A DNA stretch of 64,000 nt from a bacterium (GTDB lineage Bacteria > Bdellovibrionota_C > UBA2361 > CALJRW01): the NCBI GenBank assembly GCA_031385045.1, contig JANNBC010000013.1:1-64000 (forward strand), in the 5' to 3' direction. A program made the translations under genes and the position numbers. Positions 1-64,000 of this stretch are shown here, piece after piece; position 1 is the stretch's first letter, and each line of letters begins with the position of its first letter. Under the pieces are notes generated by a model that did no database searches, was not told the origin of the DNA, and worked only from the letters and a program-made list of their open reading frames with translations.

Positions 1-292
1 CGATGAACCAAAATAAAGGTAATCATCATAAAATGCAGACAAATTATGCTCTTCGCAATTAGTTAAAAAAGTAGATTAATTTCGATCACTTAGCTCTTCG
101 AAAACAAAATTAGTATTACGAAGGTAAGTGACATTCGAGCCAAGCAACTATATATTTAATGAAAATCAATCTAGAAAGTAATAAAAAGCTGTGGTTATCC
201 CTATTCAATTAAAATAATTATTAATATGCAATAAATTCTAGGCAGCACGAACGTACCCCAGTCCCAGACTAGAAAAAGCTGACAATCAACTT

Positions 293-760
293 CTAACAAA
301 AAATTAAATTCCCCTGCACTGGCATTCTTGGTGCAAACATACCAATGGGCATAGCTCTTTTTGTATCTCGATTCTGCCACGCTCTGTAAACTTCACGTGC
401 TTCTGCTGCTAGTTCCTTCACCCAAGAGATAAATCGTTTTCTACGTTCAATATTCTTGGAATAACACCACATTTTTCTGCCAGATCTTTTAGGTTGATAT
501 TCTAAGTTAATCTCCTGATTTCTTAACTTATGATTTCCCATGAATTGCTTTTTACCAGCCTCTAGTCTCCTCTCATAAATATCCTTCGTTCTTTCAGTAA
601 TGCCACTCTGGATAGTTTTATTGATTTCTTCTATTTCATCTTTATTAATAATTCCAAATGCCTTCATCCAGTCATTAGTATCAATTACTAAAATCCTAAG
701 TCTTTTCTTTACTGATAGTTCTTTTCTTGCACGCTCAAAATGTTCTTCACTTGTATTTGC
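293..760 (-). pseudogene. C-terminal fragment of a probable REP-associated (Y1/RAYT-like) tyrosine transposase
   Basis: The open frame extends upstream of the tracked ATG (667) to a stop near 761-763. The C-terminus (FISWVKEL...AREVYRAWQ...MPIGMFAPRMP) resembles the tail of long Y1 transposases. No HUH motif is present and it abuts other IS fragments. Confidence 0.4.
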
Positions 761-839
761 TCAACCGGTTAAATGTCACACCGAGAAATCAGACTTCCCT
801 TTACATAGCTTTTACTAGACTGGAATCTACTCCAGCTGC

Positions 840-1062
840 GGGGATGTCCCAAAACTCGTTATCTTTTTAAGTAGACCCTGATTGCTGTAGAATCACAGCA
901 ATCAATTAACCGTATAATTAATGGGAGTCTACAAATGAAGAAAACAACTAAATTGCTAAAAGATCAAGCTATAATTTTAGAATCTGTAAAATCGTATAGT
1001 GCAGAAGAAGTGCAGGATCTATTACTTAGCCGAATGCGATTAGCGGCTCTGGAACTTGTGAC
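840..1062 (+). mobile_element. IS256-family left-end remnant (terminal IR plus start of transposase)
   Basis: GGGGATGTCCCAAAACTCGTTA...GTAGACCC at 840-878 matches the second copy at 2131-2167. It is followed by a GGGAG RBS and ATG at 935 (MKKTTKLLKDQ...LLLSRMRLAALELV), which is cut off after about 42 codons. Confidence 0.55.
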
Positions 1063-1262
1063 TATAGTAAACCCAAAGAAGCACAATCGATAATTAACAA
1101 TTTCAAGTCAGAGTATAATACTGAGCGTCCTCATGGAACACTTGGGGGAATTACACCTCAGATGTTTGTGGATAAATGCTTACAGAAAAAACTTTGCGCT
1201 TGAAGACGGAGAAATAATATGAGATTCTATCATTAATACTGGCTCTAAAACGCGTGGCTACG
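1063..1262 (+). mobile_element. IS3-family transposase C-terminal remnant and right end
   Basis: Frame 1063-1203 reads YSKPKEAQSIINNFKSEYNTERPHGTLGGITPQMF...*, containing the YN..RPH..L...TP integrase-core tail of IS3-family OrfB. Confidence 0.7.
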
Positions 1263-1523
1263 CCTAGTCATGGCTACTCCAATAAGGACGCTGCCAACCA
1301 GCCTAAAGTATTTGCTGATTGTATTGATCAAATTCTTAATGGCAATCAAACAATTAGATCCTTTATGGTGGAAAGTAATCTCAACTTTGGAGCACAAGCA
1401 ATCCCTGACGATTTAGCTGAATTGAAATATGGTGTTAGCGTAACTGATGCCTGCATTGACTGGGAAACAACGGAATCAATGATTAAAACGGCTCGAGAAA
1501 AACTAAAGCCTAAACTTTTTTAA
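1254..1523 (+). pseudogene. C-terminal fragment of class I-alpha DAHP synthase (AroF/G/H type), 5'-truncated by IS
   Basis: Motifs SHG.S.K...Q..V, MVESNL..G.Q and LKYGVSVTDACIDW. Only about 86 C-terminal residues remain, directly after the IS3 end. Confidence 0.85.
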
Positions 1524-1575
1524 AAAAACAGACTCAACTCCATTTGATCAGCACTAACAGTAATCAATCTTAGAT

Positions 1576-2108
1576 TCATAAACATTCAACAGGGTCAAAA
1601 TTGTAAGAATGAATAAATGAATCGTTATCACTAATCATAGCTGTTAATGCTTTTGTTACAGTACCAAATTCAACATCATCATATGATATTGTTGAACCTT
1701 TACAATGCACAGCAGCTATCAAAGGCTGCAAAGTTCGAGAGTTCTGTTTATTTAACCTTACATAAATCCTAATCTCCGAATCAAAAACATACCCAGGAAG
1801 TAGTTTTTCGACGCTATAAGAGTTAAATATAGTAAAACCATTGTTAAAGTAGCGCTCAAGATTTCCTGAAAAATTACTTACCTCTAAATCACCAAAGCTC
1901 AAATTAGCTATGCGATCTTGATTGTCGAGGATAAAAGCATATTGAGCTACCCTTGCATTTTTAACGCTAAAAACTGTTCGCGAATCATAAGCTCTAGCTC
2001 TAAATTCATTGAAAGACACCAATGAAATTGCTGCGAGAATTGATACTACCGCCACAGTGACTAATAACTCAATAGAGTGAACCCAAGAGAATTATTATTT
2101 TTAAACAT
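1576..2108 (-). pseudogene. Type IV pilin-like protein with a 1-nt frameshift in the N-methylation motif (or sequencing error)
   Basis: ATG at 2108 gives MFKNNNSLGFTL. A single missing base near 2071-2075 restores GFTLIELLVTVAVVSILAAIS in frame with the 159-aa ORF. Confidence 0.75.
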
Positions 2109-2130
2109 AGAATTTGAACAGCGACAAAAC

Positions 2131-2315
2131 GAGGATGTCCCATTTTCCGTTAGGATTTGGTAGACCCTTTTCATTATTTTGCCATTAAGCAGCTAAAGTT
2201 TCAATAGTTTTATTTTGGTTAAGGCTATTAATTAAAATCTGACCTTGTTCTTTACTACCCCTTAGCTTCTTAAATTTTTAATCTAGTGCCAATAGCAAGC
2301 TCCAAACCAATTGTC
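2131..2315 (-). mobile_element. IS256-family right-end remnant (degraded transposase C-terminus plus terminal IR)
   Basis: The minus strand reads ...LLALD*KFKKLRGSKE...IETLAA*, then ...CCTAACGGAAAATGGGACATCCTC. This IR matches the one at 840-878. Confidence 0.6.
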
Positions 2316-3374
2316 TTAATTAGAATTTGCTTTATATCCTACTAGCTCTACATAGGCTTGTCCGGTTTTTTTATTACTCTGATAGACAAGACTTCTTCCT
2401 TCCCAGTAAGTTACACTAAGATCTTTACTAGTAAACTCTTGATTGGATAGAGTCGGTTTAACTATCAGATTAAGATTAAACTTGGGAACATTTATCTTCC
2501 AAAGTGCTGGATAGGAAATCTGAGTCTCACTACTTTTCCAGTAATCTAGAACTTCAATTTGATAATCTGTTAGTTCTAAGTTTTCTTTTTTTCCGAAATG
2601 ATTAATAAACGACCCTTTGGAATAATTTGTAATATTTCCAGCGGAATCTTTTAGGTAGTAAAGCATTAGTTCTGTATTATTATCTAACTGAATCGCAAAC
2701 CAATCCCAGCCAGCTTCTTCTCGATTCACTGTCTTGCCCATTACTTCATGATCCATCCAAGTCTTAGCAGATACCAAAAGTTTTTGTTGATTTAGTATTA
2801 GTTGACCGCTGCCTTGCAGGTTAGTAAAGCTCGTGTATAGCGAAGCACTACCATTCTCCTTGCTTTTAGCACTATAGCCAGAAGCGCCTTGTAAGATTAC
2901 GGGTTTTTTTGCTTGGAGTTCTAAATTGAGTTGATAGTTTGGCAAGCTAATTGAAAGCTTTAGTTGATCATCAATAAGTTGAATTTGATGATTTAAGGCA
3001 GAAATATTCAAACTCTCAGGGGAGCTTTTTACTAAATCAAAACTTTCTCTAATCAACTCTTCTTGGTGATAATATTTTTTATCCTGATCGTCGGTTAGTG
3101 CTGTGTGAACTATAAATATATTCTTTGATTTCCAAGGAGAACTGCTAACTCTAAAATCGTCGACACCGACTCGAAAGACAGTAATCTCAAAGCCAAAAGT
3201 GCGCTTATCTTCAGAGTTTAAATGACCAGTAAAATACCACCACTCCATTGGAAAGTTTTCATGACTACCATGATCTTTAGGGAAATTGAATTGATAATTA
3301 GGCTTAACTGTTTGATATTCAGCAAGACAGTTAAACGAAGAAAATAATATTATTAAGAATAAGCGTATTAACAT
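2316..3374 (-). CDS. Secreted AttH/CrtC-like lipocalin-fold hydrolase
   Basis: Signal peptide, FPKDHGSH..F.MEWWYFTG, WMDHE, GWDWF and YWEG motifs. It is the last gene of an ABC operon. Start chosen at MLIRLF. Confidence 0.85.
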   Translation of the reverse strand: MLIRLFLIILFSSFNCLAEYQTVKPNYQFNFPKDHGSHENFPMEWWYFTGHLNSEDKRTFGFEITVFRVGVDDFRVSSSPWKSKNIFIVHTALTDDQDKKYYHQEELIRESFDLVKSSPESLNISALNHQIQLIDDQLKLSISLPNYQLNLELQAKKPVILQGASGYSAKSKENGSASLYTSFTNLQGSGQLILNQQKLLVSAKTWMDHEVMGKTVNREEAGWDWFAIQLDNNTELMLYYLKDSAGNITNYSKGSFINHFGKKENLELTDYQIEVLDYWKSSETQISYPALWKINVPKFNLNLIVKPTLSNQEFTSKDLSVTYWEGRSLVYQSNKKTGQAYVELVGYKANSN

Positions 3375-3375
3375 A

Positions 3376-5778
3376 CTATTCGAACTTAAGTTGACTTGGA
3401 TCAATTTTAAACTTTAAATATCTAAGAGCATAAGCAAGTGATAGCGGAATCATTATTATTCCGATCAGCAGTTTAAATGAAGTTTGAAACTCAATGCTCC
3501 AGCCAAAATAATTGGGGTTAACGATAAATACCAAATAATAGGCAAGTGATAAGCCTAGGGTAACTCCCAGAAAGACACTTAGACCTACGATTAGTAAAGA
3601 TTCAAAACTAATTATTCGAGAAATATGTTGGGAGTTAGCACCAATGGCTTTCAAGGCAGCAAAGTTTCTGGCCTGATCGATCAGTAGCAGTTTAAGGTTG
3701 GTAATTAAATTTAATAGGGAAATAATTAAGCTAATCAGTAGAATGTTATAAGTTAGACTAAAAGTACTATCAAAGATTTCTAAGATTTCCTGCTTGATTT
3801 TTTGATTGTTAGTAACTAGGAACTTCATTTCTGATTTAGTTAGGTCAGATATAAATTGATTAGTTTTAAAGGGATTTCGAGAAGAGTCTGTTAGGAAGAT
3901 TGAAACAACATTTGGTTGCGTTTGTTTGGTAATTTCAGCAAATTTTTCAAAGTTGATGGTAATTGTTCCGAACTCTGATTTATAGTCAAGATAACTCCCC
4001 AGGATTTGAAATTTGATTAGATTGTTTTGAAAGCGCAAGCTAATTTGATTGTTAACTTGTAATTTATGTTTACGTAGGAAACTTTCGGAGACAAAAGCGC
4101 CATTAGAATTTAATTTTTCTGGTAGCTTTTCTTGGAAGACATATTTTTTGCTAAGGTTTGCAAAGGGAGTTCCGATCAGTGTCACAGGCTGGAAATTATA
4201 TTCCAGATCCAGAAAGGTAGCGTAATCGATACTCTCGATTTCTGGATTAACTAACAATTCATCTAGAAAACTCTTTGGAAAATATGCTTGATCCTGGGTC
4301 ATGAAATTTTTTGACATAGTTAAGTAGACATCAGCATTGATCACTTGGTTAATCCATTTATCAACCGTTAGACGAAAACTAAAAATCATAGTGCCAATTC
4401 CCACAATCATCGCAACAGAAATACTAATTGCTGCAATTGTAGCTGATTGTCGCTTTAGGTTTGTGCTAAAGTGATCAAAGACATAAGCAGTAGTTAAGTT
4501 CCAACTATTAGCTGGTAAGAGTTTAATAAACGTTGGCAAGACGAGAACTAAACTTAGAATGATTAAGCTAGGAGGAACAAATAGCCATAAATCCTTTAGT
4601 CCTAATATGATTGGTAGCGAAGCAACAAATAATAAAATTATTCCTAAATAAAAATATCTCGGCACCTTATTGCTAAATACTTGCTCGGAGTTTTCTTTAG
4701 AAAGACTGTGTTTAATTGATAACTTTAAGGCCTCTCTGCTGGGTAAGTAGCAAGCAACTAATCCAGTAAATAAAGTTGCTAGGCTTGTAATCAAAATTGT
4801 TTGCCACGAAGGAAACAGCAATTGATCGTTTTGATATTTATATAAAGTCTCTAAAGATCTTTGGAAGTAGATTTGTGAAAAATTAGCTAGGATGACGCTT
4901 AAAATAATTCCTGTAATAATTGCGATCACAATTATTAGAATAGCTTCAAGGTAGATAATCGATTGGATTTGACGAGGCCTGGCACCCAGCGTACGTAGTA
5001 TACCAAAATCAGGACCACGAATATTGGTGAGATATGAAAAAATATTATAAATAATTAAAATACTTAAACTGATTGCGATTGCTGCCATGAAATTTAGATT
5101 TGCCCGCAGTGCTTTTGTTAACTCAGTTGCGGCTGATTTCATTTGGTAGTTATTCTTAACTGAGTAATCGCCACCAAGAAAACTAACTAGGTCTACTTCT
5201 GAGCATTCTCTGATAATTAAATAATCTACAGTTTCGTAGCTTTCCGTTACATCTTGAAAAGTTGCAATGTCAGTAAGGTAATTGTTGTTTTTAAGTAAAT
5301 GACTAAGCTCCTCCTTAATTTTAAGGGGCAGTAATTTTACTAGATGTTTTTTACCATCAATCTCTAAGGTTTCTTCGGAACTTGTAGGTTTTGAGCTGTA
5401 AAATAGGGGGAGGTCAGTTAAATTCTTTTCTAGGTTATTTGCACTAAGAAGGAATAGATCCGTTCCAATTAAAGTCATAGGTAAACGGTTTTCTGTGTAA
5501 ATAGTTCGAGTACTAATAGGTGTGATTAAGGAGGTTGGGAATTTTCGTTTTATTTTAGAGTATAGTTCGTTTTCAACCGAGGCAGCTGATAAAGACTTCA
5601 CTACTAACTGTTCAGTACTAAAAAGAAAGTTGGTTTCATTCTTATAGTTATTAATAATATTTTCATTAATTGTTAGAACCGTAGCTAAGATTGCTACCCC
5701 AAGCGTCAAGCTTATAATAGTCAGAAAATACTTGAAAATATTTTGTTTAATGTAAGAGAGGGCATAGAGTAATGACAT
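3376..5778 (-). CDS. FtsX/MacB-family ABC permease with two repeats (AttF/G-like)
   Basis: Two FtsX-type TM blocks (GILRTLGA, AALKAIGA) and a FGWSI C-terminal motif, flanked by the ATPase and the AttH-like gene. Confidence 0.85.
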   Translation of the reverse strand: MSLLYALSYIKQNIFKYFLTIISLTLGVAILATVLTINENIINNYKNETNFLFSTEQLVVKSLSAASVENELYSKIKRKFPTSLITPISTRTIYTENRLPMTLIGTDLFLLSANNLEKNLTDLPLFYSSKPTSSEETLEIDGKKHLVKLLPLKIKEELSHLLKNNNYLTDIATFQDVTESYETVDYLIIRECSEVDLVSFLGGDYSVKNNYQMKSAATELTKALRANLNFMAAIAISLSILIIYNIFSYLTNIRGPDFGILRTLGARPRQIQSIIYLEAILIIVIAIITGIILSVILANFSQIYFQRSLETLYKYQNDQLLFPSWQTILITSLATLFTGLVACYLPSREALKLSIKHSLSKENSEQVFSNKVPRYFYLGIILLFVASLPIILGLKDLWLFVPPSLIILSLVLVLPTFIKLLPANSWNLTTAYVFDHFSTNLKRQSATIAAISISVAMIVGIGTMIFSFRLTVDKWINQVINADVYLTMSKNFMTQDQAYFPKSFLDELLVNPEIESIDYATFLDLEYNFQPVTLIGTPFANLSKKYVFQEKLPEKLNSNGAFVSESFLRKHKLQVNNQISLRFQNNLIKFQILGSYLDYKSEFGTITINFEKFAEITKQTQPNVVSIFLTDSSRNPFKTNQFISDLTKSEMKFLVTNNQKIKQEILEIFDSTFSLTYNILLISLIISLLNLITNLKLLLIDQARNFAALKAIGANSQHISRIISFESLLIVGLSVFLGVTLGLSLAYYLVFIVNPNYFGWSIEFQTSFKLLIGIIMIPLSLAYALRYLKFKIDPSQLKFE

Positions 5779-6421
5779 TAGGCTTGGAGTTGATAATCTT
5801 GGAGCTGTAGTATTTGATCGGCAAATATTTTTAATTCTTGATTATGTGTGACTACAATAACAGTCTTGTTGTCTTCAACTGCTAGTTTCCTTAGGATCGT
5901 CATTACTTGATAAGAATTTTCAGTATCTAAATTACCTGTCGGCTCATCGGCGATGATAACGTCTGGGTTATTAATTAGTGCTCGAGCAATTGCGGCTCTT
6001 TGGAGTTCTCCCCCTGAAACCTGATGTGGAAATGAATCAGCCAGATGCTCAATCCCTAGGGTCTTCATTAAGTTAAGACAATCACTGTTTTTGCAGGCCC
6101 AACTAGGTAACTTGGCAGAAGAATATTCTTCTTAATACTTAGGGAGTTTAAGAAATTAAAAAATTGGAAGACTATACCAAAATTGTTTGCCCTAATTGTA
6201 GCCAGCTGGTCTTCGGAAAGTTGATTAAGGTTACTCGATCGCAGAGAAACTTGGCCGGCATCAGGTAGATCTAAGCCCGTAGCCAAGTTTAGTAATGTGC
6301 TTTTACCAGAACCACTTGGACCAAAAATTAAATATAATTTTTTAGGTTCAAATGTAAACGTCAGATTCTTAAGTACCTGACGTTTACCATAAGACTTGGA
6401 GACATCTATGAATTGTAACAT
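5778..6421 (-). CDS. LolD-type ABC ATP-binding protein, split by a frameshift at the T5 run 6088-6092
   Basis: Walker A GPSGSGKS is in 6068-6421. VSGGELQR, IIADEPTGNLD and VVTHN are in 5778-6068. Adding one A fuses the two frames (…PAKNSDCLNLMKTLG…). Confidence 0.85.
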
Positions 6422-6768
6422 GCTGACATATGTTTCTCGAAAGAGTAAAGATCCTGTGGTTAGGACGTACTTATTGTAATTTAATTACTAATAAGTTGAT
6501 ACAAGAAAAGATTTTTACCAATTGTGGCCTAGCTTTTGACTTTCGAGCCAAGGGAAAAAACTTTGGGGAGAAACTTTGTTATTGTTTAGAGAAATTTAGG
6601 CAAAATAATCGTGAAGTTAATCCAACTGACTATAAGAGGCCAATAAGTTTAAAGTTAAGAAAAGATGTTTTAAACTATAGTGATTATTAGGTCATTGTTG
6701 ACAGATTTAGATACTAAGGTACTAGCAGGTATTCTTAATAAATTGAATCTATCAAGTTATCATCAAAA

Positions 6769-9687
6769 CTAACTAGCCAGGTTAGCAAATAGCGTATCCC
6801 AATCCTGCCTAATGCTTTCTGGGATTGGAATTTGATTATCCTGAAAATTACGATACTCCAAATCTTGAATTTCGCGCCATATCTTAGCATCCATCGAAAG
6901 TGAAAGCTTGGAGAAAAATGGTAATAATTTAGAACCACTATCTTTAATAAACTCAGGAGTAAAAAGCCGTTCATTTTTAGTAAATAGCTCACAAAACCCT
7001 TGAATTTCCGGCAAAGTTTTCTCTTTAAAATTAATCCATACACGAAGTAATTTAAGATTTTTTTCAGAAAAATCTTGGCTACTAATTGCTTCGTGTGCCA
7101 GCTTTAAATCTTGATTAGCCTTAAAAATCTCTTCTAGCACTTCCCGTGCCCTAACAATTCCCATTTGCTGAACTAAATCTGGAGAAGGAAAATTCTTTTT
7201 AGCTGTTTCTAAATAAAATGCTATTCGCAGAGCTGGAATACGAATATCAGTATTAATAGTATGAGCGAATAAGGCTTTAAATGGATTATCTCCCTCCACC
7301 GGACTAGTTGCTGCGTGAAAAGAATCATGACTGTGCTTAGCAACATCTGTCTCCGCACCAAAAACTTGCGGAGCAACTTTAGCGGCCACCTCAGCAACTA
7401 AAGGATATTCCTTCCAACGATCATAAACTAGCTTACTGTGATGATTAATTAATACATGTCGCTTTAACAATCTCTTAATCAGCACATCGCGAGACTCCAA
7501 ATAGAGTTCAGTATTATTTAAAATTGTTGCTGGAATTTTTGCATTAAGCTCAATGTTTTCAATCAAATCAAAAGCCTTCTGAGGATCATCTGCTCCCAGC
7601 TTAACCAAGGCCCGAGCAAGAAATGGACCGCTAAAAATCTGGGTCTTAGCTTTTGTCGTATCTTTAAAAATACTCTCTACATCATCAAGCCCAGCTAAGT
7701 ATGGCAAGGTATAATCAGAATATAACATTGCTCGCGCTTCGTTATAGGCATACTGGTAGCGATAAGTTGGAAAATCAGTAATCTTGATAGCATCCTTCTC
7801 TCGTGCCAAGCTCCGATTCGCCAAAATAATTCCTGGAACAGGCTCTCCTAAAACATAATGCATATGATCATGGGAGAAACGAAATGAAACTGTTCGCTTA
7901 TCATCGGGCCAAGGATCAGAAAAAATGGGAACAATTGGACTAAAAAAAGGCTTCTCGTCAGGATGATTCATCACTACAGACATAACTCCTAACTCATTCT
8001 CGCAGTGGCGTTTCACATGACGATAAACAGGCAAACGACTAAGCAAGCGATCGGCCTCTAAGGACTCTTCTGTCAGGTATGCTTGTTGCCGTGAACCAGA
8101 ATTAATAATATTACTAAAAATCTTTTGCTCCTTGGGACTAGCATCAAGATTCAAACTATCAGCCTTGACCTGAAAGGCATCTCTAAGAATATAAGCATAA
8201 AGGATTAATCTTGGATCGCGAATCGTACCACTCTTAGAAAGCGTGATAATATCATTAACATCTAACATATAAGTATTTAGTGTTTCATCAATCCCTTGAG
8301 ATGATTCTACTGTTGTCCTTGGATCAAACTCACTAAAAACCACGCCAACTTTTTCTCCATTAAAACCAGGAGAAGGAAAAACCGAAGTTAAAATTGTTGG
8401 AGCTCCAATCGGATGATGTTTAATTTCTTCCTCCACTTCAGCTTTCGCTCGAAAGAGTATTTGCTCTGGACCTTCACTTAGCTCCATACTCCCTGCCACA
8501 ACTTCTGGATTAAGGGGAGTAAGGGTTTGAGCGATTGGATGCTCCGCGGAATCACGAATGGAAATTGCCGGGCGCAAACCTCGTTTAAATTTAATAATCA
8601 CCTTACCATCAACATGACAGTACGTCGGAACATCAACTGAGTCCGTACCCTTTCTTTCCACAACAGAAATTTCACGCCGAGACTCTTCTCCCAAGCCATT
8701 TAGATAGTTAACTTGATAATGATTTAATGTCAGAAAAGTCCTGGCCGGATTTTCAACTGCCGAGATCTCTACGTGTGCAGGCTTTCCTGGATCAACATTT
8801 ATTGGTCGTAACTGCTCTCTAAACTGTGCTGGTGTTAGAATCTCTTTTGCCAGGGAAGATAAATCAAAATCAGCTGTTATTGAAGATAAATTTAGATCTA
8901 GATTTAACTTAATGCCTTTATCATCACAAAATCTAAAAACTGCTAGCACTAATCTTAAGTCATTTATCTCTCCCGCCAGATATTTATCAAGTACGACTTG
9001 AGGTTTAAGAAACTCACGAATAATCGGTCCACTAAATTTACTATCAAAAGTTACCACAGCTTGATGTTCTGGCTGATTAACTTCAATCGATCTTGGAAAA
9101 GCTAACTCAGTAGAGCCACCTACAGAGGGGAAATAAGCTGAACCTAAAAATTCAGAATTATAATTTTGATCCTTAGGAGTTACTCCAATCTTAGTAGCTA
9201 AGAGCGCGGCTGTTGTGGCTTCAATACTAGCCATCCCACGCTCAGCACTAATATACATACCAGGTAAGCAATAAACCATGTCCTCCACTGGATCGATTTT
9301 TCTTGTGGCAAGGGCAGGACGATGAACTTTATTGACTGCTACAAAATATTCATCACCTGCTTGATAGTAAGGAAGTAAATCTAAAACATCTTGCTCTTGG
9401 TGCATCTGTACACTACGAATAATTGTTTGATCTGCTTCTAGCTCCAAGCCATTATTATCAAAGTAGCGAACTCGCCAACTAGTTACTGAAGCATGAGACT
9501 CTTTTCCCCCTGAAAGCTCGGCTATTGGCTTAACAGTTACATTTTTAATTAATCGAGAATCACTGGGATCATATTTTTCAAAGTTAGCAGGAGTCACATG
9601 GACTTGCGCAGATCCTGTAGGAATAGCCTTATCGTCTAAATTTAGATCACTAAGATGAAGGTTTAGAGTTAAAGTTGGGCTTGGCAT
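6769..9687 (-). CDS. Tandem Nudix (ADP-ribose pyrophosphatase-like) protein with an uncharacterised C-terminal HDxxH...E domain
   Basis: Two NudF-like repeats (RPA...[CE].[PA]G...FPS.G...E...G.I.D.R). The second keeps an acidic Nudix-like box (AGSMELSE...AEVEEEIK); the first has lost it. The C-terminal half carries HDHMH (7858-7872) and NEARA (7729-7743). Confidence 0.65.
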   Translation of the reverse strand: MPSPTLTLNLHLSDLNLDDKAIPTGSAQVHVTPANFEKYDPSDSRLIKNVTVKPIAELSGGKESHASVTSWRVRYFDNNGLELEADQTIIRSVQMHQEQDVLDLLPYYQAGDEYFVAVNKVHRPALATRKIDPVEDMVYCLPGMYISAERGMASIEATTAALLATKIGVTPKDQNYNSEFLGSAYFPSVGGSTELAFPRSIEVNQPEHQAVVTFDSKFSGPIIREFLKPQVVLDKYLAGEINDLRLVLAVFRFCDDKGIKLNLDLNLSSITADFDLSSLAKEILTPAQFREQLRPINVDPGKPAHVEISAVENPARTFLTLNHYQVNYLNGLGEESRREISVVERKGTDSVDVPTYCHVDGKVIIKFKRGLRPAISIRDSAEHPIAQTLTPLNPEVVAGSMELSEGPEQILFRAKAEVEEEIKHHPIGAPTILTSVFPSPGFNGEKVGVVFSEFDPRTTVESSQGIDETLNTYMLDVNDIITLSKSGTIRDPRLILYAYILRDAFQVKADSLNLDASPKEQKIFSNIINSGSRQQAYLTEESLEADRLLSRLPVYRHVKRHCENELGVMSVVMNHPDEKPFFSPIVPIFSDPWPDDKRTVSFRFSHDHMHYVLGEPVPGIILANRSLAREKDAIKITDFPTYRYQYAYNEARAMLYSDYTLPYLAGLDDVESIFKDTTKAKTQIFSGPFLARALVKLGADDPQKAFDLIENIELNAKIPATILNNTELYLESRDVLIKRLLKRHVLINHHSKLVYDRWKEYPLVAEVAAKVAPQVFGAETDVAKHSHDSFHAATSPVEGDNPFKALFAHTINTDIRIPALRIAFYLETAKKNFPSPDLVQQMGIVRAREVLEEIFKANQDLKLAHEAISSQDFSEKNLKLLRVWINFKEKTLPEIQGFCELFTKNERLFTPEFIKDSGSKLLPFFSKLSLSMDAKIWREIQDLEYRNFQDNQIPIPESIRQDWDTLFANLAS

Positions 9688-9748
9688 CTATCTACTATTA
9701 ATCAAATTCAAAAAAGAACAGACTTATTTAAAAGCAATCCATCGGTAC

Positions 9749-9790
9749 AGTTGTGACTCTTCACTAAACAATCACGTAAGAGTCACAACT
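9749..9790. repeat. 13-bp perfect inverted repeat (stem-loop) between pncB and the Nudix gene
   Basis: AGTTGTGACTCTT-16nt-AAGAGTCACAACT, with no U-tract directly after it on the minus strand. Confidence 0.8.
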
Positions 9791-9807
9791 TTAACAAAAT
9801 TTACTGA

Positions 9808-11106
9808 CTAAGCTACGACCTGCAGATTCTTATTCGGCATCTCATAACGTCCAACTTTAGACATTCTTGCTTGTTTCTCTTTTGTTCCCACGGCAACAAT
9901 GTCCATTGTCGCAGTTCGACAAGGCTTAAAGATCCCTCCAACCCCTAAGCTATCGAAAAGCTTCACATTTAAAGCCTTCTCCGCTTCGACAAAGGCCTTA
10001 ACCTTCGCTACTGAACCAAAACCACTAGTTAAAATTATTTTGATATTTTGATGTCCAGCAACATCAAGCGCAGCTCTTAAGGCATAAACACCTGTAACCG
10101 TAACTCCAGTACCATACCAATACTTGGCATCTGGGTGAAACTTGGCTGGTAGCTTTAAGCCTTTAGCTCTCCAACTTTGAGCACTTGGATCATCAGGTCC
10201 TGTTAGCCCACCTTGAGCCACATTCTCACCACAAGTATCAACTCGCACTGCTTCCAGTCGATTCCCTAATGCCTTAGCTACGGCTAGCGAATCACTTATC
10301 TCACGATTATTATAATCAATCAGCGCAATCCTTGGAACTACTGGATCAATTACTCGATCAAATGCTTTTGTTGCCTCAACAACTGCATTATCTTTGCCAT
10401 ATTTCCAAGCATAAATATTCTCTAAGGCATGCGGTATTGTTCCAACTCCAACACTATCAAAAGAAGATGCTCCAAAATCTGTAGAACAACTTTTTGCTCC
10501 GCCTAAATGAGCAGCGTAACTAATGGCGCGGTCTTCACCATAATGCCAATGTCTGGCGCCAAAGTAAGAAACCGGACGACCACCTGCGGCCTCCACAACT
10601 TTTCTCATTCGCTCCTCAGCTTCTTTTAAATCAACTTGCCCCACACCATCATTAACTTCCGTAATCTGCTTAGTTAATACTCCCAGATACATAGTTTCTA
10701 GCTCGACCATATCTTGAATTGGTCCTTCTAAAGTAATCAACGCATCCTTTGCTTGATAAGTAGACCCTTCAGACACTGCTTTAATTACTCCACCGTGCTC
10801 TCTTAGCTGACTATACTGTTCGATTACCGCTACTGCTTCATGAATTCCAGCAACTTCTCCTGGCCCTTGTCTTACAAAGACTTGTGCCTTAACCCATGGG
10901 TTTAAACCTTCGGCTTTTAAGATCTCTGCTGTTCTTAAAAAGTACTTATCAGCATACATTTGATTTGTTAATGGCAAATGCTTTTTATAAAGCTCAATCG
11001 CCTCGCGACTATGAGCTGGTTGTTGAACTACTTGTTCCTCGACAACTGGAGTAAAACTTTCTCCTGCTAAAACATTCTTACCTAACCCAGCTTTATCTAC
11101 TTCCAT
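9808..11106 (-). CDS. pncB: Nicotinate phosphoribosyltransferase
   Basis: DKYFLRT, FGARH, GTIPHAL, LID, VRVDT, ILTSGF and GVG motifs of the type II PRTase (NAPRTase) family. GGAGG RBS before ATG at 11106. NAD gene context. Confidence 0.85.
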   Translation of the reverse strand: MEVDKAGLGKNVLAGESFTPVVEEQVVQQPAHSREAIELYKKHLPLTNQMYADKYFLRTAEILKAEGLNPWVKAQVFVRQGPGEVAGIHEAVAVIEQYSQLREHGGVIKAVSEGSTYQAKDALITLEGPIQDMVELETMYLGVLTKQITEVNDGVGQVDLKEAEERMRKVVEAAGGRPVSYFGARHWHYGEDRAISYAAHLGGAKSCSTDFGASSFDSVGVGTIPHALENIYAWKYGKDNAVVEATKAFDRVIDPVVPRIALIDYNNREISDSLAVAKALGNRLEAVRVDTCGENVAQGGLTGPDDPSAQSWRAKGLKLPAKFHPDAKYWYGTGVTVTGVYALRAALDVAGHQNIKIILTSGFGSVAKVKAFVEAEKALNVKLFDSLGVGGIFKPCRTATMDIVAVGTKEKQARMSKVGRYEMPNKNLQVVA

Positions 11107-11170
11107 TACTTTCCTCCAAATCAAAAATCTTAATTTGGAGTTTGGCAATTTTAATAGTTATGTGCTATTA

Positions 11171-11188
11171 ATTGTTAAAATTAACATT
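11171..11188. promoter_or_regulatory. Candidate operator palindrome TGTTAA-AA-TTAACA (site 1)
   Basis: Lies in the divergent pncB/regulator intergenic region. An identical 14-mer sits upstream of pncA at an almost equal distance from the ATG. Confidence 0.7.
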
Positions 11189-11211
11189 AATATTATTAAA
11201 TTATAATAATT

Positions 11212-12201
11212 ATGAAACTATCAGATAAGGATCGCCGAGTTTTACAGTGCGTCGAGCTACAAGCAGATTTACCAATTGAGAAGATTCGCAAAGCAACTAA
11301 GCTTCGAGAACATTCCATTCGCTACTCACTAAAATCCTTGGAAGATAAACGAATCATTCAAATGATGCCCTTCATTAACGTCACAGCTCTGGGCTACACG
11401 ATGTACAACATCTTTTTTTCAATCATGTCTGAAAGTGCCAAAACAAAACAAACCTTAATGAAAGAACTACAAGCGACTTCTGAAATTCTGTGGGTAGCGG
11501 AGATGGGATCTGAATATCAATATTGTCTCGGAATTTGCGCTAAGAGTATTCATGACGTGCACGAACTGCTTTATTCGATGACTAAAAAAACTGGTAATGT
11601 TTTTTTTCATAAAACTATCTCGGCTCAATTCTCAGCAACTTTTTTACCAAGAAAATATTTAGGTTCAAATTATAAAAAAGATCAAAAGCTAAGTATTGAA
11701 AAAGTTGAGCATAGCATTACAATCGATCAACTCGATGAAAAAATTCTTTCAATCATGGCTCGAGCTGGTAGCGCCTCTCGTCGGCAAATGGCCACAGAGC
11801 TTGATGTTCCACTCTCCACCTTCGAACTGCGAGTTAAGAAAATGGAAGATAAAGGAGTTATCTCTGGATATGTTTATGGAGTTGCTTCAGAAAAATTTGG
11901 CTTACAGTCTTACAAACTATTACTGTTTGCCAAAGGAATCGATGCCAACCTTCGTCAACAATTATTAGAATTTGCTCAAGCAGAGCAAACAATTACCGCC
12001 TTCTATGAATGTTTAGGAAATTGGGATTATGAATTTAACCTTGAAGTAGAACTAGCAGAACAAGTAATGAATTTAACTCAGAAGATTTATAGTAATTTTA
12101 GTAATCAGATCCAAAGTATTAAGGCGATTCCTAAGTTTAAAGATTTAAAGTTTGATCTCTTTCCACATCAATCAAACCCTAAGACTCCATCAAAGCTTTA
12201 A
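11212..12201 (+). CDS. Tandem (double) Lrp/AsnC-family transcriptional regulator
   Basis: Two HTH+RAM units: LSDKDRRVL...IRYSLKSLEDKRII and IDQLDEKIL...RVKKMEDKGVISGY...CLGNWDY. Confidence 0.85.
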   Translation: MKLSDKDRRVLQCVELQADLPIEKIRKATKLREHSIRYSLKSLEDKRIIQMMPFINVTALGYTMYNIFFSIMSESAKTKQTLMKELQATSEILWVAEMGSEYQYCLGICAKSIHDVHELLYSMTKKTGNVFFHKTISAQFSATFLPRKYLGSNYKKDQKLSIEKVEHSITIDQLDEKILSIMARAGSASRRQMATELDVPLSTFELRVKKMEDKGVISGYVYGVASEKFGLQSYKLLLFAKGIDANLRQQLLEFAQAEQTITAFYECLGNWDYEFNLEVELAEQVMNLTQKIYSNFSNQIQSIKAIPKFKDLKFDLFPHQSNPKTPSKL

Positions 12202-12263
12202 CTACTCCTAGGAGCAACTTTAAATACTTTTACTTTCATTTTTAATAACTACTTAATCTTGGA

Positions 12264-12288
12264 GTGGAGGTTGGTTAACAACCTCCAC
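12264..12288. terminator. Hairpin between convergent genes (probable terminator)
   Basis: GTGGAGGTTG-GTTAA-CAACCTCCAC, a perfect 10-bp stem. Confidence 0.65.
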
Positions 12289-12297
12289 CATATTAAT

Positions 12298-13281
12298 TTA
12301 CAAATTAGTTAGTAATCCTAATTTATCAGATACTGCTGATAGTCCAGCAGGATCACTAATATGCACGACATTAAGCAGACGAGCGATGTCCTCATTTGTT
12401 GGAACTCGGTCTGAAGAAAGTAATGTTCCACGAGCTAGAGCATCACTATTATACAACTCGGGAATCTTTCCTTCCTTTGCTGCCTGTACAAGCTGTTCCG
12501 CAGCACGACCTGTACCGTCAACTATAATTACAGGAATATTTTTACTAAGTGCTAGCAAGGCTTCATCTAAAGTAACATCACCGCCATTAACAACACCAAT
12601 AGCAGCTTTATATCCCGCACCTTGCATCTTCTCTAGTGCACTCAAATACCAGCGAACATCACCGTTCCAACCCTGATACTCAAAAGCTGATTCTTGAGTA
12701 AGAATATTTTGATGTCCTCTAGGATCTAACTCAGCTCCGTACTTAGAAGCAACAACACCTCCCTCTTCTTTTAACCTTAGCCGATATGTCGCTGGAGTAG
12801 ATCCCCAAGCTACTGCGTCGGTAACTCTGGCAACATAATAGGGAACTTGCGTAATCATCACTGACTCTGCTCCGTCCTTGTCAAAATCCTGAGTTCCACC
12901 AGAGCCAACAGAACCTTGAAAATGTCTTAAGCCATCAGGAGACACCAAGCCCTTGGCAACAAATTTCATTAAGTCCTCGACCTGCTCTGGATTAAAACCT
13001 TTACACCCACCAGCCCATCTAACAACTACATCGGCCTTTGCTTGCTTGCCAAGAGTTACTAAAGCATCAACTGCCGCTGCTTGATCAGACATTCTGATAA
13101 TATCAAGCCAACTATGCTTTGCTTCACGAGCAATCACTAAAGGATTTTTCATGACATCCTTAAAACCTAATTCCGCATCATGCGGTAGTTCAAAGACTCT
13201 GGGAGCCTTTGGTAATGCTCCCAGAGCACCCTGATCTAAACCTGTTTCAACCTTTGGTCCACCATCCATTCCTGCACCCAT
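12298..13281 (-). CDS. SLOG-superfamily protein, TRPM/LSDAT-like
   Basis: V.W.GG..., SGGT, W..D and VNGG..TLDE...A...IPVIIVDGTGRAAEQL, matching the LSDAT/TRPM MHR1-2 signature (NGG...E...PV.V..GSGR.AD). Confidence 0.7.
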   Translation of the reverse strand: MGAGMDGGPKVETGLDQGALGALPKAPRVFELPHDAELGFKDVMKNPLVIAREAKHSWLDIIRMSDQAAAVDALVTLGKQAKADVVVRWAGGCKGFNPEQVEDLMKFVAKGLVSPDGLRHFQGSVGSGGTQDFDKDGAESVMITQVPYYVARVTDAVAWGSTPATYRLRLKEEGGVVASKYGAELDPRGHQNILTQESAFEYQGWNGDVRWYLSALEKMQGAGYKAAIGVVNGGDVTLDEALLALSKNIPVIIVDGTGRAAEQLVQAAKEGKIPELYNSDALARGTLLSSDRVPTNEDIARLLNVVHISDPAGLSAVSDKLGLLTNL

Positions 13282-13301
13282 TTTTTTCCCTTTTTAAAAT
13301 A

Positions 13302-14285
13302 CTAAGCCCAGTCAGTAACTAGTCCTAGCTTGTTAATTGCATCGCGAATTGACTGCTGATTTAAATCCACCACAACAGCACAAGGGTTTTCACTCAGCCA
13401 TTTCGCATCATTTGCAAATTTGTCAGCGACACCGCCACTACCTTTAATTAAGAGAATTTTTGTTCGATCATTGGAATCAGCCTTGGCAGCCATGCTCCAA
13501 TCCACTAGCTCTTGTTCTACCGTACTAAGGGTAAACGCCTGGTTTGAGACTCTGCCACCAAAAACCACTAATGTAGTGTTCCAAGATTTTTTAGATAGAT
13601 TGGCACAAAGCCTTAAACATTCTTTTGCTTCATCAGACCAGGTAAATGAATGATTGGTATCAGGTTGAATCATAATACCAATGTTAATATCGGGATTAAC
13701 TCGAGTGAAATAACCATCTTTTTTATCAGGCGAAGAATGATCATGAACATCTACCAACAAACCAATATCCTGAACCAAGTGAGTAGAGACATCTACCTTA
13801 GGTACAATGCCAATTAAAATTAAATCAGGATCTTTTTCTTTAAGTACAACCGGCACATCAGTAATTGTTGCGCGCACTTGGCCCGATTCCAGATCAAGTA
13901 TCTGTGTTCCACCAAACATATGGAACCCTTTTACTCCTCTAAAAGCATTGAGAACTTCTGGTAAATCTTTGGCATATTCTCCAATGTTAGCTGACCAGCC
14001 AGTCCATCTAATAACTTGTTCCGGCACTCCTCTTTGAGCAAATTCAAAAATTAATTTCTCAGAGCGTTCCGTATCATTTTTCCAAACTAGCTCCGTCGGC
14101 ATTTTAGAAAGTAAAAATTCACGAAGCGAAATATCTTTTTCTACACCAGGAGCTGTAACTGTTGCTGGAGCGGAGCCTGCAAAATTAATATTAGTTCTAG
14201 ATGGTGGCTCACGACCCCCACTAGTAAAACTCTCTCCAGAGAGATCTGCCAATGTGAGCGCAGCTTGATGTAACTCTTGACCCAT
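13302..14285 (-). CDS. Second, more divergent SLOG/LSDAT-like paralogue
   Basis: IRWTGW, FGGT, W.DE and VVFGG...E...ILLIKGSGGVADKF occur in the same order as in the neighbour, and the length is the same (327 aa). Confidence 0.6.
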   Translation of the reverse strand: MGQELHQAALTLADLSGESFTSGGREPPSRTNINFAGSAPATVTAPGVEKDISLREFLLSKMPTELVWKNDTERSEKLIFEFAQRGVPEQVIRWTGWSANIGEYAKDLPEVLNAFRGVKGFHMFGGTQILDLESGQVRATITDVPVVLKEKDPDLILIGIVPKVDVSTHLVQDIGLLVDVHDHSSPDKKDGYFTRVNPDINIGIMIQPDTNHSFTWSDEAKECLRLCANLSKKSWNTTLVVFGGRVSNQAFTLSTVEQELVDWSMAAKADSNDRTKILLIKGSGGVADKFANDAKWLSENPCAVVVDLNQQSIRDAINKLGLVTDWA

Positions 14286-14583
14286 TTTGATCTTCTAGTA
14301 AAAATTCTTCAAAATAAATTTAGCTGAAGCGATCGGACTAATCCCGAGGCTCTTGAAAGTAAAAAAAATTATTGGCTGATTTAAGATTTCGGACGGAAAG
14401 GAATTATTATTAAGGAGTTTTTCGACTCCCTGAGGCTGAGAGTCTAATAGACTGCCCCAAAACGAGAATATCTTCAATGATTTTGATATATTAACAGCGA
14501 CAAACAAGCTAGAGGAGAGAATCCACATATTTGAGTTTTTACAACTTATCACAACTTCCACCCTTAAATAAGCAATTTGCAAC

Positions 14584-14613
14584 TTCTCCGAGTAGCCGTT
14601 CGGCAACTCGAGA
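14584..14613 (-). terminator. Imperfect GC-rich hairpin after eamA
   Basis: CGAGT-A-GCC-GTTC-GGC-A-ACTCG, flanked by TTCTC/GAGAA, about 20 nt downstream of the eamA stop. Confidence 0.5.
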
Positions 14614-14632
14614 AAAGATCAAACTTAAAAAT

Positions 14633-15418
14633 CTAACTAGCAATAACAATTGTTCCTAAACAAATCGTAATCACCGAAAATGCCTGTGAACGATAAATCT
14701 TTTCCTTAAATAAAACTGCGCCCATTACTAAACTAATTAAAAAACAAAATCCTTTGTTAAAGACTTCAAAATAACCGGCAGAAAAAGCTTGTAAACAATA
14801 TAGTTCTGCTAGATAGGCAGAAGAACCTAAAAGAAAAATTATGCTAATTTCTTTTTTAAATTTGTAATTAATAGATACTCTTATCTCTCTAAAGAAAATT
14901 AAACTTAGAAAGGTAAGAGCAATTAAGGAAGTGCCTAGGCCATGAGTCGCAAGCGAGGCATAATTTAAGGCTTGATGATCAACGGCAACACCTATCCCCC
15001 AAAAAGATCCGGCATAGATCATTGGTAAAGATTTTTTTCTAACTAAAAATATCGTTCCTAGCAAAATGAGAACTAAGCCTAGCAACAAATTATTGCTAGG
15101 AATAATTCCAAAAAAAAGATCACTTAAAACTGTTAGTAGCGGTGAAATACCAAGGAGTGGAATTACATCGGAAAAGCGATTATCTCTTAAGGCTAAAATA
15201 AAATAATAGCTACCTAAAGTTTGAGTTACTCCAGACAGGAGGAGTAGCGGTAGATAGTTTAAGGTGAAATTATAGTTTTTGGGCAAACAAGCAAAGACAA
15301 TTACCTGACTAAGAAATGTAAAAAATAAGATGCTAGCTATTGGCAAAACTTTACCAAGCATCTTACGGTAGATGTCAAACACTGCCCAAATGAGAGTAGT
15401 TAATAATAGCAATAACAT
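14633..15418 (-). CDS. EamA/DMT-family transporter (candidate NAD-precursor transporter)
   Basis: About 10 hydrophobic segments, S.V.PL...SP and G..LFKE..I motifs. ATG at 15418 lies immediately after the nadE stop. Confidence 0.75.
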   Translation of the reverse strand: MLLLLLTTLIWAVFDIYRKMLGKVLPIASILFFTFLSQVIVFACLPKNYNFTLNYLPLLLLSGVTQTLGSYYFILALRDNRFSDVIPLLGISPLLTVLSDLFFGIIPSNNLLLGLVLILLGTIFLVRKKSLPMIYAGSFWGIGVAVDHQALNYASLATHGLGTSLIALTFLSLIFFREIRVSINYKFKKEISIIFLLGSSAYLAELYCLQAFSAGYFEVFNKGFCFLISLVMGAVLFKEKIYRSQAFSVITICLGTIVIAS

Positions 15419-15419
15419 C

Positions 15420-17165
15420 CTAATACATCCCATGACTAATCGGAATCCTACGACCAAAACCAAAAGCTTTTGGTGTGACACGAATCCCGGGAGCCGCTTG
15501 TCGGCGTTTAAATTCATTAATTTTAATTAACCTTAGAGTTCGATCAACGACTGCTGAGTCATAAAGCTGATGGAGTTCTCCTCTAGTTAATTGTCGATCA
15601 ATAATATCATCCACTAGCGGTGAAAGAATGTCATAGTCTGCCGGTAGATTCTGAGCATCTGTCTGTCCAACTTCTAATTCGGCAGAAGGCAAGCGAATGA
15701 TTGTGGTTTCTGGTATGACCTCTTTTCTTTTTAAAGCATTGTAAAACTTTGCTAATTCATAAACCCGTAATTTATTAACATCACTAATTACCGCAAGACC
15801 TCCACACATATCACCATACATTGTACAGTAACCAAGGGCAGTTTCTGTTTTATTTCCACAACTAATCACCAATCCAAATCGATCTTCGTTGGTATATTCC
15901 ATGATAATAATTCCGCGAAACCTTGCTTGCACATTTTGCTTGGTTAAGTTTTCTGGCTGATGACCGTTAGCATCAACAAAGCCTGCTAGCCAATCACGGT
16001 ACAATTGAGCAATGGGACGAACATCAACCTTAGCACCTAAATTATTAGCTAACGTAATGGCATCATTTTTTGTTTCATCGGAAGTAACATGCGAAGGCAT
16101 TGTCACTGCCGTAACATTTTCAGCCCCCAAAGCCTCAACTGCCAGAACTAAACCAACAGCAGAATCAATTCCACCACTTACTGGAATATAAGCATGCTTC
16201 ATGCCAGAGCGTCGGAAGTATTCTCTAGTACCAAGGACTAGGGCATCAAACACTTCGTGGATTTCTTGGGCAGTATCTAAAACTAAACTTGCTGGCTCAC
16301 GTAGATCGATTTGATAAGTTTCTTCTTTACCGAACTCTCCCGTCTTATAATATTTGCCATTACTGCCCCGGGCGAGACTTTGTCCATCAAAGGGAATTTC
16401 TCCATGATAAGAATCAAAAGCGCCAACTAAGTTATTGTAAAGAAATGGAATGTCTCGATCCTGTAGTAAATGATCAATTAACTCGGCACGCTTTTGGATT
16501 TTACCCGGCTCAAAAGGCGATGCTGATAAATTGATTAAGAGCTCTGCTCCTTGATCAATTAATCCTTGATAAACTTTTGTTTCATAACCCTTATCCCAAA
16601 GATCTTCGCACACTCCAATCCCAACTTTAATTCCCTGAATTTCTACTAAGTTAGATCCATTACCTGGAGTGTAGTAGCGTTTTTCATCGAAGATATCGTA
16701 AGTCGGGAGTAGTTGTTTACGAATAATGTTTGTAATTATCTTGTCTTGAATTACGGCTACAGAATTATAAAGTAGCGCTGTTCCGTCAGGGCCAATTTTA
16801 TCAAAGTCTGGCTCGACAAATCCAACTAAGGCAGTAATGCCTCGACATTCTAAAGCAATCTTTTCTAAATACTCTAAATTCATTTCTACAAAATCAGGAT
16901 TCTTGACTAAATCTAAATGGGCATAGCCAGGCAACACTAACTCTGGAAAAACAATTAATTTTGACCCAGCTTTCTTTGCTAGTTTAATTTGCTCAATAAT
17001 TTTTTTAGTATTAGCCTCAAAGCATCCAGGGTCAGTAGTAATTTGAGCCATAGTGACTTTTAAATTGAGACCCTTAGCTACCTGAGCACCTGAGCCTTCC
17101 ACTTCAGTGGAGGCTGAAGGTAAACCAGTAGTACTTGCTAAAATATTCTCTCTAACTTGCAACAT
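15420..17165 (-). CDS. nadE: Glutamine-dependent NAD+ synthetase
   Basis: Nitrilase domain (FPEL, K.LLPTY.IFDE.RY, CEDLW) plus synthetase domain (SGGIDSA, NVQAR.RG, NKTE...GY.T.YGD, PSAEL, EFKRRQ). Confidence 0.95.
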   Translation of the reverse strand: MLQVRENILASTTGLPSASTEVEGSGAQVAKGLNLKVTMAQITTDPGCFEANTKKIIEQIKLAKKAGSKLIVFPELVLPGYAHLDLVKNPDFVEMNLEYLEKIALECRGITALVGFVEPDFDKIGPDGTALLYNSVAVIQDKIITNIIRKQLLPTYDIFDEKRYYTPGNGSNLVEIQGIKVGIGVCEDLWDKGYETKVYQGLIDQGAELLINLSASPFEPGKIQKRAELIDHLLQDRDIPFLYNNLVGAFDSYHGEIPFDGQSLARGSNGKYYKTGEFGKEETYQIDLREPASLVLDTAQEIHEVFDALVLGTREYFRRSGMKHAYIPVSGGIDSAVGLVLAVEALGAENVTAVTMPSHVTSDETKNDAITLANNLGAKVDVRPIAQLYRDWLAGFVDANGHQPENLTKQNVQARFRGIIIMEYTNEDRFGLVISCGNKTETALGYCTMYGDMCGGLAVISDVNKLRVYELAKFYNALKRKEVIPETTIIRLPSAELEVGQTDAQNLPADYDILSPLVDDIIDRQLTRGELHQLYDSAVVDRTLRLIKINEFKRRQAAPGIRVTPKAFGFGRRIPISHGMY

Positions 17166-18156
17166 TTTTTTCTCCTTGATTTATCACTAAAACTTTAAGT
17201 GGTTGAGGGGAGATGCCAATTTGCAACTTTGTTCCCATCTTTAAATCGATCCGCACTAAAGAATCTGCCGAAATAACTCCTTGTGAATCATTAAGCGAGG
17301 TAACTGTAACCTGCTGAGCGTGATTAATTTCTCCTGTAATTAACTTGGCACTGACTATCTTTCCACGATAAGGGGAGGTTAAGAGAAATGCTCCAATTTG
17401 ATTTGTCTTAGCAAAAATATTTCCACCTGGATGAGCAAAAGCATTCTCCGAGTGATACCAACCAGTAGAATTTGCTCCCGTAGTAATTAGTAAGCCAGAT
17501 CCCTTTTGCTCTTCCACAACTCCGTCTACTTCCAGCAAGTGCCGGGACATATTGGGACGCTCTAGTTCTCCAATAAAAAAGTCTCCACTACACCTAATTC
17601 GGCGACCATCTTCTAAACTTGCTTCTAGGCGAGTCCAGTCTTCAATTAAGTAATCACCAGTGATAATACTTTTTAGAATCTCTTCAAATTGATCACTGCG
17701 ATAATAAGTTAAAGCTCCTTCACTTAATTGTGGATCGGAATTTACACCCACAATAAATCCATCCTCCATGAACTGCGCCACAAATTGAAAATGATTATCT
17801 CCGCCTAAGGCAATTACTAGCTTGGCCTTTTGCACCTGCTGATAACTAATATCATTTCGATTAATAATCTGATCGGGGCTTAAAATTTGTGATAAATTTT
17901 GTAAGCTCGTTTGCTGTCTTTGATGACTACCAAGAATCCGATCAACACTCAGCCCTTGTTCTTGATAACGCTTTAATAATTGATCCTCAGAGATTTGGAG
18001 TCTACGCTGGTCATACTCTAATTTTGACTCTTTACTAACAACTAGAATTTGATCTAAGCGTATTTTCTCAGGCTCTAGCATTGTGGGCTTTCTCCGAATC
18101 TCAGAGAAAGCTTCTCCTCCAGAATTTATTAATTGTGGATTCATCAGTGGATTCAT
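17152..18156 (-). CDS. nadK: NAD kinase-like protein (divergent, NADK2-like N-terminus)
   Basis: LGGDNHF, GVNSDP..SEG and QKGSGLLITTGANSTGW motifs, located between gapN and nadE. Start chosen at ATG 18156. Confidence 0.75.
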   Translation of the reverse strand: MNPLMNPQLINSGGEAFSEIRRKPTMLEPEKIRLDQILVVSKESKLEYDQRRLQISEDQLLKRYQEQGLSVDRILGSHQRQQTSLQNLSQILSPDQIINRNDISYQQVQKAKLVIALGGDNHFQFVAQFMEDGFIVGVNSDPQLSEGALTYYRSDQFEEILKSIITGDYLIEDWTRLEASLEDGRRIRCSGDFFIGELERPNMSRHLLEVDGVVEEQKGSGLLITTGANSTGWYHSENAFAHPGGNIFAKTNQIGAFLLTSPYRGKIVSAKLITGEINHAQQVTVTSLNDSQGVISADSLVRIDLKMGTKLQIGISPQPLKVLVINQGEKNVAS

Positions 18157-18157
18157 C

Positions 18158-19708
18158 TTAGATTGCCTTTCTAACAAGCAAAGTTTCTAAGGAGAATTCT
18201 TTAACGGCGTCTGGGATTGAGATTGTTCCCATGGCCGAACTTTTACGCCCACTAAAAGGCAAGTAATCTGGTCCACGTTCACAAACTTGATTAATATTTA
18301 CTCGCGCAGTCAGTCTTTGTAATGGTCCTGCTAATGCATTAATTTCAGCTTCGTCTTTACTAAAGATACTTGCTTGCTGACCAAAAGGTGAATTAGCTAA
18401 AGCTTCTAAAATTTCACTACTATCATCATAGGGAATTAATGGCACAACTGGACCAAACTGCTCCTCATGAAAAATCTTCATTTTAGAATTTACATCACCA
18501 AGCACAACTGGATGATATAAATTACTCTCTTTTGCTCCGCCATTTTGATTTAAGACTTTAGCTCCCTGTGCCACAGCATCACTAATAAATGCATCCAAGG
18601 CATCTGCTTTATTTGGCTCTGCAACAGGAGTAATAAAAACTCCCTCCTCCCATGGCTGTCCTACTGTTAATTGATCAACTTTGTAAGCTAAAAGCTTAGC
18701 AAAATCTTGATACACAGATTTATGCACAAAAATATTTTTAAGCGCCGTACATCTTTGACCATTAAAACTAAGTGCTCCTTTAATCACAGCATCAACGCTC
18801 TCTAATAAGTCAGCATTGGCCGTAATTATTGCTGGATTTTTTGCACCCAGGCCCAAAACCATTTTTAAACGATGGGGAGCAGGATGTTGCTTACTAAGAA
18901 TATCAGCAACCTTAGTGCTACCAATAAATACTAAGGCATCAATATCTCCTGATTGCATTAACGGTGTTACTACTTCTCGGCCATCACCATAAACTAGGTT
19001 GATTGCACCTGCTGGAAATGCTTCTTGAAAGGCTTTAGCTATTGGTCCATAAAGCAGAACTCCTTGTTTTGCTGGCTTCAGGATCACAGTATTCCCCATT
19101 AACAATGCAGGTAAAACAGTTGTTAAGGTTTCATTTAATGGATAGTTAAATGGTCCCATGCAGAGAACTGTCCCAATTGCTTCCCGAGAATATTTAACTT
19201 CCATCCCGCCAACTTGTTCTACTTTATTAGCAGTAGCTCTAAGATAAGTAATTGTCTCTTCAACATATTGCACCGTTCGATCAAACTCTTTAGTTGCATC
19301 AGGTACAGACTTACCAATCTCCCAAACAATTAGTTTGACTATTTCAGCTTTAGATTTTTCTAATGCTTTTAAAAATACCTCTGTGGCCTCAATTCTTTTC
19401 TCTAATGTTGCGCTCGGCCATTCTCCAAGACCTTTGCCATAGGCTGACTTCGCAGAATCCAAGATTTCCAAAGACTCCTTACTGCCTAAAAGTGGATATG
19501 ACCCAATAAGGCTCTGCTTAACATTATTGGTTAAAGGAGAGAAAACATTTTCTTGCTCACCAAACCAGTTACGAATCTCTCCATTTACTAAATAACTCCG
19601 TTGATGAAGCGCGCTCTTAAGCTCCCACGTTTCTGGCACTTTAATAGCTTCAATATCAACCTTTGTTTTTTCTGCTACACTTATTGGAAATGATTGCATT
19701 GCTAACAT
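18158..19708 (-). CDS. gapN: NADP-dependent non-phosphorylating glyceraldehyde-3-phosphate dehydrogenase-like ALDH
   Basis: MGPFNYPLNE, KPAKQG, FIGS, SFNGQRCTALK, EEQFGP and RGPD.LPF.GRK.SA motifs. Confidence 0.8.
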   Translation of the reverse strand: MLAMQSFPISVAEKTKVDIEAIKVPETWELKSALHQRSYLVNGEIRNWFGEQENVFSPLTNNVKQSLIGSYPLLGSKESLEILDSAKSAYGKGLGEWPSATLEKRIEATEVFLKALEKSKAEIVKLIVWEIGKSVPDATKEFDRTVQYVEETITYLRATANKVEQVGGMEVKYSREAIGTVLCMGPFNYPLNETLTTVLPALLMGNTVILKPAKQGVLLYGPIAKAFQEAFPAGAINLVYGDGREVVTPLMQSGDIDALVFIGSTKVADILSKQHPAPHRLKMVLGLGAKNPAIITANADLLESVDAVIKGALSFNGQRCTALKNIFVHKSVYQDFAKLLAYKVDQLTVGQPWEEGVFITPVAEPNKADALDAFISDAVAQGAKVLNQNGGAKESNLYHPVVLGDVNSKMKIFHEEQFGPVVPLIPYDDSSEILEALANSPFGQQASIFSKDEAEINALAGPLQRLTARVNINQVCERGPDYLPFSGRKSSAMGTISIPDAVKEFSLETLLVRKAI

Positions 19709-19730
19709 TTTACTCTCCTATTAAAATTTA

Positions 19731-20378
19731 TTAAGCACTTAAATTAATTTCTCTTCCAGTAGCTTGCTCGATGCCTGGCAAGATAGAACGACTTTGAACA
19801 ATCGCTACTCCACTAGCCGTCAACTCACGCAAGGCTTTTAAATCGTCTCCGGGATTAATATTAACTGCGCGCGTTGCATCTAGAATCAACTCCGTTTTGT
19901 ACCCAAGCTCCACAGCATCAAGCGCCGTGGCCTTTACGCAATAATCAAGTGCTAATCCACAAACAGAAACTTCAATATCTCGCGGGGAAATTTGTAATCG
20001 CTTAGCAACATTTTTTAAGAAGCTATCTAATTCCGTTTGATTAAGTTTGGCGTTATCAAAGAAAGCACTATAGCTATCAATCTCAACCTTTGTTCCTTTA
20101 ATAATGACTTGGTCAATTTTATCGCTAGCTAACTGGGGATGAAATTCCGCTCCAAAACTTCCTTGGATACAATGATCTGGCCATGGACCATTTAGATTAT
20201 TAGATGCAAAACTAGAATGATTACTTGGATGCCAGTCCTTACTAGCAATAACTAAATCATAAATACCTGAAGCAATTAACTGGTTGGCAACAGCAACAAC
20301 TTGATCTCCTTGCTCTACAGCTAAATTACCACCAGGACAAAAATCATTTTGTATATCAACTAAAAGTAGTACTTTCAT
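19731..20378 (-). CDS. pncA: Nicotinamidase
   Basis: VDIQNDFCPGG.LAV, DWHP..H.SF, WPDHC, KG...DSYSAF and GLA.DYCVKATA. AGGAG RBS before ATG at 20378. Confidence 0.95.
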   Translation of the reverse strand: MKVLLLVDIQNDFCPGGNLAVEQGDQVVAVANQLIASGIYDLVIASKDWHPSNHSSFASNNLNGPWPDHCIQGSFGAEFHPQLASDKIDQVIIKGTKVEIDSYSAFFDNAKLNQTELDSFLKNVAKRLQISPRDIEVSVCGLALDYCVKATALDAVELGYKTELILDATRAVNINPGDDLKALRELTASGVAIVQSRSILPGIEQATGREINLSA

Positions 20379-20440
20379 TCCTTCTCCTAAAAACATGACT
20401 ATGTTTAGAAGATAAGGATTTTTAGACTTATTTAGAAATG

Positions 20441-20458
20441 AATGTTAAAATTAACAAT
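20441..20458. promoter_or_regulatory. Candidate operator palindrome TGTTAA-AA-TTAACA (site 2)
   Basis: Identical to 11173-11186 and 65 nt upstream of the pncA ATG. Confidence 0.7.
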
Positions 20459-20758
20459 ATATTAACCAAAGCATGTTAATTATAAGGAAAATGCACCCGT
20501 AAAGCACTTTTTTCGGTAAAAATGAAGTATCTTGGGATCAAGATTACAACTACAAGGCCTCATTACAGACTAGAAACTATTATTAATAATTACATTCATA
20601 CCTAAGGCACAGAACCTAAACTTTTAGTCTGTTGCATTAGAAATTATCGAGAAATAGGTTTGATATAATTGTGGTAGCAAAAAGTGCGGAGAAATTTTTT
20701 GTGACTTTTTATCGATTGCTTTTAATTAACAAAGCATTGTTCAAGACGAACTTTTAAA

Positions 20759-21334
20759 TTATCTATAGACACTAGTGCAAGTATCTGAATAATCAAAAGC
20801 GATATACCTATGGAGTTTTTTATAATAAACACTCATGGTAGAATATTCGTAACCCATAACGAAATCTGAATATTCAGTACTTCGAGTGCCATCGCAATGA
20901 TAAGTAAGGAAGCCATATTCTAGGCGATGATCCTCTGGTGGCCGACCATAAATATTACGGCCAAGAAACGACACGAAGATAACATCTGGATTATTTACAA
21001 ATCCTGGCAGTAATTCATTAGTAGAATAACCTCCAAAAATACTCGCTCCATCAGCAGTAAAGGAAACTGATATAGAATGAGAGTCATCTCGATTACCAAT
21101 ACCAACGCCATATGGCAAATCCACTGGAATGTCGGGATGATCTGCTGTAAAAGCTTCCGATGCTGTCATTAATGACCTAAGTTGACTAAGAGCAACAGTA
21201 TCATTAGCCACCCTGCGATAAGTACTAAAGCTTGAGATAGCCATACTTGCCAGAATGCCAATTATTGCAGTCGTCACTAGCAACTCCACTAAGGTAAATC
21301 CTTGATTCATTCTACTAACTTGATAAGTTTTCAT
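20759..21334 (-). CDS. Type IV pilin-like protein
   Basis: QGFTLVELLVTTAIIGILASMAI prepilin motif and a C-terminal Cys pair. Confidence 0.85.
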   Translation of the reverse strand: MKTYQVSRMNQGFTLVELLVTTAIIGILASMAISSFSTYRRVANDTVALSQLRSLMTASEAFTADHPDIPVDLPYGVGIGNRDDSHSISVSFTADGASIFGGYSTNELLPGFVNNPDVIFVSFLGRNIYGRPPEDHRLEYGFLTYHCDGTRSTEYSDFVMGYEYSTMSVYYKKLHRYIAFDYSDTCTSVYR

Positions 21335-21525
21335 TTACTAGCTTATTTTGAACAATTAGCTCCAGACTAGCGCATGCTACATCCTCTTAGAACATAGACG
21401 ATTCTAACCCTATTTTATCACTAACTATTCATGGGTTCAATGATTTGATTTTGACTTAAGGATCAAACGCGCAATTTATCTAAGATAATTTATAAATTTC
21501 TTAAATCAGGGCAACTAAATGAGTA

Positions 21526-21555
21526 ACTTCAGATCGACGATTTGCGATCTGAAGT
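21526..21555 (-). terminator. Hairpin after the ELWxxDGT gene
   Basis: ACTTCAGATCG-8nt-CGATCTGAAGT, an 11-bp stem located 11 nt past the stop. Confidence 0.6.
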
Positions 21556-21566
21556 CTAAGCAAAAC

Positions 21567-24329
21567 TTACTGAAGCTCTAAAACATAGGGCTCCTGACCT
21601 TTACTTTGCGTATAGGCTGAAAAGAATAATTTTTGATTATTATGATAAAAACCTTCTGGATAACTACCATCAGTCCCAGGTAGAATGTCTGCGACAAGAA
21701 CAGTCTTTTCGGCAGTGCCATTAGTTTTCCAAAGTTCTACCCCATTAACAGCATCGTCAGCTTGAAAGAAAATAGACTTCTTCCCTGGAACTTTATAAAA
21801 ATCCGACGCATAAGAATTGCCAGCGCCTGGATTAATATCTTTAAGCATGGTACCAGAACCAACACCCGAACCTGCCGTCCAAGGCTCAGAACCATTGATA
21901 CCATTATCTGCATGAAAAATTACCTGCTGGTTAGAGATCGCCACAAGTTGATTAATACTAGAACCTAGAGCACCAGCGTTAATATCATTTACCAAGACTG
22001 TTCCAGCTTCTGTCCCATCACTAGTCCAAAGCTCTTCCCCATGTACTCCATCATCTGCTAAAAAGAAAAAGGTTCCACCTGAACTAACAAGCGCTCTGGG
22101 ATAAGAGCTTCCAGTCCCAACAGTAATGTCACGAACAATTGTTGTACCAACAGAGGTTCCATCACTAACCCAAAGCTCATTTCCATGCGCCGACTCACTT
22201 GCTACAAAAAACACGCGATCTCCAACGACAACAAACTCTTCCGGCGAAGAACCATTTACTCCAGCACGAATATCAAGCAAGAGATTCGTCCCAGTAGTAG
22301 TGCCATTACTAACCCATAATTCTTCACCATGATCAACATCATGAGCAGCAAATAAAATCTTATGTCCTAAATTAACTATCGTGCCAGAACCAAGAGAACT
22401 CCCTGTCGGATCGATATCCTTAACTAGCTTAGTTCCAGAACTTGTTCCATTAGTTACCCAAAGCTCAGTATTATCAGTGCTATCATTTGCTGTGAAAAAA
22501 TACTTCTTACCAATATGAGCTCTGCTCAGTGTGATATTAGATCCTGAAAACCCTGGATTAATATCTTTTAACAATTTAGTTCCTATTTTAGTTCCGTCAG
22601 AAACCCAAAGCTCCGTACCATGGGCCTTATCTCTAGCAATGAAAATTGCCTGATTAGTCAACCCTAGTCTAATAAATTGCTCAGGCTCAGACTCCCCAGA
22701 TTTGTTAATGTTTTTTAACATCTTAGTTCCTGCTCTAGTTCCGTTTGTTAAATACAACTCTTCGCCCTTTGGCCCCTCAGCAGTAAACAGAACCTGTTCT
22801 CCAATACTTTGAAATCCATATGGATTGCTACTTGAATTTTGATTTGGCAAACTGTCATCAAAAAGAACTCGAGAATTAGCAAGCGTGCCATCAGTAAAAT
22901 AAGCCTGTCGCTTCCGACCAATTGTTGCTGGTAATAATATATTAGTACTCGTTGCTGTTTGAGTTATTAATCCAAGATAAAAGATAGCTTCGCCATTAAA
23001 TGCTGAGGGTTCTCCTGGATTTAAGTCCTGAAATAAATTTGTTCCTGAAGGAGTGCCGTCAGTTAGCCAGAGCTCAGTTCCATGAATGGAATCATTAGCC
23101 GGCATGACTAGCGTAGAATTTCCTCGGTAAATACTATAGATACCCGAGGCGCCTTCTCCAGGAAAGATATCCTTTAGAATTTGAGTACCACCATCCGTCC
23201 CATCAGTTACCCAAGGCTCAGACTCTCCAAGCGTAAGATTATCACAGAGAAAAACATTTTTTCCATTAATTGGACGAAACCCGTTATAAGTGATGCCTGC
23301 AGTATTAAAATAAAGCGAGTAAAGTCCTCCGGGTATGCAATCCAAATCTTTAAAAGAATTCGTCCCAGCGAAAGTCCCATTTGTGGTTTGCAACTTTCCA
23401 GTAATGTTAGGGCCAGCAGCATCAATTGTACTAAACAAAACAGAGGAGGTAATATCTGAAAAATTCGCAGCATAGCTAGATACCGAACCAGCATGAATAT
23501 CTTTCACAAAAGATGTGACAAATCCATCAAATTGCCAAAGCTCGCTACCATGAATGGAGTCATCAGCAGCGAAGACAACCTTACCAATAGCCGAATTATA
23601 GGTATATCCATTTGGATTGGAAGAACCCGTACCAGGATTTATATCAGACAAGATTGAAGGAGGTCCACCCAAAGTGAACCAAGGTTCGCGACCCGAATCA
23701 GCTTTAGTTGCTGTAAAAAAATAATATCCACCAACTTGATAAAAACCATCAGGATCAGAAGAAGCAGCCCCAGGGTTAATATCTCCAAAACTTATTGTTC
23801 CAGCAGCACTACCATCAGAGTACCAGAGCTCACGCCCATTTACTCCATCATCAGCAGCAAACAAAATTGTTGTTGAGCTAGGAATAAGATAAAACTGTTT
23901 TGGTAAAAAGGAGTATGTAATCCCAGAAGCTGAGCCAGGATTAATATCTTTAACCATAGAAGTTCCTAAAGCCGTGCCATCAGAAACCCAAAGCTCAGCA
24001 CCAGTAGCTGGCGTTGTGGCTGTAAAATAAATTCCTGGCTGACCAGAAAGTTGCACTGGAGTAAACCCTAAAGGTTCTGACCCTGCCGCTCCGGGATTAA
24101 TATCCTTAACGAGAACAGTTCCTGCTTCAGTACCATCAGTAACCCATAACTCACTTCCTAGTTCTGGAGTCTTACGGGAGAAGAAAGTCTTTGTTCCAGA
24201 CTGAACGCTAATTAAGCTACTTTGAGCAACACCAATTTTATTTAAATCCCCCAAAGATTTAGGACCCGCCGCATGACAGTTAATTGCAGTAACAAAAATT
24301 ATCAGGAAAGGGAGCAGGGCTTTATTCAT
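21567..24329 (-). CDS. Secreted ELWxxDGT-repeat beta-propeller protein
   Basis: Signal peptide (MNKALLPFLIIFVTAINCHAA) and about 17 repeats of ELW.[ST][DN]GT..GT..[VL]KDI.PG. Confidence 0.9.
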   Translation of the reverse strand: MNKALLPFLIIFVTAINCHAAGPKSLGDLNKIGVAQSSLISVQSGTKTFFSRKTPELGSELWVTDGTEAGTVLVKDINPGAAGSEPLGFTPVQLSGQPGIYFTATTPATGAELWVSDGTALGTSMVKDINPGSASGITYSFLPKQFYLIPSSTTILFAADDGVNGRELWYSDGSAAGTISFGDINPGAASSDPDGFYQVGGYYFFTATKADSGREPWFTLGGPPSILSDINPGTGSSNPNGYTYNSAIGKVVFAADDSIHGSELWQFDGFVTSFVKDIHAGSVSSYAANFSDITSSVLFSTIDAAGPNITGKLQTTNGTFAGTNSFKDLDCIPGGLYSLYFNTAGITYNGFRPINGKNVFLCDNLTLGESEPWVTDGTDGGTQILKDIFPGEGASGIYSIYRGNSTLVMPANDSIHGTELWLTDGTPSGTNLFQDLNPGEPSAFNGEAIFYLGLITQTATSTNILLPATIGRKRQAYFTDGTLANSRVLFDDSLPNQNSSSNPYGFQSIGEQVLFTAEGPKGEELYLTNGTRAGTKMLKNINKSGESEPEQFIRLGLTNQAIFIARDKAHGTELWVSDGTKIGTKLLKDINPGFSGSNITLSRAHIGKKYFFTANDSTDNTELWVTNGTSSGTKLVKDIDPTGSSLGSGTIVNLGHKILFAAHDVDHGEELWVSNGTTTGTNLLLDIRAGVNGSSPEEFVVVGDRVFFVASESAHGNELWVSDGTSVGTTIVRDITVGTGSSYPRALVSSGGTFFFLADDGVHGEELWTSDGTEAGTVLVNDINAGALGSSINQLVAISNQQVIFHADNGINGSEPWTAGSGVGSGTMLKDINPGAGNSYASDFYKVPGKKSIFFQADDAVNGVELWKTNGTAEKTVLVADILPGTDGSYPEGFYHNNQKLFFSAYTQSKGQEPYVLELQ

Positions 24330-24430
24330 AGAGATTGAAAGATTAAAATCGTTGGCCATTGTGGCAAATAAACCAAATTATTGAAACAACTTTTTTATTC
24401 TTTAGGGAGCATTCTCTTAAGTGGTTCGAA

Positions 24431-26830
24431 CTACTGAATATTAAAAAGTCCTTGAGCAAGAGAACTAGATTCCCCATGATCGATCTGCAAATTAATCTCT
24501 CTTAATTTTGCTAACACTAGATGTACAGCCTTTGTTACAATCTCAGCATTCGAATCAACTGAGAATTTAGAATGACTACGTAGTTGAAATGGAACCAAAG
24601 AATGAGCCGATGCTAAATAAGTTTCATCAAAAGAATTTTGCTCAATTGCGTGCATATCAGGATTTCGATCTCGATTTCTAGAATTTACTAGATGGTGATT
24701 TTCTAAATAGACAAAAGCTCCATCAAGGGTTTTTTGAATACTACCATCGTGTAATTCCATTTCCACTGGACCAACAGTTGCGCAGGCTAACCTCTCTCGA
24801 TTTAATGATTCATAGTAGCCATCTTCTTGAAAGCTATATAGCTCCTTGGCAACACTTTGCCGAAGAGGATAAATATCTTGCACACCTTCGATCGAAGCTA
24901 ACTCTGCTAATCTTTTTGAAACCTCCATCATTGCCGATATTTTAGCAACACCACCAAGCCCACTACCAGCATCTAACACTATTTGGGCATGTTCCTGACT
25001 TTGTACATTAAAAGCTACAAGGTCTTGATCCGTAGCTGTTGTTCTTTGTTTTGTGACTTCATCCTTTAAGCTAGTTTTTACCCGAGCTCTTAATTCAACA
25101 CTCTCACCAGCAGGAACTTTTACTAATAAAACACGCTTATCTTGCAGGCAGATTTGCAACTGATCATAATCAAAATCCTGCCGATTAATTCTTAAAAAAA
25201 GATGTCCACTTTCAGCAACAACGATATTTTCTACTAAACGCTGATAGATTAATTCCGCATCAGGAAGTGCCTGAGTCGCTTCTTGATAATTTTTTAAAAG
25301 TGTCACCAGCGTTGGCAGTATTGTTGGATCAGATATTTCCTTAGGAAATTGTTTGACAATTGATTCTGGTAATTGACGAAAGGCATGGAAGTACTCAGCA
25401 TTAATACTTCCTCCTGTGGATAGCAATGCTTGCCGACGCTCAGCTAAAAGCCTAGCTTCTAACTCCTCCTGCAAGGGATAGCCTGCAATATACTCCCCAG
25501 TTCCAACCAGTGCGCCTGCTTTACTTTTTGACGGAACCCCGTCTTGATTGGAAGAAAGTAACTCAAAAAATCCGCCCAAAATTCGATCTGTCTGTTCAGT
25601 AACAATTGGATATTCGCTACGCAATCTTGCTAAGACAGGCTCCCTTCGATCCAAAACACATGGCAAGGTAGACAGTACTACATACATTAAATAATTTTCT
25701 TCTTGAAAAGCTCGCTCCACTCCATGGGTATTACTGACAAATTGAGAGAAGTCTTTGGCATAGGCATGATAAGCCTCTAGCTCAGTGCTAATTGACTGCT
25801 TTAAACTTGGATTGGCATCAAACAACATTCGCCAAGTATAGTTATGCATCGAAGCCGTAGTAACTTCGTAGTTTATTAATAATTTGTTAGCATTTAAATG
25901 ATCGACACTATAAATATCATTGCCCCAATTTTGAAACTCTTTCGTCCGGGCTGCTAAGTCATAGAGCAACCAAGAATGTCCCCAATCATGCGTTGGAATC
26001 ATTAATAAATAAGTCATCGATTGCAACAAAGGGTTTTCGCTTAATGTTTTCTCTGGGAAAGTTTTCTCATGCCATGCCATTAGATTTTGAACAATCTTAT
26101 TATCTAACATATAAAGTGGATAATCTTCTTCAAATCCATCAAATAAGCACTTCCCAACACAAAAACGAAAAACATACCCAGAATCTTTTTGACCTTCTTG
26201 TTTAAATAAACGCGGAGACGCTGTGGCGCTAATACTTAAATCACCAATCTGTGCCTTGCCATTAAACACCTGTGTCTTAGTTAAATCACCAAAACCATAA
26301 GTCCCCGAACTTTTTCCTTCTAATAAATCGGCAACTATCACTGGGGTAGAGTTCATCAGCGTTCGCATCATGAGCATTCGCTGCCTGGCATAAGGCTTGG
26401 GCTGAATGGTTTTTAGATTTTTAAAAAGCCCGACAACTTCGGCTAATTCTACATTCTGCTGATCGGCTATTTGCGCTAATTCTTTAAAGACATGTGGCGT
26501 TAAATGATTATGCTTAGCAAGCAGTTCCTTAAAGTCTTCATCAGCAATTCCTAAACGCTTTGCTAAGACGTAAGAGCGACGCTCATCATTAGCCCAAAGA
26601 CCAACAGCTTGATAATAAGGAGAAAGCCGATCTAATTCTAGATTAACTCTTTCGGCAAAAGTATGAGTCGCTAAAGAAACATTTTTAATAAAACGAATTC
26701 TTTCCTCAGAATCGGCTTGAAAAGCGATATGAAAACCAGAAGGCTCTACGTTACCAAAGGAAAGCCGTGGAGATCCTAAAGAGGCTAAACTAATCTTGGT
26801 TGGTAAACTTGGGGCACTACTAATCTTCAT
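24431..26830 (-). CDS. Hypothetical 799-aa protein with an HDxxH...E motif and a possible C-terminal PGDYG-like repeat
   Basis: Long ORF. THDWGH at 25976-25990 with Glu (NYE) 36 residues later. C-terminal DIYPL...ELY and MHAI..NSFDETY elements. Confidence 0.6.
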   Translation of the reverse strand: MKISSAPSLPTKISLASLGSPRLSFGNVEPSGFHIAFQADSEERIRFIKNVSLATHTFAERVNLELDRLSPYYQAVGLWANDERRSYVLAKRLGIADEDFKELLAKHNHLTPHVFKELAQIADQQNVELAEVVGLFKNLKTIQPKPYARQRMLMMRTLMNSTPVIVADLLEGKSSGTYGFGDLTKTQVFNGKAQIGDLSISATASPRLFKQEGQKDSGYVFRFCVGKCLFDGFEEDYPLYMLDNKIVQNLMAWHEKTFPEKTLSENPLLQSMTYLLMIPTHDWGHSWLLYDLAARTKEFQNWGNDIYSVDHLNANKLLINYEVTTASMHNYTWRMLFDANPSLKQSISTELEAYHAYAKDFSQFVSNTHGVERAFQEENYLMYVVLSTLPCVLDRREPVLARLRSEYPIVTEQTDRILGGFFELLSSNQDGVPSKSKAGALVGTGEYIAGYPLQEELEARLLAERRQALLSTGGSINAEYFHAFRQLPESIVKQFPKEISDPTILPTLVTLLKNYQEATQALPDAELIYQRLVENIVVAESGHLFLRINRQDFDYDQLQICLQDKRVLLVKVPAGESVELRARVKTSLKDEVTKQRTTATDQDLVAFNVQSQEHAQIVLDAGSGLGGVAKISAMMEVSKRLAELASIEGVQDIYPLRQSVAKELYSFQEDGYYESLNRERLACATVGPVEMELHDGSIQKTLDGAFVYLENHHLVNSRNRDRNPDMHAIEQNSFDETYLASAHSLVPFQLRSHSKFSVDSNAEIVTKAVHLVLAKLREINLQIDHGESSSLAQGLFNIQ

Positions 26831-26953
26831 TACAATTTTGATTATACCAAAAAGCTATCCTTAAAAAAGCTACTAAGAATTTAAAATGATTTTTACAGTA
26901 CCCAGCTAATTTTGCTTTTGAGTTGCAATCAGCTTCCTGCTAATATTCCTACC

Positions 26954-27841
26954 ATGGCCGCAACTAGTTTATTTTCCTCACCAATAACTTCCCTCAATCT
27001 AAAATCAGGATTTAGCATTCCTAAGATTGGTCTAGGAACCTGGGGGATTGGAGGATTTGCCCAAGCAGATTTTTCTAATGATACTACTGAAATCGAATCC
27101 CTCCAAAAAGCATTCTATCAAGGATTAAAACATGTCGACTTAGCTGAGTTCTATGGAGCAGGGCATACTGAAGAATTAGTAGGTCAAGCGTTAACTGGAT
27201 TTAAGCGAGAGCAGTTCTTCTTAACATCCAAAGTTCTACCAGCTAATGCTAGTTATGATAATTTACTAAAAGCTGCCGAAGGTTCGCTGCAAAGATTAAA
27301 AACAGATTACTTAGATCTTTATCTACTACATGGGCCAAGCCTAGAAATTCCTATCGCTGAAACAATGTTAGCACTCAATAAATTAAAGGCAGAAGGGATC
27401 ATCAAAAACATTGGCGTTAGTAATTTCTCTCCGGAACGCCTAAGCGAAGCACAACGACACTCCCCAGCTAAAATCCTTGTTAATCAAGTACAATATAATC
27501 TTCAAGAACGAGAAGCAGAAGACCGGGGAGTATTACGCTACTGCCAAGAAAACGATTTAGCCTTGATTGCTTGGAGACCTTTAGCTCTAGGCTCACTTAG
27601 TAACAATGAATCTAACATCCTAAGTCAGATTGCTAAAAAGCATTCCGCAACAAATGCTCAAATCGCTTTAGCTTGGCTGGTCTCACAGGATAATGTTGGA
27701 ACAATTTTTAAATGTAGTAATCCCCAACACCTCTTAGAAAACCTAGGCTCACTAAAAATAATACTTAGTCCTGAAGAAATTGAATTGCTAAGAAAAGATT
27801 TTCCGAATCAAATTAAAATACCCAAGCGCCCCTTGCTTTAG
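26954..27841 (+). CDS. Aldo/keto reductase
   Basis: IGLGTWG, D.AEFYG.GH.EELVG, LTSKV, DYLDLYLLH, IGVSNF and AQIALAW. Confidence 0.92.
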   Translation: MAATSLFSSPITSLNLKSGFSIPKIGLGTWGIGGFAQADFSNDTTEIESLQKAFYQGLKHVDLAEFYGAGHTEELVGQALTGFKREQFFLTSKVLPANASYDNLLKAAEGSLQRLKTDYLDLYLLHGPSLEIPIAETMLALNKLKAEGIIKNIGVSNFSPERLSEAQRHSPAKILVNQVQYNLQEREAEDRGVLRYCQENDLALIAWRPLALGSLSNNESNILSQIAKKHSATNAQIALAWLVSQDNVGTIFKCSNPQHLLENLGSLKIILSPEEIELLRKDFPNQIKIPKRPLL

Positions 27842-27865
27842 ATTATGCAAGCTAGGCAAATAGTA

Positions 27866-28213
27866 TTATTGCTCAGCTACGCGTATAACAATATCTTCTA
27901 GTACTACTTGAGCAAGGCGATCCTTCCAGACATCTGATTTTTGGGCAGTTAGAATAAGCTCATCTTTAATAAACTTAGCGATGGCTGGTGACAAGTTAAG
28001 ACTCAGCGAATCGGCCATGCCGGAACGAATAATTAAACTAAGTAGTGCGCTGCCCCCACCAGATATTGCTTGCCCACCAAGTGCCTTAGAAATAATATCT
28101 TTTTCTGCTAAGAGCAGATGAACAGAGACTTGTTGAACAACGCCTAGAGCATTCATACGATTTTGCAAAATAAACTTCTGGGTAAATTTACCACGAGAAT
28201 TAGCCTTACTCAA
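27866..28213 (-). CDS. Hypothetical protein
   Basis: 115-aa ORF co-oriented just downstream of glpD, with no recognised motif. Confidence 0.45.
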   Translation of the reverse strand: MSKANSRGKFTQKFILQNRMNALGVVQQVSVHLLLAEKDIISKALGGQAISGGGSALLSLIIRSGMADSLSLNLSPAIAKFIKDELILTAQKSDVWKDRLAQVVLEDIVIRVAEQ

Positions 28214-28242
28214 TTAACAGAGAGCAGTATTTTTATTAATTT

Positions 28243-29724
28243 TCAATCTCTCCTAGTATAATCCTGCAAATGCTGTTTTAATTCTTTTAAGATCTCTTGG
28301 CAGTTAGGTAAATAGCCGATTCCCGTCCTTCGAAACAAAAAATCATCTAGCGTTACAGCTTGTTCTAGTTCAAAAGCATTATAAATCTCCCCCCTGAGAC
28401 AATCTCCTCCAACTACAGATCTCATCTCTAAATTATTAAACAGGCTGATATCTCGTGGTAAATTAAATTGCCGACGTTTACTACCGGAAAAATCTTGTCT
28501 ACTTAAATCCGTGCTTTTCGAATCAAGCTTAAACAGACTTAGCTCTTTAAATTGAGCTTTGGAATATTTTCCTATTCTTTCTAGCGCTAGCTTAAATCCC
28601 TCCTTCGCCGTCCATTCACTGGTTGTATACTTGCCACCGTAAAGTGAAATAATTCCCTGATCTTGAGTCCAATGATGCTTTCGAGAAATCTGCGCTGTGC
28701 CTTTTGGGGAATTTTTCCTAACTGGCAATGCTCTAATTCCAGCAAAAGAATAGTGAAGCGTTGCTTCGTTTAAATTACTATCTGGTAAATCTTTTTTTAA
28801 TCTTTCTAAAATCTCAGTAATCTCATCAGCACTTGGCTTAGGATCCTCTACTAAGCAATCAACTTCACGCTCCGTTGTCCCTACTAAAGTTCCTGCGAAA
28901 TGAGGCCAGACAAAATAATATCTAGCTTTGCCAGCAAGTGGCAAAAACAATGCTGGGCCATTCCAAGGCTGATTAAAAAGCAGATGGGATCCCCTACTAA
29001 ACCTAAGCGTAACATCTTTATTAGCACCAAAGAAATCAACCTCATTTCCTGATGTATTAATTACCGCTTTAGCCTTAAATGCATAATTATTTTTAGTAAG
29101 GCTGTCTTGATAGGTAATTTCTAAAAAATTATTTTCTTTTTTGACCTTTTGGACTAGAGCGTAATTTAAGCAAGACGTATTTTTTCTTGCGGCCGTAATA
29201 TTATCTAGCACTAAGCGGTAGTCACACATCAGACCATCATAGTAACAAAAGCACCCCATTAACTTTTGAGACTTAAGCTCGGGGATTTTCTGGGTAAGCT
29301 CCTTCGCACTAATCCAGTGATGTCTCCGGCCATGATTGCGATTAAAAAAATCATAGACTTTTAAGCCAATACCTAATTTCAACTTAAAAAAATAATCATT
29401 CTTATAAACGGGGATATAAAAAGGATGTGGAATAACTTGTTGCGGATAATCTAAATAAAGTTTCTCTCTTGCCTTAACCCCTTCCAGCACCTGTTCGAAA
29501 TCAAATAGTTCTAAATAACGAAGTCCCCCATGGGCCATTTTAGAACTCCGACTGGAAGTTCCGGAAGCATAATCATTCTTCTCTAAAAGCACAGTTTTTA
29601 GTCCGTACTGACTAGCAAGACGGGCTGTCACTGCTCCATGAATTCCGCCACCAATAATTGCTAAATCAAAAATATCGGTAGAGTTAATTTGATTAATGAT
29701 TTCTGATCTTTTTATTGGTATCAT
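28243..29724 (-). CDS. glpD: FAD-dependent glycerol-3-phosphate dehydrogenase
   Basis: IIGGGIHG, ASGTSSRSSKMAHGGLRYLE and GGKYTT motifs. Divergent from glpK. Confidence 0.92.
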   Translation of the reverse strand: MIPIKRSEIINQINSTDIFDLAIIGGGIHGAVTARLASQYGLKTVLLEKNDYASGTSSRSSKMAHGGLRYLELFDFEQVLEGVKAREKLYLDYPQQVIPHPFYIPVYKNDYFFKLKLGIGLKVYDFFNRNHGRRHHWISAKELTQKIPELKSQKLMGCFCYYDGLMCDYRLVLDNITAARKNTSCLNYALVQKVKKENNFLEITYQDSLTKNNYAFKAKAVINTSGNEVDFFGANKDVTLRFSRGSHLLFNQPWNGPALFLPLAGKARYYFVWPHFAGTLVGTTEREVDCLVEDPKPSADEITEILERLKKDLPDSNLNEATLHYSFAGIRALPVRKNSPKGTAQISRKHHWTQDQGIISLYGGKYTTSEWTAKEGFKLALERIGKYSKAQFKELSLFKLDSKSTDLSRQDFSGSKRRQFNLPRDISLFNNLEMRSVVGGDCLRGEIYNAFELEQAVTLDDFLFRRTGIGYLPNCQEILKELKQHLQDYTRRD

Positions 29725-29785
29725 AAATAGTAATCCACTAAAAAGGATCTGCTTTAAATAATAAAATTTGAAATAGTTTTACTAT

Positions 29786-31267
29786 ATGACTTATATTCTC
29801 GCCTTAGATCAAGGTACTACGTCTTCTAGATCCTTACTATATGATTTGTCTGGAAAAATAATTGCCAGCTCCGCTTACGAATACCCGATTTACCACCCAG
29901 AACCTAACTGGGTCGAGCAAGATCCACTAGATATTTGGGAGTCTCAATTAAAATCTCTAAAAGATGTTCTCTCCAAAATCGATCCTAAAAAAGTTATTGC
30001 TCTAGGAATTACTAACCAAAGAGAAACAATTATTGCTTGGAACAAAACAACTGGTAAGCCATTAGCTCCGGCAATTGTCTGGCAATGTAAAAGGACAGCA
30101 GACTTTTGTGCTAAGCTAAAACTAACTAGCTGGTCTGAAAAAATAAAAACTAAAACGGGACTAACGATAGATCCCTACTTCTCCGCAAGCAAAATTAAAT
30201 GGCTAATAGAGAACAACCCAGCGGTTAACTCTGCTTACCAAAATAATGAATGTGTTTTTGGCACTGTAGACTCGTGGCTGATTTATCAATTAACCAAGGA
30301 TAGTGACCCGCAATTTGTAACTGACACTAGCAACGCTTCCAGGACAATGCTCTACAACATTAGCGAGCATCAGTGGGATGCAGAACTAATGACTAAATTC
30401 CAAATTAAACAAAGTTGTCTTTGCGAAGTTAAACCTTCAAATTCTAATTTTGGCAGAACAAATATTCTTGGTCTTAACACTCCAATTACAGGAGTCCTGG
30501 GAGATCAACAGAGCTCGCTATTAGGTCATCAAGCAATTAAGCTTAACGATTTAAAATGCACCTTTGGTACTGGAGCATTTCTTTTAAAAAACACAGGAGC
30601 TAAATTAGCCTATTCTAACAATGGACTAATCTCAACAATCGCTTGGCAAATTAAAAACCAACAGAAAATTGAAACGACTTATGCCCTAGAAGGTAGTATC
30701 TTCATTGCTGGATCTCTAATTAAATGGTTAAGAGATCAATTAAAAATTATTACTAGTTCAGATCAAGTAGAAGAGTTAGCAAATAAATCAAACAGCAGTA
30801 AGGGATTAATTATTATCCCAGCATTCTCTGGCTTAGGTGCGCCACTTTGGGATCCGAAAGCTTGCGGAGCGATGTTTGGCATTTCTGCTGATACCTCGGT
30901 AACTGAAATTGCCTACGCTTCTCTGGAAGCAGTCGCCCACCAAGTGGCTGACTTACTTGCTATTCCAGAATTACAAAACTCGCCAGAAATTAGAATTGAT
31001 GGCGGCATGATCAAAAACAAACTCTTTAATCAGATCCTAGCTGACTATACTGGCTCAAAAATACTAGCAATCGCTAGTGCCGAAGCCACAGCCTACGGAG
31101 CTTTCTTAATGGCAGGTTATGGAGCTGAGATTCTTGACCCTTTTAACGATCAACTGCCAGTGGAAACTGCGAGTGCTTTTACACCTAAGATCAACTTAGG
31201 TCGCTTGCAAGAATTACGAGAATATTGGAAACAAGGGCTAAGCCGGTCTCAACATTGGTATCGCTAA
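29786..31267 (+). CDS. glpK: Glycerol kinase
   Basis: LDQGTTSSR, GITNQRET, DPYFSASK, TD.SNASRT, GDQQ, K.TFGTG.F and F.GLGAP.W motifs. Confidence 0.95.
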   Translation: MTYILALDQGTTSSRSLLYDLSGKIIASSAYEYPIYHPEPNWVEQDPLDIWESQLKSLKDVLSKIDPKKVIALGITNQRETIIAWNKTTGKPLAPAIVWQCKRTADFCAKLKLTSWSEKIKTKTGLTIDPYFSASKIKWLIENNPAVNSAYQNNECVFGTVDSWLIYQLTKDSDPQFVTDTSNASRTMLYNISEHQWDAELMTKFQIKQSCLCEVKPSNSNFGRTNILGLNTPITGVLGDQQSSLLGHQAIKLNDLKCTFGTGAFLLKNTGAKLAYSNNGLISTIAWQIKNQQKIETTYALEGSIFIAGSLIKWLRDQLKIITSSDQVEELANKSNSSKGLIIIPAFSGLGAPLWDPKACGAMFGISADTSVTEIAYASLEAVAHQVADLLAIPELQNSPEIRIDGGMIKNKLFNQILADYTGSKILAIASAEATAYGAFLMAGYGAEILDPFNDQLPVETASAFTPKINLGRLQELREYWKQGLSRSQHWYR

Positions 31268-31361
31268 AGCAAGGAAATTAGGGCACTTTGCACCCGACAC
31301 ATCACAACCCAAGTAATTAACTCATAATATTTAATAAGAGGTTTTAATTTCTTAGGTTTTT

Positions 31362-31634
31362 ATGTCAGGCTTAGTTCAAAGCATTTCAATTAGTTTTTAT
31401 ACCTTCCTCTATAATCTACCAGAGATTGTATATTCCATTTTAGCCTTTGCCCTCTTACTTCAGATATTTATCTTTCTAAAACAGTTTGAGAATCAAATAT
31501 TAATTAATATCTCATTTCAAGATACGTCTCCCGAAAGCAAAGCAAAACAAATTTATAAGAGATCATTAATCCACTCAATTCGAGCGACACTAGCAGTACT
31601 TACGATACTTTATTTCTTTAAGCTATTTACTTAG
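31362..31634 (+). CDS. Small membrane hypothetical protein
   Basis: 90 aa with two hydrophobic segments, filling an intergenic gap. Confidence 0.45.
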   Translation: MSGLVQSISISFYTFLYNLPEIVYSILAFALLLQIFIFLKQFENQILINISFQDTSPESKAKQIYKRSLIHSIRATLAVLTILYFFKLFT

Positions 31635-32285
31635 CTTAGGATTTACAAATGATGTCTTGGTGGTAGCGCTCCAATCAGCGTCTGATTCCAGAGAGAGGAT
31701 AATTCGTTTAAAAATATCATCAGGATCACGATCCATCGAGGTAAATATTAAATCGCCTGGTTCTAAACCAAACTTACTAGAATTAAATTTAACAGAGGCG
31801 GCCTTTTCTTTTTGATTTACCTTATCGGCTTTTGTTAAAACAACCTGTACAGAACGATCCACATCATAAACAAAGTTTCGAAGCTCAACATCTGTCTCGT
31901 CAGCATTTCTTTTAATATCAGAAAGTAGAAAAATTAATTTTAGCTGCTCGCGCTTTTCAAAATAATTAACTACTAACTTGGCAATATTCTGGCGAAGTGA
32001 TTTAGATACCTTGGCATAACCATAACCAGGAAGATCTGTAATATAAATTTGGCGATCTTCAACTCCATTAGACAAGGTAACCAAATACAAGTTAATCTGT
32101 TGTGTCTTACCAGGGCGGGAACTAACACGTGCTAAGGCACGGCGCCCACAGATGCGATTTAAGAGAGTAGATTTTCCAGCGTTAGAGCGACCAATAATGG
32201 CAAACTCTGGCAATTGGTCAATTGGCAACTGTACAATATTAGCTGCTGAAATTAAAAATTCAGCACTCTTAACTTTCCAAGTCAT
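31623..32285 (-). CDS. engB: Ribosome biogenesis GTPase YihA/YsxC
   Basis: GRSNAGKS, SSRPGKTQ, DLPGYGYAKVS and TKADK. Confidence 0.95.
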   Translation of the reverse strand: MTWKVKSAEFLISAANIVQLPIDQLPEFAIIGRSNAGKSTLLNRICGRRALARVSSRPGKTQQINLYLVTLSNGVEDRQIYITDLPGYGYAKVSKSLRQNIAKLVVNYFEKREQLKLIFLLSDIKRNADETDVELRNFVYDVDRSVQVVLTKADKVNQKEKAASVKFNSSKFGLEPGDLIFTSMDRDPDDIFKRIILSLESDADWSATTKTSFVNPKLSK

Positions 32286-32418
32286 GCGCCTGCTCTTTAT
32301 TAATTTGTTTTTCGATATTATTAATTTTCTTTCTAAGAACTAGCACATAGCTAGCAATTAACAACCAAACTACACTGTACCCCCAAAACAGTGCTTGATA
32401 TGTATCAGGATTTTCCAT
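32269..32418 (-). CDS. ccmD: Heme exporter protein D-like (not in ORF track)
   Basis: 49-aa ORF MENPDTYQALFWGYSVVWLLIASYVLVLRKKINNIEKQINKEQAHDLES with one TM (conserved Y) and a charged tail. It starts right after the ccmC stop. Confidence 0.7.
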   Translation of the reverse strand: MENPDTYQALFWGYSVVWLLIASYVLVLRKKINNIEKQINKEQAHDLES

Positions 32419-32419
32419 T

Positions 32420-33091
32420 TTATTTTTTACTCCTAAATTCCAATCTAAGTCGCATTGAAATTAATAAAAACTGCCAAACTATGACAGCCAGAATAGTAAA
32501 GCACATAGTATAAAGCATCACTGGTGGTAGCCCTGCTTTTTCTACAACTTCAGGATGAAGTTGTTTAGATGCTGGTAATAACTTAATTGAATAAACCATA
32601 ATCGGCACAGTGATTGCACCAACAATCCCCAGTACCGCAGAATGATTAGCTCGTGACTCTGGATTATCAAAGGCTCGTAAGATATTAAATGCCAAAAAGA
32701 TTAACCAAAGAAAAAGAAAAGTGACTAACCTTGGCTCCATTTGAAACCAAGTACCCCAACTGGCCTTACCCCAAATCATTCCAGTTGCCAGAACTATTGA
32801 ACAAAAAAGAAACCCTACTTCACCGGCAGAAACATTTAAAGCATCAAAGAAACTATCTTTCTTAACTAAAAACAAAACACTAGAAATAAAAACTAAAGCA
32901 AATGCTAGGTAGCAAGAGATCGCACTGCCTACGTGAAAATAAAGAATCCTCTGCACTGCTCCCATCGTTCTTTCATTCGGAACCACCATAAAGATTAAAT
33001 AATTCGCAATCGTAATCATAACTAAGGCAAGAGCCCAGAGTACTGGCTCAGATTTATTAAGAAAATTTTCTACTTTTTGAATTTTAGTCAT
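32420..33091 (-). CDS. ccmC: Heme exporter protein C
   Basis: QRILYFHV and TG.IWGK.SWG.W...EPRL (WWD-like) motifs, plus LHP. Confidence 0.9.
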   Translation of the reverse strand: MTKIQKVENFLNKSEPVLWALALVMITIANYLIFMVVPNERTMGAVQRILYFHVGSAISCYLAFALVFISSVLFLVKKDSFFDALNVSAGEVGFLFCSIVLATGMIWGKASWGTWFQMEPRLVTFLFLWLIFLAFNILRAFDNPESRANHSAVLGIVGAITVPIMVYSIKLLPASKQLHPEVVEKAGLPPVMLYTMCFTILAVIVWQFLLISMRLRLEFRSKK

Positions 33092-33303
33092 GGGGATTAG
33101 CTTTTTGGCTTACAGGTATACCAAGGGTAGCTTATTTTGACTAGTGTTTCCCCAAAATAAGCGCCTCCTTCCGCCCTAAGACCAAATCATGGACGGTAAT
33201 TTTTGAGTTTCGTAATCATCTGATTTTATTATCAATAGCTACTAGCTGAAGCAAAATATCTTGTTCTGCCGATAGGATCTAATCAGCTCCAATCGCGCTA
33301 ACT

Positions 33304-35847
33304 ATGAGTAAACTTGGCCTAGACGTTAATCCTAGTAAACAAATAGAAACACCAAGCACAGAATCTACTTCCACTTCAGCAATTAGCTCCAGATTAAATC
33401 AAGCAAGTGTTGGTATTGAACGAGCTAGAAATGATTTTGCAGAAAGCCAGAATCCTTTTAGCCATTTAAAGAAAAGAAAAAGACTAGCGGAGTCTTCTCT
33501 TCGGGAAATAAGCGAAGTTACTGAATCAGTAGAAGCACTAATAGAACAAAAAGATCTTCCAGAAGTAACACCACCAACTACAAGTGCTTTAGATATTAGC
33601 CAATCTTCCTTAGTAAATGCCGATCGAGAATTAGCCAAAAACTTGGAAGGACGTAGTCATGCGGGGGAACTAGTAATTAATTCATCTGCCAAAAACAAAC
33701 CGGCGAGTGAGGGAGCTAGTATCTTTGAAGATCAAACTAGATTACTCCAAGCAGAACAGCGAAAAGAAAGACTAGATGCTCTTCAACAACAAGCATTAAT
33801 CTTAGAGTTAAGTAGAGATCAAGCAAGACTAATTGCTAAAGAACAATTTAAGGACAATCCAAATCGTGTCTTAACCAATGATGAATTTCAATCTTCATTA
33901 AAAAAAATACTCTCTGAAACAAATGCTAATCAACCACTGGCTAGCCAAATCCAAGAAGAGTTTGTTAAAACATACATCAAAGAAAGAGAAAAACTTTTTG
34001 AGGAGATGAACTGGGCCAAGCGCAAATATTACCAGGCTAAAGGTTGGTGCTCTGGAAAAATTGACCAGCTACAAAATTTTGGACATGAAGTTGCGGACAC
34101 CTGTGTCGCAGTTAGTAAGGGCATTTCTAAACTAGCAGTTGGTGCTTACGAATTAGCCTCAAACCTTGATTGGAAAAAAATCGGAGAAGGAAGTTTAAAA
34201 ATCTTAGCCACCTGCGGGAAAGCATTAATAGATCCTGATTTCTATTTAAGCGTAGCAGAATGGACCGGAAAAGCAGCTCTTTGGACACTTAAAACTGTCG
34301 GAAAAACTTTAATTCATATCGCAACAGATCCAATTGGCTGCATCAAAGGAGCTTGGGGTTTTATTTGTGAAATGTCTTCCTCCATGGGGCTAACTCAAAT
34401 GATTAATGGAGTTGTCTGTTTTGCCAAAGCTCCTTATCAGTATTTAATTGATTTAGTAAAACCTGGTGGTGGATTTGCAGTCGCCAATCATAATTTAAAA
34501 GAAAATTTAATTGCTGCTAAAGATGGAGTAGTTGGTGCCCTACAATGCGTCTGTCAAATTACTGGACTAGCGGATTGCTACTACACGATTAAGCATGCCG
34601 GCAAAGCCTTGATTCTTTATGGCCAAGGGAAAAATCTAGAAGCAGCCTTAGAGGGCGGACAAGCATTAATGCACTTAGCTTTTGCTATTGCTTCAGCCAG
34701 CAGTATCGTAGCAACAGTTTCAACGCTGGGCGCTGCCAGTGGAACTGTCGCTATGGTGGTAACAGGTCGCTTAAGTCTAAACGAAGGGATCGAGCAAATT
34801 GGGAAACAGGCACTAAAAGCATTTGGCAAAGAGCTTGCTGAAAACGCTTTAGGTAATGTACCTAAAAATGTTTTAGAATCTGTAACAGAACAAGCTTCTC
34901 GGGAAGCTGGAGAAACACTAGCCAAAGAAACTGTGGAAATGATCACTAAAGCTGGCTCAGAAGAAATAACCAAGGAGACTGCCCATCAGATTGTCGCCCA
35001 AGTTACTAAGCGAGCTGCCGTGCTGGGGGAAATTGCCGGGAAAGAAATTGTCGAAAAATCTGGATTATCCAAAGCCCTAACAGAAAGTGCTGAAATCCTT
35101 TTTCAGCAACTGCAACATGGAAATAGAGCCTTAACAAAACACTTAGTAGAAACCGGTTTCTCTAAGGTTGAAGCCAAAGCAATGACTCAAGCAGCGACCC
35201 AGTTGTTTAGAAATAGCGCTACTAAAAAAGAAATTATTGAAGTTCTAGCAGAAGAAGCCTCCAAGAGAATTGCGAAAGAAGTCGAAGCAAGGGCTACACA
35301 CTATTTTGTCGAGAGCTTTGAAACACACTTAGCTTCAGCACTATTAACAAATGCCGCTTTTAAACAGTCCTTGGAAGCAATTTCTAAAAAAGCTGGAATT
35401 ACCTCCGCTAAGTTCATGAGTCAATTAGTGGAAGGTGCTGCTAAAGGATTTAAGGAAGGTCTGGAAAAAGGACTTCGCGAGGCTGTAGAATTAGCTATTA
35501 AAAAAGCTTTGGCTAAAGTTCGCTTTCATCTAAAAGTATCTAAAAACTCCGGCAATAATCATAAGAATCGGACAACCTCATTAATTGAAATTGATGATAG
35601 TGATGTTGAATATTTCTTAGAAGATATCAAAACTGAAAAATTAGAAACTCAAGCTTTAAAGATATCAAAAACACTTAGTGAGCTTGATAAAAAGTTTGAG
35701 ATTGAAGTTAAAGATGGGGTAATGATTAGAGTCGAATACTATGTAATTGACACTAGTAAGATTTATACAGGGAAAAGAGATATTATCGGGAGTAGCGACC
35801 CAATCGCCAGAGAAAGAGTAAAAGCAGTAGAGAAAGAAATATACTAA
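33304..35847 (+). CDS. Hypothetical 847-aa helical protein with a central hydrophobic Ala/Gly-rich segment
   Basis: Long ORF opposite to and inside the ccm cluster. Ser/Thr-rich N-terminus, coiled-coil stretches and the hydrophobic LAFAIASASSIVATVSTLGAASGTVAMVV segment. Confidence 0.7.
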   Translation: MSKLGLDVNPSKQIETPSTESTSTSAISSRLNQASVGIERARNDFAESQNPFSHLKKRKRLAESSLREISEVTESVEALIEQKDLPEVTPPTTSALDISQSSLVNADRELAKNLEGRSHAGELVINSSAKNKPASEGASIFEDQTRLLQAEQRKERLDALQQQALILELSRDQARLIAKEQFKDNPNRVLTNDEFQSSLKKILSETNANQPLASQIQEEFVKTYIKEREKLFEEMNWAKRKYYQAKGWCSGKIDQLQNFGHEVADTCVAVSKGISKLAVGAYELASNLDWKKIGEGSLKILATCGKALIDPDFYLSVAEWTGKAALWTLKTVGKTLIHIATDPIGCIKGAWGFICEMSSSMGLTQMINGVVCFAKAPYQYLIDLVKPGGGFAVANHNLKENLIAAKDGVVGALQCVCQITGLADCYYTIKHAGKALILYGQGKNLEAALEGGQALMHLAFAIASASSIVATVSTLGAASGTVAMVVTGRLSLNEGIEQIGKQALKAFGKELAENALGNVPKNVLESVTEQASREAGETLAKETVEMITKAGSEEITKETAHQIVAQVTKRAAVLGEIAGKEIVEKSGLSKALTESAEILFQQLQHGNRALTKHLVETGFSKVEAKAMTQAATQLFRNSATKKEIIEVLAEEASKRIAKEVEARATHYFVESFETHLASALLTNAAFKQSLEAISKKAGITSAKFMSQLVEGAAKGFKEGLEKGLREAVELAIKKALAKVRFHLKVSKNSGNNHKNRTTSLIEIDDSDVEYFLEDIKTEKLETQALKISKTLSELDKKFEIEVKDGVMIRVEYYVIDTSKIYTGKRDIIGSSDPIARERVKAVEKEIY

Positions 35848-36053
35848 AACCCCTTAGGTTTTACCGAACTGCTAGGAAAAATGCTGATCGCATTTTTAGT
35901 TGATTGGGGTTTTAGTATATTTGTTTTCCCCAGCTAAAATGCTCATAAGATAAGCATTTTAGCCTGAGCGACCCCCTTGGGTCGCTACAAGCGCTTTGCG
36001 CTTGATATACTAGGCGAATTTTAGAACAGTAATTTCTAATGTCGCCTAGTATA
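35837..36053. repeat. Cluster of consecutive inverted repeats (REP/BIME-like or structured RNA)
   Basis: 17-bp IR 35837-35853/35906-35922 (nested 8-bp stem), 11-bp IR 35933-35963, 8-bp IR 35967-35986, 7-bp IR 35988-36004 and 12-bp IR 36006-36053. Confidence 0.75.
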
Positions 36054-36103
36054 GCTGATAATTTCCTAGTTAGTAGAAATATCGGAGTATAGTCAGTGAG
36101 CAC

Positions 36104-36787
36104 TTAGGAAGAATTCTTTAAGGAATATCCGTATAAATTAATCCCTAAGACTACATACAAAACATTTAAAAAACAGAGCAAGGTAAACCAACTATCTAGC
36201 CAACTAAACTCTTGATTCAAAATTAGATTAAAGGACAACTCCATTCCAGCAAAGAAAATCGGAAAGACCAGTGGTAAAAGGATTAATGGCAACAACAAAC
36301 TTTGATACTTAGAGTTACAGGTTAAGGCGGAAAGGAGAGTTGCTAAGGCAGAATATGAAATAGATACCAGCAAGCCAATTAGTATTAATGTTGGCAAGAA
36401 TTTTACAAGGCTAACACTTAGCAATACGCTTAAAATTACAAAACTAATTCCTAAACCAAGTGCCAACCCACAACAATTAACAATGACCTTAGAAAGATAA
36501 AGCAAACTCAAATCTGCCTTTCTAACAATGAAATGATTAATAGCACCCTGCTCTGATTCTGCAGCTAAACTCTTACTAATAAAAATACTACCAGTAATAA
36601 TAAAAACAATCGTTGTGAAAATTAAAACTAACTCTGGATAAATTTTCCGATCTAGCAAGTATGAGTTAATTCCAAAAGCAATTAAGACTGTCAGCATAAA
36701 ACTTAACAGCAAATGGAGAATTAAATCTTTAGGGTTGCTAGCCAAAAGACGCAAGTCTTTAGTGATTAAAAATTGGAGCTGCTTCAT
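36104..36787 (-). CDS. ccmB: Heme exporter protein B
   Basis: KDLR, E.E.G and LLPLILLPL.FP motifs, multi-TM, downstream of ccmA. Confidence 0.85.
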   Translation of the reverse strand: MKQLQFLITKDLRLLASNPKDLILHLLLSFMLTVLIAFGINSYLLDRKIYPELVLIFTTIVFIITGSIFISKSLAAESEQGAINHFIVRKADLSLLYLSKVIVNCCGLALGLGISFVILSVLLSVSLVKFLPTLILIGLLVSISYSALATLLSALTCNSKYQSLLLPLILLPLVFPIFFAGMELSFNLILNQEFSWLDSWFTLLCFLNVLYVVLGINLYGYSLKNSS

Positions 36788-37464
36788 GACTTCAGTAACT
36801 CCAAATAACGCTGATTGATAGCTGAAAGACTAAAACCAAGATCCGACTTATCGTAAATTAAATCTAAACCTGAAGAACCTAAATAGTAAATCCGATCTGC
36901 AAATTCAAAATAATCACTAAGCTCATGGGTGATTAATAAGACACTAGCTTGCTTTCGTTGCTTAAGTTGGAATAATTCTTTCATCAGTAAATCCTTACCT
37001 AAGTGATCTAGATTACTACTAGGCTCATCCAATAAAAAAAGATTAGCCGGCATTGCAAAATGAATCGCCAGCGATAACCTTTTTGCTTGGCCTTGTGAGA
37101 GCTTCTCAATTGTTAAGTCTGCTTGTACCAAGAGATCCCAGCGTCTTAGTAAATCATCCACTTCACTAGGAATAGAAAAAAACCCTCTGATAAATTCTAA
37201 GTTTTGACGGACGGTTAGATCAAGATAAAGCTGGGAATCATGACCTAAATATGAAGTTAGCAAATCCTTATCGGCAATAACTTTACCTGTAGAACAAGAT
37301 AACAACCCTGCAAGTATTTTTAGAAATGTAGATTTACCTACACCATTGGCTCCCAGAATTATTTGAAATTTGCCTTTGGACAGATCTAAATTAAGATTTG
37401 TTAAGATTTTTTTATTACCTATCTGGTAATCAAGCCCCCTAATTTCCAGTAGATGATTATTCAT
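36784..37464 (-). CDS. ccmA: Heme ABC exporter ATP-binding protein
   Basis: GANGVGKS, YLGH, LSQGQAKRL and LLDEP in the ccm context. Confidence 0.85.
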   Translation of the reverse strand: MNNHLLEIRGLDYQIGNKKILTNLNLDLSKGKFQIILGANGVGKSTFLKILAGLLSCSTGKVIADKDLLTSYLGHDSQLYLDLTVRQNLEFIRGFFSIPSEVDDLLRRWDLLVQADLTIEKLSQGQAKRLSLAIHFAMPANLFLLDEPSSNLDHLGKDLLMKELFQLKQRKQASVLLITHELSDYFEFADRIYYLGSSGLDLIYDKSDLGFSLSAINQRYLELLKS

Positions 37465-39415
37465 TAATTGATAAGTTCTTGTCAGTTACAATTAGTAATG
37501 TTCCTAAAAGCATAATCAGTACACCAAACCACAACCAAACTTGCAAGGGATTAATAAAGACTTTAAAGCTGGCACGATCCCCAGCTTCGTTTAAGCCTGC
37601 CAAGATTAAATACAAATCATTTTTAAGGCCCATTTTTAAGGCTACTTCCGTAGTGCTCTCGCCATTTTTTTTATAGCGGCGTAACTCTGGTTGTAAGCTA
37701 GCATATAAATCCATGCCTGGCCGATAAGCAGTTACTAATCCCTGAAGACCAATAAAGTTTTCATTCTCCAGATCCTTAAGTTCATTTAATTCCAATTGGT
37801 AACCACCAACCTGATAACTCTCCCCAACGGCTAAGCTAAACTCTTTCTCGATCTTTCCTGACATCGACGCTGTAATTCCAACAGCAACAACCGCAACACC
37901 AATGTGCACTAAGTAGCCAGCGGACTTTCGGCGATGAGCTTTCCAACTAGCAAGCATCCCAAGAGGATAAGAAACTTTTGCTGTGCGTTGATATTGCTTA
38001 CCGCCTTGATGAAACTCACTACCAATTGCCATAACTATTAATAAAGATAAGGAGTAAGAAAGAATCGAGTAGAAACTAGGTACTCCAGCCCAAGTGAGAA
38101 TAACTGCTAATAACACTGCTGAGAAAAAAGGAACGCTTGCTTGGCGCAGGAAGTTTTTGATATTTCCTTTTTTCCAAGCAACTAATGGGCCAAGCGCCAT
38201 AAAAAATAACATCATCAGAAAAAGTGGAATGTTAATCGCATTGAAAAATGGAATACCAATGGCTTGTTTCGTACCAGTTAATGCTTCTGAAAAAACTGGA
38301 AACATAACTCCCCAAAAAGTTGCGAAGCAGATACTTACAAAAATTAAATTGTTAATTAAAAAAACTACTTCCCTAGAAAATAAACTTTCTAAACGACGCT
38401 CTGGTCGTAAGGCTTTTCTTCTCCACCAAACAAGCGTAACTGCTACTGTTAGTAACAGGCCAAGATAAATCAAGAAGGCTGGTCCAATATTAGTTTTAGC
38501 AAAAGAATGGACACTTTGAACAATTCCAGACCTCGTTAAGAATGTTCCAAAGACAGTGAGCCCATAAGTTCCAGTAATTAAAAAGATATTCCAAATTTTT
38601 AATAAGCCTTTTTTCTCTTGAACCAAAACAGAGTGAAGGTAAGCAGTCCCCAATAACCAGGGAAGAAACGAAGAATTCTCAACTGGATCCCAAGCCCAAA
38701 AACCACCCCAGCCTAACTCTAAGTATGCCCAATGACCACCAAGCGTAATACCTGCTGTTAAAAATCCCCAGGCAATTAATGTCCAACGACAACTATATCG
38801 AATCCACTCTTTATCTAGTTTTCCACTTAACAAACTAGCCAGCGCAAAAGCATAAGGAACGGCAAAGGCCGTAAATCCTAAATAAAGTGTTGGCGGATGA
38901 ATCGCCATGTAGGGATTTTGGAGTAAAGGATTAAGCCCATTACCTTCTGGTGGAATAAATCCTGCTTGTAAAAATCTAAATGGATTGGTGAAATAAAGAA
39001 CAACTGTCAGAAAAAATAACCCCGAAGAATTAAGTACACAGACTAAGTATGGGATGAGTTGTGGAGAATACTTACCAGAAGTTAAACCAACAATGGCTGA
39101 GAAAAATGTAATCAACACAGCCCAAAGTAACATCGAACCATCCATTCCACCCCAGATAGCAGTGATCTTATAAATGTCTGACATCCCACGGTTAGAATGT
39201 TGCCAAACATATTGATTAGTATAATCGTCGTTTAAAAATAAAACTGCTAGAACCACCAAAGCGCTAACGCCAATTAATCCTGCGAAAACAGTTCCCATTC
39301 TGAGCAAGAAATTATAACGATAGTTCTGTTTAAAACCAAGAATCCCACCAGTGAGAAATCCCACGAGAACAAGAGACCATGCAGAGAAGAGTAAGATTTG
39401 TCCTAGGATATTCAT
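37457..39415 (-). CDS. ccmF: Cytochrome c heme lyase
   Basis: GLNPLLQ...IHPP.LY.G, WAY.ELGWGG.WAWDPVEN.S and GTFLTRSG...SVHSF. Confidence 0.95.
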   Translation of the reverse strand: MNILGQILLFSAWSLVLVGFLTGGILGFKQNYRYNFLLRMGTVFAGLIGVSALVVLAVLFLNDDYTNQYVWQHSNRGMSDIYKITAIWGGMDGSMLLWAVLITFFSAIVGLTSGKYSPQLIPYLVCVLNSSGLFFLTVVLYFTNPFRFLQAGFIPPEGNGLNPLLQNPYMAIHPPTLYLGFTAFAVPYAFALASLLSGKLDKEWIRYSCRWTLIAWGFLTAGITLGGHWAYLELGWGGFWAWDPVENSSFLPWLLGTAYLHSVLVQEKKGLLKIWNIFLITGTYGLTVFGTFLTRSGIVQSVHSFAKTNIGPAFLIYLGLLLTVAVTLVWWRRKALRPERRLESLFSREVVFLINNLIFVSICFATFWGVMFPVFSEALTGTKQAIGIPFFNAINIPLFLMMLFFMALGPLVAWKKGNIKNFLRQASVPFFSAVLLAVILTWAGVPSFYSILSYSLSLLIVMAIGSEFHQGGKQYQRTAKVSYPLGMLASWKAHRRKSAGYLVHIGVAVVAVGITASMSGKIEKEFSLAVGESYQVGGYQLELNELKDLENENFIGLQGLVTAYRPGMDLYASLQPELRRYKKNGESTTEVALKMGLKNDLYLILAGLNEAGDRASFKVFINPLQVWLWFGVLIMLLGTLLIVTDKNLSINE

Positions 39416-39446
39416 ATTTAATATTTATTAACGCTAACTTCTAGCT

Positions 39447-39854
39447 TTATAAGTTTGTTTCTTTCGGCTTCGGTGGTTGATACTTGGAAGGGCATTGAGT
39501 TAGTAATTGCTTAGCAATTAAAACTCCATCAATAAATTCGCCATCAATAATTACATCTCTTCCAACTGCAAACATATCTGGCTTAATTCCAGCGTAAGAT
39601 ACCGGCAAGATAACCGGACTCTTTCCGTCTGGATCCTTAATTTGGAAATCTAGCTTAAAGGCCGGTTGAACGGCATAGTTCACCTCTCCATCAGCAACTC
39701 GCCCCGCAACTCGCACCCGTCTCATCTCTTGGGTCTTAGCCATTAGCTCAGAAGGCAAATAAACTGAAGATGTTCCATTACTTAGGCCTTGAGTTAGGAG
39801 CAAGGCAAAAAAAGCCAAAAAAAGAGCGCCGATGGAAAAGAGTTTTAATTTCAT
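39447..39854 (-). CDS. ccmE: Cytochrome c maturation protein E, CxxxY variant
   Basis: N-terminal TM, Y.G.KPDMF..GR.V...G and LLTQCPSKY. Confidence 0.88.
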   Translation of the reverse strand: MKLKLFSIGALFLAFFALLLTQGLSNGTSSVYLPSELMAKTQEMRRVRVAGRVADGEVNYAVQPAFKLDFQIKDPDGKSPVILPVSYAGIKPDMFAVGRDVIIDGEFIDGVLIAKQLLTQCPSKYQPPKPKETNL

Positions 39855-40012
39855 ACCATATATATGTAGCAAAAATTGGTGAATAATTACAGTTCTAGGG
39901 GCAACATAATCTTTTATTTTTCGATCTAGGGAACTACCCTCTTGCTACCGATAAAAGGGTCTTAGTTTTAATTTATTGAATTATCTGCAATTCATGATAT
40001 AGATCGCTCCTT

Positions 40013-42571
40013 ATGTCCAAGAAACTTGTAATTGTAGAATCACCCACTAAAGCCAAAACCATCAGCAAATTCCTAGGAAAAGGCTATGATGTGCGCTCCT
40101 CCTATGGACATATTAGGGATTTACCAGACAGCGCCAAGGAAATTCCAGCAAACGTCAAAAAGGAACCTTGGGCCCGCCTTGGAATTAATATAGATAAGGA
40201 TTTCGAGCCCTTATACATTATTTCAGCCGATAAAAAGAAGCGAGTTAAGGAACTTAAAGATCTTTTGAAAGAAGCAGATGAGATTTACCTAGCTACCGAT
40301 GAAGACCGCGAAGGAGAATCCATCAGTTGGCACCTGTTAGAGGTCTTAAAGCCAAAAGTTCCTGTTAAAAGAATGGTTTTTCATGAAATTACCAAAGAAG
40401 CCATCCAAGCTGCAATTAATTCCCCGAGAGATGTGGATATGCACTTAGTGGAAGCTCAAGAAACTCGTCGAGTTGTTGACCGTTTATATGGCTACACCGT
40501 CTCTCCTTTGCTTTGGAAAAAAATGGCTCCAAGACTTAGTGCTGGCCGAGTTCAAAGTGTTGTCTTAAGATTGCTAGTGGAAAGAGAAAGAGAAAGAATT
40601 AGCTTTCGAAGTGGAACGTATTGGGACTTAAAAGCAACATTCGCTAAAGACAGTCAAGAATTTGATGCGGAACTATTTAGCTACAAGAATCAAAGAATTG
40701 CCAGCGGAAAAGATTTCGATCCAATAAATGGTAAACTAACAGCTACATCCAAGGTCTTACTTCTTAATGCTGAGGAATCAGACAAACTGCGTACTGAGTT
40801 AAAAAAACAAACTGCTAAAATAAGCGAGGTTGATAGCAAACCGTACACAACAAAACCCTACGCTCCATTTACTACTAGCACAATTCAACAGGAAGCTAAC
40901 CGCAAACTTAGATTCTCGGCACAACGCACTATGCGTCTTGCTCAAACTCTTTATGAGAATGGTTATATTACCTACATGAGAACTGACTCAACAACTTTGT
41001 CAGCGGAAGCAATTGATGGTGCCAGAAAAATTATTTCCAATGAATTCGGTAAAGAATACTTACCGACTGCTCCTCGTGAATATAAAACTAAAGTAAAAAA
41101 TGCCCAAGAAGCCCACGAAGCAATTCGCCCAGCAGGTTCTAACTTTGCCGATCCGCAAGATGTTAAAAAGGCTCTAGGAGAAGACGAATTCAAATTATAC
41201 GAAATGATTTGGAAAAGAATGCTAGCCTGTCAGATGAAAGATGCCGAAGGCAATCGTCAATCACTAAGTGTTCAATTAGGAGATGCTGTCTTTAAAGCAT
41301 CTGGAAAAACAATTACTTTTCCCGGATTTTTAAGAGCCTACGTTGAAGGCAGTGACGATCCCGAAGCTGAAATTGCTGACCAAGAAAAAATCTTACCCGC
41401 ACTAAAAGTTTCTGAAGAATTAAGCACTAAAAAGCTTGATACCTTCGAACATAAAACTCAATCACCCGCGCGCTACACAGAAGGTAGCTTAATTAAGGAA
41501 TTAGAAAAACGTGGTATTGGCCGACCAAGTACCTGGGCCAGCGTTGTAAATCTAGTATTAACTAGAACCTATGCCTTCAAAAAAGGGACAGCCTTAGTTC
41601 CTAGTTTTCTAGCCCAAGCACTAGTTGGGTTACTAGAAAATTATTTTACAAACTTAGTCGACTATTCCTTCACTGCTCAACTAGAAGACGACCTAGATGA
41701 AATTTCCCTAGGTAAAAGTAATCGTCTAACGTATCTAACAAGTTTCTATCATGGCAATGGTCACTTAGGACTAAAAGCCTTGGTTGAAAAAGGTGAAGAG
41801 ACAATTGATCCACGAATAGTTTGTGGATTAGAAATTGGACATGACGCTAATGGCGTAAAACTAGAAGTGCGAATTGGTCGCTATGGTCCGTTCCTAACTA
41901 ACGGAGAAACACGTGCAGGTCTTCCAGAGGAATTAGCTCCCGACGAGCTCACTATGGAACGAGCCTTAGAGTTAATTGCAACAGCAGAGCGTGGTCCAGA
42001 ATCCCTTGGTATCGAACCGGAGTCAGGCCTTCCTGTCTTCCTAAAAACTGGACGCTATGGGCCTTATGTTCAACTAGGAGAGAAAACTGAGGATTATCCA
42101 AAACCAAAAATGGCCTCGCTTTTAAGCAATCAAGTTGCAATAGATCTAACACTAGAACAAGCAATTGGACTACTGAGTCTTCCTCGTAAAATTGGAACAT
42201 TCCCCGACAACAACGAAGATATAGTTGCTGCTAATGGAAGATTTGGACCCTACCTAAAAGCGGGAACTGAAACACGAAGCTTAAACTTAGCTAATCATTC
42301 TCCTGTTACAGTAACACTGGAAGAAGCAATTGAAATTTTACGCACACCCAAAACTCGTGGCCGACAAACCGTTGCTAGTGTCTTAAAAGAATTGGGAGTT
42401 CATCCAGTTACTAATAAGAAGCTACAAATTAAGAATGGTAAGTATGGGCCTTACGTGACTGATGGAAAACTAAATGCCTCAGTTCCAAAAGATAAATCAC
42501 CAGAAGAAGTGACATTAGAAGATGCTGTAAATTTGCTCAGCTTAAGAGCTGAGCAAATTAAAAATAAATAA
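40013..42571 (+). CDS. topA: DNA topoisomerase I with C-terminal Toprim_C-type repeats (no Zn ribbons)
   Basis: LVIVESPTKAK, ATDEDREGE, SAGRVQS, ITYMRTDS, QEAHEAIRP and GIGRPST, plus four G[RK][YF]GP[FY] repeats. Confidence 0.97.
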   Translation: MSKKLVIVESPTKAKTISKFLGKGYDVRSSYGHIRDLPDSAKEIPANVKKEPWARLGINIDKDFEPLYIISADKKKRVKELKDLLKEADEIYLATDEDREGESISWHLLEVLKPKVPVKRMVFHEITKEAIQAAINSPRDVDMHLVEAQETRRVVDRLYGYTVSPLLWKKMAPRLSAGRVQSVVLRLLVERERERISFRSGTYWDLKATFAKDSQEFDAELFSYKNQRIASGKDFDPINGKLTATSKVLLLNAEESDKLRTELKKQTAKISEVDSKPYTTKPYAPFTTSTIQQEANRKLRFSAQRTMRLAQTLYENGYITYMRTDSTTLSAEAIDGARKIISNEFGKEYLPTAPREYKTKVKNAQEAHEAIRPAGSNFADPQDVKKALGEDEFKLYEMIWKRMLACQMKDAEGNRQSLSVQLGDAVFKASGKTITFPGFLRAYVEGSDDPEAEIADQEKILPALKVSEELSTKKLDTFEHKTQSPARYTEGSLIKELEKRGIGRPSTWASVVNLVLTRTYAFKKGTALVPSFLAQALVGLLENYFTNLVDYSFTAQLEDDLDEISLGKSNRLTYLTSFYHGNGHLGLKALVEKGEETIDPRIVCGLEIGHDANGVKLEVRIGRYGPFLTNGETRAGLPEELAPDELTMERALELIATAERGPESLGIEPESGLPVFLKTGRYGPYVQLGEKTEDYPKPKMASLLSNQVAIDLTLEQAIGLLSLPRKIGTFPDNNEDIVAANGRFGPYLKAGTETRSLNLANHSPVTVTLEEAIEILRTPKTRGRQTVASVLKELGVHPVTNKKLQIKNGKYGPYVTDGKLNASVPKDKSPEEVTLEDAVNLLSLRAEQIKNK

Positions 42572-42578
42572 TTAAAAG

Positions 42579-42598
42579 CCTAGAAAGATTTTTCTAGG
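42579..42598. terminator. Hairpin after topA
   Basis: CCTAGAAA-GATT-TTTCTAGG between convergent genes. Confidence 0.5.
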
Positions 42599-42646
42599 TG
42601 GAATTTAGCTACAGTTAAAGCTAAGAACCCGAAACAAACTCAATAA

Positions 42647-43210
42647 CTAAAACCCTGCTGCCTCACACCCACTGATTGATAGACCCGGAATTTTCTGGGC
42701 AGTCTCGACAGTCCCATTGCGGTAATAGTAAAATCCCGACCTAGTTTGTGTAACATAACCTGACATACTTGTGTAGCTACCAAAAGATCCCTTACAACTT
42801 TTAACTTCAATTACCGTAACATCGCCTTTAGGCTGATATATAAAAAAAAGTGTGAGATAAGGTGATTTAATTATTGGCCAAAGTGTGGCATCTAAAACCT
42901 GCGTTACTCTTGCTGACGCAGCTCCTAGAGCAGTTAAGTTATGATAGACAAGAGATGTCCCATTTAAGGACTTTGATGCAACCACTTCCGCAAGATTTGT
43001 CGCATTGTTTACTGGCAAATCATCTACTAGACCAGAAAGACTAAACAGTGCTTGCTTAACACTATTCGCGATGGATTCAGATTCAACATCATAGGCAGCC
43101 GTTCGATAGTTCCCATATAAAGATAGTGAAATCGAAGCCAAAATACCAAGAATCGCCACAGTCGTTAGCAACTCAACTAACGTAAATCCCTTTGATGTCA
43201 ATGTCTGCAT
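42647..43210 (-). CDS. Type IV pilin-like protein
   Basis: KGFTLVELLTTVAILGILASIS and a C-terminal Cys pair. Confidence 0.85.
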   Translation of the reverse strand: MQTLTSKGFTLVELLTTVAILGILASISLSLYGNYRTAAYDVESESIANSVKQALFSLSGLVDDLPVNNATNLAEVVASKSLNGTSLVYHNLTALGAASARVTQVLDATLWPIIKSPYLTLFFIYQPKGDVTVIEVKSCKGSFGSYTSMSGYVTQTRSGFYYYRNGTVETAQKIPGLSISGCEAAGF

Positions 43211-43457
43211 CTAGATAACCAATAAAAGCATCTCCCGCATTTCTAACAACATAAGAACACATTATTGCGACACTACAATCTGGAAGACTATTATATTAAG
43301 AATAAGTGATCACTATTCTAATTACAAGACATAACCTCATAATTAGAATCGATTGGTAAGTATGAGTAGTTAAAAAATAAGTCTTTCTACCTTTATCAAA
43401 TTGAGTAACTAATAATATAATCAATGCTATGAGCTCTCATAACCTGCCACAATAACT

Positions 43458-45374
43458 GTGTTTAATATCTCTAAGAAATTAACTTCCAGATCTGTAATTA
43501 ACACTCTGCGCTGCAAAAACTTACCATTTATCTTATCGGTAACATTAGCCTGCTGTCTTTACTTAAGGAAAATCCATGAACTGCTATTTAAGGTCGAACT
43601 AGCTAGCCAATTACCCTTGTTGAACATAGATCTCAGTAGTTATTATCTATGGATCCTAAGAGGAGTAACAGCTCTAGAGAAAAACGGGCAACTGCTCGGA
43701 TATGATCCCTATATGGGTGCAGGAAGGATCATTAGTCCATCTCTTGGCATTGGATGCTTCTTATTAACCAAGATCTGTTATTACCTAAAACCATTATTTT
43801 CAGTGGAACAGTCACTACTCTATCTAGAAATATCTCTAATTATTTTACCACCACTTTTATTAATTCCAGTTTGCAAAACCCTGAGAAGTGATTCCAAGAT
43901 TTATCTGCCAGCACTAATGCTAATAGCCACTGTTTATGGATTCCATCTACCTCTAACTCCCGGTATTCAAAATGGAGCACTACTAACCTTTGAAGCATCT
44001 TGTTTTATCTCAATCTATGTTGTGACACTAATTTGTCGCTGGGTCAAAAGTACTAGTAAAAAAGACTATCTACTTTTTACAATATTACTACCACTTGTCA
44101 TTCAACTTCATATTGCTTCAATCATTACACTTTTCTTCCCATTATTTTTAATTACCTTGAATTTGATTTGGAATAAAAAATTAGGACAATTACTTTACTT
44201 AAGTCTTACCTACTCTTTCTGCCTTCTTGTAAATTATAACTTGCTCGCTCTTTGGATTGAGACAAGAGGTTGGTATACTGGAGCAGACTATCTAGGAAGT
44301 AACTACCTTGTAGTTTGGAATGAACTATTTGGAATAACAGGAGTAGATCTCTTTAGTATACTAAGTTCTGTAATCCGTTGCAGTCTTGTCTTGTTTTCTG
44401 CCGCTTATCTAAGTGCTAACCTAAAAAAGTCTTTTTGTAATAAAAAACTATTATTCTACTGGCTAATCTATTTAATAGTAATTGTATCTTTTGCTGATAA
44501 TTTCCTAGGTGGAAATAAAATCCAAGCCGCCAGATACATGCTCCCTGCTTGGATCATAGTCTTAGTCTTTGCTACTGCCGAACTAAGTCATAAATCAAAT
44601 CGGCCTCTCAAGCTGACCTTCTATAGCTTACTAATTCTTTCTGGATTTATTTGTAAATATTCAACAAAGAACACAGAGCTTTCTAACTCGGCAAAAGTAA
44701 CGCCATATTCTAAGTACTACACACTGACAAATGAAAAAGTTTTTTTTAATATTCTAACCCCCGAAGAGCAACGCCTAGTTAGCTTTATCTCCCATGATCT
44801 ACCTAAAAATGGACGACTACTAATGGAAACAGCAGATAAATTTACTTTTCATTTGGTATCATTAATTAATGCTACTTCCAATGTTTCACAAATTGGCGAG
44901 GAGGCCAAATCAAGTCATACGATCAACAACTTTCAAATTTTTTATCGAGGGGACGATCTAATTGCCTTCCAAGAAATACCTTATTTGCCAAACAGTAACT
45001 TTGAGCAATATTTAAATCTCTATAATATTACCCATATTGCCACCACCGACCTAGTTACTAAAGGGTTAATTAGTCCTTTCTTAGATCCAAAAGGACTTTT
45101 TGTATCAAATATTTACTCGATATTTAAAACTAAGATCGAGCCAACTTGGTTTATGACCGGCAAAGGAGATGTTGAATATGCAATCAATCAAATTAAATTA
45201 CACCATTTATCAGCCGGAGAAATTATCACTAAATTTCATTATATCAAGGGTTTAGTGACCGAACCAAATGTAAAAATTAATCCAATCTACATCCTAAAAG
45301 ATCCCGTTCCCTTTATTTCCTTTAATAATGTTGATGCCCTAAGCGAAATAAAAATATATTTTCCTAGAAACTAG
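43458..45374 (+). CDS. Polytopic membrane protein, possibly a GT-C-fold glycosyltransferase
   Basis: About 11 TM segments followed by a soluble C-terminal domain. GYDPYMGAG loop after TM1, and RY and GRLL.E motifs. Confidence 0.5.
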   Translation: MFNISKKLTSRSVINTLRCKNLPFILSVTLACCLYLRKIHELLFKVELASQLPLLNIDLSSYYLWILRGVTALEKNGQLLGYDPYMGAGRIISPSLGIGCFLLTKICYYLKPLFSVEQSLLYLEISLIILPPLLLIPVCKTLRSDSKIYLPALMLIATVYGFHLPLTPGIQNGALLTFEASCFISIYVVTLICRWVKSTSKKDYLLFTILLPLVIQLHIASIITLFFPLFLITLNLIWNKKLGQLLYLSLTYSFCLLVNYNLLALWIETRGWYTGADYLGSNYLVVWNELFGITGVDLFSILSSVIRCSLVLFSAAYLSANLKKSFCNKKLLFYWLIYLIVIVSFADNFLGGNKIQAARYMLPAWIIVLVFATAELSHKSNRPLKLTFYSLLILSGFICKYSTKNTELSNSAKVTPYSKYYTLTNEKVFFNILTPEEQRLVSFISHDLPKNGRLLMETADKFTFHLVSLINATSNVSQIGEEAKSSHTINNFQIFYRGDDLIAFQEIPYLPNSNFEQYLNLYNITHIATTDLVTKGLISPFLDPKGLFVSNIYSIFKTKIEPTWFMTGKGDVEYAINQIKLHHLSAGEIITKFHYIKGLVTEPNVKINPIYILKDPVPFISFNNVDALSEIKIYFPRN

Positions 45375-45376
45375 TA

Positions 45377-45610
45377 TTACTCCTTCGTAATATTTTTAAT
45401 AATTCGTAGCTCTAAATCTCTTAGATCACCAACCTTACTAAATCGATTATCAATAAATTGGCGGAAACTCTTTTTGATAATCTTTAAATGTTTAGCAAAC
45501 CGAAGACAACGACGGCAGATAATCAGATGCATTCTCACTTCCATTCTTTGAAGTAAGGTTAGATCTTCCTGACTATCAACAATCCGAATAATTTCACGGC
45601 AAGATCGCAT
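45377..45610 (-). CDS. zf-HC2 anti-sigma factor
   Basis: M.SC...HL.IC..C motif, 77 aa, directly downstream of an ECF sigma. Confidence 0.85.
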   Translation of the reverse strand: MRSCREIIRIVDSQEDLTLLQRMEVRMHLIICRRCLRFAKHLKIIKKSFRQFIDNRFSKVGDLRDLELRIIKNITKE

Positions 45611-45615
45611 AACTC

Positions 45616-46209
45616 TTATCTTGTAATTTTAAACTCTAAGCAGTGTCTTAAGCTAGCCTTTGCTCTAAATAGCAAGACACCTAAGTTAGTGACAGTTACA
45701 TCTAAAATCTTACATATTTCTTGACTTGAATATTCTTCAATCTCTCGAAGATAAAAGGCAAGCCGTTGCGACAAAGGTAGATTAGTAAGACATTTTTCAA
45801 TAAAACTAAGTGTTTGAGAAGCTTCTAGCATTTTATCAGGGCTAACTAGATGACTAGACCAATGGCCTTTGTCATCAAAACAATCATTCAGTAAGTCTTC
45901 GATCCGATCTTCTGGAATATTTTTTTGAATATCTCGATGAAGCTCACGAGCCTTATTATAAAGAATTCCAAAAAGATAAGTTTTAAGCTGAGAACGACCT
46001 TCAAATTTATCAGGAGCCTGAAAAAATATTGCCCAAGTATTTTGCACTAGATCTTCTGCTTCCTGATCTGAAATAAACCCCAAACCATAGGCTCCCTTTA
46101 GTAAGTAAGAAGTATACTCTCTAACAATCAGCTCAATTACCTCAGAATTCTTACTGCTTATTGCCTCGACTAACTCAATCTCAGTAAAATCTTCAATTTT
46201 TTTATTCAC
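45616..46209 (-). CDS. ECF RNA polymerase sigma factor
   Basis: AEDLVQ, FEGRSQLKTYL.GIL.NK, F...GHW and LRE...EIC..L.V...NL.V.L.RA. Confidence 0.92.
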   Translation of the reverse strand: MNKKIEDFTEIELVEAISSKNSEVIELIVREYTSYLLKGAYGLGFISDQEAEDLVQNTWAIFFQAPDKFEGRSQLKTYLFGILYNKARELHRDIQKNIPEDRIEDLLNDCFDDKGHWSSHLVSPDKMLEASQTLSFIEKCLTNLPLSQRLAFYLREIEEYSSQEICKILDVTVTNLGVLLFRAKASLRHCLEFKITR

Positions 46210-46437
46210 TATAATTTTAATTAAAAACGATTAAAAACAGGAAGTTAAGCTTCTTAACTATAGAATCAGACCCTTCCTATCGCAATAGACTGTAAATTAA
46301 TTCTATAATCTAAAAAACTTTGTAATAATTTAGTTAAGACACACACTAATAGTGGTAATAAAGATTATCTGAGGTAGTTAACTCAAATTCTTTAAAATTT
46401 AAAAAATAAACATATAATATATTCTTGGAGAAATAGA

Positions 46438-46686
46438 ATGATTAAGAAAACTCTTTTGTTAGCATTAATTGCTATCTGTAGCCTAGTGATTGGAATTACT
46501 TCTGCTAGCGCTTCCCCAGTAGCACCAAATAGTAACATGCAAACACTACAAGCTGATGACACCAAAAAGTGTGATGACGGCAAAGAAGATGAAACAGCTA
46601 AATGCGATGACGGCAAAGACAAAGAGGCCACTAAGTGTGGTGATGGGAAAGAGAAAGAAAAATGTGGGGCTGGGAAATGTGGTTAA
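46438..46686 (+). CDS. Secreted Cys-repeat peptide, HvfA/oxazolin-like precursor
   Basis: Signal peptide, then KCDDGK, KCDDGK, KCGDGK and KCGAGKCG* (5 core Cys). Context of ECF/zf-HC2 and DoxX. Confidence 0.8.
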   Translation: MIKKTLLLALIAICSLVIGITSASASPVAPNSNMQTLQADDTKKCDDGKEDETAKCDDGKDKEATKCGDGKEKEKCGAGKCG

Positions 46687-46727
46687 TCTCCTTCTTAGAT
46701 TAATTTTATAGAAAAATTTATTCTTTT

Positions 46728-46766
46728 AAACGGCATTCAGAACTAAAAAAACTGACTGCCGTTTTC
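46728..46766 (+). terminator. Terminator/attenuator-like hairpin between the peptide gene and doxX
   Basis: AAACGGCA-T-TCAG...CTGA-C-TGCCGTTT followed by TCTTT. Confidence 0.55.
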
Positions 46767-46797
46767 TTTACCAGCAAAAGTATTTTAATTAACGACT

Positions 46798-47238
46798 ATG
46801 TCTAAAATCCTAAATCTGATTAGCAATTTAAAAGATTTTCCACCTTTACTTTTTCGCTTAATCCTTGCTTATGGATTTCTTTATCCAGCGCTGGCTAAAG
46901 TTAATAATATCTCAGCAATCGCCGAATGGTTTGCTGGTATGAACATTCCCTTTCCTCTTTTAAATGCTTACTTAGCAACTACAACTGAAATATCAGGGGT
47001 AATTTTACTAACTCTGGGACTTGCAACTAGATTAATCTCAATCCCATTAATGTTTACAATGTTCGTTGCAATCTTTACAGTCCACTTTCAACATGGATTT
47101 GAGGCTGGCAAGAATGGCTTTGAGATCCCATTATATTACTTATTAATGCTCTTTAGTTTATTAATCAGTGGCCCTGGAAGATTAAGTTTAGATTATTTAA
47201 TTTTTAAGAAATTTCAATTAAATTCTTGTGGAAAATAA
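46798..47238 (+). CDS. DoxX-family membrane protein (HvfX-like)
   Basis: RL.LAYGF..PA..K, WF....IP.P, E..G..LL.LGL.TR, VH...GF...NG.EIP and GPG..SLD. Confidence 0.9.
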   Translation: MSKILNLISNLKDFPPLLFRLILAYGFLYPALAKVNNISAIAEWFAGMNIPFPLLNAYLATTTEISGVILLTLGLATRLISIPLMFTMFVAIFTVHFQHGFEAGKNGFEIPLYYLLMLFSLLISGPGRLSLDYLIFKKFQLNSCGK

Positions 47239-47815
47239 AAAGCTCTTTGCTGATTTTTCAAATGGAATAATCGATCGGCGTATTTTTCTAAAGGGGCTTT
47301 TAGTTCTAACAGGAAGCTTAACCCTTAGTGGTTGCCTAAGTTATTTTTATCAAGAATCTGGGGAGAGCTCGCGACTTGATAATCTTCAACTGAAAAATAT
47401 TGCAGCAGCACAAAGACATCTTTTCCCTAAAACAGATACAGCTCCAGGAGCCGAACAAATTAATGCTTTAGATTACTTGCAGTTCGTCCTTCATGATCAA
47501 CAGATCAGCCGAGAAGATCGAGACTTTATCCTTAAAGGCGCTGTTTGGCTTAACGAAACAAGCATAGAAGACTTTCAGATTGATTTTTATTTGCTAGATT
47601 TTAATCAACGTGAAAAACTTTTTCAAAAGATCTCCCAAAAAACTTGGGGAGAAAATTGGCTTTCAGCAATTTTAAAATATATCTTTGAAGCACTGCTGAG
47701 TGATCCGCTGTATGGCGGAAACCCAAACTCTATTGGTTGGGATTGGTTACAATTCCAACCTGGATACCCAAGACCTACAGAACTGAATCTTTATCCTAAA
47801 ATTTTAAAGCTATGA
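47228..47815 (+). CDS. Gluconate 2-dehydrogenase subunit 3-family protein with Tat signal
   Basis: DRRIFLKG twin-arginine motif, P....PGA and DP.YGGN...GW..L...PG.P. Confidence 0.85.
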   Translation: MENKKLFADFSNGIIDRRIFLKGLLVLTGSLTLSGCLSYFYQESGESSRLDNLQLKNIAAAQRHLFPKTDTAPGAEQINALDYLQFVLHDQQISREDRDFILKGAVWLNETSIEDFQIDFYLLDFNQREKLFQKISQKTWGENWLSAILKYIFEALLSDPLYGGNPNSIGWDWLQFQPGYPRPTELNLYPKILKL

Positions 47816-49485
47816 TCAAAGATTGTGATGTTTGCATTATTGGTTCCGGTGCCGGTGGATCCCCAATTGCCTTTGAGCTTGCGAGTGCAGGATATTCTGT
47901 AATTGTCTTAGAAAAGGGGCCGTGGTTTAAAGAAAATGATTTTGCTAAAGATGAGCTAGTAGCAGTGAGACGAAGTGTCTATACACCAAGTCTAAAGCAA
48001 GAATTTCATGTGCTTGAAACTGGCAAAGAGAACAATTGGAAAGCTCAATCAACTTTAGATTCGGGTAGAAACTTTTGGAACGGAAACTGTGTTGGAGGAT
48101 CTTCTAATTTTATGAGTGGTTACTTCCATCGTTTAAAGCCCGAGGATTTTCGACTGCTTTCAGAATTTGGAGCGATTTCTGGGGCTAATATTGCTGACTG
48201 GCCCATTAGCTATCAAGATCTCGAGCCTTACTATGCTAAGGTTGAAAAAATTGTTGGCATCTCAGGAAGAATCATCGCTCATCCCTTTCAAGAACCTCGC
48301 TCTACTCCAGATTTTCCATTTCCACCACTTCAAGAAAATTATGTTAGTAAAATAATTGATGACACCTGTGCTCAATTAAATTTTAATTCTGTGCCAGTTG
48401 CCCGAGCAATTCTTTCACAACCTCATAACAATCGAGCAAGTTGCTACTACTCTAATTTCTGTGGAAGCTATGGTTGTCATAGCGGAGCCAAGGGTAGCGC
48501 CCGTGCTGCCCTTTTAGATCTCGCTGTTAAAACTGGGAAATGTGAGATTCGTCCCCATTCTTTTGTTTATCACCTAACAAGTGACAATCAGGGAAAGGTA
48601 AATCTTGTGAAGTATTATGATCGCGAAGGACAAACACGACAAGTCTCAGCCCAGATTTTTGTAGTAGCCTGCCAAGCAATCGAGACTAGTCGTTTACTCT
48701 TAATGTCTACTGGCAGTAAACATCCTGAGGGTCTTGCCAATCACAATGGTCAGCTTGGTAAAAATTTAATTTTTTCTGCAGGAGCAACTGGCAATGGCAC
48801 AATTCGACTATCTGACTATCCAGAAGACATCGCCCAGCAATTAAAACTTCCCGGACTCTTTGTTAATCGCTCTTTGCAAGACTGGTATATTGCTAACGAT
48901 AGTTCATTAGGTGGAAGGGTTAAAGGGGGACTTATTGATTTTCTTTTCGATCATGCTAATCCAATTCGCCGTGCCAATAGTCTAAAATGGGAGGGTGATC
49001 AATTACTATGGGGCGAAGCACTTCAAAATCGTCTACAAGCAGGATTTACAAATGAAAGACAACTAAACTTCGAAGTCTTTAATGACTGGCTCCCAACCGA
49101 TAATTGCTTTGTAGCTCTAGATCCTACCAATAAAGATAAGTGGCAAAATCCTGTAGCCAAAGTTAGATTAGGATATCATCAACACGACTTAAAAATTGCT
49201 AAATTTCTTGGTGAAAAAGCTAAATCAGTCTTAGAAGCTATGAAACTTAAAAACATAACGACCAGTGTCAGTGGGGCTCCGCCCGCCAATCTTGTCGCTG
49301 GTGGTTGTCGCTTTGGAGTCGACCCTGACAAGCATATCTTAGATCCCGACTGCCGAGCTTACAGTGCTAGTAATTTGTTTGTTGCTGATGCTAGCTTTAT
49401 GCCTACGGGAGGCAGTGTTCCATATACTTGGACAATCTACGCCAATTCATTTCGAGTAGCAGATAAGATTAAAGCTCAACTTTAA
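47812..49485 (+). CDS. GMC-family FAD oxidoreductase (large subunit)
   Basis: IIGSGAGG, G.CVGGS, WPISY..LEPYY, CYYSNFCGSYGC cluster motif, GGCRFG, and NLFV.DASFMPT.G. Confidence 0.9.
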   Translation: MIKDCDVCIIGSGAGGSPIAFELASAGYSVIVLEKGPWFKENDFAKDELVAVRRSVYTPSLKQEFHVLETGKENNWKAQSTLDSGRNFWNGNCVGGSSNFMSGYFHRLKPEDFRLLSEFGAISGANIADWPISYQDLEPYYAKVEKIVGISGRIIAHPFQEPRSTPDFPFPPLQENYVSKIIDDTCAQLNFNSVPVARAILSQPHNNRASCYYSNFCGSYGCHSGAKGSARAALLDLAVKTGKCEIRPHSFVYHLTSDNQGKVNLVKYYDREGQTRQVSAQIFVVACQAIETSRLLLMSTGSKHPEGLANHNGQLGKNLIFSAGATGNGTIRLSDYPEDIAQQLKLPGLFVNRSLQDWYIANDSSLGGRVKGGLIDFLFDHANPIRRANSLKWEGDQLLWGEALQNRLQAGFTNERQLNFEVFNDWLPTDNCFVALDPTNKDKWQNPVAKVRLGYHQHDLKIAKFLGEKAKSVLEAMKLKNITTSVSGAPPANLVAGGCRFGVDPDKHILDPDCRAYSASNLFVADASFMPTGGSVPYTWTIYANSFRVADKIKAQL

Positions 49486-49994
49486 ATAGCATTTATTTGA
49501 TCAATTAATTGCTTAAAGCCTGATGGTTCTAAGCTAGCTGACTCCATTAACTTCACAATTAACTGATTATTTTTTAAAACAGCACGAGAAATTGGATATG
49601 CAATTAAGATCTCCATTAGTTGTTTAGCTAATTCTTGATTAACACATTCATCAAACAATAGAATTTCACTTTTGAGATTATCAGCCTTAATCACAAACTT
49701 AGCTTTTGATCTACAAAAATAAGGCGCTGTGGAACGATAAAATTCTAGCTGGTGAAAATTATTATTTGCAATTGGAACGGAGAAAGATCCCTTGGCTACT
49801 GAGACAGAATAGCGACTAAGCTCTACATTTTGTTCCTCGGTTAAGAGGACTTCCTTTTTCTTCCCAAGCTTTGCCATTGACCGACCAATTAACCAGGGAA
49901 CAAGTGGTAGAGCGGGAATAATTGATAACAATGGCGCGAATGGACAAGACATTACTACTACTCTCCCATCATTTAAATCATTTGCAAAGATCAA
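49482..49994 (-). CDS. Hypothetical protein with N-terminal hydrophobic anchor
   Basis: ORF fills the gap between convergent and divergent genes. No motif recognised; the start is uncertain. Confidence 0.5.
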   Translation of the reverse strand: MIFANDLNDGRVVVMSCPFAPLLSIIPALPLVPWLIGRSMAKLGKKKEVLLTEEQNVELSRYSVSVAKGSFSVPIANNNFHQLEFYRSTAPYFCRSKAKFVIKADNLKSEILLFDECVNQELAKQLMEILIAYPISRAVLKNNQLIVKLMESASLEPSGFKQLIDQINAI

Positions 49995-50074
49995 GAAAAG
50001 TAGCCGACTAAGTTTTGTAACTCTAGTTAATATCTGCTAAGATTTACCAAGCAATTTAATACTATAGAAATTTT

Positions 50075-50653
50075 ATGACTAATGTTACAGCAACTAAGAT
50101 TGCCCCACTACCGTTCCCAGAAAGCTTTCTCCTGCGATATTTGATTGCCCCGTATTATCTTAGTAAGTACGACTTAGCTTTTGCAAGTAGTGACTATGAG
50201 AAATTAACAAAGATTATTATTCGTCTAGTTAATGCTGCTGGCGCTGATAAGATTACTCAAAGAGTTAAAATAAAAAGAATCTATGGACTAGAAGAATCTT
50301 CCACTAACTGGTCTTTAGGAATGACCTTGGAGCATCTCGTTTTAGTGGGGGAAGGCTTTATGAAAATCATCCAACAACTAAACGATGATGGTAAATCTTC
50401 CGTGATTGCTAATCCTGCCTTAGTAAAACCACAAGGGGAAATTGCCGATCCTTTAGCCCTATTTACAGATCATATTCAGAAGTACAAAGATTTTATTGCT
50501 GGAATCAACTTCTCTAAAAATTCCACAAGCACTAATCTACATCCTTGGGTTGGAGAGCTTACCCAAAAAGATTGGCATAGTTTTACTGTAATCCATCTGC
50601 AAGTGCATCTTAGACAAATCAAAATAATTTTTGATCATCTAAAAGACAACTAA
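50075..50653 (+). CDS. DinB-family protein
   Basis: WS....LEHL, HPW.G.L...W and H...H..Q motifs. Confidence 0.8.
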   Translation: MTNVTATKIAPLPFPESFLLRYLIAPYYLSKYDLAFASSDYEKLTKIIIRLVNAAGADKITQRVKIKRIYGLEESSTNWSLGMTLEHLVLVGEGFMKIIQQLNDDGKSSVIANPALVKPQGEIADPLALFTDHIQKYKDFIAGINFSKNSTSTNLHPWVGELTQKDWHSFTVIHLQVHLRQIKIIFDHLKDN

Positions 50654-50666
50654 AAGTTAATTGGCT

Positions 50667-51536
50667 ATGCTCTTAGTGATAAAAATACTTGGAATACTAC
50701 TAATTTTATTTCTTGCCTCCTGTTCTCGGATCAAAATCTATGCGGTGAATGTCCTAGCACTTTACCGCGGACAAACTCTCTATCGAGATTTAAGTTATGC
50801 CGCTTTGCCCAGACAAAAACTTAATGTCTATACTCCAAAAGAGAAGACTGAAGAGCTTCGCCCTGTAATCATATTTTTCTATGGCGGCGGATGGGAGACT
50901 GGCTCTAAAGACGATTATCGTTTTGTTGCGGAGCCATTTATTAGCAATGATTATGTTGTCGTAGTCCCTGACTATGCCAAATATCCTGAATTCAAATACC
51001 CAACTTTTGTAGAAGATGGGGCAAAGGCAGTTGCTTGGACTTATCAAAATATAAAACACTATGGTGGAGATCCAGAAAAAATAATCCTGATTGGTCATTC
51101 TGCTGGAGCACACCTAGCTGGATTATTAGCAACCAATCAAGACTATCTAGCAAACCTGAAAGTCCCTAAAGAAATCATTCGTGGCTTTGTTGGAATTTCA
51201 GGTGCCTATGATTTTATACCAGTAAAACAAAGTTATGTTGCCGTATTCTCTCCAATAGCTAAAAATCTTGCTAGTGGCATGCCAGCAACATACTTTAAAG
51301 ATCCAACTCTCCCCGTCTTATTAATCCACACACGACAAGACGAAGTTATCGATCTGGAAAATATTACTAGCATGCAAACTCAAGCTGAGGAATACAAACT
51401 AAACTTGGATGTTAGATATTACGACTCACTAACTCACATAGGTACAATTGCCGCCTTCTCTCTTCCACTCCGTTCAAAGTCTTCTCTACTATCAGATGTC
51501 CTCACTTTTTGTAAAAAGCAAACAAAAGAAATTTAA
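50667..51536 (+). CDS. Alpha/beta-hydrolase (esterase/lipase), probable lipoprotein
   Basis: FYGGGW, GHSAG nucleophile elbow, D and H catalytic positions, LASC lipobox. Confidence 0.88.
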   Translation: MLLVIKILGILLILFLASCSRIKIYAVNVLALYRGQTLYRDLSYAALPRQKLNVYTPKEKTEELRPVIIFFYGGGWETGSKDDYRFVAEPFISNDYVVVVPDYAKYPEFKYPTFVEDGAKAVAWTYQNIKHYGGDPEKIILIGHSAGAHLAGLLATNQDYLANLKVPKEIIRGFVGISGAYDFIPVKQSYVAVFSPIAKNLASGMPATYFKDPTLPVLLIHTRQDEVIDLENITSMQTQAEEYKLNLDVRYYDSLTHIGTIAAFSLPLRSKSSLLSDVLTFCKKQTKEI

Positions 51537-51692
51537 TTTCTATATCAGACATCTCGAATAGCTATTCTAGAAGTTTATCTTGTGACCAGCATTACTAGAG
51601 CAGAATTTTATTGAACTTAATTATTTTCAAGTAATTTATAATAAAATAGCGTACACTGGTAAGTTGAGATCTTTATTATTAAACAAGTACCT

Positions 51693-52157
51693 ATGGAACA
51701 AAGCAATATTTTTACTGAAATCCTTTTTGCTGGAACACTCTCAGGATTAGTAATCACTAGCCTAGTCACTTATATCTTTCATTTAATTTGGAAGAACTCG
51801 GGGTTCAATATTTCACCAGTCAAAGCTATTGGAGATGCCCTAGGAAATAAAGGCATTAAGAGTACAGGGGTTACTAGCTTGGTAGCTCACTTACTAATAG
51901 GTAGTATTTTAGGAGTTGTTTATTTCGCGTTACTATCTAAATTCAACCTCCCACCACTTCAGTCGATTCTAGCATCTACCGCAATTGGCTTTGGTCATGG
52001 GTTTGTTGTTGCCTTCCTAATTTTTAATAGTCTCAATGAGAAAGCAACAACAAAAGACGTCCGTGATTTCAGCCCAGCAATTAGTATTATCTACTTAGCG
52101 GCTCATGTAATTTTCGGACTAGTCATTGGAGCTCTTTACGCTAGCCTGATCGCTTAA
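51693..52157 (+). CDS. Four-TM membrane protein
   Basis: Four hydrophobic helices with conserved-looking His residues (AHL.IG, GHG, AHVIFG). Confidence 0.65.
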   Translation: MEQSNIFTEILFAGTLSGLVITSLVTYIFHLIWKNSGFNISPVKAIGDALGNKGIKSTGVTSLVAHLLIGSILGVVYFALLSKFNLPPLQSILASTAIGFGHGFVVAFLIFNSLNEKATTKDVRDFSPAISIIYLAAHVIFGLVIGALYASLIA

Positions 52158-52867
52158 AATCTAAATGTGAGATAAGCAGCAAGGGCTGTAATCCGACGAT
52201 CAGATTTATTTAAACGATCACTAGTCTCTACAAAGTATCCAACTTCAACTCTTGTTTTTTTATTATCCCAGTAAGGTCCAAAAAAGATTCGATTGCGATC
52301 GTAGCCAGACTTAACACTTGGCTTAACGGCATTTAGATTATAAAAATATTCATCATAAGCTGTTAAACCAACGACTGCTCCATCAGCCAAATCCATCAGT
52401 GGGTGAGAAACTCTAAGTAAATAGCGCAATCGATTAGCCTCTCCGTATACGCCCTCGATATAACGCTCTTCCAGACGTGCCCGATGATTAATCTGCCAAT
52501 TACCAAAAGTCTGATCATAAGTTACTTGTTGCCAAATGCGTTGCTCATCATTGAACTTATGGTTATACGCCGAATCCATAAAAAGCGGTGTCCAGGCATA
52601 CCCTAACCATAAAACAAGATTTGGCGCTAAGGCATAACCAACGGCCGGGCGAACTAATAAGCGCTCAGGATAACTAACATTGTCTCCAATCCTAGGTTGT
52701 AACTCTGCTGACCAACGCCAGTTAGAGCCTTCCTGAAACTTACCATTGGCCATAAAAGCTGACCAAAGCTGTGTATCATTCTCTGCCGACGCTAAGCTAC
52801 AAAAGCAAATGAACTGTAGAGCTAAAAAATAGCTAAAAAATAATTTTTGATAATTTTTTGTAAACAT
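52154..52867 (-). CDS. DUF2490-like outer-membrane beta-barrel protein
   Basis: Signal peptide, LVRPA.GY, E.RIWQQ, HR.RLEER, R.RY..R, YDE.F and G.D.NR.F.G motifs, and a C-terminal F. Confidence 0.8.
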   Translation of the reverse strand: MFTKNYQKLFFSYFLALQFICFCSLASAENDTQLWSAFMANGKFQEGSNWRWSAELQPRIGDNVSYPERLLVRPAVGYALAPNLVLWLGYAWTPLFMDSAYNHKFNDEQRIWQQVTYDQTFGNWQINHRARLEERYIEGVYGEANRLRYLLRVSHPLMDLADGAVVGLTAYDEYFYNLNAVKPSVKSGYDRNRIFFGPYWDNKKTRVEVGYFVETSDRLNKSDRRITALAAYLTFRF

Positions 52868-52878
52868 AAGTTTTACCC

Positions 52879-54168
52879 TTAAACTATATAATTATAAATC
52901 TTGAGTATTAGATCTGGCCCTAAGCCATTTACTAAAACAATAAAAATTAAAATAATTAGCGCCAGCTTTTCACGCAATTTTGGTTGAAATATTTTATTAT
53001 AAATTTGTAATGGATTTCCATAAAATGAATCTCCAAAAATTCGAAAGCAAGAATATCCATTTAAGGCTAAAGCAAAAACAAAGCACCCCGCCACCAACCA
53101 GTATTCCTGACTTAGATTATGAAGTAGAATTTCGATACTCATAAATCCTAACGTCCCAGGAAATCCAATTAAGGATAAAACACAGAAAAGAAAAGAAAGA
53201 CCAAATACCGGAAATGAGATCGCCAGGCCTGTTGCGGAATCTAAATTTTCTGGACCAATTCGATCTCGAAGCATAGCAATAATAATCACTAAACTACTAA
53301 TGCAAATGGAAGTATTAAAAAAATCCATAATCGAATGAATTTCGGAACCATGCTGCACCAACAGACCATTTAAAATAAAGAGCGGGACGTGCCACTGATA
53401 AAGGGAAGAAGCAATCCCACTCAACTTCCGCTCTCCAAATAAAATCAAAGCAGAATATAATAAATTAGCGGTTAGCATGATTAAAATAATCTTTGGATAT
53501 AAATGAAAGGCTGTAGTCATTAAAAAACCAAACTTGCACCAGAATACAAAACCAATATTCAAACGAATAATTGCCGCCAAGCCATATCTAGTTGGTGCTA
53601 AGAAAATTGGCTTAACCCAAAAATGAAACGGGAAAATTCCTACCATTAATGCCAAACTTAGGATGCCTAGAATAATTGTTGTTAGAGTTAAATGACTGGC
53701 AGAAGTCTGTAGCTGGCTAATAGTAAATAGACCATTAAAGACAGTCAGATTAACTAACAGCAAACTAAGTAAGCCAATGGCAATTAATGAAAAGCCACTA
53801 AATACTAAAAAGTAATGACTCTGCTTAATAGTTTGATAAACATCTTGTCGGCTAATTCGGATATGAAGTAACAGAGCGCAGGTAATAAAAAATATAAACA
53901 GCAGAAGACTGTCTGTTAATAAGCAAAAATTGATTAACAATTGCAGACAAAACCAACTATGCGAGAAGCGAAATTTAAAGATCCTAGAACCAAACGCTGA
54001 ATAGACCAGTGTCAACATCAAATTAAAGATCACTCCACAGAAGAGAGTTGGAGTCTGCAAAACTGCTTCCGAAATAAGTCCTAAATCTGTAGCATTTGGA
54101 TTACTAAATAACCAAACAAATAATGCCAAAAAGCAAATGCTGATTAAGGTATATAAATTTCTAATCAT
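52879..54168 (-). CDS. Proton-conducting membrane transporter subunit (NuoM/N-like, PF00361-type)
   Basis: GIFPFHFW and LSLIGFPGTLGF..E motifs, multi-TM, in an operon with dabAB. Confidence 0.8.
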   Translation of the reverse strand: MIRNLYTLISICFLALFVWLFSNPNATDLGLISEAVLQTPTLFCGVIFNLMLTLVYSAFGSRIFKFRFSHSWFCLQLLINFCLLTDSLLLFIFFITCALLLHIRISRQDVYQTIKQSHYFLVFSGFSLIAIGLLSLLLVNLTVFNGLFTISQLQTSASHLTLTTIILGILSLALMVGIFPFHFWVKPIFLAPTRYGLAAIIRLNIGFVFWCKFGFLMTTAFHLYPKIILIMLTANLLYSALILFGERKLSGIASSLYQWHVPLFILNGLLVQHGSEIHSIMDFFNTSICISSLVIIIAMLRDRIGPENLDSATGLAISFPVFGLSFLFCVLSLIGFPGTLGFMSIEILLHNLSQEYWLVAGCFVFALALNGYSCFRIFGDSFYGNPLQIYNKIFQPKLREKLALIILIFIVLVNGLGPDLILKIYNYIV

Positions 54169-54172
54169 TGCC

Positions 54173-55498
54173 TTACTTATGAATATTAAATTTTAGGAAG
54201 CGATAAAAAACTTTCTCAAACAAATGAAAAAGATATTCATTACAACGAAGATCAAAATATCTAAGCCCAGTAGAAGTTTTCTCAAGTAGATTTAAGACAC
54301 TCCATTTATCAGAAAAACTGGAGTAGTTCTCCCAAAAAACATAAGCATAGATTTTCTGCCAAAAAGTATTCCGCGCTGGAACCTTCTTCGGCTGATACTG
54401 ACCAATTGTATGCTGAAAAGCTTGATGATCATGCAGGAGTGAAGCAGCATTAAGCAGTTGGTATGTTCGCAGCAGTGCATGACCAATAAAGTGTACTAAA
54501 ACAATTGTCGTCCAGCCAAATCCAATCTCGATAAACATTACTCCTACCTGTGTCATGGCCGAAAATGCTAGCGTGCTTTTAGCATCACTTTGGATTTTGG
54601 CTAAAATCGATCCGTACAACACGGTTGTTAAGCCAACTAAAACTAACAAAACGGCAAACCAGACTGGACGACCAAGGCTTTCTGTAATCCTTAGTAGTAA
54701 ATAAATTCCAGCGTGCACCGATAGACCACCATAAAAAATAGCACTAGATGGGGTGGGACCTTCCATTGCTTTTGGCAACCAGTGACCAAAAGGAAACTGT
54801 GCCGACTTCCCCATCGCTGAAATCAAACACAAAATTAGGATTAAATTAATTGTTAGTGGCTGTTGAATACCACGCATATCTGTAAAACTTAAAATCCCTA
54901 AGTTAAGTACAATTAATGAAGCTAATAATAAACCAGTATCAGTAACGCGATATGCCCAAAAAGCCCGTAGGGAATTAGTAACAGTCTGCTTACGAAATGA
55001 GAAGAAGGCAATCAATAGAGCTGAAGTTAATCCTACAATTTCCCAGCCAATAAAAATTCCCGTTAAATTTCCAGACAGGACAATTAAATGCATCCCAAAA
55101 AGAAAAAAGTGATAAAGGACAAAGAATCTGAAATAACCAAGATCTCGATGCAGATACTTGGAAGCAAACACACCAACAATCGCGCCAAGTAAAACATTTA
55201 AACTGACAAAGGCTAGCGATAGATAATCAATTAAAAACTTAATCGAAATAGATTCCTGTCCAAAGTTTAGCAAATCAATACTAAGAAATTGCAGCTGTGA
55301 GTGACTATCTAATAAGAAGCGAAACCAAACAACACTGAGTGCAATGAACGATAAGGATTGAGAATAAAGAATAGTCTTAATAACTAATTTTTCACTAACC
55401 CTTCTCTGCACCAAGCGATCAATGACAATCACCAAAAGCGATAGAACTGGTAAAATAAAAATCAGCTGTGCTGCTAACTGTGAAATTAATTTAATCAT
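54173..55498 (-). CDS. dabB: DAB inorganic-carbon pump membrane subunit (NuoL-like)
   Basis: GWEIVG, GKSAQFPF..WLP.AMEGPTPSSA and H..GHA motifs, directly downstream of a DUF2309 gene. Confidence 0.85.
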   Translation of the reverse strand: MIKLISQLAAQLIFILPVLSLLVIVIDRLVQRRVSEKLVIKTILYSQSLSFIALSVVWFRFLLDSHSQLQFLSIDLLNFGQESISIKFLIDYLSLAFVSLNVLLGAIVGVFASKYLHRDLGYFRFFVLYHFFLFGMHLIVLSGNLTGIFIGWEIVGLTSALLIAFFSFRKQTVTNSLRAFWAYRVTDTGLLLASLIVLNLGILSFTDMRGIQQPLTINLILILCLISAMGKSAQFPFGHWLPKAMEGPTPSSAIFYGGLSVHAGIYLLLRITESLGRPVWFAVLLVLVGLTTVLYGSILAKIQSDAKSTLAFSAMTQVGVMFIEIGFGWTTIVLVHFIGHALLRTYQLLNAASLLHDHQAFQHTIGQYQPKKVPARNTFWQKIYAYVFWENYSSFSDKWSVLNLLEKTSTGLRYFDLRCNEYLFHLFEKVFYRFLKFNIHK

Positions 55499-55503
55499 GA
55501 CTA

Positions 55504-58434
55504 CTACCTAATCCTTAAGAAATCTAAATTATCAGTTCTGGTAATAATCTTTTCTAAATAATTGTTACTAATTGGTAGGGTAATTAAATCAACTGGCTTC
55601 TCTCTAAAATTACCGTTAACATCATACTCTAAGAAAGTATTACTTAACTTATCCCAACAAACCAACCTCACCCAGTGCCCCCCAACCATTCGGCGAACCG
55701 TTGGGTCAGACTGAATTGCTTTTTGTAACTGTTCCAGCTGACAGCTAACAACCATTAGCAACCTAACTGGCTCGTGAATCTCAATCATTTGCTGTGGAAG
55801 TCCTGTTCGTAAATCACTACAAGTTCCATTCATTAAGCCCAACATGGAAACAATATTATGTGGTAGTTTCGATCCAGCTCCGTAAACTTCGTTATCAAGT
55901 GCTGAGAAGAAATATTCTAAGTTAATCCCACCACATACTGGAACAATCGCACGCATTATACCTGCTAGGATTTGTGCCTCAGCATCCTGAGTAGAATCAT
56001 AAGAAACTAAGAATGATCTTCGATCAAAGAATAGATTTTTTGTTTCCTCTCTTTTACCAACAAAGCACAAAGCATTTCCAGCATGCCCATATTCTGGCCG
56101 AGGCTCTGATAGAGTTTGAGACCGGGAATTCACTTCCTTAAAAGCAGCTAGTGGAGTTCGTACTGAAATTTGAGCAAAACGTCGACAACGCTCTAAGGAA
56201 TTATTCTGACAGGCCTGGACCATCAAATTTTTGATATCTGAAAATAGTTCTTGATGAGAGTCAGGAAGTAAATCTAGATCATAGTACTGAATCTGGTCAT
56301 TACATGTATTGTGATAAGCACCAATACAAAGAGTATCTTCTGGGATGATAATCCCAAAGCGATCCCGTAAGATTCTTCGAACAATTGGCTTATTAAACAT
56401 CATCGCAATCACGCGCGCATTCATTCGCCCTGGCCTACCACCGCAAGCTCCACAATCATACGCCGAGCGCAGGGGATTATTACGACTAGAAGATCCATGT
56501 CCATAAAAGACAACTAATCTACTAAAACCTTTAATCAGTCCAATTGTTTTTAAAACATTTGCGACACGCTCAGCCATTTCACCTTCGGTATAACCAAGAG
56601 TCTGATCATCTGCCTCTTCTAGGGAAGATATTTCAATTTCTAAATCTGAAAGTTCGGTTGTAAGCGATCCATCTAAATCAAAGAACTTACTAAAAGGTTT
56701 TCTGAGACGCGGAAAAAGAATACTAAAGAGCATCGGAAACAAAGAAAATATTCCGATAATTGTCATCAACCAGCCATGTAAAATTGAACCAGAGAAACGA
56801 GTTAAATAATTATTGAAATACAGATTAACAAATTGTCTTTTTTGCAGATTAAGTAAGCGATGACTGGCATCATCTTTTGGTTTTTGACGAACGATATGTG
56901 TTGGCTTAATTACAATTGGACAATATGGAGCATGTTCACCACTCATTGACTCATAAATAGCATCAATCCCAAAAAATCCAGCTGTCCCAAAAGTTTTGAT
57001 TGCTGGATTTAAGATCTCTAAATGCCGGCGGATTGACTCTTCCCGATCATCTAAACAAAAAACCATTTGTGCTAGTGCATCTGTTTCTGGAATTGAATTA
57101 TTAACATTAGATTTTAACGTTTTTAACGCTCGCTGATAAAGATTTTCTTCGTATGCTAAATGTAGAATTCTCTGTCTTTTAATTTTTGGATAAACTAAAA
57201 TCTGCTCAAGCAGATTTTCAAAATAATCCTGATTAGCAAAAACTGATAAGATATCTTTAGTATCTAAAACAACAGTGAATAAGTGATAAGCCAAGAAGAA
57301 AAGCTGATCGATTCGGCTCAGTGCCGCGCGGTTGGGTAGCTGTTGCTGAAGTAACAGTTCGCTAGAGCAAGATTTTCTAGCTAAATCTGATAACAGAATT
57401 CTTAAAGTCACATATTCCAATAAACTTGGTTTAATTTCTTGAGTTAATTCATGTAAATATTCTGGATTTTTCTCTGCAGAACAAATAAACCCAGCCCAAC
57501 CCTTAAGCGCTAGGACTTCGCTAAAAATTAACTCCTTGGCTTCACTTGAAGTTAATTCTTTTTTAGCCAATATTTCTAGTAATAAATCCTGCGGCTCAAC
57601 TCCACGGTAATAAGCAATATCTTTAGTAATCGGAGTTAGCCACTCTGGTAAGTATAGGTCTGACTTCTCCACAAGTGCGTAGAAAGATTTTAAAATACCC
57701 ACGGAGCGATTCGGCATCGAGATCGTAGCTTGTCCCAGATCTAGGTACTCTTCACAAAATCTAATCAAAAATGGATCAACTTTTTCCCTAACAATGGAGT
57801 CTTTATCAGCAAATTCAGAATGATAAGAAAGTTGCTTTGCAGCCACAGCCAGCAGACATCTTGTCCAGAGAGCCTCTTTGACTATTTCGCTTGGTATATT
57901 ATTTTTTAATGTTGCCTCAACTAAATTTCGTAATCCAATAGCAGCCTGCCGATTAATTTTTTCAAGGAATTTTGTTTCCGCCTGAAAAGTTTCTGAAGAC
58001 ACCCAAGTTTTAGCGTGGCTCACAACTTCAGAACTTACAGGTAAATGTAAATCTGATTCTCGTAGCAACCATTTAATTTGCTGAAAAGTTTTTGCTTCAG
58101 GAGTATTAACTAAAATACTTTTGATCAACACTAGGTTCTCTGGATCAACATTGGCATCATTTAAAACATAGTCCAAATCACTAGCAGAAATTCTTCCTTG
58201 TCGATAAAAATCAATATATTGATTTTCATCAAGATAAGCACGGGCATCAAAAATTCGCGCGCCTTCTTCTAAAGCTTCAAAGAATGATAAGTGCTCTAGT
58301 CCATGTAAAGTATTGTGATGGATGAAAACATCAATCGGCCCTTGGCTCGGTAACAATTCAGATAATTCTTCTAGGATCTGAGCAATAGTCTCAGAGCTTA
58401 GCTCCTCGTTTTTGTGATGAAATGGCATTAACAT
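55504..58434 (-). CDS. dabA: DAB inorganic-carbon pump soluble subunit (DUF2309)
   Basis: LP.QGPI..FIHHNTL, FCLDDREES.RRHLE, GHGS...NNP..SAYDCGAC, RPE.G and GINLEYFFS, giving a C-D-H-C zinc set. Start chosen at ATG 58434. Confidence 0.92.
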   Translation of the reverse strand: MLMPFHHKNEELSSETIAQILEELSELLPSQGPIDVFIHHNTLHGLEHLSFFEALEEGARIFDARAYLDENQYIDFYRQGRISASDLDYVLNDANVDPENLVLIKSILVNTPEAKTFQQIKWLLRESDLHLPVSSEVVSHAKTWVSSETFQAETKFLEKINRQAAIGLRNLVEATLKNNIPSEIVKEALWTRCLLAVAAKQLSYHSEFADKDSIVREKVDPFLIRFCEEYLDLGQATISMPNRSVGILKSFYALVEKSDLYLPEWLTPITKDIAYYRGVEPQDLLLEILAKKELTSSEAKELIFSEVLALKGWAGFICSAEKNPEYLHELTQEIKPSLLEYVTLRILLSDLARKSCSSELLLQQQLPNRAALSRIDQLFFLAYHLFTVVLDTKDILSVFANQDYFENLLEQILVYPKIKRQRILHLAYEENLYQRALKTLKSNVNNSIPETDALAQMVFCLDDREESIRRHLEILNPAIKTFGTAGFFGIDAIYESMSGEHAPYCPIVIKPTHIVRQKPKDDASHRLLNLQKRQFVNLYFNNYLTRFSGSILHGWLMTIIGIFSLFPMLFSILFPRLRKPFSKFFDLDGSLTTELSDLEIEISSLEEADDQTLGYTEGEMAERVANVLKTIGLIKGFSRLVVFYGHGSSSRNNPLRSAYDCGACGGRPGRMNARVIAMMFNKPIVRRILRDRFGIIIPEDTLCIGAYHNTCNDQIQYYDLDLLPDSHQELFSDIKNLMVQACQNNSLERCRRFAQISVRTPLAAFKEVNSRSQTLSEPRPEYGHAGNALCFVGKREETKNLFFDRRSFLVSYDSTQDAEAQILAGIMRAIVPVCGGINLEYFFSALDNEVYGAGSKLPHNIVSMLGLMNGTCSDLRTGLPQQMIEIHEPVRLLMVVSCQLEQLQKAIQSDPTVRRMVGGHWVRLVCWDKLSNTFLEYDVNGNFREKPVDLITLPISNNYLEKIITRTDNLDFLRIR

Positions 58435-58479
58435 AAATTTGTATATAATCTGATTAAGGGCAAGACTGTAAGTCAAAGG

Positions 58480-58520
58480 TTTAGTGACTAAATGCAATTT
58501 ATAAACATTTAGTCACTAAA
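58480..58520. repeat. 15-bp perfect inverted repeat between sulP and dabA
   Basis: TTTAGTGACTAAATG-11nt-CATTTAGTCACTAAA. Confidence 0.8.
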
Positions 58521-58539
58521 TTATTATAGATCCTAAAGT

Positions 58540-60075
58540 TTACCCTGCTTTTTGAATCCTAGGGCTTCTGGCGATGTAGTTATTTAACTCCTGCATAAAC
58601 TCTTCATCGATAAATGAGCATTGTTGGCAGTCAATTACTACTGATTGATGAATTGTTAAGGCGTTTTCGGCAACTTTTTTAACTTTTGGAAAGTTTGTAA
58701 ACATCAACCCTTCAGTAAATGAAATTCGAGCCTGTTCCGAGTCACTCTCAATTACAAATTTTGGAGAGAAAACACTCTTAACAGAACGACACTTTAAACT
58801 TTCAAAAACTAAATAAAGTAAGAAGCCTCCAAATACTCCAGCTAGCAAATCAACCCCAACAGTAACAGCAAATGTTACAAAAAAGACTGCAAATGTGGAC
58901 TTCCCCTGATGCCAAGCATGCTTCCACTCAGGAATTGAGAAAAGACGATATCCAATCACAATTAAAATTGCAGCTAAAGCCGCAATTGGTAAATGATTCA
59001 AGATACCTGAGAAGAAAACTACAGCGACAAAAAGTAGGCCACCATGAATGAAGTTACTTCGGGAGCTTCTAGCTCCAAAATCGATATTTGCTTTACTACG
59101 ACCGATCTCTGAAATCATTGGAATACCACCAATCAGAGCAGCCAAACTATTAGCAAATCCGATTGCTATCAGATCTTTATTTAGATCAGCTTGCTCTTCC
59201 GGAGAGCGACTCTTGTTGATTGCCTTTACTGTTAACAAAGATTCGATACATCCGATTACTGAGAACAAAAAGATAAACTTCCAAGCAGTAAAGGTTGTTA
59301 GCGCACTCCAATTTGGAGTAACAAACCCTTGGGAAAGTGAATCTGGCAAATGAATCAAGAAGGAATCATTTAACTGATAGCTAGCACCAAAGAATTGATA
59401 TGAGTGGCTTTCACCCAAAGCAAACATAAAACTAGCTGTAATTGCTAAAAGCAACACGACCAAAGCACCAGGAATCTTAAAATACTTTTTTAACTTTGGA
59501 TTTAAGGAACAAACCATAACAGCAAGACTGACCAAGCCAATTATAGAAATTAATGGATTAGCTAAATGTAAGCTTTGGAAGAGATTACTGATTAACTCTA
59601 GAGGAGAATGACCGACGGCCTTCATCCCTAGTAAAAAGTAAGTCTGCTTTGCCATCACAATTAATCCGATAGCAGAAATCATGCCATGGACAACGGAAGC
59701 AGGAATGTAATCAATTAATTTTCCTAGCTTAAAGTAACCCATCATCACCTGGAATAAACCTGAAATGAGAGCCACTGCTAAAACAGCACGATAGCCAGCT
59801 AGTAGGTCACCACCAGCACCTAACTCGGTAACGCCTGCTAGAACAATAACAATTAGTCCCGCCGGAGCACCTTTAATTGAGAACTTAGCTCCACCAATAA
59901 ACCCTGTTAAGAGGCCACCAATAATTGAGGTAATAATACCTGCAATTGGCGGACAACCACTAGCCACGGCAATCGCCATACATAAAGGGAGAGTAATGAG
60001 AAAAACTAAAAAACCTGAGTTCAGATCCTTTACCATGTCACCGGAGCGACATTTAGAAAAAGTTGGAAAATGCAT
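58540..60075 (-). CDS. SulP/SLC26-family anion (probably bicarbonate) transporter
   Basis: G..VFL..LPLC..IA.ASG.P..AG, I.G..AGL, ESLL, GG.P.ISE..RS and a short STAS-like tail. Confidence 0.9.
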   Translation of the reverse strand: MHFPTFSKCRSGDMVKDLNSGFLVFLITLPLCMAIAVASGCPPIAGIITSIIGGLLTGFIGGAKFSIKGAPAGLIVIVLAGVTELGAGGDLLAGYRAVLAVALISGLFQVMMGYFKLGKLIDYIPASVVHGMISAIGLIVMAKQTYFLLGMKAVGHSPLELISNLFQSLHLANPLISIIGLVSLAVMVCSLNPKLKKYFKIPGALVVLLLAITASFMFALGESHSYQFFGASYQLNDSFLIHLPDSLSQGFVTPNWSALTTFTAWKFIFLFSVIGCIESLLTVKAINKSRSPEEQADLNKDLIAIGFANSLAALIGGIPMISEIGRSKANIDFGARSSRSNFIHGGLLFVAVVFFSGILNHLPIAALAAILIVIGYRLFSIPEWKHAWHQGKSTFAVFFVTFAVTVGVDLLAGVFGGFLLYLVFESLKCRSVKSVFSPKFVIESDSEQARISFTEGLMFTNFPKVKKVAENALTIHQSVVIDCQQCSFIDEEFMQELNNYIARSPRIQKAG

Positions 60076-60129
60076 ATAAAAATATTTTGTTAAAGTTACT
60101 TATTAATTTCGATAGAAGACGCAAGAGTA

Positions 60130-60447
60130 TTAAGCTGTGGCAGGAGGCGCGCGTCCGAAATTAGTAACTTGATAACTACTAGAAAATAATCTTTTGAATT
60201 GATAGCTAGGAATAATCGCGACCAAAGTGCGATTTGTTTGACTTGTAAAATCTTGACCTGCAATAATAAACTTCAGCAAGTCGATTGCTTGAAAACCATC
60301 TAAGTCATCCCGAGACTCAAATTTTTTAATTTCTAAAGTTTTATTGATTGAGCTGTCACAAGAATTGTGAATATCAGCAACGGCCTGAACAAAGCCAGTG
60401 AAGACAAGAATTGTTAAAAAAAGTTTCCGAAGAAACAAACCACACAT
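60130..60447 (-). CDS. Small exported leader protein ending in RAPP (candidate ribosome-arrest peptide)
   Basis: N-terminal signal peptide. The C-terminus NFGRAPPATA* is encoded by GC-rich codons at 60142-60153, and the stop lies 54 nt before the sulP ATG. Confidence 0.6.
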   Translation of the reverse strand: MCGLFLRKLFLTILVFTGFVQAVADIHNSCDSSINKTLEIKKFESRDDLDGFQAIDLLKFIIAGQDFTSQTNRTLVAIIPSYQFKRLFSSSYQVTNFGRAPPATA

Positions 60448-61048
60448 AAAAATATTTAGTGCAAAGGAATTTTGATAGCAAACAAAAACAAAATTTTAGG
60501 GCTATCCAGTTTGTATCTTATAGAGGAGGTTTGTTTCTTACACAATGGACTAGTCAATGAATTTCTAAACTAGTAACCCACACAAGTTTCCAATAGGCAG
60601 ACTTAACACCTTAAAATCACTTGCTTTTTAGGCCTAATAGAAAATTTAGGTAAAAATAAAAATTTTCTTTATAAGCTTTTTGATTAAAATCAGTCCCGAT
60701 TAAGAAATGTTTAACAAGTACTTATCTCTAATAGCTTTTAATCAGAACTAAAAATTATTAAAAAGTTTTTTAATAATTTCCATTAAAAAATTTTAAAGAT
60801 AAAATCAAATCATATTCATTTGGTTAATTTCTCATTGATGTTGAATTATCAGATAAACCTGACGGAAGTTAAATATGTTAACCCTTTCCGAATAATTAAT
60901 TTAAAATAACGTCATTGTATTTAATGTTTTTGAGTAGTACTCTTTTTTTGAGATAAAACTCAAATCCGAAAATACATGCTTATTGTCATGCCAAAGCCTT
61001 AGAAATTAACAATGGCTTTTTTACTAATTATATTTTTGTATTAGAACA

Positions 61049-61258
61049 ATGTTAGAAAAAGAATCTCCAAATACGACTAACTTAACAGGTGAAGCACTTA
61101 GAGAACATCTAGCGAATCACTACAAGAATACGATTGGAACATCCCCAGTCGACCCTGCCGCTACTTTGCCAGCTAGCGGAAGGCGCTTTGATATTGCTGC
61201 TCTAGTTTTGGTTGCCTCTCAACAATGTCTTGAACTTGTAAGCAACCTTCCATTATAA
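61049..61258 (+). CDS. Small hypothetical protein
   Basis: 69-aa ORF, more GC-rich than the flanking AT-rich intergenic DNA. Confidence 0.4.
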   Translation: MLEKESPNTTNLTGEALREHLANHYKNTIGTSPVDPAATLPASGRRFDIAALVLVASQQCLELVSNLPL

Positions 61259-61283
61259 GCCTTTGGTTTAATCTGGTTACTCG

Positions 61284-63284
61284 CTAATTATTAATTACTG
61301 CCTTTCCTAAAAACTGGAAACTAACTTGTGGGTGATTTTTTTTAGAGTTAAAAACTCGAACCTTACCATCAGGCAGTGATTCCAGCTCGTAATCATTGAT
61401 TATTTCACTAGCTTCATGATTAGCTGCAACTAAGATAATGCCTCGATCTGTTTGAATAAAATCTAATGCTGGTAAATCTTCTCTCAATAATCGAAGAAAA
61501 CTTTTATATGAATAATCAGTAATTAAGGAGTTATTAATCACTAAAGTTGGAGTTTCTGAATCCAAATTTCCAACTAAGCCAATTGGAGTGATTTCAGCAA
61601 TCGTAAATGGGATTGCCTTTTCTGTGATCAGCTCATCCTCTTGATCTCTAAAGAAGAGTCCAGTGTATCCTTCTTCTCCAACGAACAAACAACAAATCTC
61701 TTCCTTGTTATAGTAATGCACACCGATCAAGGCTCCAAAGATTTCTCTCTGCTCAAGACTAACTAAATGATTCGCACAGTAAAAAGTAAGTGTTCCATCT
61801 CGTGCACTCTCTGCTAAGCAAGTCAGCTCATTATTCTCATTTACATGAATCCCAATTGGCCAATTGGGATTATTTGGAAATTTAACTGAACGTAAATTAA
61901 ACATCTGCAAAGGATCTAAGATCAGTTTCCATCCAGTGCTGGAACATAGTAATTCTGGGATAATTGCTTTCGAACTGGGAAGGACGTGACAAGGCATACT
62001 AGTAATAAAAATACTATTCTCACTCTCCTGCAAAAATTCGCCATTAAAAATACAGTGCTTCTGTCCAGCAGTCTGAACTATGGCGTTTCCAGTAGCATGA
62101 AACTCTGGACAAGCTTGAAAAGCTTCCACTTGTTGCTGATTAATTAGAAAAATAGCATTAATAATAGGATAACCTTCAGCACATAAAGAAACAATACAAA
62201 GTGCCCGACCCCGATCTTCAATTGTTGCTTGAAAAAAAAGTTTCCCTTGATAAAAAACCGGTGAGGTTTCTAGCTCCATTGCTAAGATTCCATCGAAGGA
62301 AGGATCGTTACTTAAAAAATCTGAATCTTCTAATTGAAAACTACTTAAATCATAATTCAGAAATGGTAAGCTCCGATCATCTTTTGTCAGCTCGCCCCAA
62401 AATACAATTTGAGACTTGCCTTTAATTTCAACTAAGGCTGAGTGAATATCAAAGATTGGGTAATCATCAACCGAGAGCTTCTCATGTAACTCGCCCTCTT
62501 TAATTAAGTAAACAAACTTACTTGTAGCAATAATCCCAGTAGGCTTTTTTGTTTCCTTAAGAAATTCGGCATTAATAAAGTCACCATCTAAATCTACAGG
62601 GAAAATCTGATTAGACTGAAAAAGATATAACTCTCGGCCAACTTGATACACCCCTAAGGTCTGGCCGAAATCATTATAAGCCAAAACATTGAAACGATTC
62701 GGCGTAATCAAGCCAACTTTTAACATTGGCTTGCCATTAACTAATGAATAGAGATGCGTCTGATCTGCAGTGCTCGCATCTAAATCTAACACCTCAACAA
62801 TTGCCTTATTTTGAGCTGGAGCAATTTCTAGAACTCTTTTGATTCGTCCTACTTTCGTATCAATCAATACTTGTCCACTAATAAGTGGAAACTGACTGCC
62901 ATAATATTCGACAACTCCATACTTCTCACCTAAAACTTGCCACCGATCTTGTACTTTAGAAATTATAGTACAGGCTAAGAGTTCATTTAAAATTCCTTCT
63001 GCCGGCAAAAAAACACCCTGATTAGCTTTTAATTGAGTGATAGATTTAAGAGCAGTAGTAAGAGATTGATCATCAACGACAGTCGGAATCACTGCCTTCC
63101 CAAAATCAAACTCCTTAATTACTCTAACTGCATTTGCGGGATCTTTTGTTAGATCTAGTTTAAGAATTGCTACGAGCGCGAAACAAGCCCGATAAAGATC
63201 AGAACGTAAGCTCCGTGGTAAGCTTTCTTCGCACTTAACAGCATTTACAAGAACAGGAAGACTTTGGACTAAATCTGACAACAT
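61284..63284 (-). CDS. Hypothetical 666-aa protein (helical N-terminus, beta-rich remainder)
   Basis: Long ORF with no recognised motif. Confidence 0.65.
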   Translation of the reverse strand: MLSDLVQSLPVLVNAVKCEESLPRSLRSDLYRACFALVAILKLDLTKDPANAVRVIKEFDFGKAVIPTVVDDQSLTTALKSITQLKANQGVFLPAEGILNELLACTIISKVQDRWQVLGEKYGVVEYYGSQFPLISGQVLIDTKVGRIKRVLEIAPAQNKAIVEVLDLDASTADQTHLYSLVNGKPMLKVGLITPNRFNVLAYNDFGQTLGVYQVGRELYLFQSNQIFPVDLDGDFINAEFLKETKKPTGIIATSKFVYLIKEGELHEKLSVDDYPIFDIHSALVEIKGKSQIVFWGELTKDDRSLPFLNYDLSSFQLEDSDFLSNDPSFDGILAMELETSPVFYQGKLFFQATIEDRGRALCIVSLCAEGYPIINAIFLINQQQVEAFQACPEFHATGNAIVQTAGQKHCIFNGEFLQESENSIFITSMPCHVLPSSKAIIPELLCSSTGWKLILDPLQMFNLRSVKFPNNPNWPIGIHVNENNELTCLAESARDGTLTFYCANHLVSLEQREIFGALIGVHYYNKEEICCLFVGEEGYTGLFFRDQEDELITEKAIPFTIAEITPIGLVGNLDSETPTLVINNSLITDYSYKSFLRLLREDLPALDFIQTDRGIILVAANHEASEIINDYELESLPDGKVRVFNSKKNHPQVSFQFLGKAVINN

Positions 63285-63445
63285 TAGAGTAAAGTAACAT
63301 TTTTTAAATGTTAAACAACTTCCAATTGTAACTAAATAAGGAATAGATATTTATTTACAAGCTAGTATGAATTTTCTATATTCATCAAAATTTTGTCTTT
63401 ACTAGCCTAGTGCTATTTCCCAATTAAATCTGAAGTAACCAAGCT

Positions 63446-64000
63446 GTGCTCCCATTAATTCAACCAACTCAAAAAGTAGCTCTAGAAATTGAGTTTAAAT
63501 ATCTATTACAAGATCCCGCTCCTAAACTATTGCAACAACTAGCTTTAAGTCCAATTCAAAAATTTATTGCTCAATATCATTTCAGCCGAGACTTAAGCCA
63601 GGCGATGCTACTACCAATCATGAGAGAACTTTGCCCAGAACAAATAGCATCGGTTGATGCTACTAGATTAAAGGGTCGAGTCCGAAAACTCACAGTGGAT
63701 GATCAAGTAAAATATATTCTTGGATTAAAGGGCCCGAAAGACGAAGCATTCAAACGACTAAATATCGTTTCTAAACCAGAAATTGAAGCGGAGTGTACAG
63801 AAGCAGAGTTTAAAAAACTAAAGAGAAATGCAGATAAAGGATATATTATTAAACAGCGCACTGTAGTTCCCTGTACCGTTTTACATGAAGGAACTACTTA
63901 TCAACTACAAGCTGAGTTTGATAAAGTTACTACTGTTAATGGTTATCATTTAAGACCAAATTTTCTAATTATGGAAATCGAAGTTCCAGAAGAAAATTCA
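63446..64000 (+). CDS. CYTH (triphosphate tunnel metalloenzyme) domain protein, runs off the window
   Basis: My translation from GTG 63446: ...LEIEFKYLL...GRVRK...YILGLKGP...KPEIE...IIKQR...D...MEIEVP, which includes the ExExK signature. Not in the ORF track. Confidence 0.8.
   Translation, partial: MLPLIQPTQKVALEIEFKYLLQDPAPKLLQQLALSPIQKFIAQYHFSRDLSQAMLLPIMRELCPEQIASVDATRLKGRVRKLTVDDQVKYILGLKGPKDEAFKRLNIVSKPEIEAECTEAEFKKLKRNADKGYIIKQRTVVPCTVLHEGTTYQLQAEFDKVTTVNGYHLRPNFLIMEIEVPEENS

Follow-up and report, generated by a model that had tools for sequence, protein, structure and literature searches.

Between positions 6769 and 20458 of the 64 000-nt stretch of DNA analysed here (the window), which comes from an uncultured bacterium that is probably a predator, lies an island of ten ORFs. 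The minus strand carries pncA, gapN-like, nadK-like, nadE, eamA, SLOG2, SLOG1, pncB and a 972-aa ORF, and the plus strand a gene for a tandem Lrp regulator (Table 1). All ten ORFs were found at the places and in the orientations given by an earlier sequence-only reading of the window, and the gene families it had named were confirmed. The genes flanking the island are chromosomal. A short non-coding block between eamA and SLOG2 is nearly identical in a same-genus genome and unique within the source genome, and gave no credible Rfam match. An Rfam search for riboswitches across positions 6000–27000 returned a single chance-level match, and scans for sigma-70 promoters and terminators gave results at the level of shuffles.

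Table 1. Features of the island, in window coordinates.
Feature	Position	Strand	Evidence and remarks
972-aa ORF	6769..9687	-	two Nudix folds and a ∼450-aa helical C-terminal domain
C-terminal helical domain, residues ∼520–972	6769..8130	-	invariant H606, D607, H610, E650
Nudix repeat B, residues ∼300–510, NudF-like	8158..8790	-	E417, E420, E421 retained here
Nudix repeat A, residues ∼33–262	8902..9591	-	Nudix-box glutamates missing, PSxGxSxE motif retained
pncB, nicotinate phosphoribosyltransferase	9808..11148	-	likely start 11106 (GGAGG); leader ∼40 aa
Second palindrome copy	11173..11186	.	between pncB and the Lrp gene
Tandem (double) Lrp/AsnC regulator	11212..12201	+	Pfam and NCBIfam profiles; divergent from pncB
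SLOG1, stand-alone TRPM-type SLOG with leader	12298..13281	-	LSDAT_prok 41.5 bits, cut-off 25.4, E 1.2e-10
SLOG2, stand-alone TRPM-type SLOG with leader	13302..14285	-	LSDAT_prok 17.1 bits, E 0.0035, under cut-off
Non-coding block, about 50 nt	14520..14575	-	between eamA and SLOG2; may be a promoter of its own for the SLOG pair
EamA/DMT transporter	14633..15517	-	Pfam; likely start 15418; in 3/25 related loci
Second glutamine-dependent NAD synthetase, nadE	15420..17165	-	PRK13981 500.7 bits, cut-off 479
Second NAD kinase, nadK-like	17152..18177	-	likely start 18156, ∼35-aa leader; NCBIfam below cut-off
GapN-like aldehyde dehydrogenase	18158..19708	-	under all NCBIfam cut-offs shown
pncA, nicotinamidase	19731..20396	-	NCBIfam PRK11609 219 bits, cut-off 174; likely start 20378
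Palindrome copy, pseudo-palindrome, candidate operator	20443..20456	.	upstream of pncA

PncA, PncB and NadE represent the salvage I set (PncA-PncB-NadD-NadE) in the island, while NadD, for which the island has no gene, is supplied by a housekeeping copy at C54:14542-15225. As housekeeping nadA, nadD, nadE and nadK are all present elsewhere in the same genome, the island constitutes an extra, accessory pathway. Its NadE bears a 32-aa leader and shares 57% identity with the housekeeping NadE on contig C54. PncB was recognized at E 2e-45 but stayed under the NCBIfam cut-offs, with QRPTase_N over its cut-off; the same PncB type is found in DPANN archaea, Methanimicrococcus and some viral contigs. 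PncA has no N-terminal leader and ends in a ∼20-aa tail common to island PncAs. The closest solved relative of the island NadK is human mitochondrial NADK2, and GGDN replaces GGDG in the island protein. The best solved relatives of the GapN-like protein are NADP-GAPDH (E 6.5e-70), and it has a Gly (LGLGAKN) where other aligned aldehyde dehydrogenases have Glu.

The sequence-only reading had noticed one palindrome in front of both the pncA and the pncB units. This palindrome, TGTTAAAATTAACA (TGTTAA-AA-TTAACA), indeed has exactly two exact copies in the 2.83 Mb genome, and the relaxed pattern TGTTAA-N2-TTAACA recovers the same two sites and no others. The count alone is unremarkable, because 0.73–0.85 such sites are expected genome-wide; their placement is what stands out. 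In a same-genus genome, the pncB-side palindrome is kept at the same position with one mismatch, and the pncA-side palindrome as its left half only. Among pncB upstream regions from other genera, 15 of 24 contain a site with ≤ 3 mismatches (200 shuffles: mean 3.3, maximum 8), these loci being kin and so dependent samples. No palindrome precedes the SLOG pair. The tandem Lrp is a candidate binder of the palindrome. Two paralogues of it are encoded elsewhere in the source genome, and a close orthologue lies at 11 of 25 related pncB loci; it is absent from the other 14 as fetched, many of them short contigs. A Pfam search of the island ORFs found no NrtR_WHD, a domain that archaeal clusters with related pncB do contain. 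The proposal of a dedicated NAD(P) module, probably co-regulated, is supported.

The island type of pncB is distributed patchily, in 27 of the 91 genomes of the order. The 25 related loci include nadE (18), pncA (14), Lrp (11), NadD (10), a Nudix of the 972-aa-type clade (10), NadK (8), GapN-type (5) and EamA (3); gene order is shuffled, and these clusters often supply the NadD that the window's island is without. A PRPP synthetase gene adjoins one related island. The gene for the giant Nudix protein belongs to the NAD module, because 9 of its 13 copies lie near NAD genes (three lie away from them). Likewise, island-type pncB is present in 10 of the 11 genomes that encode the giant protein, compared with 27/91 overall. 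Relatives also encode Nudix-NadD, NadD-NadK and PncA-Nudix fusions, as well as a Nudix-NadD fusion whose Nudix part we take to be NUDT9-like from motifs read by eye. The predicted linkage of Nudix and NAD genes in relatives was therefore found, both for the giant gene and in the fusions.

The 972-aa protein had been described as a double-Nudix giant. This holds for residues ∼33–510, where a predicted model and fold searches back two Nudix folds; nearly half of the chain is another domain without assigned family. Pfam and NCBIfam gave no family beyond a weak NudF-type match, and a single-sequence PDB search returned 0 matches. By profile, repeat B matched the Thermus ADP-ribose pyrophosphatase (E 3e-6), while the tandem Nudix part matched the NudF family in Foldseek (E 1.6e-7) and the tandem-Nudix dehydratase EvaA at Z 19.0 (rmsd 4.2, 359 aligned residues, 9% identity). 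With NudF/NudK pyrophosphatases and EvaA the protein shares the fold of both repeats and the SPG-x-x-x-E motif, as known from NudF-type ADP-ribose pyrophosphatases, and with EvaA also the single-chain double architecture. In contrast to these proteins, its box A is dead, its box B is variable in the family and it has a large extra C-terminal domain. Applying the definition of the Nudix box to both repeats, we found the repeat A box dead in 55/55 family members (glutamates in 0/55) and the repeat B glutamates kept in 9/55 and in the 972-aa protein, with Ala in place of the Arg and Lys in place of the last Gly. The protein is thus not simply a double hydrolase.

An HDxxH motif, followed by a Glu 40 residues on, is invariant in the C-terminal domain of 55/55 family members. 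The gluzincin motif is HExxH with a distal Glu on a zincin fold; no zincin was among the fold-search rows for this domain, whose core these searches barely tested. Foldseek gave no PDB match for the C-terminal model at E ≤ 0.001, and the best VIA matches (Z 7.4) were three-helix bundles covering model residues ∼290–410 only. As the core was barely tested, we count the fold as unassigned, not as new. The best match to the C-terminal part in the ESM Atlas, at 0.79, is a lead only. A 799-aa ORF at 24431-26830 with an HDWGH...NYE motif was considered as a relative of this domain and rejected, since the C-terminal profile did not match it.

We judge the chances about even that the island is an accessory, inducible module that rebuilds NAD(P) in the organism's own cytoplasm, analogous to NrtR regulons and under the control of the tandem Lrp. 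While NAD is being broken, PncA would convert nicotinamide to nicotinate and PncB would carry this on to NaMN; NadD (the housekeeping copy here, an in-island copy in many relatives) would yield NaAD, NadE would yield NAD and the NADK2-like kinase NADP, which the GapN-like enzyme would reduce. These steps follow from the family assignments and established pathway knowledge. Within one chain, the tandem Nudix part may imitate the NudF dimer and bind ADP-ribose, its dead site acting as a sensor and the other site, possibly active in the 972-aa protein, providing AMP and ribose-5-phosphate for PRPP. The H-D-x-x-H...E domain attached to it, which is most probably a hydrolase dependent on a metal, would be controlled by ligand binding. 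The tandem Lrp would bind TGYTAA-N2-TTARCA-like sites and switch both transcription units together; the SLOG pair, a genus-level add-on, may sense a related nucleotide, and the leaders would have a role in turnover or assembly. That the operon encodes an EamA membrane protein is in keeping with an intracellular role. We counted against the cytoplasmic module that the repeat B catalytic box is present in only 9/55 members and that the NadK and GapN motifs are changed, and likewise the 3/13 giant genes away from NAD genes, the 14/25 loci without Lrp and the two Lrp paralogues elsewhere in the genome.

NrtR regulons are arranged as nrtR-pncA-pncB-nadD-nadE in Clostridium and nrtR-nadD/pncA-pncB-nadE in Pseudomonas, according to the available part of PMC2330246. 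They share with the island the salvage I enzymes, a common palindromic operator and a Nudix fold linked to ADP-ribose. Unlike them, the island has a tandem Lrp instead of NrtR, adds an NADK2-like kinase, a GapN-like enzyme, a tandem Nudix with an extra domain and leaders, and duplicates a complete housekeeping route. The phage modules NARP1, NARP2 and NARP3 consist of two genes each and serve ADP-ribose recycling, an NMN route, and PnuC + NadR respectively, as far as the accessible text of 10.1101/2024.02.11.579819 and PMC13464706 goes. On the same partial account, they too are extra pathways, by which NAD is remade from precursors or from the products of its breakdown, whereas the island encodes a cellular deamidating route, with ten genes, that continues to NADP(H). 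The pairs Adps+Namat, Nampt+Nmnat and PnuC+NadR are absent among the profile matches of the island ORFs, which match PncA, PncB, NadE, NadK, ALDH and EamA. The difference from NARP1 and NARP2 noted earlier therefore stands, and extends to NARP3.

The island NadE, PncB, NadK, Nudix and SLOG proteins begin with disordered N-terminal leaders of 25–55 aa. Leaders are present in 18/18 NadE, 7/7 NadK and 21/25 PncB island copies, and these the cytoplasmic module leaves unexplained. Their archaeal, viral and housekeeping counterparts are without leaders, which were gained on four enzyme families and are kept in presence and length, not in sequence. Their composition (P 2.5x, T 2.0x, E 1.7x and Q enriched; aromatic residues, K, I and L depleted) is therefore not Sec-like. 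Ribosome-binding sites precede the leader starts of NadE, PncB, GapN and SLOG1, and 7 of 116 control pairs of genome and E. coli orthologues showed ≥ 15 extra residues. An N-terminal score built from the leaders found in other genera placed six island proteins at the 94.5–99.8th percentile among 1876 proteins, compared with percentiles 40–66 for Lrp, EamA and the housekeeping NadE, NadK, NadD and NadA. Compartment targeting was considered and set aside, as the source genome has no encapsulin or BMC shell match, and so was type IV export, suggested by the PncA tails (no VirB4 match in the source genome; 12/91 in the order).

Together with type III gates, the leaders raise a prey or host reading of the island, which we regard as possible but tentative. 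A predator or symbiont would deliver the enzymes, the giant Nudix and the SLOGs via a non-flagellar type III gate into the cytoplasm of its prey or host, or into a shared feeding compartment, with the leaders as type III-type export signals. The victim's NAD(P)H would be rebuilt, ADP-ribose-type alarm signals removed and NAD-based defence muted, which would keep the victim usable; the NAD reconstitution known from phages would then have a cellular equivalent. The source genome contains two SctV, two SctR, two SctU and two SctJ-like genes, i.e. two non-flagellar type III gates, with no flagellin match and with one of the SctV genes located inside a Tad-like cluster. That an entire metabolic route can be exported has a precedent in the glycogen enzymes that chlamydiae secrete by type III systems; our literature searches turned up no NAD pathway cargo. 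Myxococcus uses Tad and a needle-less T3SS on prey, in the available part of PMC12428579, and its Kil/Tad + T3SS* resembles the Tad-like cluster with a type III export gate seen here. Against export, T3SS* is, according to the same partial source, without components that effector delivery usually requires, and needle and translocon genes were not identified in the source genome. Moreover, FHIPEP genes occur in 90/91 genomes of the order, so that type III gates do not single out island carriers. PncA has no leader, the GapN N-terminus scores as ordinary, NadD is an untagged housekeeping copy, and high scores are also reached by ordinary proteins of the cytoplasm (ScpB, NusG, ribonucleotide reductase and RecJ).

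The sequence-only reading had placed the SLOG proteins at the core of the module. Their TRPM-type identity was confirmed, for SLOG1 by its profile score and for SLOG2, placed as LSDAT/TRPM-type SLOG, by its alignment with SLOG1; both are stand-alone 327-aa proteins. The best solved relative of SLOG1 is choanoflagellate TRPM2 (E 0.016). A SLOG-centred system, in which these proteins and the double Nudix would sense the products of NAD cleavage and start its rebuilding to counter NADase toxins or defence systems, appears improbable to us. ADP-ribose is bound by TRPM2 MHR1/2, through F268 and R275 in srTRPM2 (available part of PMC11479946), and viral ADP-ribose networks contain SLOG, Nudix, Macro and NADAR together (PMC9503650, likewise in part). 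Both SLOGs carry leaders, as the enzymes do, and two species of the genus have the pair inside the island. In the SLOG1/SLOG2 alignment, a Trp close to the position of the aromatic F268 is invariant. R275 faces Leu213 of SLOG1 in one short, weak alignment. Among the order's 91 genomes, SLOG2 relatives occur in four and SLOG1 relatives in three, and outside the window these adjoin NAD genes in a single genome, of the same genus, which also accounts for the single SLOG among the 25 other pncB loci. Two larger SLOG-domain proteins from other genera had no NAD genes in their fetched flanks; this context survey left out P0154 and five more distant SLOG2 relatives (P0155-P0159). A search of metagenome contigs with the SLOG2 alignment gave 107 pattern matches and 0 relatives, and longer SLOG forms numbered 0 among 7999 candidates, which is weak evidence. 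In the contexts covered, SLOG genes beyond the genus lie away from NAD genes, the SLOG half of an outcome that the earlier reading had named as speaking against it, and the missing palindrome before the pair points the same way. Like TRPM2 with its MHR1/2 and NUDT9-H, the window's island has SLOGs of that clade and the islands of some relatives have the NUDT9-like Nudix-NadD fusion, the two not having been seen in the same island; unlike TRPM2, the island SLOGs are stand-alone, with no channel and a binding Arg not clearly kept. They also differ from Thoeris and other SLOG effector systems in having neither a SIR2 or effector fusion nor a TIR partner, as Pfam found no TIR or SIR2 domain in any island ORF.

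We give little credence to the idea that the island is an ordinary NAD salvage cluster taken from the DPANN and phage gene pool, in which the giant Nudix, the SLOGs and the leaders would be passengers specific to the lineage: such clusters are common, the distribution is patchy, and close pncB relatives lie in archaeal clusters (pncB-pncA-nadE-nadM-nudix-nadK-nrtR) and viral contigs, but tandem-Nudix proteins recur next to NAD genes or as fusions with them, with three architectures in several families, leaders were gained on four enzyme families and the operator-like site is conserved.

For the cytoplasmic NAD(P)-rebuilding module, the island offers at least a candidate new NAD regulon, of a tandem Lrp and a putative operator, and a Nudix family that context ties to NAD metabolism. 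This family comprises ∼50 sequence clusters, in which a pseudo-dimeric Nudix is linked to a domain modelled with confidence and without solved relative. If the leaders are export signals, they would identify cargo for predatory bacteria with needle-less type III systems, and NAD reconstitution would extend from phages to cellular attackers.

All ten ORFs of the proposed NAD(P) island were found at the positions and in the order claimed by the sequence-only reading. In profile searches, PncA and NadE passed curated cut-offs, and PncB, the kinase and the dehydrogenase gave family matches below theirs. The nearest solved structures were human NADK2 for the kinase (E 4e-12), NADP-dependent GAPDHs for the dehydrogenase and choanoflagellate TRPM2 for SLOG1 (E 0.016). 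The palindrome said to precede both the pncA and the pncB unit was confirmed, with no further copy in the 2.83-Mb genome. Approximately 0.8 TGTTAA-N2-TTAACA sites are expected there by chance; its weight therefore comes from placement before pncA and pncB, not from count. In other genera, 15 of 24 pncB upstream regions carried the site with ≤ 3 mismatches (200 dinucleotide shuffles: mean 3.3, maximum 8) and 3 of 24 with ≤ 2 mismatches (0.4 in shuffles), the 24 loci being kin to each other. Elsewhere in the window, a 997-aa gene that we take to be DabA-like suggests, with its neighbours, an inorganic carbon uptake set.

Locations of the candidate operator and of additional features (L, loci of related genes; G000:C, contigs of the window's own genome)
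Feature	Location	Strand	Observation
Palindrome TGTTAAAATTAACA	window 11173 and 20443		before the pncB and pncA units, respectively
Non-coding block, ~50 nt	window 14520-14575		conserved; precedes SLOG pair; single copy in genome
799-aa orphan	window 24431-26830	-	HDWGH...NYE motif; leader-like N-terminus; in 3/124 genomes
847-aa orphan	window 33304-35847	+	S/T/P-rich N-terminus; central hydrophobic stretch; no Pfam match; resembles type III translocator by eye
997-aa gene with neighbours	window 55504-60075	-	neighbours NADH-dehydrogenase-subunit-like and SulP-like
Methyltransferase-like plus tandem-Nudix fusions, 750-1070 aa	L021:16160-18409, L047:17390-20608, L077:6652-9735, L081:1820-4885		other families; adjoin Lrp or NAD genes
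Nudix-NadD fusions	L044:9005-10540, L047:14792-16333, L077:13996-15576, L081:10478-12049		Nudix box intact; Nudix part resembles NUDT9, judged by eye
Two scattered non-flagellar type III sets	G000:C7:7899-22342, C38:43355-47947, C13:18800-21100, C8:400-8200		
Two further tandem Lrp paralogues	G000:C60:53494-54486, C17:9818-10795		27-30% identical; C60 copy ~5 kb from nadA

The nearest pncB match (88% identical) carries a Bdellovibrionota title, and so do most of those that follow. The order comprises 91 genomes and the phylum 124. Since NadA, a housekeeping NadD, a second NadE (57% identical to the island copy) and a conventional NadK are encoded outside the island, the latter is an additional NAD route. 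Its pncB type is present in 27 of the 91 genomes and, beyond the order, in DPANN archaea, Methanimicrococcus and seven viral contigs, where pncA, nadE, adenylyltransferase, Nudix, nadK and nrtR genes are frequent neighbours. Some of the viral contigs (L134-L140) have pncA, nadE or adenylyltransferase close by, and a deamidating NAD route in phages is possible. Big clusters in DPANN-type genomes (archaeal loci L057-L108) hold pncB, pncA, nadE, adenylyltransferase-Nudix, pnuC-nadR, nadK, nrtR and ADP-ribosylglycohydrolase, with a recurrent radical SAM gene.

To determine what travels with pncB, we counted 25 bacterial loci of the lineage, many of them short contigs, out of 66 pncB loci, after setting aside those with archaeal titles and one locus each from Aminicenantes and Zetaproteobacteria. 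nadE occurred in 18, pncA in 14, the tandem Lrp in 11, NadD and the giant's Nudix clade in 10 each, NadK in 8, the GapN type in 5, EamA in 3 and SLOG in 1, in shuffled gene order. The adenylyltransferase, absent from the window's island, is usually an island member in relatives, either stand-alone or fused with NadK or Nudix; PRPP synthetase adjoins one related island. Linkage of the giant Nudix gene to NAD genes held in relatives: nine of 13 full-length copies (11 of 124 genomes) lie ≤ 10 kb from an NAD gene, one via a 141-nt overlap of contig ends and one as half of a gene lying at the end of its contig, while three have none within 10 kb and one sits on a 3-kb contig. Ten of these 11 genomes also carry the island pncB. 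In other families, shorter tandem-Nudix proteins and methyltransferase-Nudix-Nudix fusions occupy the giant's place, and Nudix-NadD and PncA-Nudix fusions were seen among the profile matches.

For the 972-aa protein, a profile search of 1.84 billion representatives returned 76 proteins at E ≤ 1e-30, and 55 sequences of nearly full length were aligned. In the predicted structure of the window protein (pLDDT 82, pTM 0.84), 31 disordered residues precede two Nudix folds. This pair resembles NudF-type ADP-ribose pyrophosphatases as well as EvaA, a dehydratase with tandem Nudix folds (Z 19.0, rmsd 4.2, 359 aligned), and may represent a NudF dimer in one chain. Catalytic glutamates are missing from box A in 55 of 55 sequences and all three are present in box B of the window protein and 9 of 55 members, while RP..R and SPG..E elements are well conserved in both repeats; the family thus looks like a nucleotide binder in which hydrolysis is often lost. 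The invariant residues (F582, H606, D607, H610 and E650) are confined to the C-terminal domain (modelled by itself: pLDDT 94, pTM 0.93), which is probably a metal-dependent hydrolase because its H/D/H...E motif recalls gluzincin metal sites. It matched no solved structure in fold searches that barely covered its core, and its one notable structural match was an uncharacterised Tupanvirus protein (E 1.4e-3, TM-score 0.48; look-alikes A0A6N1NWN3 and A0A6N1NDB5, model m266219a0ef6e against BFVD). Six profile-search proteins (P0093, P0097, P0106, P0119, P0128 and P0141) form a distant Nudix-Nudix-HDxxH branch with the motif HWSHDAFH; similar ESM Atlas clusters are tied to Myxococcota. The 799-aa orphan did not match the C-terminal profile; it is pncA's immediate upstream neighbour in the same-genus genome, and a pilin and an ELWxxDGT-repeat gene intervene in the window.

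Several island proteins carry N-terminal leaders, whose lengths we took as the distance between a conserved column of the core and the closest Met upstream of it. They span 15-58 residues in 18 of 18 island NadEs (archaeal copies 2-4, n = 6; housekeeping copy 4) and 16-48 in 7 of 7 NadKs, versus 1-9 in 14 comparison copies; PncB leaders of at least 33 residues occur in 21 of 25 island copies versus 2 of 47 others. Four stand-alone island NadDs are 22-31 residues longer, and five archaeal or viral ones shorter, than the housekeeping ORF. By the same measurement PncA has no leader; in bacterial islands it bears a ~20-aa C-terminal tail instead. In the window, NadE, PncB, GapN and SLOG1 each have a ribosome-binding site ahead of the leader start, and the NadK leader begins immediately past the gapN stop, with internal Met33 (GGAG) as an alternative start. 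Of 116 orthologue pairs compared as a control between this genome and 800 kb of E. coli K-12, seven had ≥ 15 extra residues, three apparently through start-calling artefacts. P, T, E and Q are over-represented in the leaders, and aromatic and aliphatic residues are scarce. When 1876 proteins were ranked by a composition score that had been trained with other genera, the giant Nudix, PncB, SLOG1, SLOG2, NadE and NadK fell between the 94.5th and 99.8th percentiles; GapN, PncA, Lrp, EamA and the housekeeping NAD enzymes fell between 40 and 69. Among the 45 top scorers, which include ScpB, NusG, RecJ and ribonucleotide reductase, 37 were scanned: 21 had no Pfam family and one a phage-lysozyme domain, a tally confined to these proteins.

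The leaders might be type III export signals, with the pathway acting in prey or host, a close but less probable rival to action inside the cell. The genome encodes SctV/FlhA-family, SctR, SctU and SctJ-like genes in two copies each; one of the SctV genes lies within a Tad-like cluster that also holds FHA, kinase and PP2C genes. Searches of the genome (95% completeness) gave no match to flagellin, encapsulin, BMC shell or VirB4, and no needle or translocon genes were identified. Of the order's 91 genomes, 90 have FHIPEP genes, so type III gates are no marker of island carriers. Myxococcus kills and lyses its prey by means of a Tad-like pilus plus a needle-less T3SS in which components normally required to deliver effectors are missing (PMC12428579).

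A SLOG-centred version of the module in the sequence-only reading is improbable. TRPM2 uses F268 and R275 to bind ADP-ribose (PMC11479946), viral ADP-ribose networks are known to contain SLOG and Nudix domains (PMC9503650), and a single weak alignment of SLOG1 places Leu opposite R275. SLOG relatives occur in 4/91 and 3/91 genomes with NAD-gene neighbours only in this genus, surroundings having been read, of six further SLOG2 relatives, for the same-genus one alone. That the genes are mere passengers fits just as poorly.

Most likely, at about an even chance, the island is an inducible spare route inside the cell. Judging from family assignments, its enzymes would convert nicotinamide to NAD, NADP and NADPH; the tandem Lrp would switch it at the palindromes; and the tandem Nudix would bind ADP-ribose, perhaps cleave it in the window protein, and thereby control its metal-site domain. 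This working resembles that of an NrtR regulon (PMC2330246), but the island lacks NrtR. Distinctness from phage NARP1/NARP2 also stands, in that NARP1-3 share its purpose but not its enzymes (PMC13464706; 10.1101/2024.02.11.579819). A literature search, mostly outside subscription journals, found nothing on the gene set, the giant's Nudix family or tagged NAD enzymes. Overall, the island holds up as a real, conserved unit that includes one new protein family and shows a targeting feature yet to be explained.
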